Assembly (NCBI GenBank): GCA_017510705.1
Contig: JAFWMO010000010.1
Coordinates: 8,678 to 72,677 of the forward strand
DNA from: Candidatus Saccharimonadota bacterium
Lineage (GTDB): Bacteria > Patescibacteriota > Saccharimonadia > Saccharimonadales > Saccharimonadaceae
Direction of reading: 5' to 3'
DNA: 64,000 nucleotides
Shown: piece by piece, positions 1 through 64,000 of the stretch
Position numbering within the stretch: position 1 is the stretch's first letter
How the letters are laid out: each line of letters begins with the position of its first letter
Translations under genes and position numbers: made by a program
Notes under the pieces: generated by a model
The model's database searches: none
The model's input: only the letters and a program-made list of their open reading frames with translations
What the model was told of the DNA's origin: nothing

Positions 1-310
1 CTCTTCCTTCCCCTCTGAGAATACTAAAATCAATAACATTAGGTTGTGGCTCTTCTTGCGCTGTATGACTGGCCTGAGAAAAATCAATAATTTCAATAGG
101 GTTTATCTGGCTGTCGTCAGTCGGTTCAGCCTCTTTAAAGCGTAGAGCCTCGCTGCCAATCTTGCGATTATCGGAATTATTAACCTCACTGTTTAGGCTA
201 TTATCTGCCTCTGGGTTGATAACTTCGTCTTTTTCGCCTACACCAGGAGTAATAGCGACATCAAAAATATCATCTGTTCTCTTTGGCGAGTTAGTATGAC
301 CATAGTCCAT
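1..310 (-). CDS. hypothetical acidic protein, N-terminal part (gene runs off the left edge)
   Basis: The frame is open from the ATG at 310 to position 1 (MDYGHTNSPKRTDDIFDV...). TGGTAAAAT lies exactly 6 nt upstream of the ATG. It is absent from the ORF track because there is no stop in the window. Confidence 0.4.
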   Translation of the reverse strand, partial: MDYGHTNSPKRTDDIFDVAITPGVGEKDEVINPEADNSLNSEVNNSDNRKIGSEALRFKEAEPTDDSQINPIEIIDFSQASHTAQEEPQPNVIDFSILRGEGR

Positions 311-327
311 ATGCTTATTTTACCACA

Positions 328-681
328 TTATGCGCGTTTATAGACCAAAAATTCTGCCAAAAATAAGAAAAGGATGATTAAAGTGATGGTCCAGAGGTTG
401 ATTGCCCCGAACGAACGTGCCATCATTATCATAATAGGGCCGAATGACATAACTGCAGTATAGAGGTAATCTTTGTTCGTGAAGGTGTCTTTACGAAAAG
501 CAAGACGATAGAATATCTGAAGCGCCAAAGATAAGATGCCAAATAAGGTAATGTAAAGTGTTGTAAAAAATAATAAAACCCCGAACGGGCCAATTGCCGT
601 CGGAGATGTGGTAGCCAGCATAACGGCTAGGACAATAAGCCCTATGAGACTTATGCTGAACATTAATCGGTTATGCTTCAT
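328..681 (-). CDS. small integral membrane protein (3-4 TM helices), function unknown
   Basis: 117-aa ORF with strongly hydrophobic segments. TGATATAAT lies 6 nt upstream of the ATG. Confidence 0.6.
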   Translation of the reverse strand: MKHNRLMFSISLIGLIVLAVMLATTSPTAIGPFGVLLFFTTLYITLFGILSLALQIFYRLAFRKDTFTNKDYLYTAVMSFGPIMIMMARSFGAINLWTITLIILFLFLAEFLVYKRA

Positions 682-1279
682 AACCTGATTATATCATAAC
701 TGGTCGTTTCCCCCAAGATTATTTCTGCGAGTTTTTTGATTTTTTATGGAGGAAGGCGGGGGTTATCCGGCTCTTAAAACAATAACTATTGACCGCAACC
801 TGATCCGCCTATTTCCTCTTTTGACCGCTTCACATTAGGTGAAGCATTGTCCTTATTAGCCTTTTTCTTTCGCTCTTGTTTATGTCTTTAGAAGGTGCTA
901 ACGAAAGATTTGCTAATGCGCTCTACGCCATTTAGCGGAGCTCTAGGTAATTCCTATTTGTAATTTATGGCTAGAAATTACCTTTTCGCCCGCTAAATTT
1001 TATGGTTTCCTCTTCATATTGTCCTCTTTTGTTTTTAGTTTTTGTTTTAGTCATCTCGACTACTTTCATATTAGCATAAACAAGATAAAAAATCAATAGA
1101 TTTGTTCAATGTTTTATTGTGTTTTTTACAACAAACAATTTATTTTATATCTGTTTTAACATTTTTTTGTGTTGTTGTCCTTTTTACAACAAGTGTGTAG
1201 TTTTGCGGTATTTTTTGGGGCCTTTTTGGCATGTTTTTCCTGAACAATTTTCTTTCCCCTTGCGTTTTTCTGCTACCTC

Positions 1280-1288
1280 TGATATAAT
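1280..1288 (+). promoter_or_regulatory. extended -10 promoter element (TGATATAAT) for ssrA
   Basis: Exact TGNTATAAT 10 nt upstream of the mature tmRNA 5' end. Confidence 0.6.
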
Positions 1289-1298
1289 AGATACAGTT

Positions 1299-1656
1299 GG
1301 GGCTGACAAAGCTTAGACGGGATATTAACAGCTGTGATGCGTGCCGATTGAATACCGTAAGTATTAAATAAGTGCTAAAAACACTAAGACTGCGCATGTT
1401 GCTTACATGCCAGCATACGCCTAGTTTGATTTTATAGGCTGGTTTCGGCTCAAGGTTCCGTAGGGTCGAAATTATCATACTACGGGAATAGGATTATTTA
1501 GCTGGCGTGAAATAATTAGAAAATTTTGCCACGGCTTTTGTTAGTTTCGTTTTCTGCAGCTAACAATTTCTGCCAAAATGAAACAGAAAACTATGCACGT
1601 AGACTCATAGCCACGTGGTGTTTCGGACCCGGAGGCAGTATCCGGCAGCTCCACCA
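1299..1656 (+). ncRNA. ssrA: tmRNA (SsrA)
   Basis: The 5' GGGGCTGACAAAGCTTAGACGGGAT matches the conserved tmRNA 5' end. The 3' CCGGCAGCTCCACCA matches the conserved 3' end. The acceptor pairing GGGGCTG/CAGCTCC contains a G3:U pair, the Ala identity element. An internal tag frame GCT..TAG runs 1374..1424. Confidence 0.85.
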
Positions 1657-1687
1657 TTATTTTTTTTGACTTTGAAACATAGAAAAA

Positions 1688-1718
1688 GACCGGTAACTGC
1701 GAGGAAAACCGGTCTTTT
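1688..1718 (+). terminator. intrinsic terminator downstream of ssrA
   Basis: GACCGG/CCGGTC stem followed by TTTT. Confidence 0.5.
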
Positions 1719-2013
1719 GTAGAGTGTGGAGTTATTTTGGCTAAATTTTTGTTTTGACCTTCTGAACAATTTTATTGTTCGGAAGCTATCTCTATAATAT
1801 CGCGAAAAAATGCTAATGTCAATATATTTTCTGAACAATTTTTTTACTTTTTTTGTTAGTTTTCCACAAGCATTTTCTGAACAAGTTTGTGCTTTTATTT
1901 TTTTTAAAATGCGTGGGCGATATTTTTGAAAATGAAATTGCTAAAATCTTGCTGCAAAAAGTAGCAAATGAATAGGTGGGGGGTTGTAATTTTGTTTTGA
2001 CTATGCTAAGTAG

Positions 2014-3531
2014 GTGGGCATGATAAGTAAAATACATTCAATAGTACCCTGCGGCTTTGATGGAAGGCTGGTAGAAGTCGAGGGCGATATGAACCGTGGG
2101 CTACCGGCCTTTAATATCGTGGGGATGGCTAATAAGACTGTGAGCGAAGCCAAAGAACGAGTGCGGAGCGCAATGGTAAATTCAGATTTTACATTCCCAG
2201 ACAAAAAAGTAACTATAAATCTGGCCCCAGCAGAGCTCCAAAAGGACGGAACTTACCTGGATTTGCCAATAGCATTAGCAATTTTAGTGCTCTCTGGACA
2301 ACTTTTGGAGAACGACATAAAAGAAAGGATCTTTGTAGGTGAACTGTCGTTAAATGGCGAGCTTAGGCCTATAAAAGGCATTATCAACATCGTAGAAGCT
2401 GCAAAAGAAAACGGCTTTAAAGAGATCTTTGTACCAGAGAAAAATCTGTCGCAGGCGGCATTAATATCCGGCATAACTGTTTACGGCGTAACGACTTTAC
2501 AGGCTCTATATCTACATTTAAAACAACAGCTGGTACTGAAGGTGTCTTCAGGCCAAGAAGCTCCGCAAATGGCCAATACTAAAGAATCTGGGGTATTTTT
2601 AGACCATATACGAGGACAAGAGCTCGCCAAAAGGGCTATTGAGGTGGCAATTGCTGGGCACCATAATATTCTAATCTCTGGGCCGCCAGGGGCCGGCAAA
2701 ACTCTTTTAGCCAAGGCAGCAACCAATCTATTGCCAACCCTCACTCCTGGTGAGATAGTGGATATCACGAAGATTTATTCGCTCGCTGGGCTCGCAACAG
2801 ATGAAATAGTGACAAACCGCCCGTTTCGTAGCCCCCATCATACAGCTAGCGCTACATCTATAATTGGTGGAGGAGCTGGGGCGGCACCTGGAGAAATTTC
2901 ATTAGCACACAAAGGCGTATTATTTCTAGATGAGATTCCAGAGTTTACGCGGTCGGTGCTAGAATCGTTGCGTCAACCTTTAGAAGATAAAGAGATCACT
3001 ATCTCGCGAGCAAACAACAAAACTACTTATCCAGCGGATTTTATGCTGATTGCCACGATGAACCCATGTCCTTGTGGATACCTTGGGGATCCAACCCATG
3101 AGTGTAAATGCACGGAGACGCAGATCCAAAATTATCAGAAGAAGCTATCTGGCCCACTATTTGACCGCATAGATATGTATGTAGAAGCGGAGAAAGTTAG
3201 CAATAAAGAGCTAAGAGTGCCAAACATCAATGGTAGCAATACCCATACTGTTGTAAAAAATAATATAACAGAGGCCATAGCACGCCAAAAGGCCCGCTAT
3301 GGACGTGATGGTGCCTATAATAGTTCCCTTTCTTCATTTCAAGTTTCCCAGCTAATTAAACTAGAACCAGGGGCAGAACAACTGCTTGCTAGTGCCTCTG
3401 AAAAGCTAAACCTATCCGCCCGTTCTTATTTTAAGACCATCAAGGTTGCGCGAACTATCGCCGATCTTGATAAATCGGAAGTTGTCAAGGTAAAGCATCT
3501 TGCTGAAGCATTAACCTACAGAAAACGCTAA
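2014..3531 (+). CDS. comM: YifB/ComM family Mg-chelatase-like AAA+ ATPase
   Basis: Walker A GPPGAGKT, the CPCGYLGDPTHECKC motif and a typical ComM N- and C-terminus. The start is GTG 2014 or ATG 2020. Confidence 0.85.
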   Translation: MGMISKIHSIVPCGFDGRLVEVEGDMNRGLPAFNIVGMANKTVSEAKERVRSAMVNSDFTFPDKKVTINLAPAELQKDGTYLDLPIALAILVLSGQLLENDIKERIFVGELSLNGELRPIKGIINIVEAAKENGFKEIFVPEKNLSQAALISGITVYGVTTLQALYLHLKQQLVLKVSSGQEAPQMANTKESGVFLDHIRGQELAKRAIEVAIAGHHNILISGPPGAGKTLLAKAATNLLPTLTPGEIVDITKIYSLAGLATDEIVTNRPFRSPHHTASATSIIGGGAGAAPGEISLAHKGVLFLDEIPEFTRSVLESLRQPLEDKEITISRANNKTTYPADFMLIATMNPCPCGYLGDPTHECKCTETQIQNYQKKLSGPLFDRIDMYVEAEKVSNKELRVPNINGSNTHTVVKNNITEAIARQKARYGRDGAYNSSLSSFQVSQLIKLEPGAEQLLASASEKLNLSARSYFKTIKVARTIADLDKSEVVKVKHLAEALTYRKR

Positions 3532-3558
3532 TTACCCCTTGTTTTTTCTAGTGCTATT

Positions 3559-3567
3559 TGGTATAAT
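3559..3567 (+). promoter_or_regulatory. extended -10 (TGGTATAAT) upstream of infC
   Basis: Exact TGNTATAAT in the comM-infC spacer. Confidence 0.5.
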
Positions 3568-3603
3568 TGATAACAGGTTAATTCAAGAGAAGAAAGGACT
3601 ACC

Positions 3604-4122
3604 ATAAAAACTACATCACATACACGTATAAATTCCGAAATTCGTTATCCGGAGGTACGTGTTATCGGTGCAAGTGGTGAACAGCTTGGCATTATGTCTA
3701 GCCGTGACGCCCAACTTCTTGCGAAGGAACAGGGAGTAGACTTGGTAGAAATTGCTGCCAATGCTAATCCTCCGGTCGTAAAAGTCATCGATTGGGGTAA
3801 ATACCAATACCAAAAGATGAAGGAAGAAGCTAAGAATCGTAAGAAAGCTCGCGAAAAGCAATCAGAGCTGAAGCAAATGAAGATTGGCCTCAAGATTTCC
3901 GACAACGACCTTAACATCAAAGTCCGCAAAATGCGTGGTTTCCTAGACGACGGAGATAGAGTAAAAATTTTAATCATCTTTCGTGGTCGTGAAATGGCCC
4001 ACAAAGAGATTGGTGAAGAACTGTTAAATAAAGTTGTTTCCCTTCTCGGCGAAGATGCCATAGTAGAAGGCAAGCCTCAAATGAGTGGACGCAACCTATC
4101 AGTCCAGGTTCGGAAGAAGTAA
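3604..4122 (+). CDS. infC: translation initiation factor IF-3, probable non-canonical ATA start
   Basis: The conserved N-terminus (INSEIRYPEVRVIGASGEQLG) lies upstream of the first ATG (3694) in the same frame. In-frame stops occur at 3568-3573. GAAAGGA sits 6 nt before ATA 3604. Confidence 0.8.
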   Translation: MKTTSHTRINSEIRYPEVRVIGASGEQLGIMSSRDAQLLAKEQGVDLVEIAANANPPVVKVIDWGKYQYQKMKEEAKNRKKAREKQSELKQMKIGLKISDNDLNIKVRKMRGFLDDGDRVKILIIFRGREMAHKEIGEELLNKVVSLLGEDAIVEGKPQMSGRNLSVQVRKK

Positions 4123-4187
4123 TTTCCTACTTCCACGGCCCCTGATCGTACATTGAATAATAACTATAACTAAAAGGAAAACCTATT

Positions 4188-4382
4188 ATGCCAAAGTTAA
4201 AAACGCATAAAGGCACCGCAAAGCGTATTAAAATTACCGGTTCTGGTAAGATTACACGCGAGCGTGCATTCGGCAATCATATTCTTGCCAAAAAATCTAA
4301 AGCTAGAAAGCGCAACATGAAGACTGCTGCTGCTATCAACGGCAAAATCAAGAAAAACGTTAAGACAGCATTAGGAGTTTAA
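4188..4382 (+). CDS. rpmI: ribosomal protein L35
   Basis: [21 protein letters not shown] signature; position after infC. Confidence 0.95.
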
Positions 4383-4384
4383 TC

Positions 4385-4732
4385 ATGAGAGTAAAACGCG
4401 GCGTGGCTGCACACGCAAAACACAAGAAGATTTTAAACGCTGCGAAGGGCATGCAACATGCACGCACCCGCAGTTTCCGCCTAGGTAATCAAGGCGTAAT
4501 CAAGGCTCTTCGCTATTCTTATCGCGATCGTCGCAATAAAAAGCGCGACCTTAGAGCTCTTTGGATTACTCGCATCAACAATGCATCAAGAGAACTTGGT
4601 CTTTCCTACTCTCAGCTTATCGCTGGCATGAAGGCAAAGAATATCAATCTCGATCGCAAAGTTCTTGCTGACCTTGCTGTAAACAATCCTGAGGCATTCA
4701 AAGCAATCGTTAATACGGTAAAGGAGAAATAA
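4385..4732 (+). CDS. rplT: ribosomal protein L20
   Basis: [17 protein letters not shown]... signature; infC-rpmI-rplT order. Confidence 0.95.
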
Positions 4733-4733
4733 G

Positions 4734-4955
4734 ATGGCTATCTGTGAAGTATCTGGAAAAGGCAAAATGTATGGCCACAATGTTTCTTTCTCCCAACGCC
4801 ATACACGCAAAGTTTTCAAACCAAACGTATCTAAGCGCACTTTGATCATCAATGGTCAAAAGGTAAAGTGCAACATCTCTACCTCTGCTCTTAGGACTTT
4901 GAAGAAAAAAGGCTTAATCGAGTCTCCAAAGGCTCGTGCCGAAAAGAAAGCTTAA
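4734..4955 (+). CDS. rpmB: ribosomal protein L28
   Basis: CEVSGKG..GHNVSFSQRHTRKVFKPNV matches the L28 family pattern. Confidence 0.85.
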   Translation: MAICEVSGKGKMYGHNVSFSQRHTRKVFKPNVSKRTLIINGQKVKCNISTSALRTLKKKGLIESPKARAEKKA

Positions 4956-4968
4956 ATACCGATCAAAA

Positions 4969-4993
4969 AGCCACCCGCTGAGGGTGGTTTTTT
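4969..4993 (+). terminator. intrinsic terminator, likely bidirectional (rpmB on +, rnpB on -)
   Basis: CCACCC gctga GGGTGG stem flanked by an A-run and a T-run. Confidence 0.75.
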
Positions 4994-4999
4994 GATAAT

Positions 5000-5334
5000 G
5001 AGTCTTCGGTAAGCCGGGTTCTGTAACTCCCGAGGGAGCCGATGATCATCTATCTAGGTGCCGTATTGCTACAAGCACTCGAGCGGTGAGCGTGCGTCCC
5101 CGAGCCGGGGCTGATAGCACTCCTTGCAACAGGTAGGGTTTGCCTCCGCGCTATATCGCTACCGCGCGCTGTGAGCTCTTACCTCACTCTTTTCACCCTT
5201 ACCCCAAAAGGGCGGTATATGTTTCTGTGGTACTTTCCCTATCCTTACAGACGGTCGCCGTTAGCGACTACCCTGCTCTGTGTTGCCCGGACTTTCCTCT
5301 TGGATTACACCAAGCGATCATCTTTCGGACTCTC
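5000..5334 (-). ncRNA. rnpB: RNase P RNA, bacterial type
   Basis: The reverse complement contains GAGGAAAGTCCGGGC, GGTAAGGGTGAAA..GGTAAGAGC.CAC and ACAGAACCCGGCTTA universal motifs. P1 pairs GAGTC with GACTC. Confidence 0.9.
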
Positions 5335-5344
5335 TAGTATTGTA

Positions 5345-6199
5345 TCATTTTTTTAGAATTTTGTCGATGGCCTCATTAGCCTCGTGGTCTGCAATATAAT
5401 TTTGAGACCTAGGAATATGAGTGAATGAGACTGCATCGAATTGTTTGATTTTTTCCTGTATGTCATTATAAATAGGTATTATGTCTTGGTTTTTGATATG
5501 AAAAATGCCATTTAATTGATTTACCACCATCAGACTATCAGAAAAGAAACGAACAGATTTGTAGCCAAGTTCTATGGCGCGATCTAGGCCCTTTCGCATT
5601 GCAAGATACTCTGCCACTCTGGAAGTAGCAAAACCAATGAATTCGCCGTTTTGTTCAACAATCCGACCTCCACTATCACTGACACAATAGCCAATGCCTG
5701 CTGGGCCAGGATTGCCACGAGAAGCGCCATCTACATTAATGGAGACTGAATTTGCAGTGTCGCGTGGAGATATGCGGCTAGGTGTAATTTTTTCGTTGAT
5801 AATTTCTACGACAGTGGCACTGGTTTCATTTAATCTAATACCAGATTGACTAAAATCCTTGACATACTTATATGCAGTATATCTTTCTCTAGGCTCTGGC
5901 TTGGTGTTACCAGCGACGCCGACTTCGTATACGATGTATAGATTACTAAGCTGACTTGCGCCCTCTGGAGCAAGAAAAGTGATAACGTCTCTTAGTTTAA
6001 TAGAGCTAGCTACAAGACTAGTGTATTCCGTGAGTGAACGTGCAAGGGCTTCCTCTGGCTGTTCGCCAAATTTTATTTTGCCGGTAGGGAGTTCCCAAAA
6101 AACCGGGGCTTCTCCGCGCCCGTGAGAGCGTTTTAAAACTAGCACCCCGTCTTCATTTTTAATTATAGCGACTACACGAATTCTTTGTTTCATGCCCAC
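5345..6199 (-). CDS. fusion protein: N-terminal Nudix-fold domain plus C-terminal RNase HI domain
   Basis: N-terminus has GKIKFGEQPEEALARSLTEYTS, a Nudix-box-like segment. C-terminus has DGASRGNPGPAGIGY..AEY..SDS..ADHEAN, the RNase H DEDD pattern. Confidence 0.7.
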   Translation of the reverse strand: MGMKQRIRVVAIIKNEDGVLVLKRSHGRGEAPVFWELPTGKIKFGEQPEEALARSLTEYTSLVASSIKLRDVITFLAPEGASQLSNLYIVYEVGVAGNTKPEPRERYTAYKYVKDFSQSGIRLNETSATVVEIINEKITPSRISPRDTANSVSINVDGASRGNPGPAGIGYCVSDSGGRIVEQNGEFIGFATSRVAEYLAMRKGLDRAIELGYKSVRFFSDSLMVVNQLNGIFHIKNQDIIPIYNDIQEKIKQFDAVSFTHIPRSQNYIADHEANEAIDKILKK

Positions 6200-6356
6200 C
6201 TTTTTTTAAAAGCCCTACCGACCTGTTTTCCCCGTAGTAAATACAAGGTGGGTAAAATCTTATGCGATACATCCACGGATGTAAGCCACGAAATCCCTAA
6301 AACATGATTATTCAGGAAAATCATGTTGCCGATAGGGCTAATTTAATTATAGCACG

Positions 6357-6995
6357 TCACCCGCCTACCACAAAATAAAAGAATTGGAGTATCCCATTCA
6401 TGCCATTTACCATAATGTTGGAAAATACTGGGCCGAGGAGGAGGATGAGTATATATATTATAATAATGCCGTATTTTTCCATTGCAGCTAGATATGGGCG
6501 GACGCCATCAGGAGAAATAGCATATAACAATCTAGAGCCATCTAGTGGCGGGATTGGGATAATGTTGAAAATCGTAAAACCTATATTAACAATTACGAAT
6601 TCGGAAACAATGAACATTGGTAGTTCTCCGGCTGAACCGTATAGTAGGCCAGTGAAGTGGCCGATAAGAAAAGCTACAAAAGCCAATACTAAATTTGTAA
6701 GTGGGCCAGCGATAGCGACGAGTGCCATTCCCCATTCGCCCCATTTAAGATTACGGCTGTCTACCGGAACTGGCTTAGCACCACCAAATACAGGTGCGTT
6801 CATCATATATAATAGTACTGGCACAATAATAGACATAAATGGATCTATGTGTTTTATCGGGTTTAGCGTGAGCCTACCGGCATATTTAGCAGTCTTATCA
6901 CCCAAAAAATAGGCAACCACGCCATGCATAAGCTCGTGGAGAATAACCGAAACAAGAACAATGGTTAAGATAATAAAAATAGAAAGGATATTCAT
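6357..6995 (-). CDS. site-2 protease family (M50) zinc metalloprotease
   Basis: HELMHG motif in the first TM helix; polytopic membrane protein; TGA stop. Confidence 0.75.
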   Translation of the reverse strand: MNILSIFIILTIVLVSVILHELMHGVVAYFLGDKTAKYAGRLTLNPIKHIDPFMSIIVPVLLYMMNAPVFGGAKPVPVDSRNLKWGEWGMALVAIAGPLTNLVLAFVAFLIGHFTGLLYGSAGELPMFIVSEFVIVNIGFTIFNIIPIPPLDGSRLLYAISPDGVRPYLAAMEKYGIIIIYILILLLGPVFSNIMVNGMNGILQFFYFVVGG

Positions 6996-7441
6996 TAGCT
7001 TAGCACCACTACTTCTTTAGTAGCTGGCAAGCTCTCAAGATTTTTGACTTTGAGTTTCTTCTCACTGCGAGCAGACAACTTGAGATCTGCAACCATAGCA
7101 TCTACATTGCCCATAGAAATAACAAGCTTTGGCTCGATTTCGCGAACTGCACGAACAGATGAAGTGCAAAGGATGTCTGCCACGATATCATCTAGGCCTT
7201 CTTCAATACCGCCTAGGATGCCGGTGTGAACTCCACCAATTTCTACATCATAAATGGTTTTGCCACTTTCTGTAGCAATACCACGAATAGCAGCTTCGCC
7301 GATTTCAAATTCGCCAGGGCCAGTGATTTTGCCAACGGCGAGGCCGGCATCAATTACGGCATCAGCTATATTGAACTTAATAGATGTGGTTTTGGTGCTA
7401 ATGATAATTTCGTCTTGATTTTTGCTCTCGATTTCAAACAT
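6995..7441 (-). CDS. hypothetical protein, resembles the C-terminal half of an MBL-fold hydrolase without the HxHxDH motif
   Basis: 148-aa ORF in an operon with the neighbouring genes. The pattern PGEFEIGEAAIRGI..VHTGILGG resembles the UPF0173/MBL fold. This is weak. Confidence 0.35.
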   Translation of the reverse strand: MFEIESKNQDEIIISTKTTSIKFNIADAVIDAGLAVGKITGPGEFEIGEAAIRGIATESGKTIYDVEIGGVHTGILGGIEEGLDDIVADILCTSSVRAVREIEPKLVISMGNVDAMVADLKLSARSEKKLKVKNLESLPATKEVVVLS

Positions 7442-7450
7442 CTCTACTCC

Positions 7451-8053
7451 TTATTTTATGATTTTTTCTGGGTCGATTATATCAGTGATCTCCATTTCAA
7501 AAATATCTAGGATAAAACGATCACGAACATTTTTGCGATAGATAAAGTCATCAGCAGACATGATAACGTAATTGATAGGTTTGCCCATTTTTTTCTCAAT
7601 AACCTCGGCCCAGCGAGTAAGTTTTTTGGTTTTGTCATTGCCGATAATGAGCATATCGATACCGTCTTGCCCTGGTAAGCGATTCGTGATGATCAAGCCC
7701 TTCAAATAATTTTTGACTGGGCGGCAGTAATCTTCCCAGGTATTTTCTTTGACATCTTTGTCACGGCTTGTATCAACTTTTTTGGAAAAAATATCAATCA
7801 TTGGACGATAAAAAGGATGCTTATTATTGGCTGAATAATAAACTTTGTTGTCAAAAGCCTCAGTCTTGATGATGCCAATGCTTTCTAGATTCAACAACTC
7901 ACGACGGACGGAATTTATTTGCTCGTCAATCACGCGGGTCATTTCGCGGACATAAAAAGATTTTTCTGGATTTTCGTAAAAGAGTTGCAACAACTTGGCT
8001 CGAGTCTTGGAACCAAACAATTTTTCAATTGGTGTACTTGCAACTTTACTCAT
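7451..8053 (-). CDS. winged-helix (ArsR/PadR-like) transcriptional regulator
   Basis: N-terminal KLFGSKTRAKLLQLFYENPEKSFYVREMTRVIDEQINSVRRELLNLESIGII is a typical wHTH. Confidence 0.55.
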   Translation of the reverse strand: MSKVASTPIEKLFGSKTRAKLLQLFYENPEKSFYVREMTRVIDEQINSVRRELLNLESIGIIKTEAFDNKVYYSANNKHPFYRPMIDIFSKKVDTSRDKDVKENTWEDYCRPVKNYLKGLIITNRLPGQDGIDMLIIGNDKTKKLTRWAEVIEKKMGKPINYVIMSADDFIYRKNVRDRFILDIFEMEITDIIDPEKIIK

Positions 8054-8795
8054 TCTGTATATATTTTAGCACAAAAGAATAAATTTTTTCAAGCGGGAGC
8101 CAATTTATTTCCGAGTTGCGTTTAAACCACGTCATCTGGCGTTTTGCTAGATGCCAATCTTCGTAAAAACATTGTTCTTTGGCTTCGTCTAATGTAAGTT
8201 CACCATTGATATATTTCCACGCATACCAATAAATATTGCTTTTCATGGCTCCGCTATCAAAACTATATTTGCTTGCAAGCGCTTTTGTTTCTGCATATAG
8301 CTCACTGCAAAACATTTGGTCAATGCGCTTTTTGAGGCGAGCACGGAGTTCCTCTGTTTCCCATTTTACACCAATCAACAAATAATCGCCTTTTACCCCT
8401 GTTCTGTCTGTACAAGTTTTTTGTTCAAAGTCACCAATTTTGGCTCCGGTAGGGCCTTTGAATTTGTAATCGTAAATTAGTGCGTCAATGTAGAGCCCGG
8501 TACCACCAACGACGATTGGGGCCTTGCCGCAAGCCTTAATTTCTGCAATTTTTTCTTCGGCATAAGTTTTCCAATCCGAAACGGTAAACCTTTTTCCTGG
8601 TTCTACTAAATCTAGGCCATAGTGGGGCACTCCGTCCATTTCTTCTTTGGTAGGTTTGGCGGTGCCAATATCCATGCCTTTATAAATAGCACGGGAGTCA
8701 GCAGAGATAATCTCGCCACCAATTGCTTTGGCGATTTTGATAGAAATGCCTGTTTTGCCAGACCCTGTAGGGCCTAGAATAACTATAGTTTGCAT
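8046..8795 (-). CDS. miaA: tRNA dimethylallyltransferase
   Basis: ILGPTGSGKTGISIKIAKAIGGEIISADSRAIYKGMDIGTAKP is the MiaA signature. Confidence 0.85.
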   Translation of the reverse strand: MQTIVILGPTGSGKTGISIKIAKAIGGEIISADSRAIYKGMDIGTAKPTKEEMDGVPHYGLDLVEPGKRFTVSDWKTYAEEKIAEIKACGKAPIVVGGTGLYIDALIYDYKFKGPTGAKIGDFEQKTCTDRTGVKGDYLLIGVKWETEELRARLKKRIDQMFCSELYAETKALASKYSFDSGAMKSNIYWYAWKYINGELTLDEAKEQCFYEDWHLAKRQMTWFKRNSEINWLPLEKIYSFVLKYIQNE

Positions 8796-10519
8796 ATATA
8801 ATCGGCAAGTTCGGTGAGAGAGACTTTTTCTTCTTTATCGCGCAAGCGTACAGACACGATCCCCTCTTCGGCATCTTTTGGCCCAACGATAATTACGCAA
8901 GGTATTTTCATTTCGGTGGCGCGGCGAATCTTTTTGCCAAGAGAATCGGCAGAATCATCTACAAACACACGAAGCTTGTTGTTTTTAATTGGCTCATCTA
9001 ATACTATGCCGTTTAGAATATCAGTAATCTTTGAAACATAGTCGGATACTTGGTCGTTTACAGTGAGGATACGGACATTCTCTGGTGCACACCACATTGG
9101 GAGCCAACCAGCAGTGTGCTCTAGGTATACACTCATAAAGCGTTCAATAGAGCCAATAAGCGCACAGTGAATCATGACAGGGGTCTTTTTGGAGCCATCT
9201 GCATCAGTATACTCGAGGTGGAAACGAGCAGGCATTGCATAGTCTAGCTGTACAGTAGCTAGCTGCCATTCGCGACCCAATGCGTCTACGGCCATAAAAT
9301 CCATCTTTGGACCATACATGGCGGCTTCGCCTTCGCCGATAAAGTAATCCATCTCGTATTTCTCTGCCATATCTTTGATGGCTTTCTGGGCCTTCTCCCA
9401 CATTTCTGGGGTACCAATATAGCCATCACCGTCGTCGCGGAAAGAGAGACGGAGGCGGAGTTTCATGTCTATTCTCTTGTAAAGGTCTTTAGCAGATTCA
9501 ATAAGCTCACCAAAAATATCGCCAATTTGGTCTTCTGTACAAAAGACATGCGAATCGTCCTGCGTAATGGCACGGACGCGGGAGAGGCCACCGAGCTCGC
9601 CTTTGCGTTCGTCACGATAAACCATGGTAGTCTCTAGATATTTGATAGGGAGATCCTTGTATGAACGCGGCGAACTGGCAAAGATTTGAGAGTGGTGAGG
9701 ACAAGATACAGGCTTGATAGCTAGGTGATCGCCAGATTCTTGAGACACAAATTGGAGCATCTCTGGGAACTTCTCATAGTGGCCGGATGTTTTGTAAAGA
9801 TCTACATTTGCAATATGCGGAATACATACTTTTTTGTAACCGTTTTTCAGACGATAGCTCTGAGTAAAATCATTAAGCAAATCTCGAAGAATGGTGCCTC
9901 GTGGAGTAAACAACGGCAAACCTGAACCTACTAAATCTGAAAAACAGAACAAATCTAGCTCTTTGCCGAGCTTGCGGTGGTCGCGAGATTTAGCTTCTTC
10001 TTGGCGTTTCAAAAAATCGTTTAATTCTTCTTCGGTGTCAAAAGCCACACCATAAATACGAGTAAGCATTTCGCGTTTTTCATCACCACGCCAGTAGGCG
10101 CCGGCCACACGGCTAAGCTTGAATGCACCGATTTCTGAAGTATTTTCTACATGTGGGCCTTTGCAAAGATCCGTAAAGATATTGCCAAGGTCGTAAAAAG
10201 AGATTTCTTCCCCGTCTGGCAACTCTTCTATGAGCTCAACTTTGTATTTTTGGTCATTATCCTTGGCCCATTTAAGAGCTTCCTCTTTTTTAACGGTGCG
10301 TTTTTTCATTTCTAAGTTTCTAGCAATGATGCCGCGCATCTTTTTCTCTATTTTTGGCAAATCCGCATCAGAGATTTTGGTGTCGCCAAAGTCAATATCG
10401 TAATAGAAGCCATTCTCTATGGCTGGGCCAATACCAAATGTTGTTGTAGGATAAAGCTCCCGTACTGCAGCAGCAAGTACATGACTAAGCGTATGACGCA
10501 TCTTTTCTGTTTTTTCCAT
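8783..10519 (-). CDS. thrS: threonyl-tRNA synthetase (no N-terminal TGS domain)
   Basis: HTLSHVLAAAV editing-domain start, class II motifs and CPHH zinc-site region. An SD lies upstream (AAAGGA). Confidence 0.9.
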   Translation of the reverse strand: MEKTEKMRHTLSHVLAAAVRELYPTTTFGIGPAIENGFYYDIDFGDTKISDADLPKIEKKMRGIIARNLEMKKRTVKKEEALKWAKDNDQKYKVELIEELPDGEEISFYDLGNIFTDLCKGPHVENTSEIGAFKLSRVAGAYWRGDEKREMLTRIYGVAFDTEEELNDFLKRQEEAKSRDHRKLGKELDLFCFSDLVGSGLPLFTPRGTILRDLLNDFTQSYRLKNGYKKVCIPHIANVDLYKTSGHYEKFPEMLQFVSQESGDHLAIKPVSCPHHSQIFASSPRSYKDLPIKYLETTMVYRDERKGELGGLSRVRAITQDDSHVFCTEDQIGDIFGELIESAKDLYKRIDMKLRLRLSFRDDGDGYIGTPEMWEKAQKAIKDMAEKYEMDYFIGEGEAAMYGPKMDFMAVDALGREWQLATVQLDYAMPARFHLEYTDADGSKKTPVMIHCALIGSIERFMSVYLEHTAGWLPMWCAPENVRILTVNDQVSDYVSKITDILNGIVLDEPIKNNKLRVFVDDSADSLGKKIRRATEMKIPCVIIVGPKDAEEGIVSVRLRDKEEKVSLTELADYICKL

Positions 10520-10561
10520 GCTTTATCCTTTCTGTGATTATATCTGTTATATTATACCACA

Positions 10562-11488
10562 TTATACAGATAATAACAGTATCATCACGGGCATGGTAGC
10601 CACGGAAAGAACCGTGGAAATCGTGACGAGCTCGGAAGCTTCAATATTGTTGCCACCATATTTGGTAGCAAAGAGACCAAGAGAAGTGGCGGTAGGGAGC
10701 GCTTGGATGAGCGTGCAGACATTTACAACCTCTATCGGGAAATTGAAGGCTTTTAATATGAAGAACGTCGCGATTGGGCCTAAAATTAATTGGACAAGGG
10801 CGACGAGAACTAGGCGCCATTTTTTGATAATAGATTTGAAATCGGCGCGAGATAGCATAAAACCGATACAAATAATGGAGAGTGGTGTAGTGGCATTGCC
10901 AACAAACCCGACTGCACCGGTAAGAAAACTCGGGAGTTTGATGCCGGCCAAAAAGACAATCATACCTAAAAGAACCGCAATAATGTTGGGGTTGGTAGCC
11001 ACACTGATCAAGAGTTTAGCATTTACTTTGTGTTCAAAAAGCCAGATGCCATAAGAGAATAGTGCAATATTAAAAGCAATAATAAACCCGCAATAGGCAA
11101 TCACCCCTGTAGGTCCAAAAGTATTAACAACTATCGGATAGCCAAGGAATGTAGCATTATTGAAAATAAGTGCAAATTGAGATTCGTAGCGAAGCCCACC
11201 CTTAAACCACCATTTATTGAAAAGAATTCTAGAAAGCAAAATCAACATAAACATCACTAATGCCCCGGCAAGAAAACCGGATGAGAAGAGACTAAGAGTT
11301 TCTTCATTATATTCGGATGGGAAAGCCATAAAAAGCGACGCCGGCATAAAAACCGTAAGCAAAAGGTTTGTAAGCTCTTTGTTGGTTTCTGTCCCGATCA
11401 TTTTTCTTTTGCCGAGGAAAAACCCAAGCACCAGAATCAATGCAAGGCTGCCGAGACGAGCATAAAATTCCCCAAGTTCAATCTGCAT
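10562..11488 (-). CDS. AEC (auxin efflux carrier) family transporter
   Basis: 308 aa with about 10 TM helices and a typical AEC family pattern. TGATATAAT lies 6 nt upstream of the ATG. Confidence 0.6.
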   Translation of the reverse strand: MQIELGEFYARLGSLALILVLGFFLGKRKMIGTETNKELTNLLLTVFMPASLFMAFPSEYNEETLSLFSSGFLAGALVMFMLILLSRILFNKWWFKGGLRYESQFALIFNNATFLGYPIVVNTFGPTGVIAYCGFIIAFNIALFSYGIWLFEHKVNAKLLISVATNPNIIAVLLGMIVFLAGIKLPSFLTGAVGFVGNATTPLSIICIGFMLSRADFKSIIKKWRLVLVALVQLILGPIATFFILKAFNFPIEVVNVCTLIQALPTATSLGLFATKYGGNNIEASELVTISTVLSVATMPVMILLLSV

Positions 11489-11563
11489 ATGTTTATTATA
11501 TCATATCCTGTGTGTTATAATACTTGCCAATAGGTGGGAGTACATTAATAGGAGGTGAGAAAA

Positions 11564-12187
11564 ATGAGTGAAATCTACGAACCGAATCTGGAGAAAATGT
11601 ACACATATCTTAGAGGTAGACTTGATGGAGCTGGTTGGGAACAAAGCATCAAAGCCCTAGCATATGCCAGAAAGGCACACGAAGGACAGTTTCGCGAAGG
11701 TAATGGTGCACCGTATATTATCCACCCGATTTCAATGGCTTGTGATGCGATTGCATGCAAAGGTGCAACAGATGATCTGATTGCCGTAATTTTGCTTCAC
11801 GATGTAGTTGAAGATTGTGGCAAAGAACTTGGTGATTTACCCGTGAATGAAACTGTAAGAAAAGGCGTTCAGTATATGACGGTCGATCCATTGTTCTCTG
11901 AAGATAAATCAGATGCAAAAAAGCGTTATTTCCCCGAATTAACGCTCAGCCCGGAAGCTATCATATGCAAAGCGTTCGATCGCAATGCAAATTTAAACGA
12001 TATGGCAGGTTTTGATGAAGCAAGAATCAAAAGAAATGTCATAGAAACGCACGAAAAGCTCATGCCCGTTTTGAAAGAAGCAAAGTATCTTTATCCTGAG
12101 TATTCCGATATGCTCCATACAATTAGGACAAGTTTAAAAAGAACTTTGAACTTATTGGCGAACCAGTACAACATTGACTTAGAATAA
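11564..12187 (+). CDS. stand-alone RelA/SpoT-type HD domain protein (putative small alarmone hydrolase)
   Basis: AHEGQFREGNGAPYIIHP...LLHDVVEDC HD motifs. GGAGG SD precedes ATG 11564 (the track start at 11555 is GTG). TGTTATAAT lies at 11513..11521. Confidence 0.65.
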   Translation: MSEIYEPNLEKMYTYLRGRLDGAGWEQSIKALAYARKAHEGQFREGNGAPYIIHPISMACDAIACKGATDDLIAVILLHDVVEDCGKELGDLPVNETVRKGVQYMTVDPLFSEDKSDAKKRYFPELTLSPEAIICKAFDRNANLNDMAGFDEARIKRNVIETHEKLMPVLKEAKYLYPEYSDMLHTIRTSLKRTLNLLANQYNIDLE

Positions 12188-12222
12188 TGCCACCCCACCT
12201 CATGGGCTGCTAAAAGCAGCCC

Positions 12223-12885
12223 TTATTTTTGTTTACGGATGGCGCCACGAATTCTAAGGGTTTTGCAAGTATCATGATACAGGTCATTAAAACTGTCGTG
12301 TATTTTGATGTTGCTGTTAAATATTTCGCGAAGAGCAGGCTTGATGTCGTTAAATTGTGAACAAGCGAGGATAATTTCTTTTGGAAAAAATTTTTTGGTT
12401 ACGGCTAACTCGAGCATAATATCGCGGATGTCCTCATTTGCCAATTCCCCGTCGTCGATTTTGTTTGGCCAATCGTCTAACGCCATGGTAATGGCTCGGC
12501 GGTGAAGTTTGAGCAAATAGGAACGATATTTGGCCGTCTTCGATACAGCGTTGGTAGTGAGAATAATTGTATTGCGATCAATAAATGTACTCGGCAAGAC
12601 GAGATCAAGGCCGATAAATTTTTGTGAGCGATATTTTCTGCGAAAAAATTTTAAGCTAGTGAGAGTTAAGAAAAAATTCGCAAAAATTATTAGATCAACT
12701 TTGCCAATGTAGGGCCGCAAAGCTTTCTCGGCAGTACGGCGTGCCTGGCGCTTTTTGTATAAATATTTGTCTGCATTGCGCCAGTCTATCACTCGGATAA
12801 TTTCTACTACACCAAGTTCTTCTTCTAGTTTGTCTGCAAAAAGTTCGCCACCATAACCGCTGTCAAAAACAACAATTTTTAGCAT
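12223..12885 (-). CDS. Asp/Glu racemase-like protein with degenerate active site
   Basis: VVFDSGYGG start, plus ...ANFFLT... and ...ACSQFN... at the positions of the MurI ACNTAS and GCTHYP motifs. Confidence 0.4.
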   Translation of the reverse strand: MLKIVVFDSGYGGELFADKLEEELGVVEIIRVIDWRNADKYLYKKRQARRTAEKALRPYIGKVDLIIFANFFLTLTSLKFFRRKYRSQKFIGLDLVLPSTFIDRNTIILTTNAVSKTAKYRSYLLKLHRRAITMALDDWPNKIDDGELANEDIRDIMLELAVTKKFFPKEIILACSQFNDIKPALREIFNSNIKIHDSFNDLYHDTCKTLRIRGAIRKQK

Positions 12886-13076
12886 TTTAGCCTTTCTCCT
12901 CCATGTCGAGATTTTACCACAGCTGTTGGGCGTGAATTTTTCGTTTTCTTTAGAAATGCTACAAATGTAGCATAACTCTCTAAAAACTACAGGGGTGATG
13001 TGAGTAGACTTGCAATTTTTGGCAAAATGTGGTATAATTAGAGGATAAAATACTTTATTTCGAAGGAGGGCGAAAT

Positions 13077-13478
13077 ATGAAAATTGAAAATAAGGATATG
13101 GCGGTAAGTATCATTTCGGCCAGCGGACAGGCTTTTGAAAAAATGCTGGAAGAAGCCGGCGTGGCGATCAGGGCGCATTATGAAAGAAGCGAGGAAGGGT
13201 TTTATATGGCTCGCTTCTTGGACTACTCGGTGTTGGCGGAAATGAGCGGAGAACAGTTTGTAAAACTGCTTGCCCAGGACGAGATGCCGGATTTTGTGCC
13301 AAGGATAACAATAATGTGTCATATTGGAGGCGAGGAAGTCGTCATTGTTAAGCAGTGCGATCGCTTTGAAAGCGAGGAGCATCTACAAATTGTCAATGAA
13401 ACAGATGTTACTCGCCTAAAAAACGGCGAACTCTTCACGATGTTAAGGGAACGTAGGCCTTCCCTGTTAAATATTTAG
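13077..13478 (+). CDS. hypothetical protein
   Basis: 133-aa ORF with an AGGAGG SD, TGGTATAAT at 13030..13038 and a terminator downstream. Confidence 0.6.
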   Translation: MKIENKDMAVSIISASGQAFEKMLEEAGVAIRAHYERSEEGFYMARFLDYSVLAEMSGEQFVKLLAQDEMPDFVPRITIMCHIGGEEVVIVKQCDRFESEEHLQIVNETDVTRLKNGELFTMLRERRPSLLNI

Positions 13479-13495
13479 CAAAAAGCCTACAAAAA

Positions 13496-13522
13496 GGCCC
13501 CGCAAGGGGCCTTGATTTATTT
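13496..13522 (+). terminator. intrinsic terminator
   Basis: GGCCCC gcaa GGGGCC stem followed by a T-rich tract. Confidence 0.7.
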
Positions 13523-13598
13523 CTGAAACTGGTGGGGCTTAATTAATCAGGCTTTAACAGCTTATAAAGAAGTTGGTCGAAAATGGTATAATAAAGGT

Positions 13599-14180
13599 AT
13601 GAATGATGGACTATTATTTCCTAAAAATGCAACCAATGAAGAGAGGCAAATAGATTGGCAATTAATAGCTAAAATATCAGACAAAGATTTTGGTTTTAAT
13701 AATCTAAAGCCGAAAAGTGACGAGATTAGATTTAACGTACGTTGTATATTGCAAAATAGCAATGGCGAAATCTGTGTTATCAGATCTGAAAAGTTTGGCT
13801 ACATACAGATTCCAGGTGGCGGTATAGAGAATGAAGAAACTATCGTAGATGCTTTACGCAGAGAAGTCCAAGAAGAAACAGGCTTTTTGATTACGGATAT
13901 AAAACCTATTGGTTATATCTTAGAAATACGCGAAGATGTTCAAAATAAATACGATTGGGGTAAAGCTATTTCTTATGTTTTTAGTGCTTCCCCCAAGAAA
14001 GAAATCGGGACAAATTATACAGAATACGAAAACACAGAAGGTTTTAGACCGATTTGGATGACGTTAGACGATTTTATTGCCGAAAAAGAAAAATTAAGAA
14101 ACAAAGCTATCAGCTATAGTGGTAACTTTTCAGATAAGCGTGATTTAGAAATCGCAAGGTTTTATAAGAATAATACATAG
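13599..14180 (+). CDS. NUDIX hydrolase
   Basis: Nudix box GGGIENEETIVDALRREVQEETGF. TGGTATAAT lies 6 nt upstream of the ATG. Confidence 0.8.
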   Translation: MNDGLLFPKNATNEERQIDWQLIAKISDKDFGFNNLKPKSDEIRFNVRCILQNSNGEICVIRSEKFGYIQIPGGGIENEETIVDALRREVQEETGFLITDIKPIGYILEIREDVQNKYDWGKAISYVFSASPKKEIGTNYTEYENTEGFRPIWMTLDDFIAEKEKLRNKAISYSGNFSDKRDLEIARFYKNNT

Positions 14181-14342
14181 AACAAATTGTTGGGGATTTA
14201 ACAGCCGAAGTTATAGAGGTAAATTACGATTTTTTTGTGTTTTTACCGCAAAAATGGCATAAAAATAACCCTCTATTTTGACGAGGGATTTAACAGACAT
14301 TTACAGATTGCGGAATAGTTGAAAACCATTTTATAAACCGAA

Positions 14343-14361
14343 TGGTGGGTGATGAGGGGCT
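14343..14361. repeat. 19-nt exact copy of the 3' end of tRNA-Val (att-like direct repeat)
   Basis: TGGTGGGTGATGAGGGGCT occurs at 14343..14361 and at 14530..14548 (the tRNA 3' end including CCA). Confidence 0.8.
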
Positions 14362-14529
14362 AAGCTTTTGCTATGGCAAAAGCTTTCCGTTCCTCCTTGC
14401 TCAAAAAATCTAGAATTTATTCTAGATTTTTATTCGCTTCGTCGTCCGGTCGAACCCTTCGGGTTCTCGCCCTTCTTATCGTGTATCAGAAGATAAAAAT
14501 AAGTCCCTTTGGGACTTCTTTTTATCTTC

Positions 14530-14606
14530 TGGTGGGTGATGAGGGGCTCGAACCCCCGACCTTCTCGGTGTAAACGAGACGCTCTAGCCAACTGAGCTAA
14601 TCACCC
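14530..14606 (-). tRNA. tRNA-Val (anticodon TAC), CCA encoded
   Basis: Cloverleaf GGGTGAT/ATCACCC acceptor, GCTCAGTTGGCTAGAGC D arm, anticodon loop TTTACAC, GGTTCGAGCC T arm. Confidence 0.9.
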
Positions 14607-14665
14607 GTTCTTTTATTATATCACATCTTTTGATTTTGGGAAAGGCCTCGTGCTATAATAAAATT

Positions 14666-15406
14666 ATGAGCAAAAAATGGAGGCTACTTGCGCTAGCGCC
14701 AGCTGCTACGAGCATGGTCTTCCCTTTTTGCGTTGCAAAAGCACTTGATATTGATAAAGAACGTCTGGCCGAGCAGCTCACGGCTGGCGAGATAAATATC
14801 CCATTCCCAGAAAGTTTTGAAAGATGGCCAGAGCCGGTGGTATATACTCCCGGCGGGACCAATACTGCAAGTACTGCTGATGCGCGTGGCCATATGGTAG
14901 ACGGTATGAAAGTGATCTATTACAAAACTATGGTCTGGGGTGACGTAGCTTCTAGCTTTAGTGAGTTCAAAAAGAACGTAGCGGATACTCTAAATGATGC
15001 ACGAGGTTGGGTGCGGGCGGGGCTTAGATTTGTAGAAGTAAGCCAGGGGCAAGACGTAAATGTAATTTTGTCTGACCCAGCACATCTTGGCATTACGCCT
15101 GGGTGTAGTAGCGAGTTATCATGCACGACTTGGGCAAACCAAGTGATCATCAATGACGTGCGTTGGCGCGAAGGCACAGAACCAAGCCGAGCCGCTGGGA
15201 TGAGTACTAGAGATTATCAGCACATGGTAGTAAACCATGAGGTGGGTCATTGGTTGGGGCATTATGCACATATCGAAGGCTGTACGGCAGAAAATGGTTT
15301 TCTCGGTGGTCCGGCGCCGATTATGTTGCAGCAATCTACTGGGTTGCGCGGTTGTACGAGTTTTAATGCGTGGCCGCTAGATAGCGAACTATGGACTTTA
15401 AGATAA
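14666..15406 (+). CDS. secreted zinc metalloprotease-like protein (HEVGH motif; DUF3152-like)
   Basis: Signal-peptide-like N-terminus MSKKWRLLALAPAATSMVF and a HEVGHWLGH zincin motif. TGCTATAAT lies 6 nt upstream of ATG 14666 (the track start at 14630 is unlikely). Confidence 0.6.
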   Translation: MSKKWRLLALAPAATSMVFPFCVAKALDIDKERLAEQLTAGEINIPFPESFERWPEPVVYTPGGTNTASTADARGHMVDGMKVIYYKTMVWGDVASSFSEFKKNVADTLNDARGWVRAGLRFVEVSQGQDVNVILSDPAHLGITPGCSSELSCTTWANQVIINDVRWREGTEPSRAAGMSTRDYQHMVVNHEVGHWLGHYAHIEGCTAENGFLGGPAPIMLQQSTGLRGCTSFNAWPLDSELWTLR

Positions 15407-15415
15407 AGGAGGAAT

Positions 15416-15895
15416 ATGAAAAAAATAATCAAAATAATTGGTGGCACCATGATAATTGCCGGTGTGGGCGTGGGCGTATTCTTTGGCGCAAAGGCAATCT
15501 ATAATAGTGGTGTTAATGATGGGCGTACAGCCGAAGCAAATGATGTATCCAAAAATGTAAAGTCCCTCGGCACTGCAGTTTCAGAAAAAGAGACATTCCG
15601 AAAAAATCTAAACGAAAAGTTAGCTGATATACCGACAGAATTAAATTCTGATGGCATTAATAGTTATATTGAAAAATTGAACAATTTAATTAATGAGACT
15701 GAAACAGAAAGCGTAAAGGATGCATTAAACGAATACTTAAATAAATGGCAATCTTTTAAAGAAGTTTATGCTGGTGAAAATAATAATGAAATAATGGAAA
15801 AGTTTAATGAGCTAAAAACTTCTGCAAATGATACTGCAACAAAAATAAAATCGCTTTATGACGGCGCGATACAAGAGGCAATACAAAAATTATAA
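15416..15895 (+). CDS. membrane-anchored hypothetical protein
   Basis: 159 aa with one N-terminal TM helix; AGGAGG SD. Confidence 0.6.
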   Translation: MKKIIKIIGGTMIIAGVGVGVFFGAKAIYNSGVNDGRTAEANDVSKNVKSLGTAVSEKETFRKNLNEKLADIPTELNSDGINSYIEKLNNLINETETESVKDALNEYLNKWQSFKEVYAGENNNEIMEKFNELKTSANDTATKIKSLYDGAIQEAIQKL

Positions 15896-15898
15896 TAC

Positions 15899-17524
15899 TT
15901 ATTTTTTGACAAATTTCTTAGTGACGTCAAATTTTTCCATGTAGAGACCAAGCATCAAGCGAGTTTGCGCGTAAAACGCCGCGATAGACTGATAAAGAAT
16001 TGACGTGATTGGCATTAAAATCCATTGAAGGAGCATAGAGAGAGATTTTCCCTTGCGATATTTGGCTGGACGTGGTGGCAACATCCGGAAAGAGACCAAA
16101 ACTGTAATAATGAGGCCGATAGATGCAACGGTTTCTATGACGCTAACTATATTTGGGAGATTATAAGCAACCATGTTATGAGAAGAGACATTCATGATCA
16201 TTGGTACCCAGCCACCAAATGCCACAATTGGCGCCATGATTGCGAGTGTGACATGCCCATCTAGAAGCCGCCAGAACTTTGGCCAGAGTTGCCAAAAAGG
16301 CATCATACGGCGAGATTTCCTGACGAAAAGTTTGGTGCCAACATAAGCAACATCAGAGGCGCCATAATCCCAGCGGCGGACCTGAATAAATTGTGCCTTG
16401 ATAGTTTTCCAAAGGGTTTCATCAATTACAGCGTCTTGATAGATCGGGATACGAATCGGCAAAACATTATAATCCCCGCTAAAGAAGAACAGACTGCGCC
16501 AATATTGATGGCCATCTTCCACGATAGTACGCTTACTCCAAAAATCCATTGCCTCTAGCGCTTGGAGAGGCTGGGAATGAGAAGCAAAATTTCTGAGCAC
16601 ATGCGGGCGCATAGTGGTAATAACATTAAAAAACGAATTGGACACAGCAATAATACGCGATGGGGCTGGGGCGTCCCAGATATTATTCATAAATAGCGAA
16701 ACTGGTTGGTAGCTAAGACGTTGGCGGTTGGAATGCGTGATAAATTCATAGGCAACGGAATCAAGATATTTTGGCGCCATGTGATTATCGCTATCTAGAG
16801 ACGTGACGATGGTATTTTCTACTGGAAGATGATGTTTTTTAAAATACTCCGCCACCATGTGGCCGGCAAAAGTAAGATTTGGACCTTTGCCAATAACTTC
16901 GCTCGTGATATTAGCTGGATGTTTTGACAACAGAAAAGCTTTGAAAGTATCTTTGTATTCCCTAGCGAGATCCTTGGCGAGATTTTCCATCGCCTCACCA
17001 CCGCGTTCCTCGTATGCTAAAACAAAAATGATGCGTTCGTTTGGAAAAGTAGTAGCCTTTACAGCTTCAATAGACGGAGCCAAAATTTCTCTGCCCTCGT
17101 CGTAAGCCGTCATAATGACAACGTGTAAGGTCTTTTTGGGATCCGGGTATTCTTTGCCCATGGCAGCCATGAGTTTAAGGTTTTCAACGTGCTCATTAAA
17201 ATGATAGCTCTTTGAATCCTCGTCGTGGAGACGCTCAAAGGCATCATGGGGATTTTCTAGATCTTCGTTGCGGGCGCGCCAATCTACACGGCTAGCACGT
17301 TTAATCACCTCGTAGCCTTGAACTGTGCGATAAGCAACGCCGATAGCTTTTACCAATGTAGATGCAATAATGATGAATAGATAGATGGCACCAAGTACTG
17401 GGCTAAACCAAGACAGGACAAAAAGTAAAATGATAGCACCATAAGATAAAAGTCCTGGTAATATTTCAAAAAAGCGATAAAGCTTGGTGCGTTTACCCTG
17501 AGGAATCTCAAGATTACGGCGCAT
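15899..17524 (-). CDS. membrane glycosyltransferase, family 2 like
   Basis: 541 aa with TM helices flanking a cytoplasmic GT-A-like domain (VVIMTAYDE.., SLDSDN, QVRRWDYG resembling the QxxRW motif). Confidence 0.6.
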   Translation of the reverse strand: MRRNLEIPQGKRTKLYRFFEILPGLLSYGAIILLFVLSWFSPVLGAIYLFIIIASTLVKAIGVAYRTVQGYEVIKRASRVDWRARNEDLENPHDAFERLHDEDSKSYHFNEHVENLKLMAAMGKEYPDPKKTLHVVIMTAYDEGREILAPSIEAVKATTFPNERIIFVLAYEERGGEAMENLAKDLAREYKDTFKAFLLSKHPANITSEVIGKGPNLTFAGHMVAEYFKKHHLPVENTIVTSLDSDNHMAPKYLDSVAYEFITHSNRQRLSYQPVSLFMNNIWDAPAPSRIIAVSNSFFNVITTMRPHVLRNFASHSQPLQALEAMDFWSKRTIVEDGHQYWRSLFFFSGDYNVLPIRIPIYQDAVIDETLWKTIKAQFIQVRRWDYGASDVAYVGTKLFVRKSRRMMPFWQLWPKFWRLLDGHVTLAIMAPIVAFGGWVPMIMNVSSHNMVAYNLPNIVSVIETVASIGLIITVLVSFRMLPPRPAKYRKGKSLSMLLQWILMPITSILYQSIAAFYAQTRLMLGLYMEKFDVTKKFVKK

Positions 17525-17887
17525 TTAGCCCTCCTTTGACAGTCTAATTAAGACAATGAGTGCGCCCAAAATTAGAATAGTAGTCGTGATGATAAAAAAC
17601 TTGGTCACACCAGCGCCACGGCGATGATAGACTTTGGCGGCAATAAGATTATGAAAAATACCAAAAATTACAGCCAAAATCGGGAATGCAAGCATGTCCG
17701 TCCATGAGCCATCACGATAGCCACCAATATCACCATATCCTACTTTTACGACGGCGCTAGCCGGATCTAACTTGATGATGCTGAAGACAAAAAGACCAAT
17801 AGAAAGAGCAAGATTTAGAATCATCAAAACTAACATCAGCCGCTCTTCGCTATAAATCTTTTTGAAATCTTCAAGGTAAGTTTTCAT
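17525..17887 (-). CDS. small membrane protein
   Basis: 120 aa with 3-4 TM helices; abuts both neighbours (same operon). Confidence 0.55.
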   Translation of the reverse strand: MKTYLEDFKKIYSEERLMLVLMILNLALSIGLFVFSIIKLDPASAVVKVGYGDIGGYRDGSWTDMLAFPILAVIFGIFHNLIAAKVYHRRGAGVTKFFIITTTILILGALIVLIRLSKEG

Positions 17888-18487
17888 TTATTTCTTTTTG
17901 CCTGTAAGCTTGTCTACTACCATATTAACGTGTTGGATGAAGACAACATCACCCACAATACCAATGACGCCAGCAGCGATCATTAGCCAACCCGCTAGCA
18001 TGACTGCGCCACCAGTAGCGAAAGTCACAACAATACCAATAATCATCATGGCGATAGAAATCGCAACAAGTTCTTTCCAGCCGTTAGCATTTGCTGAACG
18101 AAGTCTGATGGCGGCATTCAAGCGAACGAGAGATTCGTAGATAATGAATATACCGATAACTATACTAAACACATGCGCTATATCTTGACCAGCCACGAAG
18201 GCAATAATGCCAAGAATTATACAAATAACACCAGATAGGAGCTTGTTGCTATAGGATGCTTTTTGGCTAGATTCTACGAAGTAATCAATGAGAGCAATAC
18301 CACCTCTGATAATAAAGAATGCGCCCACAAGGTAGGCGATAGTCTGAATAATAGTGTCTGGCCAGATCACACAAAGAATACCAAATACCATCACAATAAG
18401 CGATTCTAGCACTGCTGACCACGCAGATAGCTTGATGTTTTTGCCCGCTTGTTCAATCGGGTGCTTGATGATTTCCACCTTAGACAT
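17888..18487 (-). CDS. HdeD/DUF308-like membrane protein
   Basis: 199 aa with six TM helices and repeated GxxxIxxG patterns typical of DUF308. AAGGAG SD and TGCTATAAT lie upstream. Confidence 0.5.
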   Translation of the reverse strand: MSKVEIIKHPIEQAGKNIKLSAWSAVLESLIVMVFGILCVIWPDTIIQTIAYLVGAFFIIRGGIALIDYFVESSQKASYSNKLLSGVICIILGIIAFVAGQDIAHVFSIVIGIFIIYESLVRLNAAIRLRSANANGWKELVAISIAMMIIGIVVTFATGGAVMLAGWLMIAAGVIGIVGDVVFIQHVNMVVDKLTGKKK

Positions 18488-18540
18488 AATAACTCCTTTT
18501 CTATATTATAGCATAGCTACAAAAAACTAGTGATAAAAAA

Positions 18541-18616
18541 TGGAGCCGTTGGCAGGGATCGAACCTGTGACCTGCTCGTTACGAATGAGCTGCTCTACCG
18601 ACTGAGCTACAACGGC
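18541..18616 (-). tRNA. tRNA-Thr (anticodon CGT), CCA encoded
   Basis: GCCGTTG/CAACGGC acceptor, GCTCAGTCGGTAGAGC D arm, anticodon loop TTCGTAA, GGTTCGATCC T arm. Confidence 0.85.
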
Positions 18617-18636
18617 ATTTTATATATTATACCACA

Positions 18637-20070
18637 CTATTTCTTGTCTGCGTTCAAGCGATGCATGAGTTTTTGACGAGCATGGGCGGTAATGATTTTG
18701 CCAAGCCAGGAAGATTTTGGAGTCTGGTTTTTGGAGGTTAAAATCTCTACAATGTCACCTTGTTCTAATTTTTTATTCAGATTGCTCATCTTACCATTAA
18801 TTTTTACGCCAATAACGTGGTCGCCAATTTCGGAGTGAAGGCGGTAGGCAAAATCTAGCGGAAGCGAGCCTTTTGGCAAGTCTATGATATCGCCTTTTGG
18901 GGTGTAAACAAAAATTTTATCAGCAAAGAGGTTGAGTTTTAGCTTTTTGTAATCTACCTTTTTGCCTTCGCGGAGTTTGGCGGCAGTCATTTGAAGCTCA
19001 GTGATCCAGAGAAGATTGGTAGGAAGATGCTCAATCTTCCCTTTTTTGTAGTTTTCGGTAACTTTTTGTTCGTTGTAATAAAAGCTAGCAGCCAACCCAC
19101 GTTCAGCATACTCGTGCATTTCTTTGGTGCGAATCTGAAATTCTACTACACGTTTATCTTTGGTAATAACGGTGGTATGAAGTGACTGATAGCCATTTTG
19201 CTTTGGCATAGCGATATAATCCTTGATACGGCCGCCCATAGGGGTATAAAGCGAATGGATGATACCGAGAGCCAAATAACAGTCGGTGATGTCATCAACT
19301 ATGACGCGGAGAGCAATAAGATCGTAGATTTCATTAATATTTTGATTGTGTTTGGCAAGTTTTTTGTGAAGCGAATAAACTGACTTCACGCGGCCAGATA
19401 GTTCAAACTTAATCTTTTCTTTTTTGAAAGCAACAGAGATCTCTTCTTCAATTTTTTTGAGAGATTTTGCGGCGGATTTATTGTACTTTTCAATTAAATC
19501 TTTAAGATAATCGTAACGTTTTGGATCGACATACTTAAATGACAGGTCTGCCATCTCTACGCGAAGAAGGCCCATATTGAGTCGGTCTGCTAAAGGTGCA
19601 AAAACTTCCAGCGTTTCTTTGGCAATCTTTTTCTGTTTGTCTGGAGGCAGTGCGCTGAGCGTCCTAAGATTGTGCAGGCGGTCTGCGAGCTTGATAATAA
19701 GTACGCGAATATCATCACCAAGAGCAATCATTAGGCGAAGGAAGTTATCCTTGGTTTCCGGAAGGTATGTATCTATATCACGCATGCCAGTGCGGGCGGT
19801 GGAAAGTTTGGTGACGCCATCCACAAGAAATGCCACGGATTCGCCAAATTCGTTTTTGATGTCTGCCAGAGTAAGGTCGGTGTCTTCTACGGTGTCGTGG
19901 AGAATGCCAGCTATAATGGTATCTTCATCCATTCCCCATTCTTCAAGAATTTTCTTAACAGCCATTGGATGGATAATGTAAGGCTCGCCAGTTTTTCTAA
20001 ACTGACCTTCATGAGCCTGCTTGGCCATTTCGACGGCACGTTTAACTCTTTCTGAATCTTTGGTGTTCAT
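18637..20070 (-). CDS. rel: bifunctional (p)ppGpp synthetase/hydrolase, short form (HD, synthetase and TGS domains; no ACT)
   Basis: AHEGQFRKTGEPYIIHP, LHDTVEDT, the synthetase motif YQSLHTTV and the TGS segment IFVYTPKGDIIDLP. TGTTATAAT lies 6 nt upstream of the ATG. Confidence 0.9.
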   Translation of the reverse strand: MNTKDSERVKRAVEMAKQAHEGQFRKTGEPYIIHPMAVKKILEEWGMDEDTIIAGILHDTVEDTDLTLADIKNEFGESVAFLVDGVTKLSTARTGMRDIDTYLPETKDNFLRLMIALGDDIRVLIIKLADRLHNLRTLSALPPDKQKKIAKETLEVFAPLADRLNMGLLRVEMADLSFKYVDPKRYDYLKDLIEKYNKSAAKSLKKIEEEISVAFKKEKIKFELSGRVKSVYSLHKKLAKHNQNINEIYDLIALRVIVDDITDCYLALGIIHSLYTPMGGRIKDYIAMPKQNGYQSLHTTVITKDKRVVEFQIRTKEMHEYAERGLAASFYYNEQKVTENYKKGKIEHLPTNLLWITELQMTAAKLREGKKVDYKKLKLNLFADKIFVYTPKGDIIDLPKGSLPLDFAYRLHSEIGDHVIGVKINGKMSNLNKKLEQGDIVEILTSKNQTPKSSWLGKIITAHARQKLMHRLNADKK

Positions 20071-20095
20071 AAAACTATTATAACACCGCCTGATA

Positions 20096-20943
20096 TTAAC
20101 TTAATTTTTTGATGAGTTCTTTCAAAGCGGCATCGTTTTTACATTTAAAGGTAAGGCTGCGGCCACGGATACTGGTAACAACGTTATATTTAGCAGAGAG
20201 AGCATCTTCTTCCTTGCGATAGGCGTCACGTTTGATGGCAGTAACACTAGATTTCTTGGTAGTTTCAGCAAAGTAACGTTCAACTTTCCTAGCAGTCCAA
20301 CCTTCTTCTACGATTTTTGGCAAGACTTTGTGGATGGTTTCCTCATCACGAGAGACAAGCGGGCGCATTACGCCTTCTGTGAGTTTTTCTTTGACCATGG
20401 TTTTTTGACGTCGTCTGGGAGATTTAGGAGACGGAGGGTGTTTTGAATGGTCTGTTCGGACTTGCCAACTTTGGCAGCAATATCTTCAGTAGTGAGATTA
20501 AACTGGGTTTTTAGCTTGGCATAAGCCGTGGCAAGCTCGATAGCATTCAAATCTTCACGTTGAGCGTTTTCAATAATAGATAATTCGAGACGGTTTTGAG
20601 AATCTAGGGTGCGGATAATGGCCGGAATGGTCTTAAGACCAGCAACTTTGGATGCACGCCAACGTCGTTCGCCGGCAACGATTTTGTATTTCCCTTCTTC
20701 CTTTGTTACAACGATTGGCTGGAGCACACCATGCTCTTTGATGGATGCGGCGAGGGCGTTCAAAGCTTCTTCGTTAAATTCACGGCGAGGTTGTTCTTCG
20801 TCGCGGACAATATCTTCAATCTTTAACTCTTTTAATTTGGAGTCTCTTTTATCTTCTACGGCAGTGAGGTCGAACTCTTCGTCTACTAAATCTGTAGGGA
20901 TGAGAGCCTCAAATCCTCTGCCTAAACCTTTTCCTATGCTCAT
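20096..20943 (-). pseudogene. parB: ParB/Spo0J split into two ORFs (20368..20943 and 20096..20398) by a 1-nt frameshift in an A6 run
   Basis: The upstream ORF ends ..LRLLNLPDDVKK. The -1 frame continues TMVKEKLTEGVMRPLVS.., the canonical ParB HTH continuation. The T6 run lies at 20401..20406. Confidence 0.8.
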
Positions 20944-21710
20944 TTTGTTCTTGCCTCCACTTCTTTTGTAAAATCTTTGTATGCTTTTGCGCCTTTAGAG
21001 AACTTATCGTATGCACCTACCGGCACGCCGTGGCTTGGAGCCTCGGCCAGGCGGACGTTACGCGGAATAGTAGTCTTGAAAGTGAGACTTTTGAAGTACT
21101 TCTTGATTTCAGCAAAAACTTGAGAAGAAAGGCTGGTGCGCTTGTCGTACATAGTGGCGACAACGCCAAGAAGCCTAAGGTTTGGGTTGGCCTGTTTCAT
21201 GACAAGCTTCATGGACTCTAGAAGTTGGGCTACGCCCTCCAAAGCGTAAAATTCAGTCTGAACTGGGAGCAAAAGATAATTTGATGCGATCATACCATTT
21301 ACGGTGAGAAGTGATAATGATGGTGGAAGATCTATGATGACATAATCGTAGTTTGCTTCTACGGAGCGGATAGCATCACGAAGACGAACAAATTTTTTTT
21401 GCATACTTGTAATTTCTACTTCGGCGTTGGCGAGCTCTGGGGTAGCAGGAGCGAGGTCAAAATTCTTATATTTGGTGGCTCGGACGCAGTCGCTCATGGG
21501 ATTTTTACCAAGAATGACGTCTGTCATAGTAACACCGAGTGACGGATCATTCTTATCAATGCCGAGACCAGAAGTAGCATTACCTTGAGGATCAAAATCC
21601 ACAAGTAAAGTTCTAAACTTATCTTTAGCTAAATAATAGCAAAGATTGACGGCAGTAGTAGTTTTGCCGACACCTCCCTTTTGATTTGTAATACAAATCA
21701 CTTTTGCCAT
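20940..21710 (-). CDS. parA: ParA/Soj chromosome partitioning ATPase
   Basis: ITNQKGGVGKTTTAVNL deviant Walker A; 4-nt overlap with parB. Confidence 0.9.
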   Translation of the reverse strand: MAKVICITNQKGGVGKTTTAVNLCYYLAKDKFRTLLVDFDPQGNATSGLGIDKNDPSLGVTMTDVILGKNPMSDCVRATKYKNFDLAPATPELANAEVEITSMQKKFVRLRDAIRSVEANYDYVIIDLPPSLSLLTVNGMIASNYLLLPVQTEFYALEGVAQLLESMKLVMKQANPNLRLLGVVATMYDKRTSLSSQVFAEIKKYFKSLTFKTTIPRNVRLAEAPSHGVPVGAYDKFSKGAKAYKDFTKEVEARTK

Positions 21711-21766
21711 AAGTATATAATAACATAAAAAATAAGCTCTTTAAAGAGCTTATTTTTTATTCTTTA

Positions 21767-22075
21767 TTATCCGATTTTTGTAATCTCAATTTCGGAATAT
21801 TTTTGGCGGTGACCAGTTTCGGTATGAACACGCTTCTTGCTGTGGTAGCGAATGACACGAACTTTGTCACCCTTAACCTCTGCGGTTTTGACTTTGGCTG
21901 AAACTTTTACGCCTTTTACCGTAGGGGTACCGACAGTAGTCTTGTCGCCGTCGATTACGAGTAAAGCATCAGTTTCGAGCTCTTTGGTTCCTTCCGGGAG
22001 GAGGTCCACCCGTAGGGTCTCTTTTTCCTCAACGAGATATTGTTTCCCGCCAACGAGGATAACTGCTTTCTTCAT
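21767..22075 (-). CDS. rplU: ribosomal protein L21
   Basis: VGGKQYLV...GHRQKYSEIEITKI is the L21 signature. Confidence 0.9.
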   Translation of the reverse strand: MKKAVILVGGKQYLVEEKETLRVDLLPEGTKELETDALLVIDGDKTTVGTPTVKGVKVSAKVKTAEVKGDKVRVIRYHSKKRVHTETGHRQKYSEIEITKIG

Positions 22076-22106
22076 ATTGATCCTTTAATTAACTTGTACT
22101 ATTTTA

Positions 22107-23366
22107 TCATACTTTGCTATTTTTGCCAAGTATATAGAGATACATAGCCGACAAAATTGCGCCTTCTTCTAGAGTGCCAACTTCTGGGCCAATATAATTC
22201 CCAGCCCAAGAAAGTGGCATTGACTCAATTTCGGCAATGGTGTTACTCGCATTAGAAGGATCTTGGTAGGCGGACATTAGTTTCTTGAAGATTGCACCTG
22301 TATTATATGTATATTTATCTTCTTTGCCGGCGAATTTCTTTTCGGCTTCTTTCAAGGCTTCTGTTTTGCCAGCCAGAATGTCTTCGTATAGTTTCTGGTC
22401 TGTCTTAGAAAGATATTTCTTGCGTTTATCAATATATTTTTTAACGGACTTTTCAATTGGCTCTTCTCTGGCGTCGGCGCGATCTTCTATCCAATCTAAG
22501 ACTAAATCCGGAATGTTAATCTTGGTGACTGGAGTGAAGTTCATCCAGCCGGCAGCATAATTAGTCTCTAGAATGTATAATTTTTTGGTTTTGGCGTCAC
22601 GGATAATATCTACGCCGGTATATTCTAGACGGGAGACATCAGCGGCGCGACAAGCAATTTTACTCAAAATTTCAATTGTATCTGGATCGTCTTCGATAAA
22701 TTTAGAACGCCCAGCGCTCCAAGCCACAAAATCTTCTGGATGATCGGGATCGCCATTTTTACGCATAATACCGATAGCGGCGCCGCCCATAACAAAAACG
22801 CGGTAGTCACACTCTGGTTCTATGTATTGCTCAATCAATAAATCATTAAAATCTTTTACCTTTTCAAGATCGGATTCGTCTTTGATAAGTGTAATATCCT
22901 TACCGGTGGTACCATAACGATACTTAAGGACAATTGGGAAATGCACACGTCTGCCCTTGATATATGACATAACATTTAGTTTGTTTTTGGCTTCGTAAGT
23001 TGGCAAAGCATAATCTTTTAAAAATGGATCCAGAAGAAATAAGCCTTGCTGAAAATGTTTATCAGACGTACTGGCGCGAGCGCCAGTAACATCTGCATTG
23101 ATGATGATTTTATGATTTTGTTTCAGGAATGTGAGTAAGCGTTCTGATTCGGTATAATTATTTTTGGTGAGATTACGATAGACAACATAATCGAGGGGAA
23201 TATCGGAAAGATCAAAACGCGCAAGACGATCCGAGTTAAGACCATCGAGCTGCGAAAACCCCCACCCGCGGTCTTCAGCAGCTTTTTTAAAATCGTCAAT
23301 AACTTTTTTGTTCTCTTGGCGCCCCTCAACTACCGTTAAAGTTCGGTGAGCTTTGGCGGGTTCCAT
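22107..23366 (-). CDS. ATP-grasp (RimK-like) ligase with about 110-aa C-terminal extension
   Basis: PIVLKYRYGTTGKDITLI, EQYIEPECDYRVFVMGG and ILETNYAAG are ATP-grasp motifs. Confidence 0.6.
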   Translation of the reverse strand: MEPAKAHRTLTVVEGRQENKKVIDDFKKAAEDRGWGFSQLDGLNSDRLARFDLSDIPLDYVVYRNLTKNNYTESERLLTFLKQNHKIIINADVTGARASTSDKHFQQGLFLLDPFLKDYALPTYEAKNKLNVMSYIKGRRVHFPIVLKYRYGTTGKDITLIKDESDLEKVKDFNDLLIEQYIEPECDYRVFVMGGAAIGIMRKNGDPDHPEDFVAWSAGRSKFIEDDPDTIEILSKIACRAADVSRLEYTGVDIIRDAKTKKLYILETNYAAGWMNFTPVTKINIPDLVLDWIEDRADAREEPIEKSVKKYIDKRKKYLSKTDQKLYEDILAGKTEALKEAEKKFAGKEDKYTYNTGAIFKKLMSAYQDPSNASNTIAEIESMPLSWAGNYIGPEVGTLEEGAILSAMYLYILGKNSKV

Positions 23367-24676
23367 TATTTCTCCGATGGGGTTTCTGGTTTGTCTTCTT
23401 TAGCTTTGACTTCTTCGGCAGCATCTTGGCCTTTTGCAACGGCTTCGGTAGTTTTGAGAGTTTTGCGTGTACGATAGAGGTAGTAACCGCCGCCGCCAAT
23501 ACCGAGGACGATGGCAATTGCCATAGCAATTTCTACTGGACCGGTGTTTGGAATTTCCTGACACTCCGGGCGCTCTGGATGGGTTGTACAATCATCTGGT
23601 GGAGGTGTACAACCATCTTTTGTGGCCGTAACTTTTGCGGAAGCAGTCTTGTTACCATCATTCGTACTAACCGTTACGGTGTTGACTAGCTCTTCTTTAC
23701 AATTAGTAGCATCTTTGGCTTTGGCTTGATAAGTAACTTCTGCCCAACCAGTACCGCCAGCGTAGTTGCCGATATTCATACCGTTTTCGGAGATGATGTC
23801 GTCGTTTACGGCTACGCCATCAGGGTTATTGTTGTTGTAGAGTTTAGCACTGCCAGCAATGTATTCTAAGTTGGCTGGCAAAGTGTCTTTGATTACAACG
23901 TTGTTTTGGTCCATAGTACCGGTATTGGTGTAGCGAACTTTAAAAGTAATGGTATCGCCAACTTTAATATCGCTTACACCTTCTACAATAGTCTTGGAAA
24001 CATCAAAATCCGGCGCATCAGCGAAAATCTGATAAGTAATGAACCCAGCGTATTCGTTACAGCCTGGCAAAATGCCAGAGAATTTGTTGTAGCCTAGAAG
24101 GGCGCCATCACCAAAGAGATAATCTGGGCCAATTGATTGGCCATTTATGGCACCACCGTTATGGATGATGGCAGTACCTGGCACGTAACGAAGATATAAA
24201 TCTTGAGATGGATTCATATAAGCTTCGTCCCATACTTCTAGTGGGTCGGTATCGGATGCAAAAATGGTGCCAGTGACAACAGCCTCTTCGCCGGCTTTGA
24301 CCGTGGCTGGGAAGCTAGATTTTACCGCGGCGCCATCGGCAATACCGATAGCGGTTTTGCCTACATCATGCGCGTCTGCATTGTTGTGATAGTAAATGTA
24401 GACTTCGTAAGTTTTGCCTCTTTCGAGCGTAACGGAGTCGCTAAAATGCTCGCCATCTTTAACTTCGCGGATGCGAACGAAGTTACGTTCATCACCAAGG
24501 TCTGGGTTGTCCGTGATAGAGTTGAATGTAGCATACGGTGCTGGGTCGTTCCAGGTGAAAGTGGTACGTTCTGGGCCCCAAGCACTAGCATTATTTGCTG
24601 CCAGTACGCCGCCGGCTAGGCTAGCGATACCAAGAGCTAAAGTTGATAGGTTGATTTTTTTGACGGTGTTTTTCAT
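23366..24676 (-). CDS. secreted surface protein with DUF11-like repeat and sortase-type IPNTG sorting signal
   Basis: Signal peptide, a TFKVRYTNTGTMDQNNVVIKDTLPANLEY DUF11-like segment, and IPNTGP followed by a hydrophobic helix and RTRK. Confidence 0.65.
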   Translation of the reverse strand: MKNTVKKINLSTLALGIASLAGGVLAANNASAWGPERTTFTWNDPAPYATFNSITDNPDLGDERNFVRIREVKDGEHFSDSVTLERGKTYEVYIYYHNNADAHDVGKTAIGIADGAAVKSSFPATVKAGEEAVVTGTIFASDTDPLEVWDEAYMNPSQDLYLRYVPGTAIIHNGGAINGQSIGPDYLFGDGALLGYNKFSGILPGCNEYAGFITYQIFADAPDFDVSKTIVEGVSDIKVGDTITFKVRYTNTGTMDQNNVVIKDTLPANLEYIAGSAKLYNNNNPDGVAVNDDIISENGMNIGNYAGGTGWAEVTYQAKAKDATNCKEELVNTVTVSTNDGNKTASAKVTATKDGCTPPPDDCTTHPERPECQEIPNTGPVEIAMAIAIVLGIGGGGYYLYRTRKTLKTTEAVAKGQDAAEEVKAKEDKPETPSEK

Positions 24677-26560
24677 TTAAAAATCTCCATCTGCGACTCT
24701 TTGTTCTTCGGCTTTGTCGCTGTTATTATCGCCGCCCACATCATTATTTACTTGAGCTTCTGCTTGCTTTTCGTTGCCGCCTTTGTCTACTTCTTGGCCT
24801 TTGGCAATATCTTCAGCAGGATGATAGGCGTTATCGCCATTCGTTTGTTCACCACCCTGGACTTTACCACCAGGTAATTTTTCTGGGTTAACGGTGCCGC
24901 TTTGTTCGCTGCCAGCACCTGGCTTGGCGCCACCATCATCAATGTAGCCTTTGTTGCCGTCGTTGGCATTGTCATCTTCGGTCTGTGGACCAGCTTCTTC
25001 TACGTCGACTTGCCACTGACCTTGTTCGGCGTGCGTGTCACCTTCTTTGCCCCATCTAGAACCTTCAATGCCGGTGCCTTCTCCTTCTGAGCCGGTGCCG
25101 TCTTCTGAGCCTGTCCCTCCTCCACCTTCGTCTTCTGAGCCAGTGCCGTCTTCCGAACCTGTGCCATCGCCGCCTTCATAACCAGAACCTTCGGCGCCGG
25201 CAGAACCAGGGTCGGTCGGGTTGCCTGGGATCTTTGGCACACCTGGTGGGGTTTGATCATCATTTGGTTGATAACCACATTCCATGTTCAAATCGATCAT
25301 CTTTTTCTTCTTGTAGTAGTCGCCGTTTTTATCGCTATGGTCATAGAATGAACGATAGATGTCTACTTGAGGTGCCTCATTGCGCTCACGAGTGTCATAA
25401 CCAAGATGAACTTCCGTTGGATCCATCTTGCCATTTTCGTCTTCGTCTACGAAATAGAGGTAGTTGGTTTCTTCTGTATCATTTTCGTTATAAAAGACAA
25501 AGGATGTTTTATCGCTGTTCAAAATCTGTTCTAGTTTCTCAAGAAGTTTTTCGCGAAGTCCATTACCGTCTTCGTGGCTACCGATATAATCATCAATGTC
25601 CGTCATAGTAACGCCGAGCTTTGCGTCTTTTGGCGTAATATCCTTGATGCCAAATTCTTCTTTTTCTGCATCGGTAAAGAGGTAATATACATAAGAAGCA
25701 AGTATCTCTGGAGACTTTGTGGCTTGGGCCATTATATGTTCTGTGGCAGCCTCACGATCTTCAAAATCTTCTGAATAGTCATGGCCGTAGGCATTCCAAG
25801 CCTCTTTGCCTGTAACGCCCCAAGGATTACCGTCCTTATCGCGAACAACAATGTAGTCATCGCCCCAACGGCTTTTGGCTTCTTCTTCCCAATCGTCACC
25901 GTAATCTGCAATTTCAAAACGGTCAGCATATTCCTCGTAATCGTAGGTCACACCATTTGCTAGTTCGCCGGCATATGGGTTGATTTCCTCTTCTTCGACT
26001 TCCCCACCAGCTCCTCCAACAGTAGTGCCAACTGCATATGGATAGTTACTCGGATACCCAGCTCTAGAGCCTTTACTGGTGTTGCTGCCACCTAAGGTCA
26101 AGGCGAGTACTGCGGCAAGCGTGATCGCTACGCCAGCGATAATAACTGGCACCAACCATTTGCTTTTCCCTTTGTTATTATTCCATTTATTGATAGTGCT
26201 TTCAACTTCTTCCGCGGAAGGCTTATCGGCCTCCTCGGCTTCTTTGATATCGCCTTTAACAACAGCAATTTCCTGATAAAGCTTTTGCATTGCTTCGCGG
26301 ACGGCTTTGGCTTCTTCAGGATTTTGGTCCTTCATTTCTATATAGGCTTTTTCTAGTTCTGCAAATTTGGATTCCATATCCTCAATGGCTTTTTTGGCTT
26401 CCAAAGTTTCTTTACCACGCTCGCCATATTCTTCGTCTATAATTTCTTTGTTTTCAGCTGAGCTATTAGAAAGGTCTTCTGGTTGATCTTGTGGCTGTTG
26501 ATTTAGGCCAAGATCGTTAAATTCAGTGGAGCCAGTGGAACGAAAATTTTCACTATTCAT
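24677..26560 (-). CDS. very acidic single-pass membrane protein with GTGSED-type low-complexity repeats
   Basis: 627 aa with a TM helix WLVPVIIAGVAITLAAVLALTL and a D/E/G-rich C-terminal region (GTGSEDGTGSEDEGGGGTGSEDGTGSEGEGTG). Confidence 0.6.
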   Translation of the reverse strand: MNSENFRSTGSTEFNDLGLNQQPQDQPEDLSNSSAENKEIIDEEYGERGKETLEAKKAIEDMESKFAELEKAYIEMKDQNPEEAKAVREAMQKLYQEIAVVKGDIKEAEEADKPSAEEVESTINKWNNNKGKSKWLVPVIIAGVAITLAAVLALTLGGSNTSKGSRAGYPSNYPYAVGTTVGGAGGEVEEEEINPYAGELANGVTYDYEEYADRFEIADYGDDWEEEAKSRWGDDYIVVRDKDGNPWGVTGKEAWNAYGHDYSEDFEDREAATEHIMAQATKSPEILASYVYYLFTDAEKEEFGIKDITPKDAKLGVTMTDIDDYIGSHEDGNGLREKLLEKLEQILNSDKTSFVFYNENDTEETNYLYFVDEDENGKMDPTEVHLGYDTRERNEAPQVDIYRSFYDHSDKNGDYYKKKKMIDLNMECGYQPNDDQTPPGVPKIPGNPTDPGSAGAEGSGYEGGDGTGSEDGTGSEDEGGGGTGSEDGTGSEGEGTGIEGSRWGKEGDTHAEQGQWQVDVEEAGPQTEDDNANDGNKGYIDDGGAKPGAGSEQSGTVNPEKLPGGKVQGGEQTNGDNAYHPAEDIAKGQEVDKGGNEKQAEAQVNNDVGGDNNSDKAEEQRVADGDF

Positions 26561-26879
26561 TGCTGCCTCCTAGAAATTGAGTTTTGAAATTTTCCAAAAC
26601 TTCGGTAGTTTTTTGCTCTGCGTCTACGCCACATTTTTTGAAAAAATCACCGAACACTTGCGGATCTTCTTCTCCGCGATCAAGAATTTCGTTGATTTCT
26701 GCAAGTTGCTCTCTGTTTAGACTGCCAAAGATTGCTCTGTCGATAGCCTTGTCGATAGATGCTATGCTTTTTTCGCGAAAGTCTGCGAAGTTTTCTAGAG
26801 GTTGGTCTGGATATTTTTGGGCGATAAGCTTGTCCACAAAATTACCCAAGACTTCGTGCTCGATGTAATTGTTTTCCAT
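26553..26879 (-). CDS. hypothetical small acidic protein
   Basis: 108-aa ORF that overlaps the next gene by 8 nt (translational coupling). Confidence 0.55.
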   Translation of the reverse strand: MENNYIEHEVLGNFVDKLIAQKYPDQPLENFADFREKSIASIDKAIDRAIFGSLNREQLAEINEILDRGEEDPQVFGDFFKKCGVDAEQKTTEVLENFKTQFLGGSNE

Positions 26880-26950
26880 AAAAATTATTTTTTAGTGTTG
26901 ACCTTTCTGGCTCCAGTTTAGCATGACCATTATCTTTTGGCAACAACTTT

Positions 26951-26984
26951 TTTCACGAAAAAACCGAACATGCTGTTCGGTTTT
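26951..26984 (-). terminator. intrinsic terminator after the 82-aa gene
   Basis: Perfect 11-bp stem AAAACCGAACA/TGTTCGGTTTT followed (on the minus strand) by TTTTTTCG. Confidence 0.75.
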
Positions 26985-27171
26985 GTCGGTAATTTATAGC
27001 TCGTCTACGGACTTATATCATGGCCATAAGCATAATAGCAAGTTCGTAAAACATATGCATAGTTTGGATATGTTTAGGATTATAGCTTACATTGGCAATC
27101 CTTTCCATTATGGTTGATATTTTTTCACTCATCTTATGTTAAGGTTCCTTTCTTTGTGTTTGTTTTATGGA

Positions 27172-27420
27172 TTACGCTACTTTGGCGTCTGGTAGATTTG
27201 TGATATTGAAGGCCTTGAACACATTTTTACCGCGGCTTTTAAACCTTTGTTTTAGATCAATAGATTTAATCTTTTCGATACTCTCTTTGCTAACTGCTTC
27301 CGGTGGTATGTATTCCGCTTCTTCCTTTTCGTCGTTGCCATAGATGGCGTAGTCTACGTCAACGTCATCTTTCCAGTTTGCTTCCCAAACTTTGTTTGGT
27401 AATTTAATTATTTCCGCCAT
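27172..27420 (-). CDS. hypothetical small acidic protein, monocistronic
   Basis: 82-aa ORF with its own promoter (27491..27519), an AAAGGAAAA SD and a terminator. Confidence 0.55.
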   Translation of the reverse strand: MAEIIKLPNKVWEANWKDDVDVDYAIYGNDEKEEAEYIPPEAVSKESIEKIKSIDLKQRFKSRGKNVFKAFNITNLPDAKVA

Positions 27421-27490
27421 TTTTTGTTTTCCTTTTTTTGTTTTTATTTTTATTTGTTAGAATTTTTATTTTATTTTCTAACTTGATTTT

Positions 27491-27519
27491 AGTGTAGCAC
27501 ACTTTCGCGATTTTGTCAA
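27491..27519 (-). promoter_or_regulatory. sigma-70 type promoter (TTGACA-17-TGCTACACT)
   Basis: The reverse complement reads TTGACA, then a 17-nt spacer, then TACACT with a TG extension. Confidence 0.6.
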
Positions 27520-27560
27520 TAATGTTTATGCTAAAATATTATAGTTTTGTCAAATTAACA

Positions 27561-27728
27561 GGGGTAGAATACAGTAAAATTTGTTTGCGGTTCGCTGCAC
27601 GCCACGAACAAAAAAAATAATTTCAGTCAGGTTCTCACCTATATTTCAGTATAGGATTCGAACCTGTGAAATTATTTTCTTGTTCTTGGGCTTGCTCAAT
27701 GCAAACAAATTTTGCTGTGTTCTACACC
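27561..27728. repeat. 168-nt palindromic (MITE-like) element with 28-bp terminal inverted repeats that overlaps the ileS stop codon
   Basis: The TIR GGGGTAGAATACAGTAAAATTTGTTTGC (27561..27588) matches the reverse complement of 27701..27728 at 25 of 28 positions. An internal 81-nt hairpin spans 27606..27686. Confidence 0.7.
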
Positions 27729-30610
27729 TTTTCTAACGAGATTGTGATGTTTTCGCCGTTTACTTTGGCGATTTCATCATAGGCATAATTGCCGTCTAGC
27801 TCTATATTGTCTGTGAGCACTTCGGCTTTGATAAAGTCTAGGTGCTCTGAAGGGGCTTCTACTGATAACGAGAGGCGGATTTTGTCGCCTGGGGCAAGGC
27901 CGGCCTTTTTGCGGGCGGATTGGATGGCGCGGACAAGCTCGCGGGCATACCCTTCCCTCTTTAAGTCTTCGGTGAGAGTTTTGTCTAATTTTAATTCTTT
28001 GCCGTTTGCTACTGATTTGACGTTTACTTCTTCGGCAATGATTTGCTCATAAAAATCATTTAGCTTTTCACCTGGATAAACGAGATTACTAAGTGGCTGG
28101 CGAATCTTGATCTGGTCTTCGGTGTCGGACCTCTGCATACGGAGCGCAAGAGCATCCGTAATGATATTCCTGGTGCGGGCCATCTCTTCGAGAATCTTCT
28201 CATCTATGTTGCCAGCCTCTGGCCAGTCTAGAAGGTGGACAGATTCTTCTTTGCCAGTCATTTTCTGATATAATTCTTCGGCTAAAAATGGTGTAAATGG
28301 CGCTAGGAGCTTGGCTAGATATATTGATATATAATATAGCGTGCTAAAGGCGGCCTTTTTGTCCTCTTTATTTTCGTTTTTACTGAAGCGGCGACGAGAA
28401 CGACGAACAAACCAGTTGCTCATGTCGTCAATGAACGGCAAAACGGTTTCGAGGGCTTTTGGAAGGTTGTATTCTTCCATACCTGCGGTAATATCGTTTC
28501 TTAATTGATATACACGAGACAGAATCCAGATGTCTAGAGGATTTTTCAAAAATGAAACATTTTCTGAAAAATCTTCGGTATTTAGATTTTCTACCTCAGC
28601 GTAGGTGGTGAAGAAGTCGTAGACGTTCCAGATCATGGAAAGTTTGCGGGAGATGTCCGAGACATCCTTATCTAGCATGGCGAAATCTTCGCCAGACATG
28701 ACTGGACTCATAAGTAGCAAAAATCTGTAGGCGTCGGCAGAGTATTGGTCCATTAGGATGTTTGGATCGGTGTAGTTGCCAAGGGATTTGCTCATTTTGC
28801 GGCCATCATTACCGGCAAGAGTACCAGTAGTAATCACGTTTTTGTAGGCATTTTTTGCGCCTTTCTTGGCCTTTTCGCCAAAAGCACCAATGGAGGCAAG
28901 GGCCGTATTTACAGCGTGAACATAATAGAACCACGCACGGACTTGACCGACGTATTCTACAATGAAATCGGCTGGGTAGTTTTTTTCAAACTTCTCTTTA
29001 TTCTCAAACGGATAGTGAAGCTGTGCGAATGGCATAGAGCCAGATTCAAACCAACAGTCTAAGACTTTTTCGATACGAGTGAAATGCTCGCCATCAATAT
29101 CGAATTCAATCTCGTCCACCCATGGGCGGTGGTAATCTTCTAGTTTTTTGCCGGATAGTTCGTATAATTCTTCGTAAGAACCAATGACTTTGATTGAGCC
29201 TTTGTCTCCCTTCCAAACAGGCATAGCAGTAGCCCAGAAACGATCACGAGAAAGGTTCCAATCTGGAGCAGCTTCGATATTTTTGGCGAAGCGGCCGTGT
29301 TTTAGATATTCTGGGAACCAGTTGATATTCTCATTTTCCTCAAGCATCATCTGTTTTTGGCCGTCTATATCAAAGAACCAAGATGGAAAAGCGCGGTACA
29401 TAATACGCTCTTTGGAACGTGGGTTAAATGGGTATTCGTGTTGGATATATTCAATCCTGAAGACGATGCCCTTCTCTTCTAGACATTTGGCGATAAACTT
29501 GTTGGCGGCCCAAATTTGAATACCATTTTCATCAGTGTCGCGGACACCGAGAGCGTGAAGTTTGTCGGCGTATTCTGGCAAGTAATAACCATTCTCATCT
29601 AGAGTATCAATGAAGCCAATTTCGGATTCGTGCTCGCGGTAGAGCCCATAATCATCTTCGCCATAAGCTGGGGCGATATGAACGATACCAGTGCCGTCTT
29701 CTTCACCGACGAAATCTGCGGTAAAGACTTTGCATTTGGTCCCGTCCAATGATTCGTATTCTAAACCAGCAAGCTCAGAGCCTTTGACTACTTTTTCTGG
29801 TTTCTCTGAACCAAAGATTTGTTCGGCGCGTTTTACTGCTACGACCAACCTTTCACCGTCTATATTATATACACCGTAATCTAAGTCTTTTGATACAGCA
29901 AGAGCGCGGTTGGCCATTAGAGTCCAAGGTGTAGTAGTCCAAGCTAAGAGATAAAAATCCGGGGTTTTGAATTTTACATAGGCGGATGGGTCGGTAACCA
30001 TCTGGTAGGCGTCGTTATCCATGGTGACTTCGGCTTTGGAAACAGGTGTCGCAAACTTGGTGTCATACATAAGAACCTTGCGGCCTTCGTAAATTTTTCC
30101 AGCTTCGTATAATTTTTTGAACGCCCACCAAACAGATTCCATAAAATCTTTGTTCATAGTGCGATAGCAATTGTCAAAATCCACCCAGCGACCAACACGA
30201 TCAATAGTACCGCGCCATGCTTCCGAATTAGCAACCATGGATTCGCGAGCCTTAATTATATAGTCTTCAAGAGACCACTTGGTGCCAATCTCACGGCGAT
30301 CGGTAATACCAAGCTGTTTTTCAACAAAATTCTCTGCTGGAAGGCCGTGGCAATCCCAACCCCAACGGCGTTCTACGCGGTAGCCATTCATAGTCCAAAA
30401 ACGCGGGACAGCATCTTTTACCACAGAGCTAAGAAGCGTGCCATGGTGTGGAAGGCCGGTGATAAATGGTGGGCCATCATAAAAAACATAGGATTTGTCT
30501 ATCGGGCGATTTTCAACCGATTTTTCAAAAGTTTTGTTTTTCTTCCACCACTCAATGAGCGATTTTTCGTATTCTATGGCCTTGCGGCGCTCTCCGGCTC
30601 TATATTTCAT
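27722..30610 (-). CDS. ileS: isoleucyl-tRNA synthetase, type 2 (eukaryote-like)
   Basis: YDGPPFITGLPHHGTLL HIGH region, KMSKS and 962 aa. TGGTATAAT lies 7 nt upstream of the ATG. Confidence 0.9.
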   Translation of the reverse strand: MKYRAGERRKAIEYEKSLIEWWKKNKTFEKSVENRPIDKSYVFYDGPPFITGLPHHGTLLSSVVKDAVPRFWTMNGYRVERRWGWDCHGLPAENFVEKQLGITDRREIGTKWSLEDYIIKARESMVANSEAWRGTIDRVGRWVDFDNCYRTMNKDFMESVWWAFKKLYEAGKIYEGRKVLMYDTKFATPVSKAEVTMDNDAYQMVTDPSAYVKFKTPDFYLLAWTTTPWTLMANRALAVSKDLDYGVYNIDGERLVVAVKRAEQIFGSEKPEKVVKGSELAGLEYESLDGTKCKVFTADFVGEEDGTGIVHIAPAYGEDDYGLYREHESEIGFIDTLDENGYYLPEYADKLHALGVRDTDENGIQIWAANKFIAKCLEEKGIVFRIEYIQHEYPFNPRSKERIMYRAFPSWFFDIDGQKQMMLEENENINWFPEYLKHGRFAKNIEAAPDWNLSRDRFWATAMPVWKGDKGSIKVIGSYEELYELSGKKLEDYHRPWVDEIEFDIDGEHFTRIEKVLDCWFESGSMPFAQLHYPFENKEKFEKNYPADFIVEYVGQVRAWFYYVHAVNTALASIGAFGEKAKKGAKNAYKNVITTGTLAGNDGRKMSKSLGNYTDPNILMDQYSADAYRFLLLMSPVMSGEDFAMLDKDVSDISRKLSMIWNVYDFFTTYAEVENLNTEDFSENVSFLKNPLDIWILSRVYQLRNDITAGMEEYNLPKALETVLPFIDDMSNWFVRRSRRRFSKNENKEDKKAAFSTLYYISIYLAKLLAPFTPFLAEELYQKMTGKEESVHLLDWPEAGNIDEKILEEMARTRNIITDALALRMQRSDTEDQIKIRQPLSNLVYPGEKLNDFYEQIIAEEVNVKSVANGKELKLDKTLTEDLKREGYARELVRAIQSARKKAGLAPGDKIRLSLSVEAPSEHLDFIKAEVLTDNIELDGNYAYDEIAKVNGENITISLEKV

Positions 30611-30645
30611 AGAGTATATTATACCATATATTGGAGTAATAGAGG

Positions 30646-31326
30646 TTAGGCTTTTGTATGAACGTCTAATTGTGTATATGGGATGGAAATTTTGTAGTCT
30701 TCTAGAGTGGTGAGAATAACGCGAAGCGAATCGCGACGAGCCTGGAGCTTGTCCATTGGGTCACAAGTAACAACAACCTGATAATTGATGGAGGAATTAG
30801 TGAGATCTGTAACGCCTTGGTAAGCAGCAGATGTAAGCAAGGCTTGTTTTGAAAGGCCTTTGACGATTTCTTTCATGATTTCTTCGGCTTTTTCTACTTT
30901 AATGCTGTGTGGCAACGGGATTGGGATATAAATATATCCGGAGACAATCTCTACTTGATCTATATTACGATTAGCAATAGAAACGATATTCATAGTATTC
31001 ATGTCCTGCATCTTGGTAGTACGGAGATTGATGGAAGTAACTTGTCCCATGTTGTCACCATATTTGATGACATCACCGATATCGTAATAGTCGTCTGCTA
31101 CGATTTCTAGGCCACGAAAGATATCTTTAAGGGCGTCTTGGAGGGCAAAGCCAATAATAATGCTGGCGATACCAACGCCGGCCAACATAGAGCTAACATT
31201 GACTCCAAGAAGCTGGAGCACGGTAAGAACAACAATTATAAGAATAGCGGCGCAAACGAAACTTTTTAGCATTCTGAGGTAAGTTTTGCGTTTTTTGGTG
31301 GAAAATACTTTTGCGGTTTTGCTCAT
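30646..31326 (-). CDS. small-conductance mechanosensitive channel family protein (MscS-like)
   Basis: Two to three N-terminal TM helices followed by a beta domain (GDVIKYGDNMGQVTSINLRTTKM). Confidence 0.7.
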   Translation of the reverse strand: MSKTAKVFSTKKRKTYLRMLKSFVCAAILIIVVLTVLQLLGVNVSSMLAGVGIASIIIGFALQDALKDIFRGLEIVADDYYDIGDVIKYGDNMGQVTSINLRTTKMQDMNTMNIVSIANRNIDQVEIVSGYIYIPIPLPHSIKVEKAEEIMKEIVKGLSKQALLTSAAYQGVTDLTNSSINYQVVVTCDPMDKLQARRDSLRVILTTLEDYKISIPYTQLDVHTKA

Positions 31327-31333
31327 GGTTAAA

Positions 31334-31588
31334 TTATATCACATAATACAAAACTTCGTTGATGAGTGGAAGGCTCCGACCTTTCCAGACATTGTGAACT
31401 TCACCATTATTACCAATAGCAATAATGGTGGGATATTCTACAATATCGTATGTTTCACAAAAGCTTGGATTTTTATCTGGATCCATGGTCTCTATTTCCC
31501 TGCCGGTTTGACGACGAAAATTTTCAAGCCACTCCGTGACAGAACGTGTATAATCTTGGTTGTCTTTGTAAATACAAATTACTCTCAC
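31334..31588 (-). CDS. thioredoxin-fold-like small protein without CxxC
   Basis: 84 aa. The segment YDIVEYPTIIAIGNNGEV resembles a thioredoxin fold. There is no redox cysteine pair. Confidence 0.4.
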   Translation of the reverse strand: MRVICIYKDNQDYTRSVTEWLENFRRQTGREIETMDPDKNPSFCETYDIVEYPTIIAIGNNGEVHNVWKGRSLPLINEVLYYVI

Positions 31589-32046
31589 GCGAGATTCTTT
31601 CTGGACTTTTGTTCTTTCAAAATATCTTCAAAATCTTCTAAGGTCTTGAACTCACGAAAAACGCTGGCAAAGCGAATATAAGCAACGTCGTTTACTTCGG
31701 AAAGAACACTAAGCACCGCATCACCAATCTGCTGAGATGTAATTTGGTCTTTGCCATTGGCATAAAGAATTTCGGTGGCACGATTTACCACATCCTCCAC
31801 TTCTAGCTCTGAGTTAAAGAATTTGCCGACACTACGACGTACGGCTAGCGCAAGTTTGTCGCGGTCAAACATTTCTTTGTTGCCGCTACGTTTGGTAACT
31901 GTGATGGTTGGAATTTCTACGCGCTCATAAGTAGTGAAGCGATGGCCATCAGTGCCTTCACGGCGGCGACGAATCGTGGTGCCGTCTAGACTTTCGCGGC
32001 TTTCTAGAACCTTGCTATCTCCTATCCTAAAATTTAGTCCTGCCAT
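31585..32046 (-). CDS. nrdR: NrdR-like transcriptional repressor (ATP-cone intact, zinc ribbon lacking all four cysteines)
   Basis: DSKVLESR..IRRRREGTDGHRFTTYERVE, and the ATP-cone motif VAYIRFASVFREF. AGGAGG SD lies 5 nt before ATG 32046. Confidence 0.8.
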   Translation of the reverse strand: MAGLNFRIGDSKVLESRESLDGTTIRRRREGTDGHRFTTYERVEIPTITVTKRSGNKEMFDRDKLALAVRRSVGKFFNSELEVEDVVNRATEILYANGKDQITSQQIGDAVLSVLSEVNDVAYIRFASVFREFKTLEDFEDILKEQKSRKNLA

Positions 32047-32062
32047 CCGCACCTCCTACTTA

Positions 32063-33223
32063 TTAATCCTTTTTCTTTTTGCGGAAACGTTCACGAAGTG
32101 AAGGCGGCACGTCCATTTCGTCGTCGTCGGCGATAGGCTCTGGCTCCCTCTCTGGCTCGTTTTTGATAGAATCCCACATGTTGGATTTATTTTCTAGGGC
32201 AAATTCTTTGACCTCGGTGGCTGGCTTTTCGTCTGACAAATTAGTCTCTGGAGTAGAAACCGGCTCATCATTGAAATAGTTTGCATCAAATCCAGTAGCC
32301 ACTACGGTAACTACGATTTCGTCTTCTAGCTCTGGGCGAATTGACGCGCCAAAGATAATGTTGGCATCCGGAGAAACTGCGCCAGTGATAACTTCGGCGG
32401 CTTCTTGGATCTCGCTCATGGACATATCGTAACCACCAGCCACGCTAAAGAGAACGCCACGAGCCCCTTCGATTTTGACTTCAATAAGTGGGGATTCAAC
32501 AGCTTGCTGAGCAGCAATAACGGCGCGGTTTTCGCCAGAAGCACGACCAATGCCCATAAGAGCAGAGCCGGCATTTTTCATGATGGCTTTGACGTCGGCA
32601 AAGTCTAGGTTGATAAGTGAGTGCTCGGTAATAAGCTCGGAAATGCCCTGAACGCCTTGGCGGAGAACGTCGTCAGCGATCTTGAAAGTCTCAAGAAGTG
32701 GAGTGCGAGGATCAATAGTCTGGAGAAGACGATCATTCGGAATGGTGATAAGCGCATCCACTTGACGAGCAAGTTTGTCGATAGCAAGTTCGGCATTTGC
32801 ACGACGCTTGGCGCCTTCAAACGTGAATGGCTTTGTGGCAACACCAACCGTGAGAATATCCTTTTTGCGGGCTTCTTCTGCAACGATAGGGCCAGCACCG
32901 GAGCCAGTGCCGCCACCAGCACCCAAAGTGATAAATACCATATCTGCACCGTCTAAAGCCTTTTCAATAGCTTCGCGACCTTCCTCGGCAGCTTCGCGAC
33001 CTTTTTCTGGATCACCGCCAGCACCTAAACCTTTGCCAATATGGACTTTGGTATCGGCACTAGAGTGGTGAAGCGCCTGAGCATCAGTATTGATGGCGAC
33101 AAATTCTACACCTGTAAGGCCTACTTCTTTCATTCTTTCTACGGCGGAACCTCCAGCACCACCTACGCCCACTACCTTAATGCTTGCTGTACTTTCCACC
33201 TCTGTCGGTTTAACTTCTGGCAT
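32063..33223 (-). CDS. ftsZ: cell division GTPase FtsZ
   Basis: IKVVGVGGAGGSAV and GLGAGGDPEKG tubulin signature. The start is likely ATG 33223 (GAGGAA SD), with ATG 33259 as the alternative. Confidence 0.9.
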   Translation of the reverse strand: MPEVKPTEVESTASIKVVGVGGAGGSAVERMKEVGLTGVEFVAINTDAQALHHSSADTKVHIGKGLGAGGDPEKGREAAEEGREAIEKALDGADMVFITLGAGGGTGSGAGPIVAEEARKKDILTVGVATKPFTFEGAKRRANAELAIDKLARQVDALITIPNDRLLQTIDPRTPLLETFKIADDVLRQGVQGISELITEHSLINLDFADVKAIMKNAGSALMGIGRASGENRAVIAAQQAVESPLIEVKIEGARGVLFSVAGGYDMSMSEIQEAAEVITGAVSPDANIIFGASIRPELEDEIVVTVVATGFDANYFNDEPVSTPETNLSDEKPATEVKEFALENKSNMWDSIKNEPEREPEPIADDDEMDVPPSLRERFRKKKKD

Positions 33224-33264
33224 TTTATTTCCTCGCTTTAATATAATACCAGTATACACCTAAA

Positions 33265-34506
33265 TTAGAATTTTGAGAATAGTTTCTTAAAGATATTACC
33301 GCTTGGCTTTTTGATTTTTGGAAGTTTTTTGGACTTCTTGTTTGTAGGGGCCTCTCCGGAGTGGCCATCTTCGGCGGCTAGCATAGCAAGCCCAACGGAC
33401 GTGGCGAATTCTGGCTTGGATACAGCATCAGCAACACCATCCAATCCTAGAGGTACACCAATTTTTACAGATGCTTCAAGCGCGTTTTTGGCAAATAGAT
33501 CAATGTCGCGCATTTTGGCGCCACCGCCTGTGAGAATAATTCCCTCTGGAAGGCGTTGATCATACTTAGCAATTTTGAGTTTTTTACGAATCTCACCAAA
33601 AATTTCTTCAAGACGAGCTTTTACGACTTCTTCTACTTCTTTGCGTTCAAAATTGCGCTCTTTGCCATTCTCTTTGCCAATTTTGATGATTTGAGATTTT
33701 TCGGTATTGAAATTACCAGTGACAAAGCGCTGTTTGATTTCTTCGGCCATGTCTGGGTCAATAGCAAGGACAATAGCCAAATCGTTGGTAATGTTGTTGG
33801 AGCCGGCAGGAACCACACCAACATACTGAAGATCACCTTCTTCGTAGACGGCGACTGACGTAGTAGTGGCGCCGAAGTCTATGACGGCGACACCGTTTTC
33901 TTTTTGACGCTCAGTAAGAACGGCTTTTGCAGCGGCAACTACGCTTGGGATTAATCTCTCAGCTTTGACGTCGGCAGCAGCGGTGGATTTTCTCAGGTTT
34001 TCACAGTTTGGCGTAAGAGCAGAAATAACATTGGCGCGCATTTCTAGCCTGGCACCGGCCATACCGAGTGGGTCCTTGATACCACCTTGGCCATCCAGGG
34101 CATATTCTAGGGGAACAACTTCTAGCACATCACGGTTTGCTGGGATACGACCAGAAACAGCCACATCTTCTACGCGATCTAAATCTTCGTCACTAATTTC
34201 GTGCTCTACGGTGCCGACAGCAATCATGCCTTCGGTTTTGGTGGAAAGAATTTGAGAACCGTTGATGGAAACATAGGCGGAACGGACGTCGTAGCCGCCC
34301 ATACGTTCGGCATCACCAAGCATTCTGTCAATAGCACCAGCAGGGCCAGCAAGATTGGCAGGCACGCCCTTTCGCATGCCGGCGGATTTGCCTTCGCTGT
34401 AACCAACTATGGCAAGCTGCCCATCTTTCCCTACGGAAGCAATTACGGCACGAACATTTTCGGTGCCAACATCAAGACCTGTAACAAAGCGCTTTTCGTT
34501 ATCCAT
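33265..34506 (-). CDS. ftsA: cell division protein FtsA
   Basis: Actin-fold motifs (GLDVGTENVRAVI, VIDFGATTTSVAVY). TGTTATAAT lies 6 nt upstream of the ATG. Confidence 0.9.
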   Translation of the reverse strand: MDNEKRFVTGLDVGTENVRAVIASVGKDGQLAIVGYSEGKSAGMRKGVPANLAGPAGAIDRMLGDAERMGGYDVRSAYVSINGSQILSTKTEGMIAVGTVEHEISDEDLDRVEDVAVSGRIPANRDVLEVVPLEYALDGQGGIKDPLGMAGARLEMRANVISALTPNCENLRKSTAAADVKAERLIPSVVAAAKAVLTERQKENGVAVIDFGATTTSVAVYEEGDLQYVGVVPAGSNNITNDLAIVLAIDPDMAEEIKQRFVTGNFNTEKSQIIKIGKENGKERNFERKEVEEVVKARLEEIFGEIRKKLKIAKYDQRLPEGIILTGGGAKMRDIDLFAKNALEASVKIGVPLGLDGVADAVSKPEFATSVGLAMLAAEDGHSGEAPTNKKSKKLPKIKKPSGNIFKKLFSKF

Positions 34507-34524
34507 AAGCTCATTATAACACAG

Positions 34525-35301
34525 TTAATCTGGTAAAGTCAAAACTTCATAGCCGTCTTTGGTAACGAGAACTGTGTGCTCACAGTGACAGCCAATAGAA
34601 CCGTCTTTCATTTTTACGGACCAGTTATCGTCTTTGTCTACATAATTGGCTGGTTTGCCAAGGCAAGACATTGGTTCAATACAAATAGTATCGCCTTCTA
34701 CGAGTTTATAGCCGTGGCCTTTTTTGCCATAATTTGGGACTTCTGGGGCTTCGTGCATGGTTTTACCGATGCCATGGCCAATATAGTTTTCTATTACGCC
34801 AAGGTGACCTTTTCTCAAGACCGTCTCTACGGCATGACCAATATCACCAATATGGGCGCCTGGTTTTACCTGTTCAATTCCCTCCCACAAGGAAGATTCG
34901 GTAACTTGGATCATCTTTTTTACTGCTGGAGAGCCTTCGCCACCTACTAGCATGGTAAAAGCGGAGTCTGTATGGTAGCCTTTATAATAGATGACAAGGT
35001 CAAAAGAAACTTTGTCGCCTTCTTCGAGTGGCTCATCTTTCGGTGCGCCATGGACAAGTTCATCATTTACTGAGATGCAAATAGCTCCTGGAAAATCTTC
35101 GTCCAACATATCGTAAGAGACTTTGGCGCCACGCTTCACAATCTCTTTGCGGACCCAAGCATCTATTTCCTTACCGGTCATGCCTGGTTTTACGTAGCTT
35201 TTGAGATCGCGGAGGAGGTTGCCCATGATTTTGCCGCCTTCACGCATAGCGGCGATTTTTTCGTCTACCTCGGCGCGAGTGTTATTCTCAATATTGATCA
35301 T
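34525..35301 (-). CDS. map: methionine aminopeptidase type I
   Basis: Motifs SYDMLDEDFPGAICISVNDELVHG, YKGYHTDSAF, HGIGKTMHE and CHCEHTVLV. The best-fitting start is ATG 35301 (MINIENN..), with 35337 as the alternative. Confidence 0.85.
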   Translation of the reverse strand: MINIENNTRAEVDEKIAAMREGGKIMGNLLRDLKSYVKPGMTGKEIDAWVRKEIVKRGAKVSYDMLDEDFPGAICISVNDELVHGAPKDEPLEEGDKVSFDLVIYYKGYHTDSAFTMLVGGEGSPAVKKMIQVTESSLWEGIEQVKPGAHIGDIGHAVETVLRKGHLGVIENYIGHGIGKTMHEAPEVPNYGKKGHGYKLVEGDTICIEPMSCLGKPANYVDKDDNWSVKMKDGSIGCHCEHTVLVTKDGYEVLTLPD

Positions 35302-35302
35302 T

Positions 35303-35896
35303 TTATTCGCCATAACTTTTTTCAATTTCTCCACCATTTACATCATTTTCTTGGACCGTGGCATTTGGGTTCATGGTTTTGATCACATTTATTAGACGGT
35401 CCGTAACGACGTTGATTGGTCCCGTGCCATCAACGCGTTCGTATGGTATATTTTTGGCTTCCAACAGAGGCAAAATTGAATAAATATTTTGTTCAAAGAC
35501 TTCAAAGCGACGGTCTATAGCTTCTTTGTCTTTGTCGTCATCACGGCCACGAAGGGCGAGGCGCTCGTATAATTCTTCTTTTGGAACCTCTAAAATCACA
35601 GCACCGTCGATCTTTTCCGCCATGTTTTCCATCATCCAGCGAGCCTGGTATTCATCACGCGGATAACCATCCAATATCACATCATAGCCTTCGGCTTCGG
35701 CTTTTTCAATTTGTTTATTCATGAGACGAATTACGTCGTCATCTGGAATAAGCTTGCCTGCATTTACTGTTTCTGTATATTCACCAGTGTCACGGATAAC
35801 TTGACCTACAGAAAAAGTACGCCAACCGAAAAGTTCGGCAAGAGCTTTTCCCTGCGTGCCTTTACCTGAGCCTGCTAAACCAAATAGAATTATCAT
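35303..35896 (-). CDS. adk: adenylate kinase (short lid, no zinc site)
   Basis: GLAGSGKGTQGKALAE P-loop and ILDGYPRD. SD and TGCTATAAT lie upstream. Confidence 0.85.
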   Translation of the reverse strand: MIILFGLAGSGKGTQGKALAELFGWRTFSVGQVIRDTGEYTETVNAGKLIPDDDVIRLMNKQIEKAEAEGYDVILDGYPRDEYQARWMMENMAEKIDGAVILEVPKEELYERLALRGRDDDKDKEAIDRRFEVFEQNIYSILPLLEAKNIPYERVDGTGPINVVTDRLINVIKTMNPNATVQENDVNGGEIEKSYGE

Positions 35897-35960
35897 TTAT
35901 CTTCTCCTTCTATATATATTATAGCACTCTGCAACAAAAATATCCCCCTAGGGGGATATT

Positions 35961-36179
35961 TTATTTAAGTCCTAGCTTGATACGCTCGGTCTTTTCGGCC
36001 TTGCGTGCTTCACGGATGATTGCCTTTAAGCGACGTTCGCGCTTTGAAATTGGTTTAGAAAAGCGCATCTGAGACTTCTTTAGAGGCATAATTCCACTCT
36101 GGAGGACTTTGCGGTTGAAACGACGAATAATGTTTTCGTTTGCTTCTCCCTGGTCTTTTCTTGTAACTTTAATAGCCAT
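35961..36179 (-). CDS. rpsU: ribosomal protein S21
   Basis: MAIKVTRKDQGEANENIIRRFNRKV...KRERR is the S21 pattern. The start is at the internal ATG 36179. Confidence 0.8.
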   Translation of the reverse strand: MAIKVTRKDQGEANENIIRRFNRKVLQSGIMPLKKSQMRFSKPISKRERRLKAIIREARKAEKTERIKLGLK

Positions 36180-36304
36180 ATTGGTGAGTATTATACCACA
36201 GATGAGAAAAGAAAGCAACAAAAAAATGCCGAAGGCATTTATTTATGACGGATCCGTTTGCGATGCTCCGGAGACGACAAAAAAAGCGCCGCTAGGCGTT
36301 TTTG

Positions 36305-36381
36305 TGGCGGATCCGACGAGACTCGAACTCGCGACCTCTGCCGTGACAGGGCAGCGCTCTAACCAACTGAGCTACGAATCC
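36305..36381 (-). tRNA. tRNA-Asp (anticodon GTC), CCA encoded
   Basis: GGATTCG/CGGATCC acceptor, GCTCAGTTGGTTAGAGC D arm, anticodon loop CTGTCAC, GAGTTCGAGTCTC T arm. Confidence 0.9.
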
Positions 36382-36424
36382 AGCACATATATATTATATA
36401 TCATTATGATACTAAAATCAAGGG

Positions 36425-38200
36425 CTACATCCCAGGAATTTTGAAAGCACCAGGATTTGCGGCCTGTTCGGTATAAACCTGATCCTGCATAGCTGGCTGG
36501 CCGCCCATAGAAACTGGGCTTGGAACCTCTGGCGCAGCCGGAGCATCCATGGCTGGCATTGATGGCATGGCGGGAGTTTCTGGGGATGGAGCTGGAGCGC
36601 CAAAATCTACAGGTGGGGCTGGTGGAGGAGGCAACACTTCGTCGCCAGGAAGAGGCATATAATTAATTTCTGGGACACCATTGATTTCTGGCTCAGATGG
36701 TACTGGTGGAGCAAAAGATGCAGCTGGGTTACCTGAAACTTCAGGAGCCTCTGGAGCGGTGACGATTGGCTCTGTTGGGATAGCAGAATTGCCGCCAGCT
36801 TCGGACAGAGCGTCTTCTAGCATTTGACCGTATTTGTTAGTTCCCTCTGCTAGAGATTCTGGCTCAAAATCTGCCGACGGAGCAATGACTTTTTCGGTGG
36901 TGTTGGCCATCAAAGGCTCTTCTGACGGTGCTTCTGCTGGAACCTCTGCTGGAGCCTCCGGTTGTGGCTCTGGAGAGATAGGGACTTCTGGTAAAGATGG
37001 AACTTCTGGGAGAGTAGTAGTATCAGCAGGAGACGCTGGAGCCTCTTCGTTCTCGATACGAAGTGGGGCTTTGGCGGCTTCCGGAGTGGTCTCGGCAGCG
37101 GCAGTAGCAAGGGATGCTTCGGCAGCTTTGAGATCGTCTAGGAGGGTGGATTCTTTTTCGGTAACGGTGGCATCAACAATTTTGTTTTCATCTGCACCCT
37201 CTTCGTTGCCGTGTTCAATATCAAGTTTGGTCGGATCTTTGTCTACCTTTTCGGAAGCTCCACTGGCAAATGATAGGAGCTCGTTTTCTATATCTGGAGT
37301 GATGTTTTTGGAAATAAGCTGCTGATTGGCGCCAGATTCCATGAGACGTGATGCTAATTTCATGGTGTCGGAAGTGGTGCTAGCGCTAGAAAAACGATTG
37401 GTGGCAGCTACTATACCAGTAAGAAATGCGGTGGCTTCTTCTTTTTCAATAGGCTCTTTGCCGCTCATACCATAAAGAAGACGTGCAACCATTTCGGAAA
37501 CGGAGCTAGAGGTCTTGTCGCTCCATTCAATTTCGCCAAGTTTGCCAGGTTTGCCAGTGGTGATATTGATTACTACGGCATCATGCATAATACGGCCATG
37601 TTCACGGAGCGCTGCATCGAGGTCTATACCATTGGCCACGTCAAGAGCCAAAACCAAGTCTACATTAAAATCGCCATAAGAGAATTCTAGGTCTTCTTCG
37701 GAAATTCTAGTTTTGTATGGAGTAATAAAAATCTTGACGAAGTCACCATCAAGTTTGTAGCGAAGATGGTCTGCTTTTTCTTTGTTTAGGGCAATTACAA
37801 AATCCTGCAAAGTATCTGCTGAAGTTTCAAAAGTTTCTTCTGGCTTTAAGAATTCAAGTGCGTTTGGTGTAGAGCCGGAATAAATAGCGGTGGCTCTCTT
37901 GCCAAGACGGTCTAAGTAAAGCGAGAGGCCAATAGCTGCTGACATTTCGTCTACAGATGGATCAGAAGAAAGCGCAATTAGGATATTGTGAGATTCAATA
38001 ATTTTGCTAGCAACATCATTCATGATGTTTTGTGGCTCCTCGCCAGATGAGGTATCGCCAGAAGGCACGTTGCTAGGCGAAACATCATCAGACACCGGTG
38101 GGTCCGCCGGAGCGGTAGCATCAGAAACTGGGTCCACTGGAGGCAGTGGTGGCACTATGACATTATTATCTGTAGCAGTTTGTGTGTTTTCGTCAGGCAT
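36425..38200 (-). CDS. proline-rich protein with a central degenerate DHH/NrnA-like domain
   Basis: 591 aa. The central region ILIALSSDPSVDEMSAAIGLSLYLDRLGKRATAIYSG resembles the NrnA N-terminus without the DHH residues. Both termini are P/A/E-rich low complexity. Confidence 0.45.
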   Translation of the reverse strand: MPDENTQTATDNNVIVPPLPPVDPVSDATAPADPPVSDDVSPSNVPSGDTSSGEEPQNIMNDVASKIIESHNILIALSSDPSVDEMSAAIGLSLYLDRLGKRATAIYSGSTPNALEFLKPEETFETSADTLQDFVIALNKEKADHLRYKLDGDFVKIFITPYKTRISEEDLEFSYGDFNVDLVLALDVANGIDLDAALREHGRIMHDAVVINITTGKPGKLGEIEWSDKTSSSVSEMVARLLYGMSGKEPIEKEEATAFLTGIVAATNRFSSASTTSDTMKLASRLMESGANQQLISKNITPDIENELLSFASGASEKVDKDPTKLDIEHGNEEGADENKIVDATVTEKESTLLDDLKAAEASLATAAAETTPEAAKAPLRIENEEAPASPADTTTLPEVPSLPEVPISPEPQPEAPAEVPAEAPSEEPLMANTTEKVIAPSADFEPESLAEGTNKYGQMLEDALSEAGGNSAIPTEPIVTAPEAPEVSGNPAASFAPPVPSEPEINGVPEINYMPLPGDEVLPPPPAPPVDFGAPAPSPETPAMPSMPAMDAPAAPEVPSPVSMGGQPAMQDQVYTEQAANPGAFKIPGM

Positions 38201-38328
38201 TTTGACCTTTCTAAAACGAGTTTAGCATAAGCTTCAAGATATTGCAAGGGTAAAAAGTCTTTACTTTTACCGAGAAAAGAGTTATAATAGCGGGAAGTAA
38301 TTAATTTTTAATGTAATATAGGGAAAAA

Positions 38329-38730
38329 ATGCCAATTATTAAATCTGCTAAAAAGGCCGCTCGCCAAGCTGAAAAACGCACCGAGCACAATGTAGAAATC
38401 AAGAAAGCTATCAAAGCTGCTCTTAAGGCTTTCCGTGCAAATCCAAATGCAAAGACTCTTTCTGCTGCACAATCTGAATACGACAAAGCTGTAAAGAAAG
38501 ACCTAATGAAGAAAAACACTGCTGCACGCCGCAAAGCTGCCCTTCACGCATATGCAAAGAAAGCTGGCGTTAAACTAGAAAAAACTGCAGCCAAAAAAGC
38601 TGCTGCTCCTAAGGCTGCCGCTAAGCCAGCTGCAAAGAAGCCAGCTGCTAAAACCGCTGCTAAGGCTACCGCAACAAAGAAACCTGCAGTAAAAAAGACT
38701 CAATCAAAAGCCAAGGCTGGCTCGAAGTAG
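38329..38730 (+). CDS. rpsT: ribosomal protein S20 with about 45-aa Ala/Lys/Pro-rich C-terminal tail
   Basis: MPIIKSAKKAARQAEKRTEHN is the S20 signature. The tail reads AAKKAAAPKAAAKPAAKKPAAKTAAK... Confidence 0.85.
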   Translation: MPIIKSAKKAARQAEKRTEHNVEIKKAIKAALKAFRANPNAKTLSAAQSEYDKAVKKDLMKKNTAARRKAALHAYAKKAGVKLEKTAAKKAAAPKAAAKPAAKKPAAKTAAKATATKKPAVKKTQSKAKAGSK

Positions 38731-39274
38731 TCTTTAAAAGAATATCAAGTTTGGAGAGTTCTTTCAGAACTCTCTTTTCTTTGGTTCCCTGTTTTTTGGC
38801 ATAATCTTTAATGGCTTGTGAGGCAAGTAAGCCAAAAAACATCATTGGGTCTTCGTTGGTCTTAATTTTGTCAAGCATAGCAACGGCTTTTTTGCCATCA
38901 GTTTTGGCGGTGCGAAAAACATCAAAAGCTACATTAAAGTTAGCAATTTCTGGTAGTTTGAACTCGACAAAATCAACTTTTTTGTTTAGCTCTTTGTAGG
39001 CGGCGCTGCGTTTATCTAGGCTTAGTTCGAAAATAATAACATTATGTGGAGTATTTAGATAATCTGGAAGCCTATTAAAGATAGCTTTGTTGGTGGACAA
39101 ATCTCGGATGAGGATGTTGCGTGTGCTAGCAAAAAGCGAAGTGCCAAAGAAAACGCTAGGCAAATCTTGCTCGGTAAGTTCTGCGCCCTCAATGATTTCG
39201 TAATCTTTACCGAGCAATTTCTCAATCTCGGTTTTGGCTTTTATGCGATCATTACCATAAAAAACTTTAACCAT
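38666..39274 (-). CDS. holA: DNA polymerase III delta subunit-like protein, short
   Basis: MVKVFYGND..DLPSVFFGTSLFASTRNILIRD resembles the HolA N-domain. The ATG overlaps the mutM stop (ATGGTTAA). Confidence 0.5.
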   Translation of the reverse strand: MVKVFYGNDRIKAKTEIEKLLGKDYEIIEGAELTEQDLPSVFFGTSLFASTRNILIRDLSTNKAIFNRLPDYLNTPHNVIIFELSLDKRSAAYKELNKKVDFVEFKLPEIANFNVAFDVFRTAKTDGKKAVAMLDKIKTNEDPMMFFGLLASQAIKDYAKKQGTKEKRVLKELSKLDILLKTTSSQPWLLIESFLLQVSLLR

Positions 39275-40115
39275 TTTTTCTCCTTTGGCAATGCGGGCAA
39301 ATATGCGTGCCGCGGCCAGCAACACGAATTTTGGCTATTTCGCCACCACATTTTGGGCAAGCTCTTCCCTCGCGACGAAAGACTTGAGCAAATTTTTCTA
39401 GATAGTCGCCCTTGGTGCCATCAGCTTTGACGTAAGTTGCCATAGTAGACCCACCAGAAGCAATAGAGCGGTCCATTACGTCGCAAGCAGATTTTAGGAG
39501 AGTTTCAGCCTCTTTCCTAGTAAGGCTACCGGACTTTGTCTCTGGATGGATGCCGGCGTCAAACAAGGCTTCGTCAGCATAGATATTCCCTAGCCCGCAA
39601 ATGATGGTTTGATCTAAAATTATAGCTTTAATAGGAGCAGATTTGTGTTTTTGCAATTTTTGATAAAAATCTTCTGGCGACATGGCCCAAGGCTCTTTGG
39701 CAAGTTTTTTAACGAAAGGGTCGTTTGTCACTTCTTCGGTGCTGATAGTTTTGACGAAGCCAAATTTGCGTTGATCGTTGAAATAAAGAGTGCCGTTATC
39801 AAAATAAATTACGACTCTGGTTTGTTTATTTGGGAGAGTGGCGGTAAAATTCTCGCTTGGATGGCCGGCAGCATAACGTTCTTTGCCGTCAAAAATCAAC
39901 TGGCCAGTCATACGAAGATGGATAAGTAAAGATTTGCCATTATCCAGATCTATAACTAGAGCTTTGCCAAAACGGCGAATGTTTTTGACTGTACCGAGCA
40001 CGGGTTTGCCAACAAAAGATTTGTCACAAAATACATCAATTTTAATAATTTTGCGGTTTGTAATAAAATCTTTTAGCCCACGCCGAATTGTTTCTACTTC
40101 TGGTAACTCTGGCAT
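39267..40115 (-). CDS. mutM: formamidopyrimidine-DNA glycosylase
   Basis: MPELPEVETIRRGL N-terminus and a C-terminal zinc finger CPKCGGEI..CPHCQ. Confidence 0.9.
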   Translation of the reverse strand: MPELPEVETIRRGLKDFITNRKIIKIDVFCDKSFVGKPVLGTVKNIRRFGKALVIDLDNGKSLLIHLRMTGQLIFDGKERYAAGHPSENFTATLPNKQTRVVIYFDNGTLYFNDQRKFGFVKTISTEEVTNDPFVKKLAKEPWAMSPEDFYQKLQKHKSAPIKAIILDQTIICGLGNIYADEALFDAGIHPETKSGSLTRKEAETLLKSACDVMDRSIASGGSTMATYVKADGTKGDYLEKFAQVFRREGRACPKCGGEIAKIRVAGRGTHICPHCQRRKNG

Positions 40116-40132
40116 ATATCTATATTATAACA

Positions 40133-40187
40133 TAACTACATTTAGTGTAAAAAAGTATTGACAAGCACTATATATAGGGCTTATAAT
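40133..40187 (+). promoter_or_regulatory. sigma-70 promoter (TTGACA-18-TATAAT) overlapped by two NrdR-box-like 16-mers spaced 32 bp apart
   Basis: -35 at 40158..40163 and -10 at 40182..40187. The boxes are TAACTACATTTAGTGT (40133..40148, 12/16) and GCACTATATATAGGGC (40165..40180, 13/16), scored against the recalled consensus ACACTATATATAGTGT. Confidence 0.6.
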
Positions 40188-40240
40188 CATAAACATAACG
40201 GTAATACTAAACTAACTGGCAAGAGCCAAAGAGGAATAAA

Positions 40241-40681
40241 ATGAAAAAAATTCTTTATCGTAACCCTTATGACGCTGAAAATTTCGACATGAAAAGATAT
40301 TTGAAATCGCTAAACAAATACGCTAAGATTTCCGAAAAAGAAGCCGAGGAGGCATTGGCAGCGTTTGACCAATATGAAACTATGCATGTTTCCTGCTTGA
40401 TTGAAGCCGGTATCAAATTGATTGAAGAAAAGACCGACAAGAAAACTGCAAAGGCATATTTTATGGAGCACGAGGAATATTTTGATGAAGGCAAGTTCGA
40501 GAGGCTTCGTCGCATTACCGGCTATCTAGTAGGTACCTTGGACCGCTGGAATGACGCAAAGAAAGCTGAGGAAAAAGCACGTGTAAAGCACTCTGTGAAT
40601 TCTGCAATTGATGACGCTGCTCGTCTTGCGGCACTAGAAACCCAAGCTATGGAACACAACGTAGCCTACGCAACACGTTAG
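40241..40681 (+). CDS. small protein carrying a class III RNR (NrdD) C-terminal glycyl-radical motif
   Basis: The C-terminus RLRRITGYLVGTLDRWNDAKKAEEKARVKH aligns with my recollection of the E. coli NrdD C-terminus, RRVCGYLGSPDARPFNAGKQEEVKRRVKH. GAGGA SD. Confidence 0.6.
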   Translation: MKKILYRNPYDAENFDMKRYLKSLNKYAKISEKEAEEALAAFDQYETMHVSCLIEAGIKLIEEKTDKKTAKAYFMEHEEYFDEGKFERLRRITGYLVGTLDRWNDAKKAEEKARVKHSVNSAIDDAARLAALETQAMEHNVAYATR

Positions 40682-41655
40682 TTCTCTATCAATTTACAGA
40701 CAAGAGCCGTAAGAAGGCTCTTTTCTGTTGGGTTGGACTCGGCAATTAGGAGCGCAAGGGCGGTAAGAGCGCGGTCGCTGATTTTGGTTTCGCCATTTTC
40801 GGTGAGATGATAGTCGTTGACTGTGAGAAAGACCACAAAAAGTAGAGCGCCGATACGTTTGTTGCCGTCGTAAAACGGGTGATCTTTAATAATGAGATAG
40901 AGGAGATTGGCAGCTTTTTCGGCGATAGATGGATAGACATCTTTGCCATCAAAAGTCTGCGAGATTGCACCAAGACTAGAAGAAAAAGCATCACCACGTG
41001 GTTTGCCAAAAAGCTCGTCGCCTTTTACATTTTTCTTGAGAGACGTAATGATGCTACTGCAGTCAGATTCGGTAAGAAGTTTGATGGAACGCTTCTTGCC
41101 TTTAACGAAGGAGATGTGCCCCTCGTCAAATTCTTGCAAGGCCTTAAAACTTGGGGAGTATTTGGTAATAACTTCTAGGATGCCGCCAGCTTCGTCTGCA
41201 GAAAGATCAGAAGCGGCAACAAGGCGTTTGACAATGCCAAGCGCACCTTCAATTTCGTGAAGCTTCTTTGAATCAAGTTCTTTCAGGCGGCGATCATTGA
41301 TAGCTACGCCATCCACTACGTAATGATGCAAAACTTTGGTGGCCCAGATACGAAAGTCGGTGGCTTTTTTGGAATTAACGCGGTAACCAACAGAGATGAT
41401 GGCGTCGAGATTATACATTTTGACCCGATAAGTCTTTCCGTCTGTGGCAGTATGTGCAAAAAATGCACATACTGAACTTTCGTCCAGCTCACCATCACGA
41501 AAAATGTTACGAATGTGGCGCCCAATTACCGTACGGTCTACACCAAAAAGCGCAGATAGTTGCTCTTGCGTCGCCCAGATAGTTTCTTCATCTATGTCAA
41601 CTTTGAATATAACTTCGCCCTCATGGGCTTTATAGATTTCAACAGCTTTTTCCAT
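40678..41655 (-). CDS. RhuM-family N-terminal domain fused to a Fic/Doc domain
   Basis: The N-terminus IWATQEQLSALFGVDRTVIGRHIRNIF is RhuM-like. The C-terminus HPFYDGNKRIG is a Fic/Doc motif. The start is likely ATG 41655 (GAAAGGG SD). Confidence 0.7.
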   Translation of the reverse strand: MEKAVEIYKAHEGEVIFKVDIDEETIWATQEQLSALFGVDRTVIGRHIRNIFRDGELDESSVCAFFAHTATDGKTYRVKMYNLDAIISVGYRVNSKKATDFRIWATKVLHHYVVDGVAINDRRLKELDSKKLHEIEGALGIVKRLVAASDLSADEAGGILEVITKYSPSFKALQEFDEGHISFVKGKKRSIKLLTESDCSSIITSLKKNVKGDELFGKPRGDAFSSSLGAISQTFDGKDVYPSIAEKAANLLYLIIKDHPFYDGNKRIGALLFVVFLTVNDYHLTENGETKISDRALTALALLIAESNPTEKSLLTALVCKLIEN

Positions 41656-41727
41656 TTTTACCCTTTCAGTATGTGCAGCATACACATACTAATAATAACA
41701 CGGCTTATCCTATTTTGGAACAAGCTG

Positions 41728-44124
41728 TTATAGTTCGCCCCAATTTTGGCCTTGAGATATTTCTACAACCAATTTGACGTTTAGCTCTGGAGCGACGGGC
41801 TCCATTTTGTTTTTAAGAATCTTGGTAACTTCGTCTGCGATATTTTCATCACATTCTACGATAAGAGAGTCGTGAACTTGCATGATTAGCTCGGCTCCAT
41901 CTGGGAGAGCTTTGTCTACGGCGATCATTGCGCGCTTCATAAGATCCGCCTCGGTGCCCTGAATTGGCATATTGGCGGCGGCACGTTCCGCAGCTTGGCG
42001 AATAAGGAAGTTTGGCGAACTTACATCTGGGGTAGGACGGCGGCGACCGTAAAAAGTCTCCACATAGCCTTCGTTTTTGGCCTGAGCCAAAATATCTTCT
42101 AGCTTTTTCTTGATAGGGGCGCGGAGCTTGAAATAATCTTCTATAAAGGTCTTGGCTTCCGCCATAGACATACCGGTAGCGTCCGAAAGTCCTTTCATAC
42201 TCATACCATAGAGTACGCCAAAATTAATAGTCTTGGCGGCGCGACGCTGGTTTTTGGTGACTTCGGTAAGTGGGACATGAAAAGCTTCGGAGGCGGTTTT
42301 GGTGTGAATATCTATATCGTTGTTGAAATCGTCAATTAGGGCTTGATCACTAGATAGGACAGCTGCGAGACGGAGTTCAAACTGCGAATAATCAGCAGAG
42401 ACCAAAACTTTGCCACGAGGAGCAATAAAACCAGTACGAATACGCTTCCCCTCTTCTGTGCGCACTGGGATATTTTGGAGATTTGGGCTAACCGAACTAA
42501 GGCGGCCAGTGGCGGTGACATTTTGCGTAAAGGTGGTATGGACACGACCATTCTTGTCTGCCAAGTCTGACATCGGCATAATGTAGGTGGAAAGAAGTTT
42601 TGCGGCCTCGCGGTATTCGATAAGCTTTGGAATAATTGGATGTACATCTTTTAGTTTTTCAAGCTCTTTGGCGCCAGTAGAGTAACCACGCGTGGTTTTT
42701 TTGATGCCTTTAGTAGGGAGAGCTAAATCTGTAAATAACACTTCGGAAAGTTGTGCTGGGGAGTTGACGTTAAATTCTTTGCCAGCAAGTGCGCAGACTT
42801 CTGTTTCTAATTTTTTGACGATACTTTCATATTCTTTTTCTAGTGACTTGAAATAAGCGCGATCTATGAGCATTCCCTTTTCTTCCATTTTGTAGAGGAC
42901 TGGAATAAGTGGAAGGTCAAAATTTAAAAGTACATCTAGGAGTTTTGGTGTACGTTCTAAAATCGTGAGTTGCTCATGGTAGGCAAAGGCGAAATCTTCT
43001 GGAGCTTCGTCGCTCCTAGAAAGAGGGTTGATGAGGAAAGCGGCTTGAGAGAGGTCCCAAAAGGGCACGCCGGACAAAATCTTTTTGGCAACTGTCTCGT
43101 CTGAATGCATCAAACTCTTGATGTCCCAATCGATGATGGCTGGCGGGGCCTGGCGCTCACCCGCTATCTCGGACTGCGTCGCCTTGCCAGGCTCCGGAGG
43201 CCCGTCGATGGCGGGCTGAGTGCCACCCGCCACACCCTCTTCGCCGCCCGGCACAGATATCTTGCGGATGAGGGAGTTGAATTCAAGTTTTTTGAGGCCG
43301 GAGATGGTACGGTCTCGATCAAAAACAAAATCTGGGATTTTGGCAAGGTCTACAGGGGCGTCAAACATAATCTTTGCGAGTTCGCGAGACATGTAGGCGG
43401 AATTTTTTCCTGCTTCAAGTTTGGTCCGGACTGAACCAGAAATTTGTTCAATGTGTTCGTAAATGCCATCTAGGGTGCCAAAATCATTTAATAATTTGGC
43501 GGCGGTTTTTTCGCCAATGCCTGGAACCCCTGGAATGTTATCGGAAGAATCACCCTTCAAGGCTTTGAGGTCTAAGAACTGAGATTTTTTGATACCATAT
43601 TTTTCTTCTAGCTCTGGGACATTTATTTGTTCAATATTGGTAAAACCTTTTAAGATGCGCCACATGTGAGTGTTGCTATCTACGATCTGAAGCATATCAA
43701 GATCGGAAGAAATGATGAAAGTCTCGTACTCGCAAAATCCGTCTGGGCCTACAGTCTCATCAGCCTCACGACTAAGCGTGCCAATGATGTCATCTGCTTC
43801 GTAATTGTCAATTTCTACGAAAGCCCAACCAAGGTTTTTGATTAGCTCTTTTAGTAGTGGAATTTGAGCATAAAAATCATCTCCAGGTTTTACTCTGCCG
43901 GCTTTGTAATCTGCATAAATTGCACGACGACGCGAGACGGAAGTTTTGGAATCCCAAGCTACTACAACTTTGGTAGGATTTAATTTTTTGACGATTTCCA
44001 TGGCAATGGCCGCAAAACCATAAATGCCACCAGTAGGCGTGCCATCTGGCAAACTAAGTGCCCCCATAGCATAATAACCTCTATAGAAAACAGATTTGCC
44101 GTCGATAAGAACTAAACGCTTCAT
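41728..44124 (-). CDS. polA: DNA polymerase I
   Basis: 5' nuclease domain (LIDGKSVFYRGYYA), polymerase motifs A, B and C (DYSQFELR, RRAAKTINFGVLYG, QVHDSL). Confidence 0.9.
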   Translation of the reverse strand: MKRLVLIDGKSVFYRGYYAMGALSLPDGTPTGGIYGFAAIAMEIVKKLNPTKVVVAWDSKTSVSRRRAIYADYKAGRVKPGDDFYAQIPLLKELIKNLGWAFVEIDNYEADDIIGTLSREADETVGPDGFCEYETFIISSDLDMLQIVDSNTHMWRILKGFTNIEQINVPELEEKYGIKKSQFLDLKALKGDSSDNIPGVPGIGEKTAAKLLNDFGTLDGIYEHIEQISGSVRTKLEAGKNSAYMSRELAKIMFDAPVDLAKIPDFVFDRDRTISGLKKLEFNSLIRKISVPGGEEGVAGGTQPAIDGPPEPGKATQSEIAGERQAPPAIIDWDIKSLMHSDETVAKKILSGVPFWDLSQAAFLINPLSRSDEAPEDFAFAYHEQLTILERTPKLLDVLLNFDLPLIPVLYKMEEKGMLIDRAYFKSLEKEYESIVKKLETEVCALAGKEFNVNSPAQLSEVLFTDLALPTKGIKKTTRGYSTGAKELEKLKDVHPIIPKLIEYREAAKLLSTYIMPMSDLADKNGRVHTTFTQNVTATGRLSSVSPNLQNIPVRTEEGKRIRTGFIAPRGKVLVSADYSQFELRLAAVLSSDQALIDDFNNDIDIHTKTASEAFHVPLTEVTKNQRRAAKTINFGVLYGMSMKGLSDATGMSMAEAKTFIEDYFKLRAPIKKKLEDILAQAKNEGYVETFYGRRRPTPDVSSPNFLIRQAAERAAANMPIQGTEADLMKRAMIAVDKALPDGAELIMQVHDSLIVECDENIADEVTKILKNKMEPVAPELNVKLVVEISQGQNWGEL
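43140..43252. repeat. GC-rich palindromic element inserted in frame in polA (family member A)
   Basis: There is an abrupt GC-rich block inside AT-richer coding sequence. Its arms are GGCGCTCACCCGC and GCGGGCTGAGTGCC. It shares an identical 25-mer, TCGCCTTGCCAGGCTCCGGAGGCCC, with 51540..51564. Confidence 0.7.
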
Positions 44125-44565
44125 TTAATACCCCAATAATTCACGGCCAGGTTTGCGTGAAATTAATTTTTTGATAACTGCTAGAACTTTGGGCTTTTCT
44201 CTGCAAGCACCGAGCTCACACAGATCGGTAGTGTCGTTTCCGTTGTATTCAAGGCTACTTGTAGAAATACCGTCATATTCCATTAGAGTGCGGTTGATGC
44301 CGTCGTCATCAAAACTTTCGTCTTCTACGATTATTTTGTTGTCGTAGACATAGTAGATAGTTTTTACTTTGCTGTTTTCGGAATAGCGATCTGTAACTGA
44401 GAACTTATAGCCCTCTGGTACAGCGGCCGCGCCATCACCGTTCATTATACTAAGAACATTAATGATGAGTATAGCAACACAAGCTGCCCCAAGCACCCAA
44501 AGAGTATAACGCAAGAGATTGCCCTTTTTGTAGGCTACTGATGTAAGCTCGGCCGCGCCACTCAA
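44125..44565 (-). CDS. membrane-anchored hypothetical protein
   Basis: 146 aa with one TM helix; abuts polA and overlaps the upstream kinase gene by 4 nt. Confidence 0.55.
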   Translation of the reverse strand: MSGAAELTSVAYKKGNLLRYTLWVLGAACVAILIINVLSIMNGDGAAAVPEGYKFSVTDRYSENSKVKTIYYVYDNKIIVEDESFDDDGINRTLMEYDGISTSSLEYNGNDTTDLCELGACREKPKVLAVIKKLISRKPGRELLGY

Positions 44566-45128
44566 AATCCTATCTCCTTTAGAACTTCATCAACTCTAGA
44601 ATACATATCTTCAACGCTACTGTTGTTTAACACGTAGTAATCTGCAGCTACGATTGGGCCACCTTTTTCTAGGTTCTCAATTTCGCTACGATCACGTTCG
44701 CGAATAGCGGCAGTGTCAAAAGAACGACCTTTACGATTTGCCACACGCTCGTAACGGAGTTTTTTGTCTACCACAATAGCGAGAAAGGTGAGGCATTTTG
44801 GAAATTCTTTTTTTAAGGTCTTGTATTCTGTCCAGGAATAAACACCGTCTAATACAATGCGTTTTTGGCCGGCAGTGATAAGGTCTTTTACTTCTTCTAT
44901 AACTTGCCGAACTACCCAATCTTTGCCCTCGGTCTCACGGATCATCTCGCGAAATTGTTTTTCTGATTCCCCGTCTTCGGTACGCTCGATACCGCGTTTT
45001 TCCATTTCTTTGTAAATCATGCCACCAAAATATACCTTTGGATAGCCTTTGTCTGTAAGATAGTCTACTGCAACAGATTTGCCACTGCCGCTCATCCCCA
45101 CTATAGCTAGAATTTTTACGTTATCCAT
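44562..45128 (-). CDS. P-loop nucleotide or nucleoside kinase-like protein (dephospho-CoA kinase / UPF0200-like)
   Basis: ILAIVGMSGSGKS Walker A. The start is set at ATG 45128 because TGCTACAAT lies 6 nt upstream; the longer track ORF reaching 45272 is unlikely. Confidence 0.55.
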   Translation of the reverse strand: MDNVKILAIVGMSGSGKSVAVDYLTDKGYPKVYFGGMIYKEMEKRGIERTEDGESEKQFREMIRETEGKDWVVRQVIEEVKDLITAGQKRIVLDGVYSWTEYKTLKKEFPKCLTFLAIVVDKKLRYERVANRKGRSFDTAAIRERDRSEIENLEKGGPIVAADYYVLNNSSVEDMYSRVDEVLKEIGF

Positions 45129-45144
45129 AGTATAATTGTAGCAC

Positions 45145-45957
45145 ATGAGTAATTTTTTTACACCTGATGATCCGCTGGACGAGATCATAAAAAAGACATT
45201 TCCTGACAAAAAAATTGAGAAAACCGAACATATTTTGACTGGGTGGACAAATATTGTGATTGAAGTCACCACGGATAAGGGTGCTTATTTTTTTCGCTTC
45301 CCTCGCAACCAGTTTTGGTCTAAGATGATCGTAAAGGATGCTACGGTCTGTAATTTTGTAGATGGCAAGACTAGCTTTTATACACCGCAAATGAAACTTT
45401 ATTACGACGACAAAAAACGACCATTTTCTGTGCACCAAAAAATAGAAGGTTATACTCTGGGCGATAGAATTTATCATTTGTCTCATACTGCCATCACCGG
45501 TGTGGCTTATGATATTGCAAAGTTTATCAAGGAGCTTTCTAGCATAGATCTTTCTAAGGCGCCAGAAAAAGTAAAATACCCTTTGTCTGATTTTTTGCAC
45601 GAACTAGATTACGAACATTACGACAAGCATATTGATAAGGACCACGAATATATAAAAAAGACCGAAATGGACCGGCTGGTGCATGGCGATTTGAACCTCG
45701 GTAATATTTTGCTAGATGAGAATGACAAAGTAATTGGCGTAATAGATTTTTGTTTTGCGGGTACTGGCAACCCAAATATGGATGTGGCGAGAATTATTTC
45801 TAGGCCAGCACCAAAAGAGTTTGAGGAAGCATTTTTGGCGCAGTTTTCGGATACGGAAGAAATTGAACGGATGAAAACTGCGTGGAATCATATTGATGCA
45901 GGATATGCAGACCATATTCGTGCACATTTCCCAGAGATTAATTTGAATCAGTTGTAA
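45145..45957 (+). CDS. aminoglycoside/choline kinase family phosphotransferase (APH fold)
   Basis: LVHGDLNLGNILLDENDKVIGVIDF catalytic loop and DFG-like motif. Confidence 0.7.
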   Translation: MSNFFTPDDPLDEIIKKTFPDKKIEKTEHILTGWTNIVIEVTTDKGAYFFRFPRNQFWSKMIVKDATVCNFVDGKTSFYTPQMKLYYDDKKRPFSVHQKIEGYTLGDRIYHLSHTAITGVAYDIAKFIKELSSIDLSKAPEKVKYPLSDFLHELDYEHYDKHIDKDHEYIKKTEMDRLVHGDLNLGNILLDENDKVIGVIDFCFAGTGNPNMDVARIISRPAPKEFEEAFLAQFSDTEEIERMKTAWNHIDAGYADHIRAHFPEINLNQL

Positions 45958-45996
45958 AAGATCAAAAGAAGTGCTATAATAGAAACATATTCGGGG

Positions 45997-46037
45997 ATTT
46001 CCCGCACCCTAGTCGTTAGGCTAGGGGAAATTTTTTT
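45997..46037 (+). terminator. intrinsic terminator between convergent genes
   Basis: CCCTAG/CTAGGG stem extended by TTTC/GAAA, followed by T7. Confidence 0.7.
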
Positions 46038-46045
46038 GTAGAGTT

Positions 46046-46459
46046 TTAAAAATATAGTCTTCGGAAACCTTTTTTGACTTTTTGCATGTCATCTTCGGCG
46101 ATTTGCCCTAAACGACTATAAAGTCTAGCTGTACTAAAAGTTCTTGCCTGCGATAGGACTGCGCAAATATCTTTCTCTTGAAATCTAAAACCCACGTACC
46201 AAGCCCCGTCATGTTTTTGCGTTGACAATGGAATGCCTAAGAAACCAAGATGTGTTAGTTTTTTATAAATCAACACTGGTCGTGAAAAATATTTACTTTT
46301 GCCGTTTATTTCTACGCCAACATTTTCGCCTACTGCTACCCACCAAATTTCGCCATCAGTAATCTTTGGTATTTTATTCGTGCTAATATTATGCTTGCGC
46401 TCTTTTACCGGAAACCACATTTCCAAATTTTTATGTTTGTCTTCAAACTCTTTGTCCAT
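46046..46459 (-). CDS. PemK/MazF-like toxin family protein, no adjacent antitoxin ORF
   Basis: GEIWWVAVGENVGVEINGKSKYFSRPVLIYKK and LSQARTFSTARL resemble the MazF/PemK fold pattern. Confidence 0.5.
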   Translation of the reverse strand: MDKEFEDKHKNLEMWFPVKERKHNISTNKIPKITDGEIWWVAVGENVGVEINGKSKYFSRPVLIYKKLTHLGFLGIPLSTQKHDGAWYVGFRFQEKDICAVLSQARTFSTARLYSRLGQIAEDDMQKVKKGFRRLYF

Positions 46460-46554
46460 AAAACTCCTTTTTGATTAAATTTTATGTGGAATTATAGGCA
46501 CAATGTGGTAAAAAATACAACCCCCTACCCCGAAAATAAGCTTAGGCGGAATAA

Positions 46555-48111
46555 CTATTTAGCGATGCAACGGACGGAGCGACCGTAGGTACGGTAGTAA
46601 CTATATTGTGGAAAGATATCGCTAGTATTCATACGAAGACCATACATGTTGTTGCTATTGTAACGTGTAGATGACCAAAAGTAGCCGAAAGATCCCCTAT
46701 AAAGTACCGTATCATTGAGGAAGTAACCCGAAAGAGGAAAACGACCGGCGTTACGAAAATTAGTATAAGCTGGATTGCCAGCAATGTCGCCAGTAGCACC
46801 AGAAATGGCATTAGCCAGTTTCTGGTATTCACCGCCACCCTTATTGGTGCCAGAATTCGCAATGGCCCCGCCAGTAGGCATACGCCAGCCAAATGGGCAA
46901 ACATCTTCGTCGGCATCTATGGCGGAGCTAGGGCTATCATAATTAGTACCAGATTCTGTCCCGTCGCCATAGCAATATGAGCCAGCACTAGCAGCACAAT
47001 AATTATAGTATCCACCCGCTTTCCATTGGCCGATATTGTCTAAGCCACCACCATTGGAGCCGGTGTAGATGTAATTCTTATTGGACACATTGATAAGAGG
47101 CGCAGAGTAACTAGTAGAACCATTCCAGTTGGTAGAGACTGCAGCTGTGGCATATTTGCCACTAGCATCTGTAGCCGGGTCACGTGGCGGGGTAGTACCA
47201 AATAAGTATCCAAGTGAAGTATCTGTGGCATTAGTATTGGTACTGTCCATAATGGATTGGACATTGGAATTGGTGAGGTCTATGGCTAAGTTGTCTAGTA
47301 ACCAGCAGCGGTTGTCTGCTAATTTGCCTACGTTGTAGACGGCTTCGTCGCGAGTATCAATGAGTTTGATGATAGGAGTTTCGCCATTCAAGCGCGTTAC
47401 GGAATTACAAATAGACGTACTCATGTCTTGCATTTTGTAATAGCCCTTGAATTTTGTAACACCTTGCACCGCGCTAAAAGCGTCGTGAAAAGAAACTGGA
47501 GCGGGATTGGCGACGACTGCAAAATTAATTGTATTAGTGTACTCACCCGGGTCAATATCATCACTGGCCTTGGCGGCAATACGAAAATTAAGCCCTGTGA
47601 GAACGGCAGAATCTACGGAAAAGATGGGATTAAGAGTATTGGTAAGACCATTATAATTAGACCACGCACCTGGATCGCCAGCTTTTTCGGTGCTAGTGCC
47701 ATTGCCAGCAAAAGTGCTAGCTTTGATACTATATCCCCAAGTGTCATCCGTGATTAATGTGCCCAGGTCTGCGTCTGCGGCAATACTAGAAAATTTTGAA
47801 GTAGTGCCAGTCTGGGTGAGATCCGAGGTAGTGCTACTAGTGGATGCAGAGACAACATACCCAGAGACATTGTTGCTTTCCACATTAAGAGTTACAATGT
47901 TGCTACTACGAGTGGCACCTGGAGTGATATCGTGAATATAAATATCATTGCTGGAAAGTGTGGCGGTGAGGGTGGGATTTAATGTGAACTGAATTTCTAC
48001 ATCAGCAGAGCCACTTTCGCCAGTTGCTCTAGCCTCATTAATATACACACTACTACATAACGTAGGAAAAAGTAGTAGTGTGCATATTGATAGGGCTAGT
48101 CTACGCTTCAT
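46555..48111 (-). CDS. secreted protein with C-terminal Fibrobacter-succinogenes-paralogous (FISUMP, TIGR02145-like) domain
   Basis: Signal peptide, and a C-terminal region with CWLLDNL, FGWRMPT, GYFWSST and GRSVRCI motifs. Confidence 0.65.
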   Translation of the reverse strand: MKRRLALSICTLLLFPTLCSSVYINEARATGESGSADVEIQFTLNPTLTATLSSNDIYIHDITPGATRSSNIVTLNVESNNVSGYVVSASTSSTTSDLTQTGTTSKFSSIAADADLGTLITDDTWGYSIKASTFAGNGTSTEKAGDPGAWSNYNGLTNTLNPIFSVDSAVLTGLNFRIAAKASDDIDPGEYTNTINFAVVANPAPVSFHDAFSAVQGVTKFKGYYKMQDMSTSICNSVTRLNGETPIIKLIDTRDEAVYNVGKLADNRCWLLDNLAIDLTNSNVQSIMDSTNTNATDTSLGYLFGTTPPRDPATDASGKYATAAVSTNWNGSTSYSAPLINVSNKNYIYTGSNGGGLDNIGQWKAGGYYNYCAASAGSYCYGDGTESGTNYDSPSSAIDADEDVCPFGWRMPTGGAIANSGTNKGGGEYQKLANAISGATGDIAGNPAYTNFRNAGRFPLSGYFLNDTVLYRGSFGYFWSSTRYNSNNMYGLRMNTSDIFPQYSYYRTYGRSVRCIAK

Positions 48112-48269
48112 TTCACCACCTTGTTAGTTTGATATTGGCGGCGCCTCAATAAAAATCGACACCGTGCGGGTGTCTTAAACCATTTATCGTCACTGCATAC
48201 ATAAGTACTTAGTGCGGCACGGTGCCGATTTACAAGTACTTATTTATAAAAAAGTGCAGTGATATTATA
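48112..48269 (-). promoter_or_regulatory. structured 5' leader with aptamer-like domain, terminator and competing antiterminator (riboswitch or attenuator candidate)
   Basis: -10 TATAAT (reverse complement of 48264..48269). P1 CACUGCA/UGCAGUG. Paired AAGUACUU copies. Terminator GACACC/GGUGUC followed by UUUUU (48148..48174). A 15-bp alternative pairing links 48214..48231 with 48153..48170. Confidence 0.55.
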
Positions 48270-48306
48270 AATGATTTAAGACATTTTAATTGTATCACGC
48301 TGATGA

Positions 48307-49107
48307 TTAAATAGTCAAGAGATATTCAATCTTGGCGTTGCGACGAGCGTCGTCGTCTGCTTTTGGCAAATCTTCCCTACTGGAATAATCTTCAAAGATT
48401 GGAAGGACGTTTTTGATCTCACCGTCATAAATTGGTGGCTTGTCGTAAACGCTCCAGAGGATAATGCGGAGACTTGGTGCGTTTTTGGCATAAAATTCTA
48501 GAGCTTTGGAAGTGGCACGGATAAACTCCTGCTCGGTTTCTCTAGAATGGCGCCAAGCGCGGCCAGAAAGATATTTTTCGGTGACTACTGGAGAAATCGC
48601 AATCATCAAAATTGTTGCTTCGTAATTCCCTGCTATGAGTAGCTCTAGCAAGATGCCTTCCATTTCTGGATCTAGAAGCGTAACATCTAGGACAATGTCA
48701 TATCCACCTTTGATGAGCTCGGACAAAGTAAGAAATAGCATGATGGTGCTAAACTCGTCTGTCATTTTGCGAAGGTTTTCGTCGCCGTAGTAATCTTTGA
48801 TTTCTTGGTAGTGCGGGTGATATTCCACAAAGCGACGTGCAGCCATTAGAATCGGCTCAAAATTATTTTTTTCACAGTAGGCTTCTACGGCTGGGAGAAT
48901 TTGAGTAGTCTTGCCAGAGCCAGAGAGCCCTGCGATACGGATAAAACGGTGGTTTTTGGTGGCGGCAATCGTAAAATCTTCTACCACCTTTTTGAGAATG
49001 GCTGGATATTCGGCAAGCCCAACTTGCCACTCTGGCTTGACCTCGCTTGGCCAGTGAGCTCGCATATATTCTATAACTTTGACTAACCGTGGATCACTTT
49101 GAGACAT
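48307..49107 (-). CDS. zeta-toxin-like P-loop kinase family protein
   Basis: IAGLSGSGKTT Walker A; size and pattern resemble the zeta toxin / AAA kinase fold. This is weak. Confidence 0.4.
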   Translation of the reverse strand: MSQSDPRLVKVIEYMRAHWPSEVKPEWQVGLAEYPAILKKVVEDFTIAATKNHRFIRIAGLSGSGKTTQILPAVEAYCEKNNFEPILMAARRFVEYHPHYQEIKDYYGDENLRKMTDEFSTIMLFLTLSELIKGGYDIVLDVTLLDPEMEGILLELLIAGNYEATILMIAISPVVTEKYLSGRAWRHSRETEQEFIRATSKALEFYAKNAPSLRIILWSVYDKPPIYDGEIKNVLPIFEDYSSREDLPKADDDARRNAKIEYLLTI

Positions 49108-50060
49108 TTGTCACCTTTTTTAATTTCAATAGTTTTGATATTTTTAAACACTCTGTACTCACCTTCGGCCTGGAGCTCTACTGTGGCGGGCTTTAAAAAT
49201 TCTAACTTGTCGCCAGTGGTTTCTTCTCCTGGCGTACGGACAAAAATCGCTTTTACCATTAGTACGAATAGTCTTGGAAAACTGGTGAGTTTGCGATTCA
49301 TACTGCGAAAAATTTTTGGTTTCAAATAATCATCTCCACCTTTCATCACACGACACATGGACTTGCCGGAAAGCGCGCAATAATCGCTGGCCTTTTTTTC
49401 TGCAGGCTTGCCATTAATGGTAAATGGTGGGATAAAAACTTTTTTGTGGCGGTTTTTGAAATACCATTTTGAAAGAGCAAGATAAGAGCGCCAGGAAGAT
49501 TTGGAACCTTTTTGCATTTTTTTTCTGAATTTTGGCTCATCAAAAATCTCACAGACTTCGGCGGTCATGCCGATGGTCATGTAGCAGGACGCATAGCGGA
49601 AAAACTTGCCATCCACATAAATCTCGAGAGGATATAACCTCTGGACGGGGCCTGCCACACATTTTCCCCCAAATCCGCAGGTCCCAGGGTCCCCCTTATG
49701 TGTGTCACCCGTCCATGTTTCTATTATCTTGAAAAGTTTATCTGTACTCATCGTTCCGAGAGTGCGGGCGAGGTCGTTGAAATTGCCGTATGGGAGGACA
49801 GCAAGTGTGGCGTCTTTGCCAGATTTCAAAATACCATTGGATGCGATAATGCCAGTAGCATCACCGCCGGCAGAAAGCACCAAATCACCATCTTTTAGGA
49901 GCTTGGCAAACTTGGCGGCGTTTTTGTCTACGTCGGTAGGCTCAACTTCGTATTTGCCAATGATAAAACCCTTTAATTCCCTGGCTTTTGACAGAACTTC
50001 TTTTTCTACATCAACAAAACGAGACGAGCGGGGATTGTAAACAATGAGAAGACGGCGCAT
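49083..50060 (-). CDS. diacylglycerol/lipid kinase family protein (DAGK_cat, YegS-like)
   Basis: LLIVYNPRSS start, and the motifs LSAGGDATG and LPYGNFNDLARTLG. Confidence 0.65.
   Translation of the reverse strand: MRRLLIVYNPRSSRFVDVEKEVLSKARELKGFIIGKYEVEPTDVDKNAAKFAKLLKDGDLVLSAGGDATGIIASNGILKSGKDATLAVLPYGNFNDLARTLGTMSTDKLFKIIETWTGDTHKGDPGTCGFGGKCVAGPVQRLYPLEIYVDGKFFRYASCYMTIGMTAEVCEIFDEPKFRKKMQKGSKSSWRSYLALSKWYFKNRHKKVFIPPFTINGKPAEKKASDYCALSGKSMCRVMKGGDDYLKPKIFRSMNRKLTSFPRLFVLMVKAIFVRTPGEETTGDKLEFLKPATVELQAEGEYRVFKNIKTIEIKKGDKCLKVIHG
49643..49714. repeat. GC-rich palindromic element inserted in frame in the lipid kinase gene (family member D)
   Basis: Arms GGACGGGGCCTGCCACACAT and ATGTGTGTCACCCGTCC. 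72 nt equals 24 codons. The terminal motif GACGGGGCCTGCC resembles GGCGGGGCCTGGC of the polA element. Confidence 0.6.
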
Positions 50061-50068
50061 GAGATGTC

Positions 50069-50449
50069 CTATGATGATGGGTTATATGCAGGCAAAAGCC
50101 ATTTGAGAATAGCGTAAAGCACAACATAGGCAGCAACACCAATGACGATTTCTAGCATGCGACGCTTGGCTTTGCGAGTTTGCTCCTCGCTGCCACCAGC
50201 GGTGAGATATTGAATACCAACGATAGTGATGCCAATAGCGGCAAGGATACCGACACCAACGGTGAGGATGTCAACAACAGTTGTAAGAATATCAGTAATT
50301 GAACTGCCTTTACCGTCATCACATACACAGCCATCTTTGCCTAATATTGCTGTCTGTACGCAACCTTCTGGGCATTCAGCAAAAACTGGAGCAGCCATCA
50401 TAAACCCGCCCATAATAACTGCGATAAGTGATAACAAAAGTTTTTTCAT
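50069..50449 (-). CDS. small cysteine-rich secreted/membrane protein, TrbC/VirB2-pilin-like topology (tentative)
   Basis: Signal peptide, the CPEGC..CVC cluster, two hydrophobic helices separated by GGSEEQTRKAKRR; GGAGG SD. Confidence 0.4.
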   Translation of the reverse strand: MKKLLLSLIAVIMGGFMMAAPVFAECPEGCVQTAILGKDGCVCDDGKGSSITDILTTVVDILTVGVGILAAIGITIVGIQYLTAGGSEEQTRKAKRRMLEIVIGVAAYVVLYAILKWLLPAYNPSS

Positions 50450-50457
50450 ATACCTCC

Positions 50458-51432
50458 TTACCTTAGATATTCGTGTAGTTTTTTGGTGTCTTTGTTTTTG
50501 CGAAGTTTAGAAAGGGCTTTGGCTTCAATCTGACGGATACGCTCACGAGTAACATCAAATTCGTTGCCAACTTCTTCTAGAGTGTGCGGACGACCACCGC
50601 CGATGCCAAAGCGAAGGCGGATGATTTTTTGTTCCCTTTCGGTGAGAGTGGCAATAATTTCGGACAATTGTTCCTTCAAAATTTGGTTTGCGGCGGAATC
50701 TTCTGGGGAGTCGCGCTCCTCGTCTTCTACGAAATCACCAAGCACGGAATCCTCGTCGTCGCCCTCGCGACCAACAGAAGCATCTAACGAGGCGATATCT
50801 TGTTTGATGCGCATCACATAATCCACCTTTTCTGGCTCCATGTCGAGTTCCTTGGCGATTTCTTCGTTGGTAGGCTCACGGTTTAATTCTGAGGTGAGTT
50901 TGCGAGTAGTACGAAGGACTTTGTTGATGGTTTCTACCATATGCACTGGAATACGAATGGTGCGGGCTTGATCTGCAATAGCACGAGTAATAGCTTGGCG
51001 AACCCACCAAGTAGCATAAGTAGAAAACTTAAAACCTTTGGCTGGATCAAATTTTTCTACGGCGCGGAGGAGACCGGTGTTTCCCTCTTGGATAAGATCA
51101 AGAAAATCTAGACCGCGGCCACCATAACGCTTGGCGATAGAAACCACAAGACGCATGTTTGACTCTACCATTTTGTCTTTGGCTTTTTTGTCACCCTTTA
51201 CGATACGCTGAGCGAGATCGGCTTCTTCTTCTGGGGTAAGAAGTGGGATTTTGCCAATTTCGCGAAGGTATAATCTAACTGAATCATCTGCAAAAGCATC
51301 AACGTTTTCGGCGGTGATGGCAAGCTCTTCGTCCGAAAGCTCTTCTTCGCTTTCAAGGTCGTCTGTGCCAGGTTCGTCAAAATCAAAATTCAAGTCTTTT
51401 GCATTCAAAATATCATCATCTTTCAAGCTCAT
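50458..51432 (-). CDS. rpoD: RNA polymerase sigma-70 factor
   Basis: Regions 1.2 to 4.2 are present ([49 protein letters not shown]). The start is set at ATG 51432, directly behind the promoter. Confidence 0.9.
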
Positions 51433-51440
51433 TAATGTAG

Positions 51441-51469
51441 AGTATAGACTAAAAATAGAAATTTTGCAA
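51441..51469 (-). promoter_or_regulatory. rpoD promoter TTGCAA-17-TATACT, 8 nt upstream of the ATG
   Basis: The reverse complement reads TTGCAA, then 17 nt, then TATACT, then CTACATTA, then ATG. Confidence 0.6.
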
Positions 51470-51470
51470 G

Positions 51471-51587
51471 AGCGGACTAACGCGCCCGTCTTGGGCTGCG
51501 TCGCCTCGGCCCGTCGCCACGGGCGAGGCGCGCTCATCCTCGCCTTGCCAGGCTCCGGAGGCCCTGCGACGGGGCGTTAGCTCCGCT
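51471..51587. repeat. GC-rich palindromic element (family member B) between dnaG and rpoD; provides the dnaG stop codon
   Basis: 20-nt terminal inverted repeats AGCGGACTAACGCGCCCGTC and GACGGGGCGTTAGCTCCGCT. Internal hairpin CGCCTCGGCCCGT/ACGGGCGAGGCG. The 25-mer is shared with the polA element. Confidence 0.75.
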
Positions 51588-53211
51588 GTAAATCATAGAT
51601 TTTTTTCATGATTTCTTCGTATTCTTCACTTTCTTCATCAAGTTTAGAAAGTTGCTCGTTTAAGGCGGAGATTTGTTGTTTTTTGGATTCCCTATCATAT
51701 AGAGCTAGGAGGTCGGAGGCTTCCTTTTCGTAATCTGTGTCTTTGATATTTTCGTGATCGCGATTGAATACCAATTCTAGCTCATCCAATTTAGCATCAT
51801 CTTCTGGCGGCTCAAAAGGAATTTTAGTTTTGGTGACACCGCCAAAAATCTTGAGGGCCAAGAGACTGTCTTCGTATTTTTTGAGTTTATCGGATTTTAA
51901 TTCGGTTTTTGGCTTTTTGAGATAACGGTGTGAGACGGCCTGTTCTAGTTTTTTGTTCAGCCTCTCACCTTTTTCGCGCAAAATTTCTACTTCTACATCT
52001 AGTTTTTTAGCGACTTTTTTCTCGTAACTAGCGCGTTCTATTTCGTCGTTTACGAAGCTGAGGAGCTTTAAAGCAACGTCGGAATATTGTTTTTTGCCGG
52101 TAGCAGTGCGAAGATCTAGATTTTCTTCGTATTTGTTTAAAAGCCAATCCACCGCCGGCACGCGCTCTTCTACGGCCTGTTTCCAGAGATTTGGATCTTT
52201 CTGGATGAGCTCGTCTGGATCTTTGGCGCCATGGTAATTGGAAATTACAGAAAGATTAATACCGAGGTCGCCAGCAAGCATAATGGCGCGTTCGGTGGCT
52301 TTGACTCCAGCTTCGTCTCCATCATAGGCAAGACGAATATCACTAGTAAGATTGGACAAAATTTTGAGGTGTTGATCTGTCATGGCGGTACCAGAAGTAG
52401 CTACGGCCTCTCTGACGCCAGCTTGGTGAGACGATATAACATCCATATTGCCTTCTACAATCACGACAAAACCATTTCTGCGAATGGACTCCTTGGCGTT
52501 GCAAAGGCCAAAAATAAAACGAGATTTGTTGAATAAAATCGTATCGGAAGTGTTGAGATATTTTGGCTCACCCTTGCCAATAATACGCGCGGTAAAGCCG
52601 ATAATATCGCCACCAGTATCAACAAACGGAACCGTCATGCGATCACGAAACATATCGTTGTCGTAGGCACTTAAAAGGCCGGCGGTTTTTAATTCTTCTT
52701 TTGTAAAGCCGCGTTTTTTTAAGGCTTCGTAGAGCATCTTTCCCTGCCCGGGGGCATAGCCAATTTTGAATTCAGAAACAGCCCAGCGATTGAGATTGCG
52801 TTTATAAAAAACGTATTCACAAACAGTTTTATTACGGACAAGACAAGCTTGATAATATTTGGTAGCGAGGGCTAAAGCTTCCTTGGCACGAGCTTTTTTC
52901 TTGGCAACATTAGGATCGCCACCGCGATATTTGGTAATATCTACACCGGCACGAGCGGCAAGTTTTTCTAAAGCCTCTTTAAAACTAATCCCTTCTACTT
53001 CCATAAGGAAGGTAAAAATATCACCGCCTTTGCCGGCGGAAAAATCATGCCAAATGCCCTTTTCGGGAGAAACCATGAAACTTGGGGTTTTGTCTACACC
53101 CCAAGGAGAACGGCCTTTGAGATTTCGGCCTGCACGTTTTAGCTCCACATACTGCCCCACTACATCTTCCACCGCCAGTCTGGATTTGATTTCCTCCTTC
53201 AGATCGTACAT
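51577..53211 (-). CDS. dnaG: DNA primase
   Basis: DKTPSFMVSPEKGIWHDFSAGKGGDIFTF zinc-binding-domain homolog without Cys/His ligands; TOPRIM domain (IVEGNMDVIS, YDGDEAG). Confidence 0.85.
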   Translation of the reverse strand: MYDLKEEIKSRLAVEDVVGQYVELKRAGRNLKGRSPWGVDKTPSFMVSPEKGIWHDFSAGKGGDIFTFLMEVEGISFKEALEKLAARAGVDITKYRGGDPNVAKKKARAKEALALATKYYQACLVRNKTVCEYVFYKRNLNRWAVSEFKIGYAPGQGKMLYEALKKRGFTKEELKTAGLLSAYDNDMFRDRMTVPFVDTGGDIIGFTARIIGKGEPKYLNTSDTILFNKSRFIFGLCNAKESIRRNGFVVIVEGNMDVISSHQAGVREAVATSGTAMTDQHLKILSNLTSDIRLAYDGDEAGVKATERAIMLAGDLGINLSVISNYHGAKDPDELIQKDPNLWKQAVEERVPAVDWLLNKYEENLDLRTATGKKQYSDVALKLLSFVNDEIERASYEKKVAKKLDVEVEILREKGERLNKKLEQAVSHRYLKKPKTELKSDKLKKYEDSLLALKIFGGVTKTKIPFEPPEDDAKLDELELVFNRDHENIKDTDYEKEASDLLALYDRESKKQQISALNEQLSKLDEESEEYEEIMKKIYDLQRS

Positions 53212-53213
53212 TA

Positions 53214-53229
53214 TGCTATAATTATAGCA
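53214..53229. promoter_or_regulatory. perfect 16-bp palindrome TGCTATAATTATAGCA, two overlapping divergent extended -10 boxes
   Basis: TGCTATAAT reads on both strands. ATG 53231 (+) lies 8 nt away and ATG 53211 (-) lies 9 nt away. Confidence 0.65.
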
Positions 53230-53230
53230 T

Positions 53231-53842
53231 ATGGACGGGCAAACATATCTAAGCCAAATCTCTGGCGACGTGAGGCCAGAGAAAAAAAGTGCTTCTAATA
53301 TTTTTAAGTCAAAATTTTTTATTGTGGGGGCAATTGGTGTAGGAGGACTACTGCTTCTTATGCTGCTTGGGCTAATTTTGGGCGGTGGTGGGAAAAGCCT
53401 AGAAGATCAAGCTGTAACTTTGAAGCTTCGTCTGGATAATACTGCGGAAATGGTTTCTGAATACCAGCCTAGTATCAAATCTTCTGATCTTCGTTCTGTT
53501 TCGGCATCTTTTAATGGCATAATTACGAACACTGGCAAGGAGCTAACGGATTATCTTGCTGAAGCATACAACTTCAAAGACAATGCGAAAAAAAGCATCC
53601 AAGAAGATGAGGATTTACACAAAGATGGTTTGAACGAAGAATTGTTTAAGGCAAAGATTACGGGTGTGCTAGATAGAATTTATGCGCACAAAATGGCTTA
53701 CGAAATTTCTTTGATTGTAAATATGGAAAATAAATTAGCGAGTTCTACAAAGAGTGAAACTTTGAAGAACTTGCTAGAAACTTCTGACAAGAGCCTTAGA
53801 GTTATTTATGATAAATTTGATAATTTCTCTGAGGCGAATTAA
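53231..53842 (+). CDS. membrane-anchored hypothetical protein
   Basis: 203 aa with one TM helix ([24 protein letters not shown]). Confidence 0.55.
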
Positions 53843-53856
53843 AAGAAAGGATGAAA

Positions 53857-54279
53857 ATGTCTAAAGAAGAAAATAAGGGTGGCAAAAGTGGAAAAGCCAA
53901 AGAAGCGTTGGCAAAAGTACACAAAGGCGGCTCAAGTTTTCGCCAAGAATTTATAGAGTTTATTAACCGTGGCTCGGTGGTGGATCTTGCGGTAGGTGTG
54001 GCAGTAGGTGGCGCATTTACTACAATCGTTAATTCCCTAGTAAACGATATTGTGATGCCAATCGTGGGGTTGATTGCCGGTGGCGTAGATTTTACCAACC
54101 TTGCAATTCGTATTCCAAATTTCTTTGGAACTGGTGACGAAGCCGTGATTGCCTATGGTAACTTTATCCAAAATGTAATTCAATTTTTGATTATTGCGCT
54201 TGTGATCTTTATGATTATCAAGGCAATGAATCGCATCAACCGCAAACGTGATGCAAAGAAAGCAAAAGCCGAACTCTAA
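53857..54279 (+). CDS. mscL: large-conductance mechanosensitive channel
   Basis: [44 protein letters not shown] is the MscL signature. AAAGGA SD precedes ATG 53857. Confidence 0.85.
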
Positions 54280-54572
54280 TCTTCTAAAGTAAGGTTGTAG
54301 CTAAGCCGGACGAGGTCGTTTACTTCGTCCGGTTTTAGTTGATCGCCAGCCAAAACAATTTCAATGCCGCCACGGCCAAAATAACGCGACTGCATAACGG
54401 ACTCGTATTTTTCTTCCAATAGTTTTGCGAGCTTGTCGTCTGTGCGAAGTTCAATAGTATTTTTATTTATCACGAGAAAAGCTTTGTCACCCTTATTGTA
54501 TATAGTGCGTTCTTTTTCTGGTTTTTCTGTGTATTCGCCGATACCGGTTACTTTAGAAATGTCAAATACCAT
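54276..54572 (-). CDS. MmcQ/YjbR-like small protein
   Basis: 98 aa. The pattern [23 protein letters not shown] resembles the YjbR family. Confidence 0.4.
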
Positions 54573-55072
54573 TTGAGCTCCTCTATGCTGCCATTAATAT
54601 CATCAAGTGCGCGGTGTGCGTCGCGCTTAGTAAACTTTTTGTCCAGGGCGTTTTCAAAATAAATCTTCCAGGCAGAAACATCAAGCATACGATAATGCAG
54701 GCGCTTGTTTAATTCTGGCATTTCGCGTTCAATAAACTTGCGATCCTGGTGAATAGAATTGCCGGCAAGATAAATTTCTTTACCAAAATACTTGTCTAAG
54801 AATTCTAATAGTTCCCTTTCTACTTCCGCGGCCGGCTTACCATTTTTGTTTTGTGCAACAAGGGCGTCGTAGGACTCTTTGTTTCTTTCCCAAAACTCGC
54901 CGACCATGCGCTCTTTTATTAGCTTGTCGTCTACTTTTACTACGGCTTCGTAGGTAGCAATTTCATTTAAGTCCATGTCTGTAGCGATAGCCGCGACTTC
55001 TAGAATCTTGTCTTTTACTGGTTCAAGGCCAGTCATTTCTAAATCAATCCAAAGTAGTTTTGCTTTTTTCAT
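54548..55072 (-). CDS. orn: oligoribonuclease
   Basis: LLWIDLEMTGLEPVKDKILEVAAIATD DEDDh exonuclease motif I; HRALDDI motif III. Confidence 0.85.
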   Translation of the reverse strand: MKKAKLLWIDLEMTGLEPVKDKILEVAAIATDMDLNEIATYEAVVKVDDKLIKERMVGEFWERNKESYDALVAQNKNGKPAAEVERELLEFLDKYFGKEIYLAGNSIHQDRKFIEREMPELNKRLHYRMLDVSAWKIYFENALDKKFTKRDAHRALDDINGSIEELKWYLTFLK

Positions 55073-56748
55073 TACATTTCCTCCGGGATTTCAATTCCCA
55101 AAATATTTAGTCCGTGAGTCATAACGTTCAAATATTTTTCTACAATCTTGGCGCGTTCGGCTTCTTCTGGGGCACCAGCGACTGGGCAATTTTCGTAAAA
55201 TCTAGAAAATTCTTGGGCGAGTTCGTAGAGGAAATTCGCAACTTTGTGTGGGGCCATCTCATTTACAGCTTCGGACAATACATCTTTATACCCCAAAAGC
55301 TTCTTCATTAAATTTCTTTCAAATGGCGTCAGAACATTCGCACGCGAACCGCTTCGCTCACGCCCATCGTTATGGGGTTCGCTTGCTAGAAGCTCCCCGT
55401 TGGTCGCTATGTTCGCTTTGCGAATGTTCTCGACGCCTGCGAGGATCTTTTTGGCGCGGACACAGGAGTAGAGGAGGTAAGGGCCGGAGTTGCCGGTCAT
55501 TTTGACCGATTCTTTTGGATCAAAGATGATGTTGCCGCCCATTTTATATTTCAAAAATGCGTACTTAGTGGCAGCGAGAGAGACTTTTTTGTCCTCGGAA
55601 TTATATTCGTTTTTTAACTCGTCTTTTACCATATTTAATACATCTACGGCTTTCAAGAAATTGCCTTTTCTGGAAGACATTTTGACATTGCCTGGGAGTT
55701 TGACGAGGCCGTGAGTTAGGTGAGTGGTCTTTTTTACAAGTTCTGGCGCATATTGTTCTATGGATTTCAAGACTACCTTCATGTATTCGAGCTGTTCGTT
55801 GCCAGTGATGACGACGGATTTATCAAAATGATAATCTTCCCACTTGGTGAAGATAAGACCAACATCCTTTGCCTCGTAAGTTGGGACACCTTCTTTGTTG
55901 ATAAACACGCGGGTATGGAGGCCGAATTTGTCACCATTGAAAATAACAGCGCCATCGCTCATTTCGTAAACGCCTTTTTCTAATTGTTCTTTTACTGTCT
56001 GGAGGCCAAGAGCGGCTACGGTAGATTCTGGGTAATACTTATCAAACTTGATACCAATGGTGGCGTAGAAATTTTTGAAATAATCGTAGGATAGTTCCCT
56101 GCCTTTCCAATAAAGGTCTGAGAGCTCGGTGCCATGGATGTCTTCGGCGTTTATCTTGTAAATCTCTTTGTTCAAATCGGTGATTTCGGCTTTGGCCTTA
56201 TCATCATCTTCGTAAGCGGTGGTGCCCTCAATATAACACTTGGCAATATCTTCGATAGTTAGGTCTTTGATGTCTTTTTGTTTTAAGATATACATGGTTT
56301 TGGCGACGTGAAGACCAACATCACCGCCGAAATTGGCACGAATTACGTTGGCGCCGGCGTACTCGTAAAGACGGCTGATGGAGTCACCCATAATGGAAGT
56401 GTAGAGATGCCCGACGTGCAGAACTTTGAATGGGTTTGGATCGCTAAATTCACAAATGATAGTCTTGCCCTCAAGGTCGCCGCAGGATAAATCTAGGGTA
56501 TCTATTGAATTCTTTAATGCATCGTCCGCAATGGTAAAGTTAATAAAACCTGGTGCAGTTGGAGTGCCGATATTCAATTCTTCGGCGATTTGCATCGGGG
56601 CTTTGTGAAGCACGCTAGCGAGCTTTAGAGGGGCGTTTGAGGAATAATCCGCGTCGATATTTGCCGGAGCAGCGGTAATTTCGGGATCAAAATCAAGGTT
56701 GTATAAATTTTTGATAGCATCTTTTAATTGGTTCTCTATCTCTTGCAT
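55072..56748 (-). CDS. argS: arginyl-tRNA synthetase
   Basis: The HVGH (HIGH) motif, MSSRKG (a KMSKS-like motif) and a DALR-type C-terminus. TGGTATAAT lies 6 nt upstream of the ATG. Confidence 0.9.
   Translation of the reverse strand: MQEIENQLKDAIKNLYNLDFDPEITAAPANIDADYSSNAPLKLASVLHKAPMQIAEELNIGTPTAPGFINFTIADDALKNSIDTLDLSCGDLEGKTIICEFSDPNPFKVLHVGHLYTSIMGDSISRLYEYAGANVIRANFGGDVGLHVAKTMYILKQKDIKDLTIEDIAKCYIEGTTAYEDDDKAKAEITDLNKEIYKINAEDIHGTELSDLYWKGRELSYDYFKNFYATIGIKFDKYYPESTVAALGLQTVKEQLEKGVYEMSDGAVIFNGDKFGLHTRVFINKEGVPTYEAKDVGLIFTKWEDYHFDKSVVITGNEQLEYMKVVLKSIEQYAPELVKKTTHLTHGLVKLPGNVKMSSRKGNFLKAVDVLNMVKDELKNEYNSEDKKVSLAATKYAFLKYKMGGNIIFDPKESVKMTGNSGPYLLYSCVRAKKILAGVENIRKANIATNGELLASEPHNDGRERSGSRANVLTPFERNLMKKLLGYKDVLSEAVNEMAPHKVANFLYELAQEFSRFYENCPVAGAPEEAERAKIVEKYLNVMTHGLNILGIEIPEEM
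55328..55434. repeat. palindromic GC-rich element inserted in frame in argS (member C)
   Basis: Terminal inverted repeats GTCAGAACATTCGCA and TGCGAATGTTCTCGAC. Internal pairs GCGAACC/GGTTCGC and CCCAT/ATGGG. It encodes ENIRKANIATNGELLASEPHNDGRERSGSRANVL. Confidence 0.65.
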
Positions 56749-56795
56749 AAATTAATTATACCATATTTATAGGGATATGTTATAATGGGGGTGTC

Positions 56796-56870
56796 GCGGG
56801 TATCGTATAACGGCTATTATGTATCCTTCCCAAGGATGAGACTGGAGTTCGACCCTCCATACCCGCACCA
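56796..56870 (+). tRNA. tRNA-Gly (anticodon CCC), CCA encoded
   Basis: GCGGGTA/TACCCGC acceptor, anticodon loop TTCCCAA, TGGAGTTCGACCCTCCA T arm. TGTTATAAT at 56778..56786. Confidence 0.85.
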
Positions 56871-56871
56871 A

Positions 56872-56892
56872 CGCCTGAGAGGGCGATTTTTT
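56872..56892 (+). terminator. intrinsic terminator after tRNA-Gly
   Basis: CGCCT gag AGGCG-type stem followed by TTTTTT. Confidence 0.6.
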
Positions 56893-57904
56893 ATTCTTGT
56901 TTTTCTGGAGATGGGGTAATAAATTCGGTGATTTTGCCGTCTGTGCGGAGAGCATTGAAACGTTTTTTGAATTCTGTGAATGGAACTTTGATGGAAACAA
57001 AATTAACTTCGCTTTCGGACTTTTTAATAAGTTTGACAAAATAGTAACCATCACCATTCATGGAAAGAAATCTGCCGCTTTCCTGGCCCGGCTCTAATTT
57101 CATAGCTTCGTTGGCGCGACCACCGTCAATGTTTTGGTTGGAAACCATCCCACCAGTTTCCTCATAATTAATGGCGGAGCCTAGAGCCTCGGCAATAGCT
57201 TTGTAGTCGCCACCGTTTGAAGCAAGCATAGATTCTACGCGTGCAGCGATTTTGTTGGCGTTCTCATCTATATTGATTTCAACTTTTGACTTGATGAGCG
57301 TGAGATAGAGCATCCGTTCGTATTCGCTTTTTGATAAATCAAAATTTTCGTCGATAATTTTGAGAAAACTCTCTTCGCTACGATCTACGCCGCCGATTTT
57401 GATGTGACGTTCAAATTCGGATTTTACTTCTTCGTCTGTGACTTCAATTTCTAATTCTTTGGCGAGTTCTAGGGCGTAGGTGTATTCTTCGGCTTCGTCC
57501 AAAGCTGCGCGACGATATTGTGCGCGAAGATCATCTAGGGACCCGCGGCTATCGTTTTGGCTGGATTGGCGTTCAATAGAAATAATACTGCTGCGATAAA
57601 GCATTAAATAATCTGAAAACAGAACATTATTACCATCTACTTCTGCGACTGGAACTGGCAAAATTTTGGTAACGCGAAAGAGCATTTCGTCTGTCATGTT
57701 GAAGCGGTAAAGGGCAAGCCAACCACTAGTGACAATAATGCCAAGCACAACAATCGTAATAAGAACTGTGTTAACCACTACGCGATGTTTGGTCCATTGA
57801 AGAGGATATTTAAACTTGCGGCCGGCGGCCAAGACTTCTTCGCGACGCTCCTCCACTTTCTCTTGTTCGGTTTTTTTGTCGTCTTTTCTCTTGATGAGTT
57901 TCAT
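56891..57904 (-). CDS. membrane-anchored SurA/PrsA-like chaperone or parvulin-type PPIase-like protein
   Basis: One TM helix, then a SurA-N-like helical region and a C-terminal parvulin-like segment (GGDYKAIAEALG..GYYFVKLIKK). TGCTATAAT lies 6 nt upstream of the ATG. Confidence 0.45.
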   Translation of the reverse strand: MKLIKRKDDKKTEQEKVEERREEVLAAGRKFKYPLQWTKHRVVVNTVLITIVVLGIIVTSGWLALYRFNMTDEMLFRVTKILPVPVAEVDGNNVLFSDYLMLYRSSIISIERQSSQNDSRGSLDDLRAQYRRAALDEAEEYTYALELAKELEIEVTDEEVKSEFERHIKIGGVDRSEESFLKIIDENFDLSKSEYERMLYLTLIKSKVEINIDENANKIAARVESMLASNGGDYKAIAEALGSAINYEETGGMVSNQNIDGGRANEAMKLEPGQESGRFLSMNGDGYYFVKLIKKSESEVNFVSIKVPFTEFKKRFNALRTDGKITEFITPSPEKQE

Positions 57905-57924
57905 GTTACAATTATAGCATTGTT

Positions 57925-58000
57925 GGCCCGGTAGCTCAATGGATAGAGCAATTCCGTCCTAAGGAAGAGGTTGCGCGTTCGACTCGCACCCGGGCTACCA
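57925..58000 (+). tRNA. tRNA-Arg (anticodon CCT), CCA encoded
   Basis: GGCCCGG/CCGGGCT acceptor, GCTCAATGGATAGAGC D arm, anticodon loop GTCCTAA, TTCGACT T loop. TGTTACAAT at 57904..57912. Confidence 0.8.
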
Positions 58001-58055
58001 TTTAGATACAATGCCTCCAGAGGGCATTTTTTAGTTGGGAGTCGGACCTTCGGTG

Positions 58056-58076
58056 CGACTCGCACCCGGGTCACCA
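58056..58076. repeat. partial copy of the tRNA-Arg 3' end
   Basis: CGACTCGCACCCGGG (15 of 15) followed by TCACCA, compared with CTACCA in the tRNA (57980..58000). Confidence 0.7.
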
Positions 58077-58106
58077 TTTTTTTTATGTCTGTGTTATAAT
58101 AAACTC

Positions 58107-58967
58107 ATGGATAAGCATAAGTGGGTTATTTGGTTGGGAGTGTTTATCGCTACGACGATTGGAATGGGCGTGAGTGTCTATTTTTCAATTCAGGGAGTTA
58201 GCGAGGCGGATTATATTGTAGAAACAAATGCGTTTTTTGCGCCTTTTGAATTTTATGAAGATCGCAAAATTGTGGGGGTAGATATGGAAATTATTGACCG
58301 TACAGCCGAAAAACTTGGTAAAAAAATCCAAGTAAACAATGTGGAATTTGATGCAATTATCGACAACGTGGAGGCTGGCAAGATTGCAGATGCCGGTGCG
58401 GCTGGACTTACAATTACGCCAGCTCGCGAGGCAAAAGTAAACTTTACGATTCCTTATTATACGTCTTTGCAATATGTAATTTATAATGCAGAAAAATCAC
58501 CGGCACCAAGAAACGGCCATATGGTGTGGGAAGTCCTTGCCGGTAATAGAGTGGGCACGCAAACTGGTAGCACTGGATATATTTTTGTTTCAGAAGAGAT
58601 TGAGAATGGCGTGCTTGCCGGAACGGGCACAGCACTAAAAGGTTTGGACTCGCATCAACTTGCAGCTGACGCAATATTATCTAATATTATAGATTATGCG
58701 ATTGCTGATGAGCTGGCAGCTAAATTTATCGTAGAAAAAAATCCAGGCCTTAATGCGATGCCATTATATTATATGGGCGAAACCATAGCTGATGATTATC
58801 CGGTAGAAGAATCCTATGCAATCGCCGTAAACAAATCTAGGGGTGATTTACTGGCCGCGTTTAACGAGGTGCTGAGTGAAATGCTTACCGAGGATGAAAA
58901 TGGCGAGACTGAGATTGATCGTCTAGTATTAAAATATATGGGTTTTAATAACGAGGAGGGAGATTAA
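58107..58967 (+). CDS. amino-acid ABC transporter substrate-binding protein (family 3), membrane anchored
   Basis: The segment APFEFYEDRKIVGVDMEIIDRTAEKLGKKIQV..FDAII..GKIADAGAAGLTITPAR. TGTTATAAT lies 6 nt upstream of ATG 58107. The track start at 58035 reads through the tRNA-end repeat. Confidence 0.8.
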   Translation: MDKHKWVIWLGVFIATTIGMGVSVYFSIQGVSEADYIVETNAFFAPFEFYEDRKIVGVDMEIIDRTAEKLGKKIQVNNVEFDAIIDNVEAGKIADAGAAGLTITPAREAKVNFTIPYYTSLQYVIYNAEKSPAPRNGHMVWEVLAGNRVGTQTGSTGYIFVSEEIENGVLAGTGTALKGLDSHQLAADAILSNIIDYAIADELAAKFIVEKNPGLNAMPLYYMGETIADDYPVEESYAIAVNKSRGDLLAAFNEVLSEMLTEDENGETEIDRLVLKYMGFNNEEGD

Positions 58968-58968
58968 C

Positions 58969-59673
58969 ATGGATGGATTTTTTAATAAAATTGGCGAGCT
59001 CTTTTCTACGCCGGAATACATAAATTCTTTGCTACATGGGTTTTTGCTTACTTTGCAGATTGCGTATTTTGCGATTTTGATGGGGTTATTACTCGGAACA
59101 GTCATTGCTTTAATACAAACAGCTAAAAAATCCAAATTGATGATTCTGCCAAAATTTATCTGTAATCTGTATGTCACAATTATCCGCGGAACGCCAATGG
59201 CATTGCAACTGTTTATAATGTTTTTTGTGATTTTTGCAGTGAGAGGATTTCCGCAAATTATCATTGCGATAATAGCGTTTGGTTTAAATTCTGGGGCGTA
59301 TGTGTCTGAGGTAATCCGTGGTGGGATTTTGTCCGTAGACAAAGGCCAGACGGAAGCGGGCCTGGCGCTAGGGCTTTCTAGAACAACAATTTTCTTTAGA
59401 ATTGTAACACCTCAGGCGATTAAAAATATCATCCCGGCATTAGGCAACGAAATGACGACTGTAATTAAAGAGACCGCGATAGTGAGCATGGTGGGAATGT
59501 ATGACCTCAACATGGCAGCAAAAGACATTGGCTCGGGGCAAAATATGGCAAGTTATATCGTACCAATGGTGGTGGCGGCGCTATTTTATCTTGCTACAAT
59601 ATATTTAATAACCTTCGCTGTAAAACAAGTTGAAAAAAGTTTGAGAAAGAGTGACCTCAGAGTGGAGAAATAA
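58969..59673 (+). CDS. amino-acid ABC transporter permease (HisMQ family)
   Basis: NLYVTIIRGTPMALQLFIMFF and the EAA-like loop SVDKGQTEAGLALGLS. Confidence 0.85.
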   Translation: MDGFFNKIGELFSTPEYINSLLHGFLLTLQIAYFAILMGLLLGTVIALIQTAKKSKLMILPKFICNLYVTIIRGTPMALQLFIMFFVIFAVRGFPQIIIAIIAFGLNSGAYVSEVIRGGILSVDKGQTEAGLALGLSRTTIFFRIVTPQAIKNIIPALGNEMTTVIKETAIVSMVGMYDLNMAAKDIGSGQNMASYIVPMVVAALFYLATIYLITFAVKQVEKSLRKSDLRVEK

Positions 59674-59674
59674 A

Positions 59675-60397
59675 ATGAGCTTACTATCCGTGGTGAATTT
59701 AAGAAAAAATTATGGTGAAAATAAAGTTCTGCGTGGGGTGAATTTCGTGATGGAGGAAGGCGAGCGGGTGGTGGTGCTAGGACCAAGTGGTTCTGGTAAA
59801 TCTACATTTCTTAGAAGTATAAACCGCCTGGAAGAGCCAACGTCCGGTGATGTATATTTTAATGGCACGCTGATTACGGATAAAAATATCCGCAAAATGA
59901 GGCAGGATATCGGGATGGTATTTCAACATTTTAATTTGATAAATAATTTGACTATAATGGATAATTTAATTTTGGCGCCAGTCAAATTAAAATTGATGAA
60001 GCGTGACGAAGCCATAAAACGTGCCAAGCAGCTACTCCGGCACATTGGGCTGTCCGACAAAGCTGATGCCTTCCCTGCCAGTTTATCTGGTGGACAAAAA
60101 CAACGCATTGCGATAATCCGTGCAATGATGATGAGACCAAAACTTTTGCTATTTGATGAACCCACCTCGGCACTTGACCCAGAATCAATTGGTGAAGTGA
60201 TGTCTCTTATCCGTGAGTTGGCAGATGATGGAATGACCATTATGATAGTGACACACGAAATGAGTTTTGCGCGCGAGATTGCCACGAGGGTGGTATTTAT
60301 TGATGAGGGTAAAATTATCGAAGAGGGCGAGCCGGAGATTTTCTTCTCTCATCCAAAAACTCCTAGGGTACGAGAATTTCTAGAGAAAGTCTTGTAA
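59675..60397 (+). CDS. amino-acid ABC transporter ATP-binding protein
   Basis: GPSGSGKST Walker A, LSGGQKQRIAIIRA signature, LLLFDEPTSALD Walker B. The start is at ATG 59675 (GGAGAA SD). Confidence 0.9.
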   Translation: MSLLSVVNLRKNYGENKVLRGVNFVMEEGERVVVLGPSGSGKSTFLRSINRLEEPTSGDVYFNGTLITDKNIRKMRQDIGMVFQHFNLINNLTIMDNLILAPVKLKLMKRDEAIKRAKQLLRHIGLSDKADAFPASLSGGQKQRIAIIRAMMMRPKLLLFDEPTSALDPESIGEVMSLIRELADDGMTIMIVTHEMSFAREIATRVVFIDEGKIIEEGEPEIFFSHPKTPRVREFLEKVL

Positions 60398-60434
60398 CGT
60401 GATATAATATATATCAATATACAAAGGAGAAAAA

Positions 60435-61628
60435 ATGAAAGTATTATGCGTTAATGCTGGTTCGTCATCTTTAAAGTTCCAACTTTATGACATGCCTGCG
60501 GAAATATCTATTATCAGTGGTTATGTTGAAAAAATTGGTGCAAAAGATAGTTTTTATACTATCAAGCATGAAGGCAAGAAAACTGAAACCAAAAAGTTGA
60601 TTAACGACCATTCCGAAGCCGTGGCAGTAATGCTAGAGGAGCTTGTAAACTATGGTGCCGTAAAAGATTTATCCGAAATTCGTAGCGTAGGCCACCGTGT
60701 AGTTCATGGCGGTGAAAAATATGCAAAATCTGTACTTATCGACGACGAAGTATTAAAAGACATCAAAGAGTTTACCAAGTTTGCTCCGCTTCACCACCCA
60801 GGCAACATTGCTGGTATCAAAGCTATGCAAAAGGCACTTCCAGAGGCTACTCAAGTTGCCGTATTCGATACTGCATTCCACCAAACTATTCCAAAGATTC
60901 AATATATGTATCCTGTACCAATGAAGTGGTATGAAAAGTATGGCGTAAGAAAGTATGGTTTCCATGGTACTAGCCACAAATATATTACCGAAGTAATGCA
61001 GAAAAAGCTTGGTAAAGAAAACATTAACCTCATTATCTGCCACGTGGGTTCTGGCGCTAGTATTACCGCCGTAAAAGACGGTAAAAGCTATGATACTACT
61101 ATGGGGCTAACACCGCTTGACGGTCTGATGATGGGTACTCGTTCTGGCTCGATTGACCCATCAATTATTAAATATATGATTGATGAAGCCGGAATGACTT
61201 ATGACGAAGTAGACAATGCGCTTAACAAAAAATCTGGGCTTCTTGGCGTGTGTGGCTTTAATGACAACCGCGACGTAGAAAAAGCTATTGAAGAAGGTGA
61301 CGAGAATGCGCGCCTAGCACTTGATATGTATGTGGACCGTATAGACCGCTACATTGCAGAGTACTACCTAGAGTTAAATGGTGAGGTAGACGCAATTGTG
61401 TTTACGGCCGGCGTGCTAGAAAACGGTGCTGAGACCCGTGAGAGTATCATTGAGGGGCTTTCCCCGCTTGGGATTAAGATCAACAAAGAAGTAAATGACG
61501 CAATCGCAAGTTACAAAGAGATCACGAGCGGCATTATTACAGCAGAAGATTCTACGGTGCCAGTATATGTGGAGCCGACCAACGAAGAGATTATGATAAT
61601 TCGCGACGCATACAAATTGCATAAGTAG
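60435..61628 (+). CDS. ackA: acetate kinase
   Basis: MKVLCVNAGSSSLKFQLYDM, GHRVVHGG and FHGTSH motifs. AAAGGAG SD and TGATATAAT at 60400..60408. Confidence 0.9.
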   Translation: MKVLCVNAGSSSLKFQLYDMPAEISIISGYVEKIGAKDSFYTIKHEGKKTETKKLINDHSEAVAVMLEELVNYGAVKDLSEIRSVGHRVVHGGEKYAKSVLIDDEVLKDIKEFTKFAPLHHPGNIAGIKAMQKALPEATQVAVFDTAFHQTIPKIQYMYPVPMKWYEKYGVRKYGFHGTSHKYITEVMQKKLGKENINLIICHVGSGASITAVKDGKSYDTTMGLTPLDGLMMGTRSGSIDPSIIKYMIDEAGMTYDEVDNALNKKSGLLGVCGFNDNRDVEKAIEEGDENARLALDMYVDRIDRYIAEYYLELNGEVDAIVFTAGVLENGAETRESIIEGLSPLGIKINKEVNDAIASYKEITSGIITAEDSTVPVYVEPTNEEIMIIRDAYKLHK

Positions 61629-61648
61629 TCTCGTGTTATAATCTAATT

Positions 61649-62587
61649 ATGTATATATCCGATTTAATCGAAGATTTTCTTGAGCACCTGGAAATTGAAC
61701 AGGGGCGGAGCAAGCGGACGATTGAAAATTATAGGCTGTATCTAGAAAGATTTTTGGAAATTTCACAGGAGATATTAAACAAAGATGATGTAAAACCTTC
61801 TGATCTAAACCGTGAGCTTCTGCGTAAATATCGGCTAAAGTTAAACCGCTATGGATCCGAGAACGGTAATGAAGATTTTAAAGTAATTACGCAATCGTAC
61901 CACCTAATCGCTCTCAGGGGATTTTTGAAATATCTGACCAAACGCGAGATTAAATCGCTTGATCCTTCCCTGGTGGAGCTACCAAAAGTAGCTAGGAAAC
62001 AAGTTTCGTTTCTTCATTATGACGAAGTAGAGGATATGCTAAATGAAATTGATACTTCTACCGAATCCGGGCTGCGCGACCGTGCGATTATAGAGCTACT
62101 TTATTCTGGTGGTCTACGTGTGAGCGAGCTGGTGGGGCTAGATCGCGGAAGTATAAACCTAGAACGACGTGAATTTATGGTGCGCGGTAAAGGCAATAAA
62201 GACCGTCCGATTTTTATCAGCAAATCCGCAGCAATGCGGGTACAAGATTATTTAGACGCACGGACTGATTCCCTGGCACCACTGTTTCTGAATAATAGCA
62301 ATAATACGCAAGCGGTGGATACATCTGGCAATTACCGGAGGATTACAGCTAGGAGCGTGGAAAGAATCGTGGAAAAATATGCTAAGCTAGCGGGAATAGT
62401 AAAACACGTGTCGCCACACACTCTAAGGCATTCTTTTGCTACAGATTTACTTATGAACGGGGCGGACCTTCGTTCAGTACAGTCAATGCTGGGGCACGCA
62501 GATATTTCTACTACACAAATTTATACACACGTTACCGATGCGCACTTAAAAGAGGTACACGAAAAGTATCACTCAGATACGAAATAG
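61649..62587 (+). CDS. tyrosine recombinase, XerC/XerD family
   Basis: GLRVSELVGL, HTLRHSFATDLL and LGHADISTTQIYTHV catalytic R-H-R-Y motifs. TGTTATAAT lies 6 nt upstream of the ATG. Confidence 0.85.
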   Translation: MYISDLIEDFLEHLEIEQGRSKRTIENYRLYLERFLEISQEILNKDDVKPSDLNRELLRKYRLKLNRYGSENGNEDFKVITQSYHLIALRGFLKYLTKREIKSLDPSLVELPKVARKQVSFLHYDEVEDMLNEIDTSTESGLRDRAIIELLYSGGLRVSELVGLDRGSINLERREFMVRGKGNKDRPIFISKSAAMRVQDYLDARTDSLAPLFLNNSNNTQAVDTSGNYRRITARSVERIVEKYAKLAGIVKHVSPHTLRHSFATDLLMNGADLRSVQSMLGHADISTTQIYTHVTDAHLKEVHEKYHSDTK

Positions 62588-62601
62588 GTAAGTGGCGAAT
62601 G

Positions 62602-64000
62602 CTATTTCTTTGGATTGGAGAGAGTAGCAGAGATCACACTGATACAAGTGCCTTTTCCGTCTCGGTTGGAGGCGGAGAGATTAATTGAAAAATTCTTAAC
62701 GGTTATTCCTTTGTAGGTGAGCGTCTTAGTCTCATTATGGGCAAATTTAGTCCATTCACTGGCGCTAGTGCCTGGATAAGGTGGCTGGTAAACCCATAAT
62801 CTAGCTGAAGCGCTATCTTCAGAGTGCGTTCCACCTACCGCTTTGATTGTGACGCTCACATCAGTATAGAAGCGTCTATTATAGACACTACCACCACCAA
62901 CGCTTACTTCGACTAAACAATAATTCCCGCTTGCAAGTGGTACATTTGGATTACAATTTGCATACCTCGCAAAGTTGTAAAAGCGATTAATTCCTAGATG
63001 ATCGGGATTGTAATTATAATACGAATCGTAGTCTGCTGCTGGGTATGCATAATACTCATCCGTCCAATCCGTCGTGCAGACACTGTTGCCATTCCTGTCT
63101 ACATACGCACTGCCGCGGATAATCTCAACAGAGTATGGCACCCAGATAGCATAGAGTGTCATCGACCCACCCTCTGCCGGGGCTTTGACCTGTTTGCCTT
63201 CATTATAGGCAGTACCGCCATCACATTTGCCGGTATTGTTGTTGACTTTTACTGTGCACCAACCCCAGAAGACATAATTTGCTCTGGTAAATCTATTGTT
63301 GTTATAAGCGATGTTGGTCTTTTCGCCAGCCAGAATAGTGGTGCTCGGAACACTCCCGACGCCGCCATTGGAGTTGTAATAAATAGTGTAGCTTGGAATC
63401 TTCTTCCACACTGCAAAGAGCTTTAATGTCTTACCTACGTTGCTGGCAATCGTGCTAGCACTGATGGTGGCCTTGTTGCCATAAGCAGTGTACCCGCCAG
63501 GGCAAGTACTGCCAGATGTGATAGTGGTACACCAGCCGACAAAAGTGTAGCCTGTGCGAGTGAATTTATTGGAATTAAGAGTGCCATCGGATCCAGCATA
63601 AATCTTTTGGTCCGACATAGTGCCGCTAGTAGCACCATTGCCGTTGTAAGCAACGGTCATAAAGTTTCTCTTCCACATAGCATAAAGATTGAAAGTTTCT
63701 TCTTTGGTAGGCTTAATCTCTGCGCCATCGCTATATTTGGTGCCGGTGCAAGATTTGCCAACATCCATTTTTACTGTACACCAGCCGTTAAAAGTATGGT
63801 TGGCATAGACAAAAGTATTGGCGGCCAGTTTGGTCTTGACGCCAATTGTGATTTTGTCTTGAGTTTTGCTAGTACTAGTGCCGTCGTTTGCATAAAAAAT
63901 GACCTTCGCGAATTTTTCTGCAAAGATGGGGTACATATTGATCTGGCGATTATAAGAGAGCCAAGGTGGAGCGGTCCAGCTGGCGTATTGAGTGCCATTG
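62602..64000 (-). CDS. surface protein with Listeria-Bacteroides (Flg_new / InlB B-repeat) repeats, 5' end beyond the window
   Basis: Repeated units of the form F.GWCT....C.G..Y..G (FNGWCTVKMD, FVGWCTTITS, FWGWCTVKVN). The frame stays open upstream of ATG 63936 to position 64000. Confidence 0.7.
   Translation of the reverse strand, partial: NGTQYASWTAPPWLSYNRQINMYPIFAEKFAKVIFYANDGTSTSKTQDKITIGVKTKLAANTFVYANHTFNGWCTVKMDVGKSCTGTKYSDGAEIKPTKEETFNLYAMWKRNFMTVAYNGNGATSGTMSDQKIYAGSDGTLNSNKFTRTGYTFVGWCTTITSGSTCPGGYTAYGNKATISASTIASNVGKTLKLFAVWKKIPSYTIYYNSNGGVGSVPSTTILAGEKTNIAYNNNRFTRANYVFWGWCTVKVNNNTGKCDGGTAYNEGKQVKAPAEGGSMTLYAIWVPYSVEIIRGSAYVDRNGNSVCTTDWTDEYYAYPAADYDSYYNYNPDHLGINRFYNFARYANCNPNVPLASGNYCLVEVSVGGGSVYNRRFYTDVSVTIKAVGGTHSEDSASARLWVYQPPYPGTSASEWTKFAHNETKTLTYKGITVKNFSINLSASNRDGKGTCISVISATLSNPKK

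Follow-up and report, generated by a model that had tools for sequence, protein, structure and literature searches.

Why should the gene of a bacterial lipid kinase carry, in frame, a GC-rich palindrome that would add 24 residues to its protein, and is that block part of the enzyme, an accident, or one copy of a dispersed repeat? The gene lies in a 64,000-nucleotide stretch of a Candidatus Saccharimonadota genome (contig JAFWMO010000010.1), the whole of which we refer to as the window. A first-pass annotation made from the letters alone had described the block at 49643-49714 as an in-frame palindrome within the lipid-kinase gene, GC-rich against AT-richer surroundings, and our analysis recovered the same sequence, coordinates, arms, and peptide, with a GC content of 0.60 for the element versus 0.43-0.44 in the flanking 2 kb. 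The arms, GGACGGGGCCTGCCACACAT and ATGTGTGTCACCCGTCC, pair through TGGACGGG/CCCGTCCA (8 bp) and ACACAT/ATGTGT, with a 3-nt asymmetry in between, and the imperfect, GC-rich hairpin core spans 49642-49715, which extends the annotated block by one base at either end. On its sense strand, the whole element (49639-49718) reads ACA-TGGACGGG-UGAC-ACACAU...AUGUGU-GGCAGGC-CCCGUCCA-GAG. Its parts, the host gene, and two other palindromic elements of the window are as follows.

49083-50060, minus strand: host gene, a DgkB/YegS-type lipid kinase of 325 aa (Pfam DAGK_cat PF00781, E 1.5e-11)
49639-49718, minus strand: whole element with its conserved non-pairing flanks ACA.../...GAG (covariance-model match at 49636-49718; flank logo from 73 copies among the matches listed)
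49708-49715, minus strand: outer stem P1, 5' arm, TGGACGGG on the sense strand, partner 49642-49649
49642-49649, minus strand: outer stem P1, 3' arm, CCCGTCCA on the sense strand, partner 49708-49715
49698-49703, minus strand: hypervariable inner stem P2, 5' arm ACACAT, preceded by the conserved unpaired UGAC (49704-49707)
49657-49662, minus strand: inner stem P2, 3' arm ATGTGT, followed by the conserved unpaired GGCAGGC (49650-49656)
49663-49697, minus strand: interior, a degenerate GGGGGACCC...TGGGGGAAA module plus a shortened apical part (from alignment to the model consensus and comparison with 69 other copies)
43141-43232, minus strand: polA linker element, 92 nt, with the same basal layout and a different interior
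51471-51587, plus strand: third palindromic element, GC-rich, in the dnaG-rpoD intergenic gap, with ends AGCGGACTAACGCGCCCGTC / GACGGGGCGTTAGCTCCGCT, of a different family

The host enzyme combines a DAGK catalytic domain with the two-domain fold of the DAGK/YegS/SphK group, and a Foldseek search with the kinase model returned DgkB 2qvl at E 1.7e-13, with DgkB, SphK1, and YegS together spanning E 1e-13 to 1e-10. The hairpin block corresponds to 24 codons, W116-V139, and the whole element with its flanks runs from T115 to R141. In the AlphaFold2 model of the kinase (pLDDT 87.5, pTM 0.88), the insert is a coil between helix 106-115 and strand 139-142, with residues 121-135 at pLDDT below 50. The annotation had proposed structure modelling to see whether the segment is a surface loop; for this one protein, it is modelled as a low-confidence loop between two well-predicted kinase domains, and the permissive-loop location typical of the class of Rickettsia palindromic elements (RPE) is seen in this AlphaFold2 model, for the kinase only. 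The inserted peptide contains two cysteines, and the kinase gene is intact.

The annotation's reading of the block as a repeat, rather than as kinase sequence shared with other phyla, agrees with the comparison to both near and distant enzymes. Specifically, the closest orthologs (302 aa, ~89% identity) lack the 24-aa segment, and the distant DAGKs DgkB, YegS, and BmrU (PDB) align without any such segment. The commonest form among the 120 best orthologs is likewise 302 aa long; in it, 17 residues, TKTFEDVFKKENKVKKL, link the final helix of the catalytic domain to the LYPLE strand, where the window protein has 40. On these alignments, the block is an in-frame insertion at the interdomain linker, or a replacement of a few linker codons there, and not native kinase sequence. 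When empty and filled kinase sites were compared at the DNA and linker levels, filled sites lacked 4-8 codons of the empty linker, and simple cut-and-paste insertion is therefore not demonstrated by these sites, in which linker codons are lost and no duplication is seen; neither an exact insertion boundary nor a target-site duplication could be defined at them. All three full-length members of the 90% cluster carry an identical insert, with no empty/filled polymorphism among them, and the insert is thus fixed in this species.

Palindromy not significant against shuffled controls had been named as one result that would refute the annotation. By energy alone, the result was borderline: the RNA folding energy of the palindrome gave z = -1.55 (13 of 200 shuffles were equally good), and the DNA folding energy z = -2.06 (5 of 200). 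This test is superseded by a model match and by covariation, and because folding energy by itself is weak, the case for the element rests on comparative evidence. A covariance model (R1) derived from 40 copies in other genomes, the window copy being left out, matched the window at 49636-49718 on the minus strand with 60.2 bits and E 8.9e-12, over model positions 1-91 of 91, while the opposite strand of the element scored 7.7 bits. The pattern CGGGTGAC N40-70 GGCAGGNCCCGYCC has one match in the window, where 0 are expected, and three in L007: one within the kinase, one upstream of a P-loop kinase gene, and one at the start of polA; the strict end pattern gave no chance match in 100 shuffles of the window. 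The window palindrome is, by this comparison, a member of a dispersed hairpin repeat family, and that membership is the decisive evidence for it.

The genome-wide census that the annotation had looked to for further copies found many, in other genes and in other genomes. An end-pattern scan of one genome per species returned at least 119 stretches, and among the matches listed about 70 are genuine copies, all from Saccharibacteria/Nanosyncoccus MAGs of ruminant guts; the remaining matches listed are chance ones in high-GC genomes or related elements of other phyla. The approximately 70 ruminant-gut copies among the matches listed share the ends TGGRCGGGTGAC...GGCAGGACCCGYCCA, and the family consensus extends to ACA-TGGR...YCCA-GAG, over a length of 70-85 nt. 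The flanks ACA and GAG are conserved, non-complementary, and not repeats of each other (73 copies among the matches listed). An Rfam 15 covariance search found nothing relevant for the window copy at E<=10 or for eight loci from six phyla at E<=1, and literature searches on palindromic, MITE, or in-frame elements of Saccharibacteria/Patescibacteria, and on the end sequences, returned no relevant paper; two candidate papers (one of them PMC7143001) do not describe these elements. With no Rfam match and no paper found, the family appears to be previously undescribed.

The copies vary in sequence and agree in structure. Across the 40 aligned copies, 96% of the cells in the two basal helices are paired, and the covariation score is 0.448, versus 0.128 in shuffles (0 of 500 reach 0.448) and at most 0.10 with slid partners. 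The outer stem, P1, is 98% paired in the 40 copies, 16 of which carry A-U to G-C double changes. The inner stem, P2, takes 45 distinct sequences in 70 copies (among the matches listed), nearly all of them perfectly complementary. At its four central pairs, both sides have changed in 16-22 of the 40 sequences and one side alone in none; in P2 generally, 0-1 one-sided changes stand against 16-22 double changes, and there are essentially no G-U intermediates. At the foot of the hairpin, the unpaired UGAC and GGCAGGA are invariant. To judge from these substitutions, the P2 pattern looks like a constraint on DNA pairing and not like a typical RNA helix. In the extended stems, the sense strand holds 11 G:T pairs versus 2 A:C pairs, an excess that fits the sense strand being the folding strand.

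Most copies lie within genes. Among the matches listed, 77 low-GC copies comprise 50 that are sense and 17 that are antisense in ORFs of at least 150 aa, and 10 that are intergenic or in short ORFs, so that 67 of 77 (87%) run open-frame within long ORFs, in both orientations, as RPE-like elements do. Their host genes include those for IleRS, ArgRS, PriA, PolA, exonuclease I, a methyltransferase, and TGT (tRNA-guanine transglycosylase), and one IleRS reaches 1121 aa with ~4 inserts, versus 962 aa in the window. Copies are entered in two frames (WTGD.. and HGRVT..) and left in three (AGPVQ, GRTRPE, and RQDPS). Of the six frames, five are stop-free in 77-91% of copies (among the matches listed), versus 46% in shuffles, and the sixth is always closed by the TGA in GGGTGAC. 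These frames suggest that the host genes are translated through the element. An intein, intron, or intervening sequence is ruled out for a block of 24 codons that is open-frame and variable in frame, and so is a diversity-generating retroelement (DGR), with no template repeat or reverse transcriptase nearby. Two further candidates were rejected: viral contigs as carriers yielded two chance matches without hairpin structure, and a variable stem acting as a guide to a flanking target shared 4-mers with its flanks no better than with permuted flanks (p = 0.16).

The kinase linker itself has an eventful record. Gene order (dnaG, rpoD, pilin, kinase, and a zeta-toxin-like gene) is kept in all of the ortholog loci examined, and elements of the same family occur at the kinase linker of orthologs P0045, P0078, P0082, P0093, P0095, P0120, and others. 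Other orthologs carry at this linker a second palindromic family, encoding ...RDNGSEIASEPRNDGRERSGP..., or a third, encoding ...GARPWRRAGRTQPE..., and further contents include tandem or nested combinations of up to 101 residues and short element remnants. On the coding strand, five kinase-site copies read CA-TGGACGGGTGAC-(5-6 nt)-GGGGGACCCCC-(variable)-TGGGGGAAA-(complement)-GGCAGGACCCGTCCA-GA, and both stems show compensatory changes. By their interiors, the kinase-site copies fall into at least three subfamilies (among the matches listed); their nearest relatives are copies in other genes (e.g., L007, 91-92% versus 79%; among the matches listed), and those of L008 and L129 enter in different reading frames. 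Because the subfamilies differ, the nearest kin are elsewhere, and the entry frames differ, the site would have been hit, or its interior replaced, repeatedly: the comparison indicates that the kinase linker has received at least three subfamilies as well as other element families. One ancestral insertion followed only by losses is ruled out, since the kinase-site copies are of different subfamilies and in different frames. The hotspot might be explained by a linker that is AT-rich and permissive, by existing hairpins that serve as targets, or by recombination via the conserved foot.

The annotation had also placed the block in one family with the element in polA, and this claim held in part. 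On its coding strand, the polA element reads TGGCGGGTGGC-ACTCAG...CTGAGCG-CCAGGCCCCGCCA, and it shares the basal layout of the family: an outer stem, then a UGRC / GSCAGGM asymmetric loop, then an inner stem; its two arms have a matching 1-nt deletion. Membership did not stand, as both models miss the element (no nhmmer match at E<=10 and no cmsearch match at E<=10 with filters off); it was rejected as a family member because only the basal motif resembles the family. It is plausibly, on this showing, at most a distant or composite relative, short of demonstrated membership. The polA linker is itself a variable site, with the 92-nt element in the window, an AT-rich linker without an element in L006, and a different element in L007. 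The interior of the polA element shares a 33-nt core (91%) with the element upstream of rpoD; the family of that element, at 51471-51587, is also present in L003, L046, L078, and L127, and in L001 the dnaG-rpoD gap is only 15 nt.

Copies of the hairpin family are not oriented at random. When GC skew is taken along the sense strand of the element over the 4 kb to either side, 67 of 72 distinct copies among the matches listed have a negative value (binomial p 6e-15, an optimistic value because the copies are not phylogenetically independent). The same holds at third codon positions of the host genes: among the matches listed, GC3 skew is negative in 43 of 45 hosts of sense copies (mean -0.38) and positive in 15 of 15 hosts of antisense copies (mean +0.42), so that it agrees with copy orientation in 58 of 60. 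Further, non-overlapping ORFs of at least 250 aa have a GC3 skew of -0.32 when co-oriented with the element (n=187) and +0.31 when anti-oriented (n=117), and in both sets the coding signatures of codon positions 1 and 2 are normal. All minus-strand genes of the window have a negative GC3 skew (-0.13 to -0.60). Copy orientation thus tracks DNA strand composition and not the way the host gene runs. The C3-rich strand carries most genes, including rpoD, dnaG, polA, ftsZ, ftsA, and those for IleRS, ArgRS, and other tRNA synthetases, and is therefore probably the leading strand, although a C-rich leading strand is unusual. This arrangement fits the C-rich, rRNA-bearing strand reported for some bacteria of the candidate phyla radiation (CPR) (PMC7143001). 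If skew is read as the direction of replication, then the bias would be one relative to the replication strand.

Copies also appear to be lost in a characteristic manner. Comparison of L129 with L128 shows a 69-nt in-frame deletion between direct repeats GACGG at the hairpin base, which left the footprint CATGGACGGCAGGACCCGTCCAG, encoding LHGRQDPSS, and the same peptide is present in orthologs P0047, P0049, and P0055. To judge from these alignments, the element erodes by slippage-type deletion across short direct repeats at the base of the hairpin, leaving in-frame footprints. Half-elements adjoining full copies also occur.

We therefore read the block as one copy of a dispersed repeat that is non-autonomous, GC-rich, and hairpin-forming and that occurs commonly in the Saccharibacteria (Nanosyncoccus-like) of ruminant guts: a selfish, RPE/REP-like sequence, tolerated as a surface loop and probably propagated via single-stranded DNA at replication. 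We give this reading a probability of roughly 0.78. Under it, the element would be selfish DNA whose single-stranded hairpin form is recognised, by analogy with IS200/IS605 and REP/RAYT, and it would spread or be retained in step with replication, much like IS200/IS605-derived elements and REP/REPIN repeats. The encoded peptide would have no function of its own, and the in-frame insertions in permissive loops would be the survivors. Because Saccharibacteria have almost no intergenic space, genes would be the main home of such elements.

Several other explanations bear on the same observations. The hairpin could instead act for the host at the RNA level, as a recruited regulatory module that slows the ribosome at a domain boundary or stabilises the transcript, in keeping with a copy placed exactly at the two-domain junction, with the excess of sense over antisense copies (50 versus 17, among the matches listed), and with the G:T pairs that outnumber A:C pairs (11 to 2) on the sense strand of the extended stems. 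However, the DNA strand already explains orientation, given that 15 of 15 hosts of antisense copies lie on the strand of opposite skew; copies also lie antisense to their gene (17) or between genes (10; among the matches listed); a variable stem with 0-1 one-sided against 16-22 double changes and almost no G-U is atypical for RNA helices; no Rfam family matches; and many different, unrelated elements occupy the same kinase site. An RNA-level role thus seems to us quite improbable. Even further from the evidence is the idea that the segment serves the kinase as a functional loop specific to its lineage (such as a regulatory or binding loop with Cys residues) and that the palindrome is incidental. 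The same DNA element recurs in other frames and in the opposite orientation, within unrelated proteins as well as between genes, the peptide varies between copies while base pairing is kept, the closest orthologs do without the segment, and the AlphaFold2 model has no ordered structure there, all of which outweighs the insert being unchanged in three full-length members of the 90% cluster, its two cysteines, and the intact gene, and leaves this account very improbable. A chance palindrome, or an inversion-duplication that arose in place, would have to reconcile a folding energy only 1.5-2 standard deviations better than shuffles, which is what speaks for it, with a full-length match (E 8.9e-12) to a model from other genomes and with conserved unpaired nucleotides identical to those of ~70 other copies (among the matches listed); we regard it as virtually untenable.

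A different kind of alternative concerns the strand lock, which could result from selection after insertion: the strand with the stabler hairpin could be deleted when it is on the lagging-strand template, or polar KOPS/SRS/Chi-like G-rich motifs (GGGCGGG, GGGGGAGGAGAAGG) could be tolerated in one direction. We hold this to be possible though doubtful. It draws on the documented deletion across the hairpin between direct repeats (L129/L128), on a strongly G-rich sense strand with purine-rich loops, and on a lock that is nearly absolute in the strongly skewed Saccharibacteria; against this, no bias is detectable in other phyla, where local skews are too weak. Selection of this kind would, in any case, address only the origin of the bias, and it is compatible with a selfish repeat.

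That selfish repeat may have relatives well beyond the Saccharibacteria. The same basal module occurs in multi-copy hairpins of two Gammaproteobacteria MAGs and Omnitrophota, and also in Planctomycetales, Nitrospirales, Solirubrobacterales, Rokubacteria, and Rectinemataceae MAGs and one unclassified bacterium. Several of these copies share an apical GCGCAG-hairpin-GAGCAC module with one Saccharibacteria subfamily, and because the search pattern did not require the apical module, this kinship is not an artefact of retrieval; Rokubacteria and Rectinemataceae have the basal module only. The other-phylum elements sit between housekeeping genes, and no orientation bias was detectable among them, local skews being too weak to judge. 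A RAYT beside these copies was considered and rejected: the 185-aa ORF between two L121 copies encodes a JAB-domain protein, and the remaining neighbours are all housekeeping genes. Tentatively, the basal module (GGGCGGG-UGAC...GGCAGGA-CCCGCCC) and the apical GCGCAG-hairpin-GAGCAC might mark a cross-phylum superfamily of single-strand hairpins moved by fork-coupled machinery, in which the conserved foot would be a recognition or recombination handle and the interiors would be swappable, and which in gene-dense Saccharibacteria could still be supplying essential proteins with many of their new loops. The sharing of the basal module across phyla points to an undescribed recognition system.

To our knowledge, textbooks treat in-frame selfish repeats almost only in connection with Rickettsia. 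Their counterpart in Saccharibacteria, both distinct and abundant, shows that they recur in reduced, host-dependent bacteria, where essential enzymes such as IleRS can carry up to ~4 inserts. For the annotation of CPR genomes, it is a warning that length variation, false start codons, and contig breaks can arise at these hairpins. Further, the link between orientation and strand composition, together with strict Watson-Crick covariation, makes a single-strand, replication-coupled mechanism directly testable.

How, then, does the family compare with known systems? RPE are short, dispersed, hairpin-capable repeats that lie in-frame in many essential genes, in either orientation, and leave the genes unbroken, and we know of neither a transposase nor a target duplication for them; they were reportedly described by Ogata et al. 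in 2000. The Saccharibacteria element likewise is a short dispersed hairpin repeat, in-frame in essential genes, in both orientations, likely as a surface loop, and in a reduced, host-dependent bacterium with a compact genome, with no transposase and no target duplication known. It differs in its Saccharibacteria/CPR host, such that the two are likened by behaviour with no sequence relationship known, in being GC-rich in a 43% GC genome and shorter (70-85 nt), in its strictly covarying hypervariable inner stem and strand-locked orientation, and in a basal module common to intergenic repeats of other phyla.

Mitochondrial GC clusters and double-hairpin elements (yeast, Allomyces) are GC-rich palindromic mini-elements in AT-richer genomes, and they resemble the family in inserting in-frame into coding regions and in recurring at hotspots; they differ in belonging to organellar genomes and in their unrelated sequence, and we know of no strand lock reported for them. 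With MITEs (Correia, ERIC, Nezha, and others), some of which also insert in-frame, the family shares small, non-autonomous repeats with terminal inverted repeats (here the 8-9 bp outer stem). Unlike MITEs, the Saccharibacteria element has no target-site duplication, its whole length is a single hairpin with a covarying inner stem, and its bias is linked to the DNA strand; no parent insertion sequence with the same ends was found in 8-kb stretches around copies.

REP/REPIN repeats (RAYT, Y1 HUH) and IS200/IS605-derived palindromes share with the family one imperfect hairpin, a conserved unpaired foot, and multiple copies. Single-strand transposition predicts an orientation bias tied to the replication strand, and such a bias is seen here if skew is taken as the direction of replication. 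As in REP/REPIN, the copies outside Saccharibacteria are intergenic, and there is no signature of inverted repeats plus duplication. In contrast to the extragenic REP/REPIN, 87% of the Saccharibacteria copies (among the matches listed) are intragenic, and the element lacks a GTAG-type head. A tblastn search with IS608 TnpA and E. coli RAYT (approximate query sequences) over ~0.6 Mb of sampled DNA gave nothing better than E 0.68, which is a weak test, and that DNA yielded neither a transposase nor any other mobilising gene. On balance, the Rickettsia palindromic element is the closest known phenomenon; in mechanism, REP/REPIN repeats and palindrome-associated elements come closest.

Essential proteins of Saccharibacteria can carry several inserts from different element families at once, as seen in the isoleucyl-tRNA synthetase (IleRS) of locus L059 and in the arginyl-tRNA synthetases (ArgRS) of loci L122 and L027, all fetched from other genomes. 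The IleRS of L059 is 1121 aa long, compared with 962 aa in the window, and the two ArgRS are about 660 aa long, compared with 558 aa. The window proteins being the shorter ones, the element load is very unequal among related genomes. The polA linker, which joins the 5'-nuclease and polymerase parts, constitutes a second insertion hotspot across the window, L006 and L007: the window has an insert there (43141-43232), L007 has an unrelated-looking one of another kind, and L006 has none. Further, window polA has a 6-residue block, TVGPDG, where the sequence ...ADEAGDYETF... has a single alanine, and this block is possibly an element footprint. The start codon of L007 polA may be supplied by the element itself (…GAGGCGATGGCAGGACCC…).

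Gene starts and contig ends also appear to be disturbed by such elements, beginning with one between dnaG and rpoD that belongs to a family other than that of the kinase copy:

51471-51587, dnaG-rpoD intergenic: GC-rich palindromic element, 117 nt

The longest rpoD ORF (50458..51537) extends into this element and thereby acquires a false N-terminal extension; translation of rpoD probably begins instead at Met 51432. The peptide motif RPWRRAGRTQPE of the same element also occurs within kinases of other genomes (P0085 and P0030). In L007, a public gene call begins at an ATG within the element copy at 12663-12742 and passes through the in-frame TGA of GGGTGAC, with the true start (MDNVKILAI) lying downstream. 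P0123, the lipid kinase on a short-read Logan contig of 1116 bp, opens with a false MTHFL after a contig break inside the hairpin; assemblies appear to be fragmented by these palindromes.

Incomplete copies were also found. Truncated left element halves lie immediately upstream of full copies in L041, L088, L100 and L115, suggesting nested or adjacent insertions, and L113 carries, at 4552, a 46-nt mini-copy without the interior.

The kinase gene itself is flanked (48307-50449) by genes for a zeta-toxin-like P-loop protein, which overlaps the kinase 3' end by 25 nt, and a TrbC/VirB2-type pilin, a trio kept in every Saccharibacteria locus fetched. Nearby lies a further repeat:

48029-48099: AT-rich inverted repeat, arms 28 nt, 86% complementary, spacer 15 nt

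It sits in the 5' end of ORF 46555..48111, where it codes for a signal-peptide-like N-terminus, and is unrelated to the GC-rich elements.

Third-position GC skew is very strong, about ±0.3, throughout the window and loci L005-L129. From 5 to 57 kb of the window, the C-rich strand holds about 85% of genes, many essential ones among them; near 57 kb, gene direction changes while the skew does not. This suggests a non-canonical skew in which the leading strand is C-rich, resembling that reported for some other bacteria of the candidate phyla radiation (PMC7143001).

Follow-up and report, generated by a model that had tools for sequence, protein, structure and literature searches.

The short interval between dnaG and rpoD on Candidatus Saccharimonadota contig JAFWMO010000010.1 is occupied by a GC-rich palindrome that reaches into both neighbours, raising the question of whether it belongs to these genes, as a terminator or another host signal, or arrived from elsewhere. 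We analyzed it within a stretch of 64,000 nucleotides, referred to here as the window, to which all positions refer unless another sequence is named. The palindrome is one copy of a family of small palindromic repeats in gut Saccharibacteria, apparently undescribed so far, and at dnaG-rpoD it is best seen as a tolerated passenger that neither gene seems to require.

Comparison with alleles of the relatives L034, L036 and L037, from which the element is absent, places its boundaries at 51470–51586 (117 nt, minus strand), one base off the 51471–51587 given by the earlier note. The G+C content of the element is 74%, against 42.9% for the whole window. Its transcribed strand folds at -80.3 kcal/mol, compared with -57.3 +/- 3.6 for shuffled sequences (z = -6.4; 0 of 200 shuffles as good), and it scores 124.8 bits with the covariance model of the family. 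The 20-nt terminal repeats described earlier are present. The rpoD-side arm, AGCGGACTAACGCGCCCGTC (51471–51490; the "left" repeat), and the dnaG-side arm (51568–51587; the "right" repeat), which reads AGCGGAGCTAACGCCCCGTC on the minus strand and includes the codons CGG AGC TAA, form pairs at 19 of the 21 positions aligned, each side having one single-base bulge; neither arm recurs in the window, and 100 shuffles gave 0 matches. The arms are GC-rich, unlike the local sequence, and the idea that they are plain copies of the host flank was rejected on this ground. Between them lies an inner hairpin, P2 (51502–51530), which is not a continuous 13-bp stem, as first described, and consists of 12 bp plus one bulge (CGCCTCGGCCCGT / ACGGGCGAGGCG). 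The base of P2 is a hypervariable stem that covaries between copies, and its tip, CCCGTCGCCACGGG, is conserved across all subfamilies. The adjoining segment, CGCTCATCCTCGCCTTGCCAGGCTCCGGAGGCCC (51531–51564), is the invariant asymmetric part of the core and includes a small hairpin, P3. Within it, the 25-mer TCGCCTTGCCAGGCTCCGGAGGCCC (51540–51564) recurs exactly at 43179–43203 inside polA, as had been noticed.

The dnaG C-termini and the dnaG-rpoD spacers of relatives, whose comparison the earlier note proposed, reveal the site without the insert. Empty alleles, with a single TTGCAA and a spacer of 16–23 nt, were found in two relatives. In L034, whose RpoD is 91% identical, dnaG ends GAC TTG CAA AAA ACC TGA and rpoD begins 23 nt on. 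In L036/L037 the sequence is AAC TTG CAA AAT CCA GCG AAA TAG TCTATACTTTACATTA ATG, and this lineage is 99% identical to the window in DnaG and 98.5% identical in DNA over 7.6 kb. The DnaG of the empty alleles ends with Leu-Gln and two to four further residues, and 117 of 120 relatives have a C-terminus of LQ plus zero to four residues; among these 120, tails of the element type were found only for the window, for P0007/P0017 (LQRG, then stop) and for P0008 (LQREGRRPR, then stop). A promoter TTGCAA-17-TATAAT or TATACT that overlaps the Leu-Gln codons is conserved in all genomes compared at dnaG-rpoD.

Alignment of these alleles indicates how the insertion was accommodated. The window reads GAT TTA CAG CGG AGC TAA, then the element, then CTC TTGCAA AATTTCTATTTTTAG TC TATACT, so that the extra DNA amounts to 122 nt: the 117-nt element and a second TTRCA. 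The proximal copy of this target pentamer, TTACA (51587–51591, minus strand), makes the codons TTA CA- of Leu-Gln, and the distal copy lies in the TTGCAA hexamer at 51464–51469 (minus strand), which encodes the DnaG Leu-Gln in the empty alleles and is the -35 box of the rpoD promoter. The element hit a hexamer that served as both the DnaG Leu-Gln codons and the rpoD -35 box. The dnaG coding sequence (51577–53211, minus strand) now ends CAG CGG AGC TAA, and its present stop (51577–51579) comes from the element arm, inside the right repeat. The proposal that this repeat encodes the last three residues and the stop of DnaG is supported with one refinement: as the empty alleles show, the element donates the third base of the Gln codon, Arg-Ser and TAA, and the rest of Gln, like the Leu before it, is host sequence. 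The old dnaG tail and its TAG stop now lie downstream of the element, out of frame; the relic TAG at 51449–51451 (minus strand) corresponds in the alignment to the dnaG stop codon of the empty L036 allele, likewise TAG.

On the other side, the element adjoins the rpoD -35 box, as proposed, the box beginning one base beyond it. The -10 box, TATACT (51441–51446, minus strand), follows after 17 nt and is TATACT or TATAAT in L036, L038, L040 and L034, and the promoter as a whole spans 51469–51441. With TTGCAA-17-TATACT intact beyond the element, both dnaG and rpoD stay functional. The N-terminal extension of the rpoD reading frame (51433–51537) was correctly recognized as an artefact: its ATG at 51537 falls within the element, and the 324-aa RpoD of relatives begins at an ATG matching 51432, which sets the coding sequence at 50458–51432 (minus strand; ATG 51432–51430). 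On the same strand, between 51430 and 51579, the frame after the dnaG TAA stays open for 48 codons through the element and the spacer into the rpoD ATG, and readthrough of the single TAA would yield a DnaG-RpoD fusion. This is probably chance, as one frame in three would connect the genes and the GC-rich insert is poor in stops.

The filled allele recurs in at least three independent assemblies and is therefore not an artefact. Both alleles are represented among samples, the empty one in XIEF21-1 SAMN15830012 and the filled one in SAMN15830013. L038/L039, with a DnaG only 81% identical and ending LQRG and stop, carry the same insertion, with homologous arms and a core of the same subfamily (family A). 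The arms of L038 and the window differ at three positions, each mirrored on the opposite arm, and both bulges are kept. L040, a close relative of the L038 lineage, carries at this point another palindrome, which resembles subfamily B, and its DnaG ends LQREGRRPR and stop.

The ~1.5% overall difference between the window and L037 is concentrated in three patches. The patch at the dnaG site covers 51452–51610, and the 24 nt to the left and 9 nt to the right of the element are ~40–100% different. The tail of DnaG in the window, IMKKIYDLQ, resembles that of the filled allele L038 (IVKEIYELQ) about as well as that of the empty allele L036 (ILIKIRNLQ). The second patch is an argS element (window 55200–55500, L037 768–921), a subfamily-B-like palindrome at the same codon in both strains, where the arms are wholly different and the right flank has diverged over ~100 nt, forming a hypervariable patch. 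We infer that short element-bearing patches, including the filled and empty dnaG alleles, have been exchanged between strains by recombination. The third patch has no connection with the repeats and covers the N-terminal half of a pilin-like protein. In this T4SS-pilin-like gene (50069–50449), the N-terminal half has been swapped at window 50200–50400 (126 vs 143 residues); this presumably exposed half differs and the C-terminal half is identical between the near-identical strains. A 155-nt length difference between L036 and L037 was rejected as an insertion, being a run of N from scaffolding, and an exact-protein look-up for the polA of the empty-allele strain matched the window's own strain only.

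The palindrome is a full-length copy of a repeated element, as first proposed. Searching 185,579 species genomes for exact matches to the invariant 22-mer GCCTTGCCAGGCTCCGGAGGCC, we found 35 loci in ~22 metagenome-assembled genomes (MAGs), every one of them from Candidatus Saccharibacteria or Nanosyncoccus and mostly from the ruminant gut. Metagenomes contributed 9 further loci, and viral contigs contained no match to the 22-mer core, giving no sign of phage carriage. A covariance model (R1) built from 32 copies was then run on the 64-kb window and on 259 kb of loci; it detected 3 copies in the window (dnaG-rpoD, polA and argS) and 48 in the 259 kb, that is, 51 in ~323 kb. Rfam searches of the whole window at the gathering score and of the element at E up to 10 gave no match over the element, and the literature search found no report of such repeats in Saccharibacteria or Patescibacteria.

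A copy consists, in order, of an arm; CTCGGGCTGCGT; P2 with its variable stem and the tip CCCGTCGCCACGGG; CGCTCATCCTCGCCTTGCCAGGCTCCGGAGGCCC, including P3; TTCGA; and the complementary arm. No variation is seen in the 34-nt core segment among 32 copies, drawn from more than 20 species, which is partly ascertainment because the segment contains the search 22-mer. In diverged subfamilies the only common sequence is the hairpin at the P2 tip, CCCGTCGYYACGGG. The arms are different at every locus, yet complementary within each copy, and it is the asymmetric core and not the 20-nt terminal repeat, which the earlier note wished to count genome-wide, that defines the family. Because the arms differ in this way, a census based on the terminal repeat would have found nothing: allowing up to 3 mismatches, the dnaG arms gave only self-matches in the window, and an arm-plus-junction query gave no match in JGI metagenomes. 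In the material searched, these arms occur elsewhere only at the orthologous dnaG site of the L038 lineage. Short tip motifs, GGCGGG(T/G)CCTG ... CACCCGCC, recur in many copies, but only in a subset, and the trmD, lepA and der copies are without them. At four loci (L022 975–1144, L005 5766–5980, L025 425–636 and L038 4560–4745), an extra palindrome of 35–80 nt is present at the P2 tip and looks like a nested insertion into the hairpin loop.

The second family-A copy in the window (43142–43231, 90 nt, 35.8 bits) lies in frame in polA (41728–44124, minus strand), between the 5'-nuclease and polymerase domains. It is without P2, as first described, because 42 nt have been deleted between two CGCCT direct repeats. 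The third copy (55312–55449; 23.6 bits, E = 1.7e-5) belongs to the diverged subfamily B and lies in frame in argS. A decayed relic is found in a DAGK-like gene at 49643–49714, where L034 and L022 have intact copies at the same site. The argS and DAGK-like genes of the window had been candidates for empty sites, which was rejected in view of these diverged or decayed copies. An inverted-repeat scan of the window detected no family members beyond the covariance-model matches.

Most copies lie inside genes. Forty of the 51 are in frame within long intact open reading frames (ORFs), 19 in sense and 21 in antisense orientation, and the hosts are housekeeping genes: lepA, trmD, ychF, der, tsaD, argS, polA, obg (at two sites), a DAGK-like gene, pheT, typA/bipA, priA, truB and genes for FtsJ-type and RlmKL-type methyltransferases. 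Among the 11 copies outside long ORFs, several touch gene ends, as at dnaG. The copies are read in five stop-free frames, three sense and two antisense; the sixth, which has a TGA, is never used, which argues that the ribosome reads through the copies rather than that they are removed. This preservation of frame suggests that they are translated with the host protein.

The trmD gene of L016 has an empty orthologous site and is 102 nt shorter than the filled genes, and obg has an empty site in L018; the orientation of the core is opposite between species at three orthologous sites (trmD in L035, lepA in L004, and der in L032 compared with L033); and different subfamilies occupy one site in different species, as at obg site A and dnaG. 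In Obg, the loop between VY[R/K] and LIADL is empty in one of the species L006, L012, L016, L018 and L025 and each of the other four has a palindromic insert of its own there (family A, family B and two further kinds). Most of these species also have an insert at a second Obg site, close to the C-terminal domain. A gene of the RlmKL/N6-N4-methylase-like type (~450–475 residues) has two in-frame copies in each of two species, L028 and L005. Model matches are also dense there, with four within 3 kb at L028 2353–5190 and three within 2.1 kb at L005 4674–6759.

The pairing of the arms and the inner stem is maintained across copies in 97% of cells, compared with 82.8% in shuffles. In these regions, 156 cells are Watson-Crick double changes, against ~5 with one-sided (wobble) changes, and the covariation score is 0.386, compared with 0.127 for shuffles and at most 0.108 for slid controls. 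The predominance of Watson-Crick double changes, together with the equal use of both orientations, points to hairpins at the DNA level rather than to the structure of one RNA strand. Cores at orthologous sites are 84–100% identical even when the ascertained 22-mer is excluded, whereas the flanking coding DNA is 59–84% and the arms 59–77% identical; being better conserved than its flanks, the core is not decaying junk and needs ongoing copying or conversion, or selection on the core itself. The P2 stem is identical in 4 of 12 pairs of different loci from the same genome, against 17 of 465 pairs in the background (p = 0.001), and the arms of such pairs differ. Identical arms at two loci, which would indicate recent transposition, were not seen among the copies.

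Each of the three available empty sites has a short inverted repeat at the insertion point: TTGCAA at dnaG, and AGCA-N6-TGCT and GACGAT-N6-ATCGCC (5 of 6 positions) at the others. These three cases, with their short repeats, are only a hint that short palindromes may be preferred targets. The palindrome often extends into AT-rich or coding flanks (L003, L034, L013 and L028; obg in L006 and L016), and at some loci (obg in L006 and L016, trmD) the outermost bases of the arms, and only these, copy the host flank. TTACA and TTGCA flank the dnaG copy and TTGCA stands on both sides of the copy in L010; at dnaG this is equally an inverted repeat, since the target TTGCAA is a palindrome. Direct target duplication was rejected as a general feature, the flanks being mostly inverted (L034, L003, L013 and L028). 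No transposase or other mobilising enzyme was identified in the loci examined.

Several explanations of the dnaG-rpoD element have to be weighed against this evidence. Its hairpin is very stable and may have been co-opted as an intrinsic terminator of dnaG, as the earlier note suspected, or as a 3'-end stabiliser, and would then shield the rpoD promoter from readthrough; such a role would be compatible with a mobile origin, and we consider it possible though rather unlikely. The stem can be extended into the flanks (UUUACA/UGCAAA), to be followed by AUUUCUAUUUUU, and only with such an extension is there a U-rich run; a consensus scan finds no terminator at dnaG-rpoD. Over the 17 nt past the hairpin, all three filled alleles are rich in T (10, 9 and 12 T), unlike the two empty ones (3 and 3 T), which weakly favours termination, although this stretch codes for protein only in the empty alleles. 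The three covarying positions and the retained bulges of the L038 arms also speak for a maintained hairpin, but pairs change from G-C to A-T with almost no G-U, unlike an RNA selected on one strand. The hairpin is, moreover, absent here from the 98.5%-identical strain and from most relatives, and the same element lies in both orientations inside 40 ORFs, where termination would be harmful. Even so, the T-rich tract of the filled alleles could mean that this copy has been put to use. The 40 intragenic copies bear as well on a quite different proposal, that the element is excised from the transcript or from the protein, as a small intron, an archaeal-type bulge-helix-bulge intron or an intein-like insert would be, a view that would suit the interruption of essential genes at conserved positions and the strong, conserved and covarying secondary structure. 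We regard this as highly improbable: all of them are frame-keeping and stop-free, and an excised element would not face the filter that keeps the stop-bearing frame from ever being used. Both orientations are equally common, there is no Rfam match, the unit is far too small for known self-splicing introns, and the encoded peptide changes with the frame, so that it is not an intein.

The conservation of the core invites the view that it is a host DNA signal, such as a site for a nucleoid, topoisomerase, replication or methylation protein, forced into genes by the scarcity of intergenic space, a role previously proposed for BIMEs or CIR repeats. The core is indeed more conserved across species than the neighbouring housekeeping codons, the invariance of the 34-nt segment (partly ascertained through the 22-mer) spans more than 20 species, pairing is kept on both strands, and copies are regularly spaced, at roughly one per 20 kb. 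Single copies are nevertheless dispensable, given the empty sites at dnaG, trmD (L016) and obg (L018); copies degenerate where they stand, like the DAGK relic and the polA copy with its deletion; different subfamilies with different cores occupy the same site; and no protein is known to bind the core. A general signal function thus seems very doubtful. A classical cut-and-paste MITE, with terminal inverted repeats bound by the transposase of a related insertion sequence and a 5-bp direct TTRCA duplication, would have the right size, palindromic shape and copy number, the common tip motifs of many copies and the TTACA/TTGCA and TTGCA flanks at dnaG and in L010. What makes this class improbable is that every locus has its own arm sequence between tip and core, that many copies (trmD, lepA and der) have no tips at all, and that the flanks are usually inverted rather than direct repeats. 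Core variants are common to loci of one genome without their arms, and an insertion sequence with matching ends was not seen in the ~400 kb examined.

We therefore favour, as quite probable, a family of ~100–140 bp GC-rich, non-autonomous palindromic repeats, confined to a Nanosyncoccus-like clade of gut Saccharibacteria, that behaves like Rickettsia palindromic elements (RPE) and REP-type repeats. The properties of the copies suggest a hairpin-based single-strand DNA mechanism or copying of the core only. In such a scheme the family would act at the DNA level as a hairpin or cruciform, and the part recognised and copied would be the asymmetric core, chiefly the tip hairpin CCCGTCGYYACGGG. The locus-specific arms could be kept complementary by template switching, by arm-to-arm conversion or by selection for hairpin formation, and exchange between the arms could invert the core. 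New copies would land preferentially in short palindromes and would survive in genes only if they kept the frame and added no stop.

A narrower reading, which we put forward tentatively and think unlikely as it stands, is that the mobile unit is only the ~78-nt asymmetric three-way core, which would enter the centre of short palindromes or hairpin loops again and again, facing either way, with the arms as locus-specific landing pads. Landing sites would then include arms left by earlier copies, and flanking host sequence would be the source from which hairpin-templated synthesis builds or lengthens the arms. If true, the element would be one of single-strand DNA that targets hairpins, has no conserved ends, can colonise essential genes and is still active across many Saccharibacteria species; this would explain why the cores look younger than their host genes, the Watson-Crick-only covariation, the orientation flips, the mixture of subfamilies at single sites and the core variants found within a genome without shared arms.

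Within the favoured RPE-like and REP-like class, a first close parallel is RPE: palindromes of 105–146 bp that form in-frame fusions with many conserved genes of Rickettsia and that, in the case of gmk, have been shown to be translated (PMC2229807, PMC10969869). As these two accounts present the work of Ogata et al. (2000, 2002), RPEs are palindromes of 100–150 bp in a host-dependent bacterium with a reduced genome; they occupy intergenic sites and also, with unusual frequency, in-frame positions within conserved housekeeping genes, are translated with the host protein, have no known transposase and are uncertain as to target duplication. The Saccharibacteria copies resemble them in lying in frame in intact housekeeping ORFs (40 of 51), translation being suggested here by the frame. 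The two families belong to different phyla, all 22-mer matches being Saccharibacteria, and show no apparent sequence relationship. On the same accounts, roughly half of the RPE copies are intragenic, against ~78% here. The Saccharibacteria element is GC-rich, its conserved part is an asymmetric core and not the ends, its arms are locus-specific, and it uses five open frames in both orientations, with no single conserved peptide.

The GTAG/CGTC REPs offer a second parallel (PMC3733652). They are small hairpins with heterogeneous but complementary stems; some lie in ORFs, notably of replication and repair genes, their ends often give the neighbour's stop codon, some families sit within short palindromes, and no transposase is known for the CGTC families, to which some RPEs belong. 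The Saccharibacteria tip CCCGTCGYYACGGG contains CGTC as well. REPs and REPINs, however, are 20–40 bp single hairpins or head-to-head dimers with terminal GTAG/CGTC and are mostly extragenic, whereas the Saccharibacteria unit is a larger, three-armed ~78-nt core plus arms, with CGTC inside the P2 hairpin and not at an end. The 107-bp form of Correia elements, ERIC and YPAL are likewise stem-loop repeats of 100–170 bp that can be fused in frame or co-translated with the upstream gene and can alter mRNA ends; they differ in that their terminal inverted repeats are conserved, that they have direct duplications of TA or other sequence, and that their copies are mainly intergenic (PMC2229807). Judged by its 117 nt and its copy number (51 model copies in ~323 kb; 35 exact-core loci in ~22 genomes), the family is within the range of MITEs, dispersed repeats of less than ~300 bp that encode no transposase, but its arms are complementary only within each copy and differ between loci.

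Quasi-palindrome correction by template switching (the Ripley model) is a mutational process and not an element family. It would explain the two-sided Watson-Crick changes of the arms, the palindromes that reach into the host flank and the inversion of the core, and we offer it here only as a process that would keep the arms complementary. We class the family as RPE-like in behaviour, set apart by its phylum, which is new for such repeats, by the conservation of its asymmetric core and by arms specific to each locus.

Palindromes inside genes have been seen as a peculiarity of Rickettsia, with one Wolbachia case, and now appear in the unrelated, ultra-small, host-dependent Saccharibacteria of the candidate phyla radiation, which suggests that the colonisation of essential genes by small palindromes is a recurrent outcome where genomes are reduced and intergenic space is scarce. 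The movement of RPEs and CGTC-type REPs is still unsolved, and the present family provides clean material for its study: filled and empty alleles at 98.5% identity, a conserved core and covarying arms. It also affects annotation, through false starts (rpoD), altered gene ends (dnaG) and inserts of 30–60 residues in housekeeping proteins, and its copies mark hypervariable patches in strain comparisons.

In Rickettsia, RPEs have invaded both tmRNA and RNase P RNA, unlike the window genes for these RNAs: the tmRNA (1299–1656) and RNase P RNA (4995–5333) are full length in Rfam, and no repeat copy was detected in them. Two other inverted repeats of the window deserve mention. The one at 27557–27732 is nested and AT-rich, has no sequence relationship with the GC-rich family, and consists of 32-nt outer arms that are 88% complementary and inner arms at 27611–27681; its centre has a tRNA T-arm-like GGATTCGAACC, and no tRNA or Rfam family was called over this interval. 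A long imperfect hairpin with 49-nt arms (~-68 kcal/mol) at 14459–14559 overlaps the 3' side of the tRNA gene at 14533–14606.

Follow-up and report, generated by a model that had tools for sequence, protein, structure and literature searches.

The argS gene in the window examined here (the whole stretch of 64,000 nucleotides) carries a palindromic segment that leaves its reading frame uninterrupted, raising the question of what this segment is and how it came to lie within an aminoacyl-tRNA synthetase gene. The argS product contains the Pfam domains Arg_tRNA_synt_N, tRNA-synt_1d, and DALR_1, and is 100% identical to the NCBI entry 'arginine--tRNA ligase [Candidatus Saccharibacteria bacterium]'. 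The host organism is a gut Saccharibacterium. A preliminary description had proposed an in-frame palindrome within argS, and this is real: the segment at 55325–55437 folds at z = −6 and the argS frame is kept open through it. The gene and the parts of the element are as follows, with arms named as they occur on the mRNA.

55072..56748, minus strand: argS (arginyl-tRNA synthetase, 558 aa), the host gene (ORF and Pfam).
55325..55437, minus strand: the whole palindromic element, 113 nt, in frame, corresponding to ArgRS residues 438–474 plus 2 nt of codon 475 (RNA and DNA folds, covariance model R1).
55419..55437, minus strand: outer stem P1, 5′ arm, GGCGUCGAGAACAUUCGCA (inverted-repeat search and fold).
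55411..55416, minus strand: inner stem P2, 5′ arm, GCGAAC (minimum-energy fold; helix 2 of the family model).
55391..55408, minus strand: hairpin 1, AGC-GA-CC-AACG-GG-GA-GCU (fold; a hairpin is at the equivalent position in 16 of 16 seed copies).
55351..55386, minus strand: hairpin 2, the best-conserved part of the repeat family (fold and pattern match).
55358–55380, minus strand: hairpin 2 core, GAACCCCAUAACGAUGGGCGUGA, encoding EPHNDGRE (pattern match).
55344..55349, minus strand: inner stem P2, 3′ arm, GUUCGC (minimum-energy fold).
55325..55342, minus strand: outer stem P1, 3′ arm, UGCGAAUGUUCUGACGCC (inverted-repeat search and fold).

The terminal inverted repeat had been put at 15 nt; an inverted repeat does exist, but the perfect stretch is only 12 nt (AGAACATTCGCA at 55331–55342 and TGCGAATGTTCT at 55419–55430), which, lengthened by GGCGTC/GACGCC, makes up an outer stem of 18 bp that contains one bulge and reaches from 55325 to 55437. 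The nested pair GCGAACC/GGTTCGC needs similar adjustment, in that GCGAAC at 55344–55349 pairs, but its partner in the minimum-energy fold is GTTCGC at 55411–55416 and not the copy at 55376–55382; and where three GTTCGCT repeats had been counted, just two exact GTTCGCTT repeats are present. The sense RNA has a folding energy of −57.8 kcal/mol, compared with −36.9 ± 3.5 kcal/mol for 200 shuffled sequences (z = −5.98, none of the 200 being as good), and the element folded as DNA gives z = −5.56. The 5′ arm of P1 is locus-specific, and compensatory changes in the orthologue L049 preserve its complementarity.

Within the argS ORF the palindromic segment reads GVENIRKANIATNGELLASEPHNDGRERSGSRANVLT and starts directly after YLLYSCVRAKKIL, the conserved helix, as had been described. 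This places it in the DALR (anticodon-binding) domain, between the first and second helices. One peptide expected if the segment is translated would be ANIATNGELLASEPHNDGR. From the conservation of frame, the insert is most likely translated to give a hydrophilic, unstructured ArgRS loop of about 37 residues. An AlphaFold2 model of ArgRS has pLDDT below 50 at residues 444–470, with confident helices at 422–447 and 475–485 on either side, and alignment with solved ArgRS structures puts the insert in a variable loop, in agreement with the preliminary description; this position is occupied by about 22 residues in E. coli ArgRS, 11 in Neisseria ArgRS, and 17 in Saccharibacteria alleles that are empty of the element. 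The segment had been estimated at about 35 residues, and it is indeed in frame and 37 residues long, but a filled gene exceeds the empty alleles by a net 69 nt, or 23 codons rather than 35.

The element belongs to a repeat family, as suspected. Blastn found related copies at sites other than argS, and covariance model R1 matches the argS element at 55332–55428 (71 bits, E = 6e-21) and identifies 21 copies in 955 kb of related loci and 82 copies in 479 kb of metagenome contigs that had been selected by pattern. The family fold is Y-shaped, built of two hairpins on a short inner stem that a long outer stem extends, and 16 of 16 seed copies fold in this way individually. The best-conserved part is the tip of the second hairpin, CCCCGU-RACG-ACGGG; all nine hairpin 2 pairs form in every one of the 16 seed copies, with double-sided changes at seven of the nine. 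Across the 21-copy alignment there are double-sided changes at 26 of 30 base pairs, 83% of cells pair versus 60.7% in shuffles, and the covariation score is 0.517 versus 0.170 for shuffles (0 of 500 as high) and 0.10–0.15 for slid controls. This full family alignment started from a hand-given structure followed by model-based realignment; MAFFT with RNAalifold recovered hairpin 2 alone, the outer helices being misaligned. In one subfamily the cores are nearly identical across different host genes while the outer arms are different yet self-complementary, and at other loci the inner core recurs without the terminal arms. A census of the 15-nt terminal repeat had been suggested; in the window this sequence matches only its own partner arm, the number of matches being that expected by chance, and since the repeat is locus-specific such a census would have come up empty. 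Likewise, blastn-short with the whole argS element reveals no second copy inside the 64-kb window. There is no match to a curated Rfam 15 family in the window at the gathering score, permissive Rfam scans of two copies returned chance-level matches only, and a distant blastn search against phage records gave no match. We found no description of such palindromic, in-frame, or MITE-type repeats in the literature searched on Saccharibacteria and Patescibacteria.

Three copies recognized by R1 are located within the 64-kb window, that in argS and the following two.

51468..51588, minus strand: sibling copy, GC-rich type D, in the dnaG-rpoD spacer (R1 match 51479–51578, 67 bits).
43126..43260, minus strand: sibling copy inside polA, in a linker at residues ~289–333 (partial R1 match 43157–43217, 18 bits).

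The polA copy, itself enclosed by another palindrome, is without hairpin 2; the full copy is retained in the orthologue L048. The idea of subfamilies holds, the argS element being a sequence subtype of one family together with these GC-rich in-frame palindromes in polA and the dnaG-rpoD spacer, and a type-D copy occupies the identical argS site in L051 (85% over 72 nt relative to the 51468 element). The proposed link to a palindrome at the ileS end through a TTCGCT(G)CACGCC motif is not supported: there is no significant covariance-model match (11.7 bits, E = 0.34, ranking among other short palindromes); we rejected this AT-rich 176-nt palindrome as a family member, it is single-copy among all DNA compared, and ARAGORN finds no tRNA in it.

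Copies of the family are present in at least 22 clusters of housekeeping genes as well as in spacers. The hosts include ArgRS (at two sites), a class-I aaRS, Obg, MnmA, TsaD, DnaX, RecX, GyrA, FtsK, PriA, GatB, Fmt, Dus, FemAB, Pta, PolA, and DAGK. Copies lie in both orientations and use five of the six reading frames, including the three sense frames and antisense frames; five of six frames are open in 57–69% of copies versus 30–45% of shuffles, and some other genes read the element in a different frame (SPVTTGA, RPWRRAE) or from its antisense strand. The genic copies are sense and antisense in a ratio of 58:17, and a single site is able to hold either orientation. An impression from 21 copies that all are sense was overturned by the larger sample with its antisense copies. 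Copies outside genes are sense-directed and lie either immediately upstream of a gene or in the spacer of a co-oriented gene pair. One strand is consistently more stable, by 8–9.5 kcal/mol. A wobble test for an RNA strand (G-U versus A-C) singled out neither strand, the G-U counts being symmetric (93 versus 95, and 27 versus 21).

Presence or absence at the argS site was proposed as a check, and empty ArgRS alleles are found among close homologues. Most of the 120 closest ArgRS homologues keep the segment, always in frame, and 15 of the 120 have short loops, of which ten are a conserved loop of 17 aa (NCxxDxExENYxYNIY-type; P0012, P0021, P0023, P0037, P0097, P0102, P0103, P0106, P0111, and P0113), one is different (P0031), and four hold element remnants only. 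The empty P0023 and the filled P0017 are 98.2% identical outside the loop. At least four peptide subtypes occupy this one site among the 120 homologues; they share between subtypes a central peptide, (S/T)E(P/A)R(N/D)DG(R/P)E, and are otherwise almost wholly different, with base pairing nonetheless preserved. The filled alleles are without any trace of the ancestral loop. In addition, L175 and L176 are 91–100% identical along the gene, but the loop lies in a block of about 230 nt where the two differ strongly, synonymous sites included, and this block is a recombined mosaic. ArgRS length in close relatives ranges from 534 to 643 aa.

To locate insertion boundaries, filled alleles were set against empty ones at three places: the N-terminal site of argS, the DALR loop (where the backgrounds are 98% identical), and DAGK. 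In these argS and DAGK comparisons no target-site duplication or clean filled-empty junction is definable, because the original loop is gone, not just split by the element, and recombination has affected the flanks. No direct repeats were seen flanking the compared copies; the sole such case is a GACGG direct repeat at a nested 69-nt insert in L052, and nested insertions are positioned at hairpin apices. Among the called genes of related loci no transposase or parent IS was noticed. It is therefore from distribution that we infer mobility. The family departs from the pattern of MITEs, with their conserved terminal inverted repeats, in that the outer arms differ by locus and the core is conserved, the argS arms occurring nowhere else, and from that of REP/BIME elements in its unit of 75–113 nt and its mostly intragenic locations. 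The stable fold, of 113 nt in argS, the dispersed genic and intergenic copies, and the in-frame insertion with presence and absence among alleles are those of Rickettsia palindromic elements (RPEs).

We therefore think it probable that the argS element is a copy of a dispersed, non-autonomous, RPE-like selfish palindromic repeat tolerated in a permissive loop, a proposal that builds on the observed family membership, the covarying conserved fold, the presence, absence, and subtype turnover at the site, and the mosaic block. A core of about 75–80 nt, with a short stem enclosing two hairpins, would have spread to many genomic sites, and at each of these a locus-specific self-complementary extension would flank the core and form the long outer stem. 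Because the repeat is GC-rich and has no stop codons in five of six frames, insertions in permissive surface loops would stay in frame and persist. ArgRS would tolerate the insert without needing it, the stem may owe its upkeep to selection for hairpin formation or to repair in which one arm of the palindrome serves as template for the other, and homologous recombination of the flanking argS sequence could carry the element from strain to strain. Several features sit less easily with a selfish repeat. The absence of ancestral-loop traces in filled alleles is unexplained by simple insertion, only three copies are present in the 64-kb window and the outer arms of the argS subtype are nowhere else, and the structural conservation, sense bias, and strand stability could suggest a function at the nucleic-acid level. 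We also entertain, as a doubtful but wider-reaching idea, a structure-specified mobile element with a new mode of movement, in which a Y-shaped core of about 78 nt would integrate at dyad centers (hairpin apices, including its own hairpin 2 tip), make its flanks palindromic, and be able to flip in place by way of a possible single-stranded intermediate and a host recombinase, thereby remodeling surface loops of essential proteins across Saccharibacteria.

Other readings account for parts of these data. It seems improbable that the hairpin is a recruited RNA or DNA module whose structure is selected and whose in-frame peptide is a by-product, one that might stabilize mRNA, be processed by RNase III, bind a protein through hairpin 2 with its tandem G-A loops, or act as a signal for recombination or uptake; the covariation far beyond controls, the unbroken hairpin 2 pairs in 16 of 16 copies, the more stable strand throughout, the sense bias in spite of antisense frames that are at least as open, and the placement of sense-directed intergenic copies all favor it, but at least 17 genic copies are antisense, one site may hold either orientation, the G-U symmetry is more in keeping with a palindrome in DNA than with a constraint on one RNA strand, Rfam has no matching family, and the hosts are functionally unrelated housekeeping genes in which element-free alleles are common. 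Very improbable is a classical MITE, an IS deletion derivative mobilized in trans by a DDE transposase through recognition of its terminal repeats and leaving target-site duplications. The size of about 100 nt, the terminal inverted repeats, the many copies, and the lack of coding capacity of its own would fit, but conservation is lowest in the terminal arms, which vary from locus to locus, whereas the interior is conserved, the compared copies are without flanking direct repeats, no parent IS was noticed in the loci examined, and nested insertions are carried at hairpin apices. The least probable reading, a lineage-specific ArgRS insertion domain selected as protein (for tRNA binding or host interaction) with incidental palindromy, draws on the retention of the segment, always in frame, in most of the 120 homologues and on the central peptide common to several subtypes; it is already largely refuted by the reading of the same DNA in other frames and in antisense in other genes, the almost complete difference of the argS-site peptides with pairing conserved, the empty alleles in 98%-identical backgrounds, the lack of AlphaFold2 structure at residues 444–470, and folding 6 SD beyond shuffles.

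The closest parallel to the selfish repeat that we favor is with the RPEs (Ogata et al. 2000, 2002, as summarized in PMC2229807 and PMC1166351). These are 105–146 bp long and in frame in 19 ORFs, the insert in gmk being translated and the enzyme still active (PMC2229807), and in R. felis 85 of the 728 RPEs fall within ORFs (PMC1166351). Both groups are palindromes of about 100–150 nt forming long stem-loops, with hundreds of dispersed copies in a small reduced genome (21 and 82 counted here in loci and contigs), many of them in frame in conserved housekeeping genes and others in spacers, with an insert tolerated by the enzyme (gmk for the RPEs) and no known transposase. They differ in that the RPE hosts are Alphaproteobacteria and those here Saccharibacteria/CPR, in that an RPE is a simple long hairpin whereas the core here branches at a three-way junction and has a hairpin tip that is conserved, and in the locus-specific outer arms and both orientations at one site of the Saccharibacteria family. 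Sequence homology to RPE-1 to RPE-8 is unlikely, as phylum and GC content differ. In-frame palindromes or MITEs elsewhere comprise the Wolbachia repeats, the 107-bp form of Correia, ERIC, YPAL, and the Coxiella QMITEs, of which YPAL targets sites at or adjoining dyad symmetries (PMC2229807, PMC5896051). They too are small open-frame repeats fused in frame to host genes, with stable RNA stem-loops, but those MITEs have conserved terminal inverted repeats, often TA termini or target-site duplications, and sometimes an identified parent IS, which were not found in the argS family. REP/BIME elements with RAYT transposases are 20–40 nt, extragenic, and tagged GTAG or CGTC (PMC3733652). Like the copies here, they are multi-copy, GC-rich, imperfect palindromes that conserve the hairpin and not a terminal repeat; the argS family differs in being 75–110 nt and mostly intragenic, with no RAYT identified. 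The GC-rich palindromic clusters of yeast mitochondria are hairpins in an AT-richer genome that invade coding regions in frame and spread in small genomes. Repeat expansions also occur in placozoan mitochondrial genomes (PMC7813641). Such mitochondrial GC clusters are organellar, much shorter, and simpler hairpins, and a sequence relation to the argS family is not expected. Integron attC sites are imperfect palindromes, recognized as folded single strands, whose structure is conserved while the sequence varies and whose tip is sometimes branched; they flank gene cassettes, carry R and L boxes, and need IntI, traits not seen with the argS family, so that the resemblance is a lead to mechanism only.

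Rickettsia is the best-known setting of in-frame selfish palindromes, and Wolbachia and several other bacteria have related ones. Saccharibacteria have tiny genomes like those of Rickettsia and are episymbionts of other bacteria. An independent and abundant family in this group would mean that the phenomenon recurs in unrelated reduced-genome lineages. The more than 100 covarying copies constitute a natural data set on how palindromes stay symmetrical and on how essential enzymes bear random loop insertions, and they caution annotators and phylogeneticists against scoring such segments, which are not homologous, as characters of the protein. Repeat insertion explains much of the length variation of ArgRS, and probably also that of other core proteins in Saccharibacteria.

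The window is part of a Candidatus Saccharibacteria (TM7) contig. The palindrome lies within argS on the minus strand; the encoded ArgRS matches an NCBI Saccharibacteria arginine–tRNA ligase at 100% identity. It contains a 12-nt perfect inverted repeat (55331–55342 and 55419–55430), part of an outer stem of 18 bp. Folded as sense RNA, the palindrome reaches −57.8 kcal/mol, 6 SD beyond dinucleotide shuffles (z = −5.6 when folded as DNA), and the element is in frame as GVENIRKANIATNGELLASEPHNDGRERSGSRANVLT, immediately after the helix YLLYSCVRAKKIL. The inverted repeat, the folding energy and the open frame together show that the palindrome of the preliminary description is real and non-random, and it is probably translated. 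It is one of three family copies in the window, on which a filter-free scan agrees.

Family copies in the window, with scores for R1, the covariance model of the family
55072–56748, minus strand: argS, host gene of the first copy (ArgRS, 558-aa ORF; Pfam)
55325–55437, minus strand: palindromic element of 113 nt inside argS (inverted repeat and folding; R1 71 bits)
51479–51578: R1-matching part of the dnaG–rpoD spacer copy (67 bits)
43157–43217: R1-matching part of the polA copy, without hairpin 2 (18 bits)

Alignment with solved ArgRS structures places the insert in a variable linker, which comprises about 22 residues in the E. coli enzyme and about 11 in that of Neisseria. Among the 120 closest ArgRS homologues (67–100% identity, apparently all Saccharibacteria; 534–643 aa), 15 have short loops. 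Ten of these have a common conserved 17-residue loop of the type NCSSDKELENYTYNIY, one (P0031) has a short loop of different sequence, AKGNVQSAMQPHALVPE, and four (P0051, P0063, P0073 and P0100) retain only element remnants. The remaining homologues carry 22–25 additional codons, whose peptides fall into four or more subtypes, A (RANIATNGELLASEPRNDGRERSGSR), B (AFEEHISQRGKYGATEAHNDGPEGAFRK), C (ETVSREGYDPSEVTEPRDGGREGTGSRD) and D (ARVADISDRRGVRSLARRGLAPAARGDGPAGRAPE); some of these homologues have further nested inserts. The proposal of an insertion in a variable loop, absent from some orthologues, is thus upheld by the ten shared 17-residue loops and by the filled P0017 and empty P0023, which are 98.2% identical outside the loop. 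A second hot spot lies in the N-terminal domain after residue ~60; it is empty in the window and carries subtypes A–D and nested forms in many relatives (L003 10177–10271, L054 10188–10283, L097, L102 and L118), accounting for ArgRS lengths of up to 643 aa. An AlphaFold2 model of the window ArgRS (63-sequence alignment; mean pLDDT 74, moderate quality overall, with a further low-confidence stretch at 296–364) gives residues 444–470 a pLDDT below 50 between confident helices (422–447 and 475–485), a prediction that fits an unstructured surface loop. In a distant Saccharibacterium 'complete genome' (CP064992.1; L034 ~11300–11630), argS can be read through only with two frame shifts near this loop, which probably reflect indel errors of long-read sequencing or, failing that, a pseudogene.

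Filled and empty alleles are intermixed in the ArgRS tree. When L175 and L176, a 98%-identical pair of one filled and one empty allele, are aligned as DNA, identity is 91–100% across the gene, with the exception of a block of ~230 nt centred on the loop that is divergent even at synonymous sites. This pattern argues that argS-loop alleles are swapped between strains by homologous recombination, which would explain their patchy distribution; de novo insertion or excision was not observed. No trace of the ancestral loop is left in filled alleles, possibly because templated copying extended the outer stem outward as far as the nearest constrained residues. In a 92%-identical relative (L048), a 582-aa serine recombinase (Resolvase domain) and small ORFs lie upstream of argS (7100–8848), an insertion missing from the window synteny that is probably an integrated mobile element.

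Membership of a repeat family, also proposed earlier, is confirmed by copies outside the argS loop, found both by blastn with subtype sequences and by R1, which identified 21 copies in 955 kb of argS-centred Saccharibacteria loci and the window. The architecture consists of a long outer stem, a short inner stem, hairpin 1 (which often has G-A/G-A internal loops and a loop of the NACG type), a short linker and hairpin 2, the tip of which is near-invariant (CCCCGU-RACG-ACGGG). Filled loop DNA of nine relatives has this architecture throughout, although the outer-stem sequences are unrelated, and folds at about −60 to −98 kcal/mol, versus −9.3 for one empty allele. The resulting Y shape appears in individual folds of all 16 seed copies, and all nine pairs of hairpin 2 form in 16/16 sequences, with double-sided changes in seven. 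In the 21-copy alignment, 83% of cells are paired versus 60.7% in shuffles, 26 of 30 pairs show double-sided changes, and the covariation score is 0.517, compared with 0.170 in shuffles (0/500 reach it) and 0.10–0.15 when partners are slid.

The full spacer copy (51468–51588) is of type D, has a GC content of 0.76, folds at −75 to −80 kcal/mol and is oriented with transcription; since a long ORF call (50458–51537) extends into it, rpoD itself probably starts further downstream, at MSLKDDD. The polA insert (43126–43260, GC about 0.7) is in frame in the DNA polymerase I linker (ORF 41728–44124, minus strand), lacks hairpin 2 and is nested inside a second palindrome; a complete copy is kept in the orthologue in L048 (21211–21384). 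Scanning metagenomes with the hairpin-2 core pattern gave at least 120 stretches, and R1 made 82 matches, about 76 full length, in the 80 loci listed. About 18 of these 80 are high-GC contigs (> 0.6), which look like chance pattern matches; three have short hairpin-tip matches and none a full-length one.

Of ~96 copies among the matches listed, ~55–58 are sense and ~17–18 antisense in long ORFs, and ~12 are intergenic or in short ORFs. Host genes form at least 22 clusters: ArgRS (at both hot spots, after residue ~60 and in the DALR loop), class-I aaRS, Obg, an RMKL-like methyltransferase, MnmA, TatD, DnaX, RecX, an EF-Tu-family GTPase, FemAB, TsaD, a P-type ATPase, Dus, a U5-methyltransferase, FtsJ, Pta, GatB, Fmt, GyrA, FtsK, PriA, PolA and a DAGK-family kinase. 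Copies occur in each of the three sense frames (..EPRNDGRE.., ..SPVTTGA.., ..RPWRRAE..) and in antisense frames, and five of six frames are stop-free in 57–69% of copies versus 30–45% of shuffles. Identical sites (argS loop, argS N-terminal site, polA linker, DAGK) hold different subtypes across lineages. The DAGK-family loop contains a Y-element in L003, L052 and L009 and is empty in L049 and L051; in the window gene (49083–50060, minus strand) that loop has ~25 additional residues, FKIIETWTGDTHKGDPGTCGFGGKCVAGPVQ (49610–49740), with a weak palindrome GGACGGGUGACACACAU...AUGUGUGGCAGGCCCCGUCC (overall z = −0.5), which may be a decayed or different element.

The 15-nt 'TIR' of the preliminary description is locus-specific. 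Within one subfamily a ~70-nt core is near-identical in FemAB, class-I aaRS, MnmA, DnaX, an EF-like GTPase and two spacers, and the distal 10–25 bp of the outer stem vary by locus while always being self-complementary; these comparisons suggest that the core is the transposed unit. Between the window and its orthologue L049, outer-stem pairing is preserved through compensatory changes. Nested insertions occur at the hairpin 2 apex in L052 (69 nt) and L102 (33 nt); the former (4858–4926) is a second palindrome, GAGAAATCCGAGC-TTGC-TCGGATTTC..., within the argS element, flanked by a GACGG direct repeat, and its peptide, DGATKREKSELARISERGSDVSK, is also found nested in hosts of both types, A and B (P0030, P0077, P0080 and P0110). 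At the methyltransferase site, the inner part in L085 is the reverse complement of that in L108 and L133 and the outer arms read alike, so that either orientation is possible at one codon position of one gene, which suggests that the element was inverted in place or that the site was repeatedly re-occupied.

The ileS-end element (27557–27732), suggested earlier as a relative, does not belong to this family: it is AT-rich and single-copy among all DNA compared. It is a near-perfect palindrome of 176 nt (−81 kcal/mol) with arms of 32 nt, the right one overlapping the final ileS codons; it includes a tRNA T-arm-like GGATTCGAACC, and ARAGORN found no tRNA in it. Strong folding also occurs at 14404–14700, where a 49-nt inverted repeat (14459–14559) abuts a tRNA (14533–14606; z about −6.6), and at 48029–48250, with a 28-nt inverted repeat (48029–48099) and more hairpins near 48166.

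A required mRNA structure is argued against by G-U pairs being equally frequent on both strands (93 vs 95, and 27 vs 21) and by at least 17 genes whose mRNA bears the complement of the element. Nonetheless, in 73 of 75 copies the hp1-to-hp2 strand (hairpin 1 to hairpin 2) is the more stable one by 8–9.5 kcal/mol, regardless of its orientation in the gene, and sense orientation is over-represented (58:17), so the element may pass through a single-stranded intermediate or have a mild effect at the RNA level. No Rfam family matched.

The closest analogue is the Rickettsia palindromic element (RPE), a stem-loop of 105–146 bp that occurs in frame in 19 ORFs and also in RNA genes, with a translated insert in gmk that leaves the enzyme active (PMC2229807); in R. 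felis, 85 of the 728 copies lie within ORFs (PMC1166351). The Saccharibacteria repeats share class-defining features of RPEs in their stem-loop fold, dispersed copies and in-frame insertion in conserved genes, and are probably also translated; they differ in their branched conserved core, locus-specific arms and two-orientation occupancy. They lack the conserved TIRs of MITEs and do not conform to REPs, and full-text literature searches turned up no account of such repeats for Saccharibacteria or Patescibacteria. The original reading as an in-frame palindromic repeat was essentially right, and the best classification is as a new family among the RPE-like protein-coding palindromic repeats.
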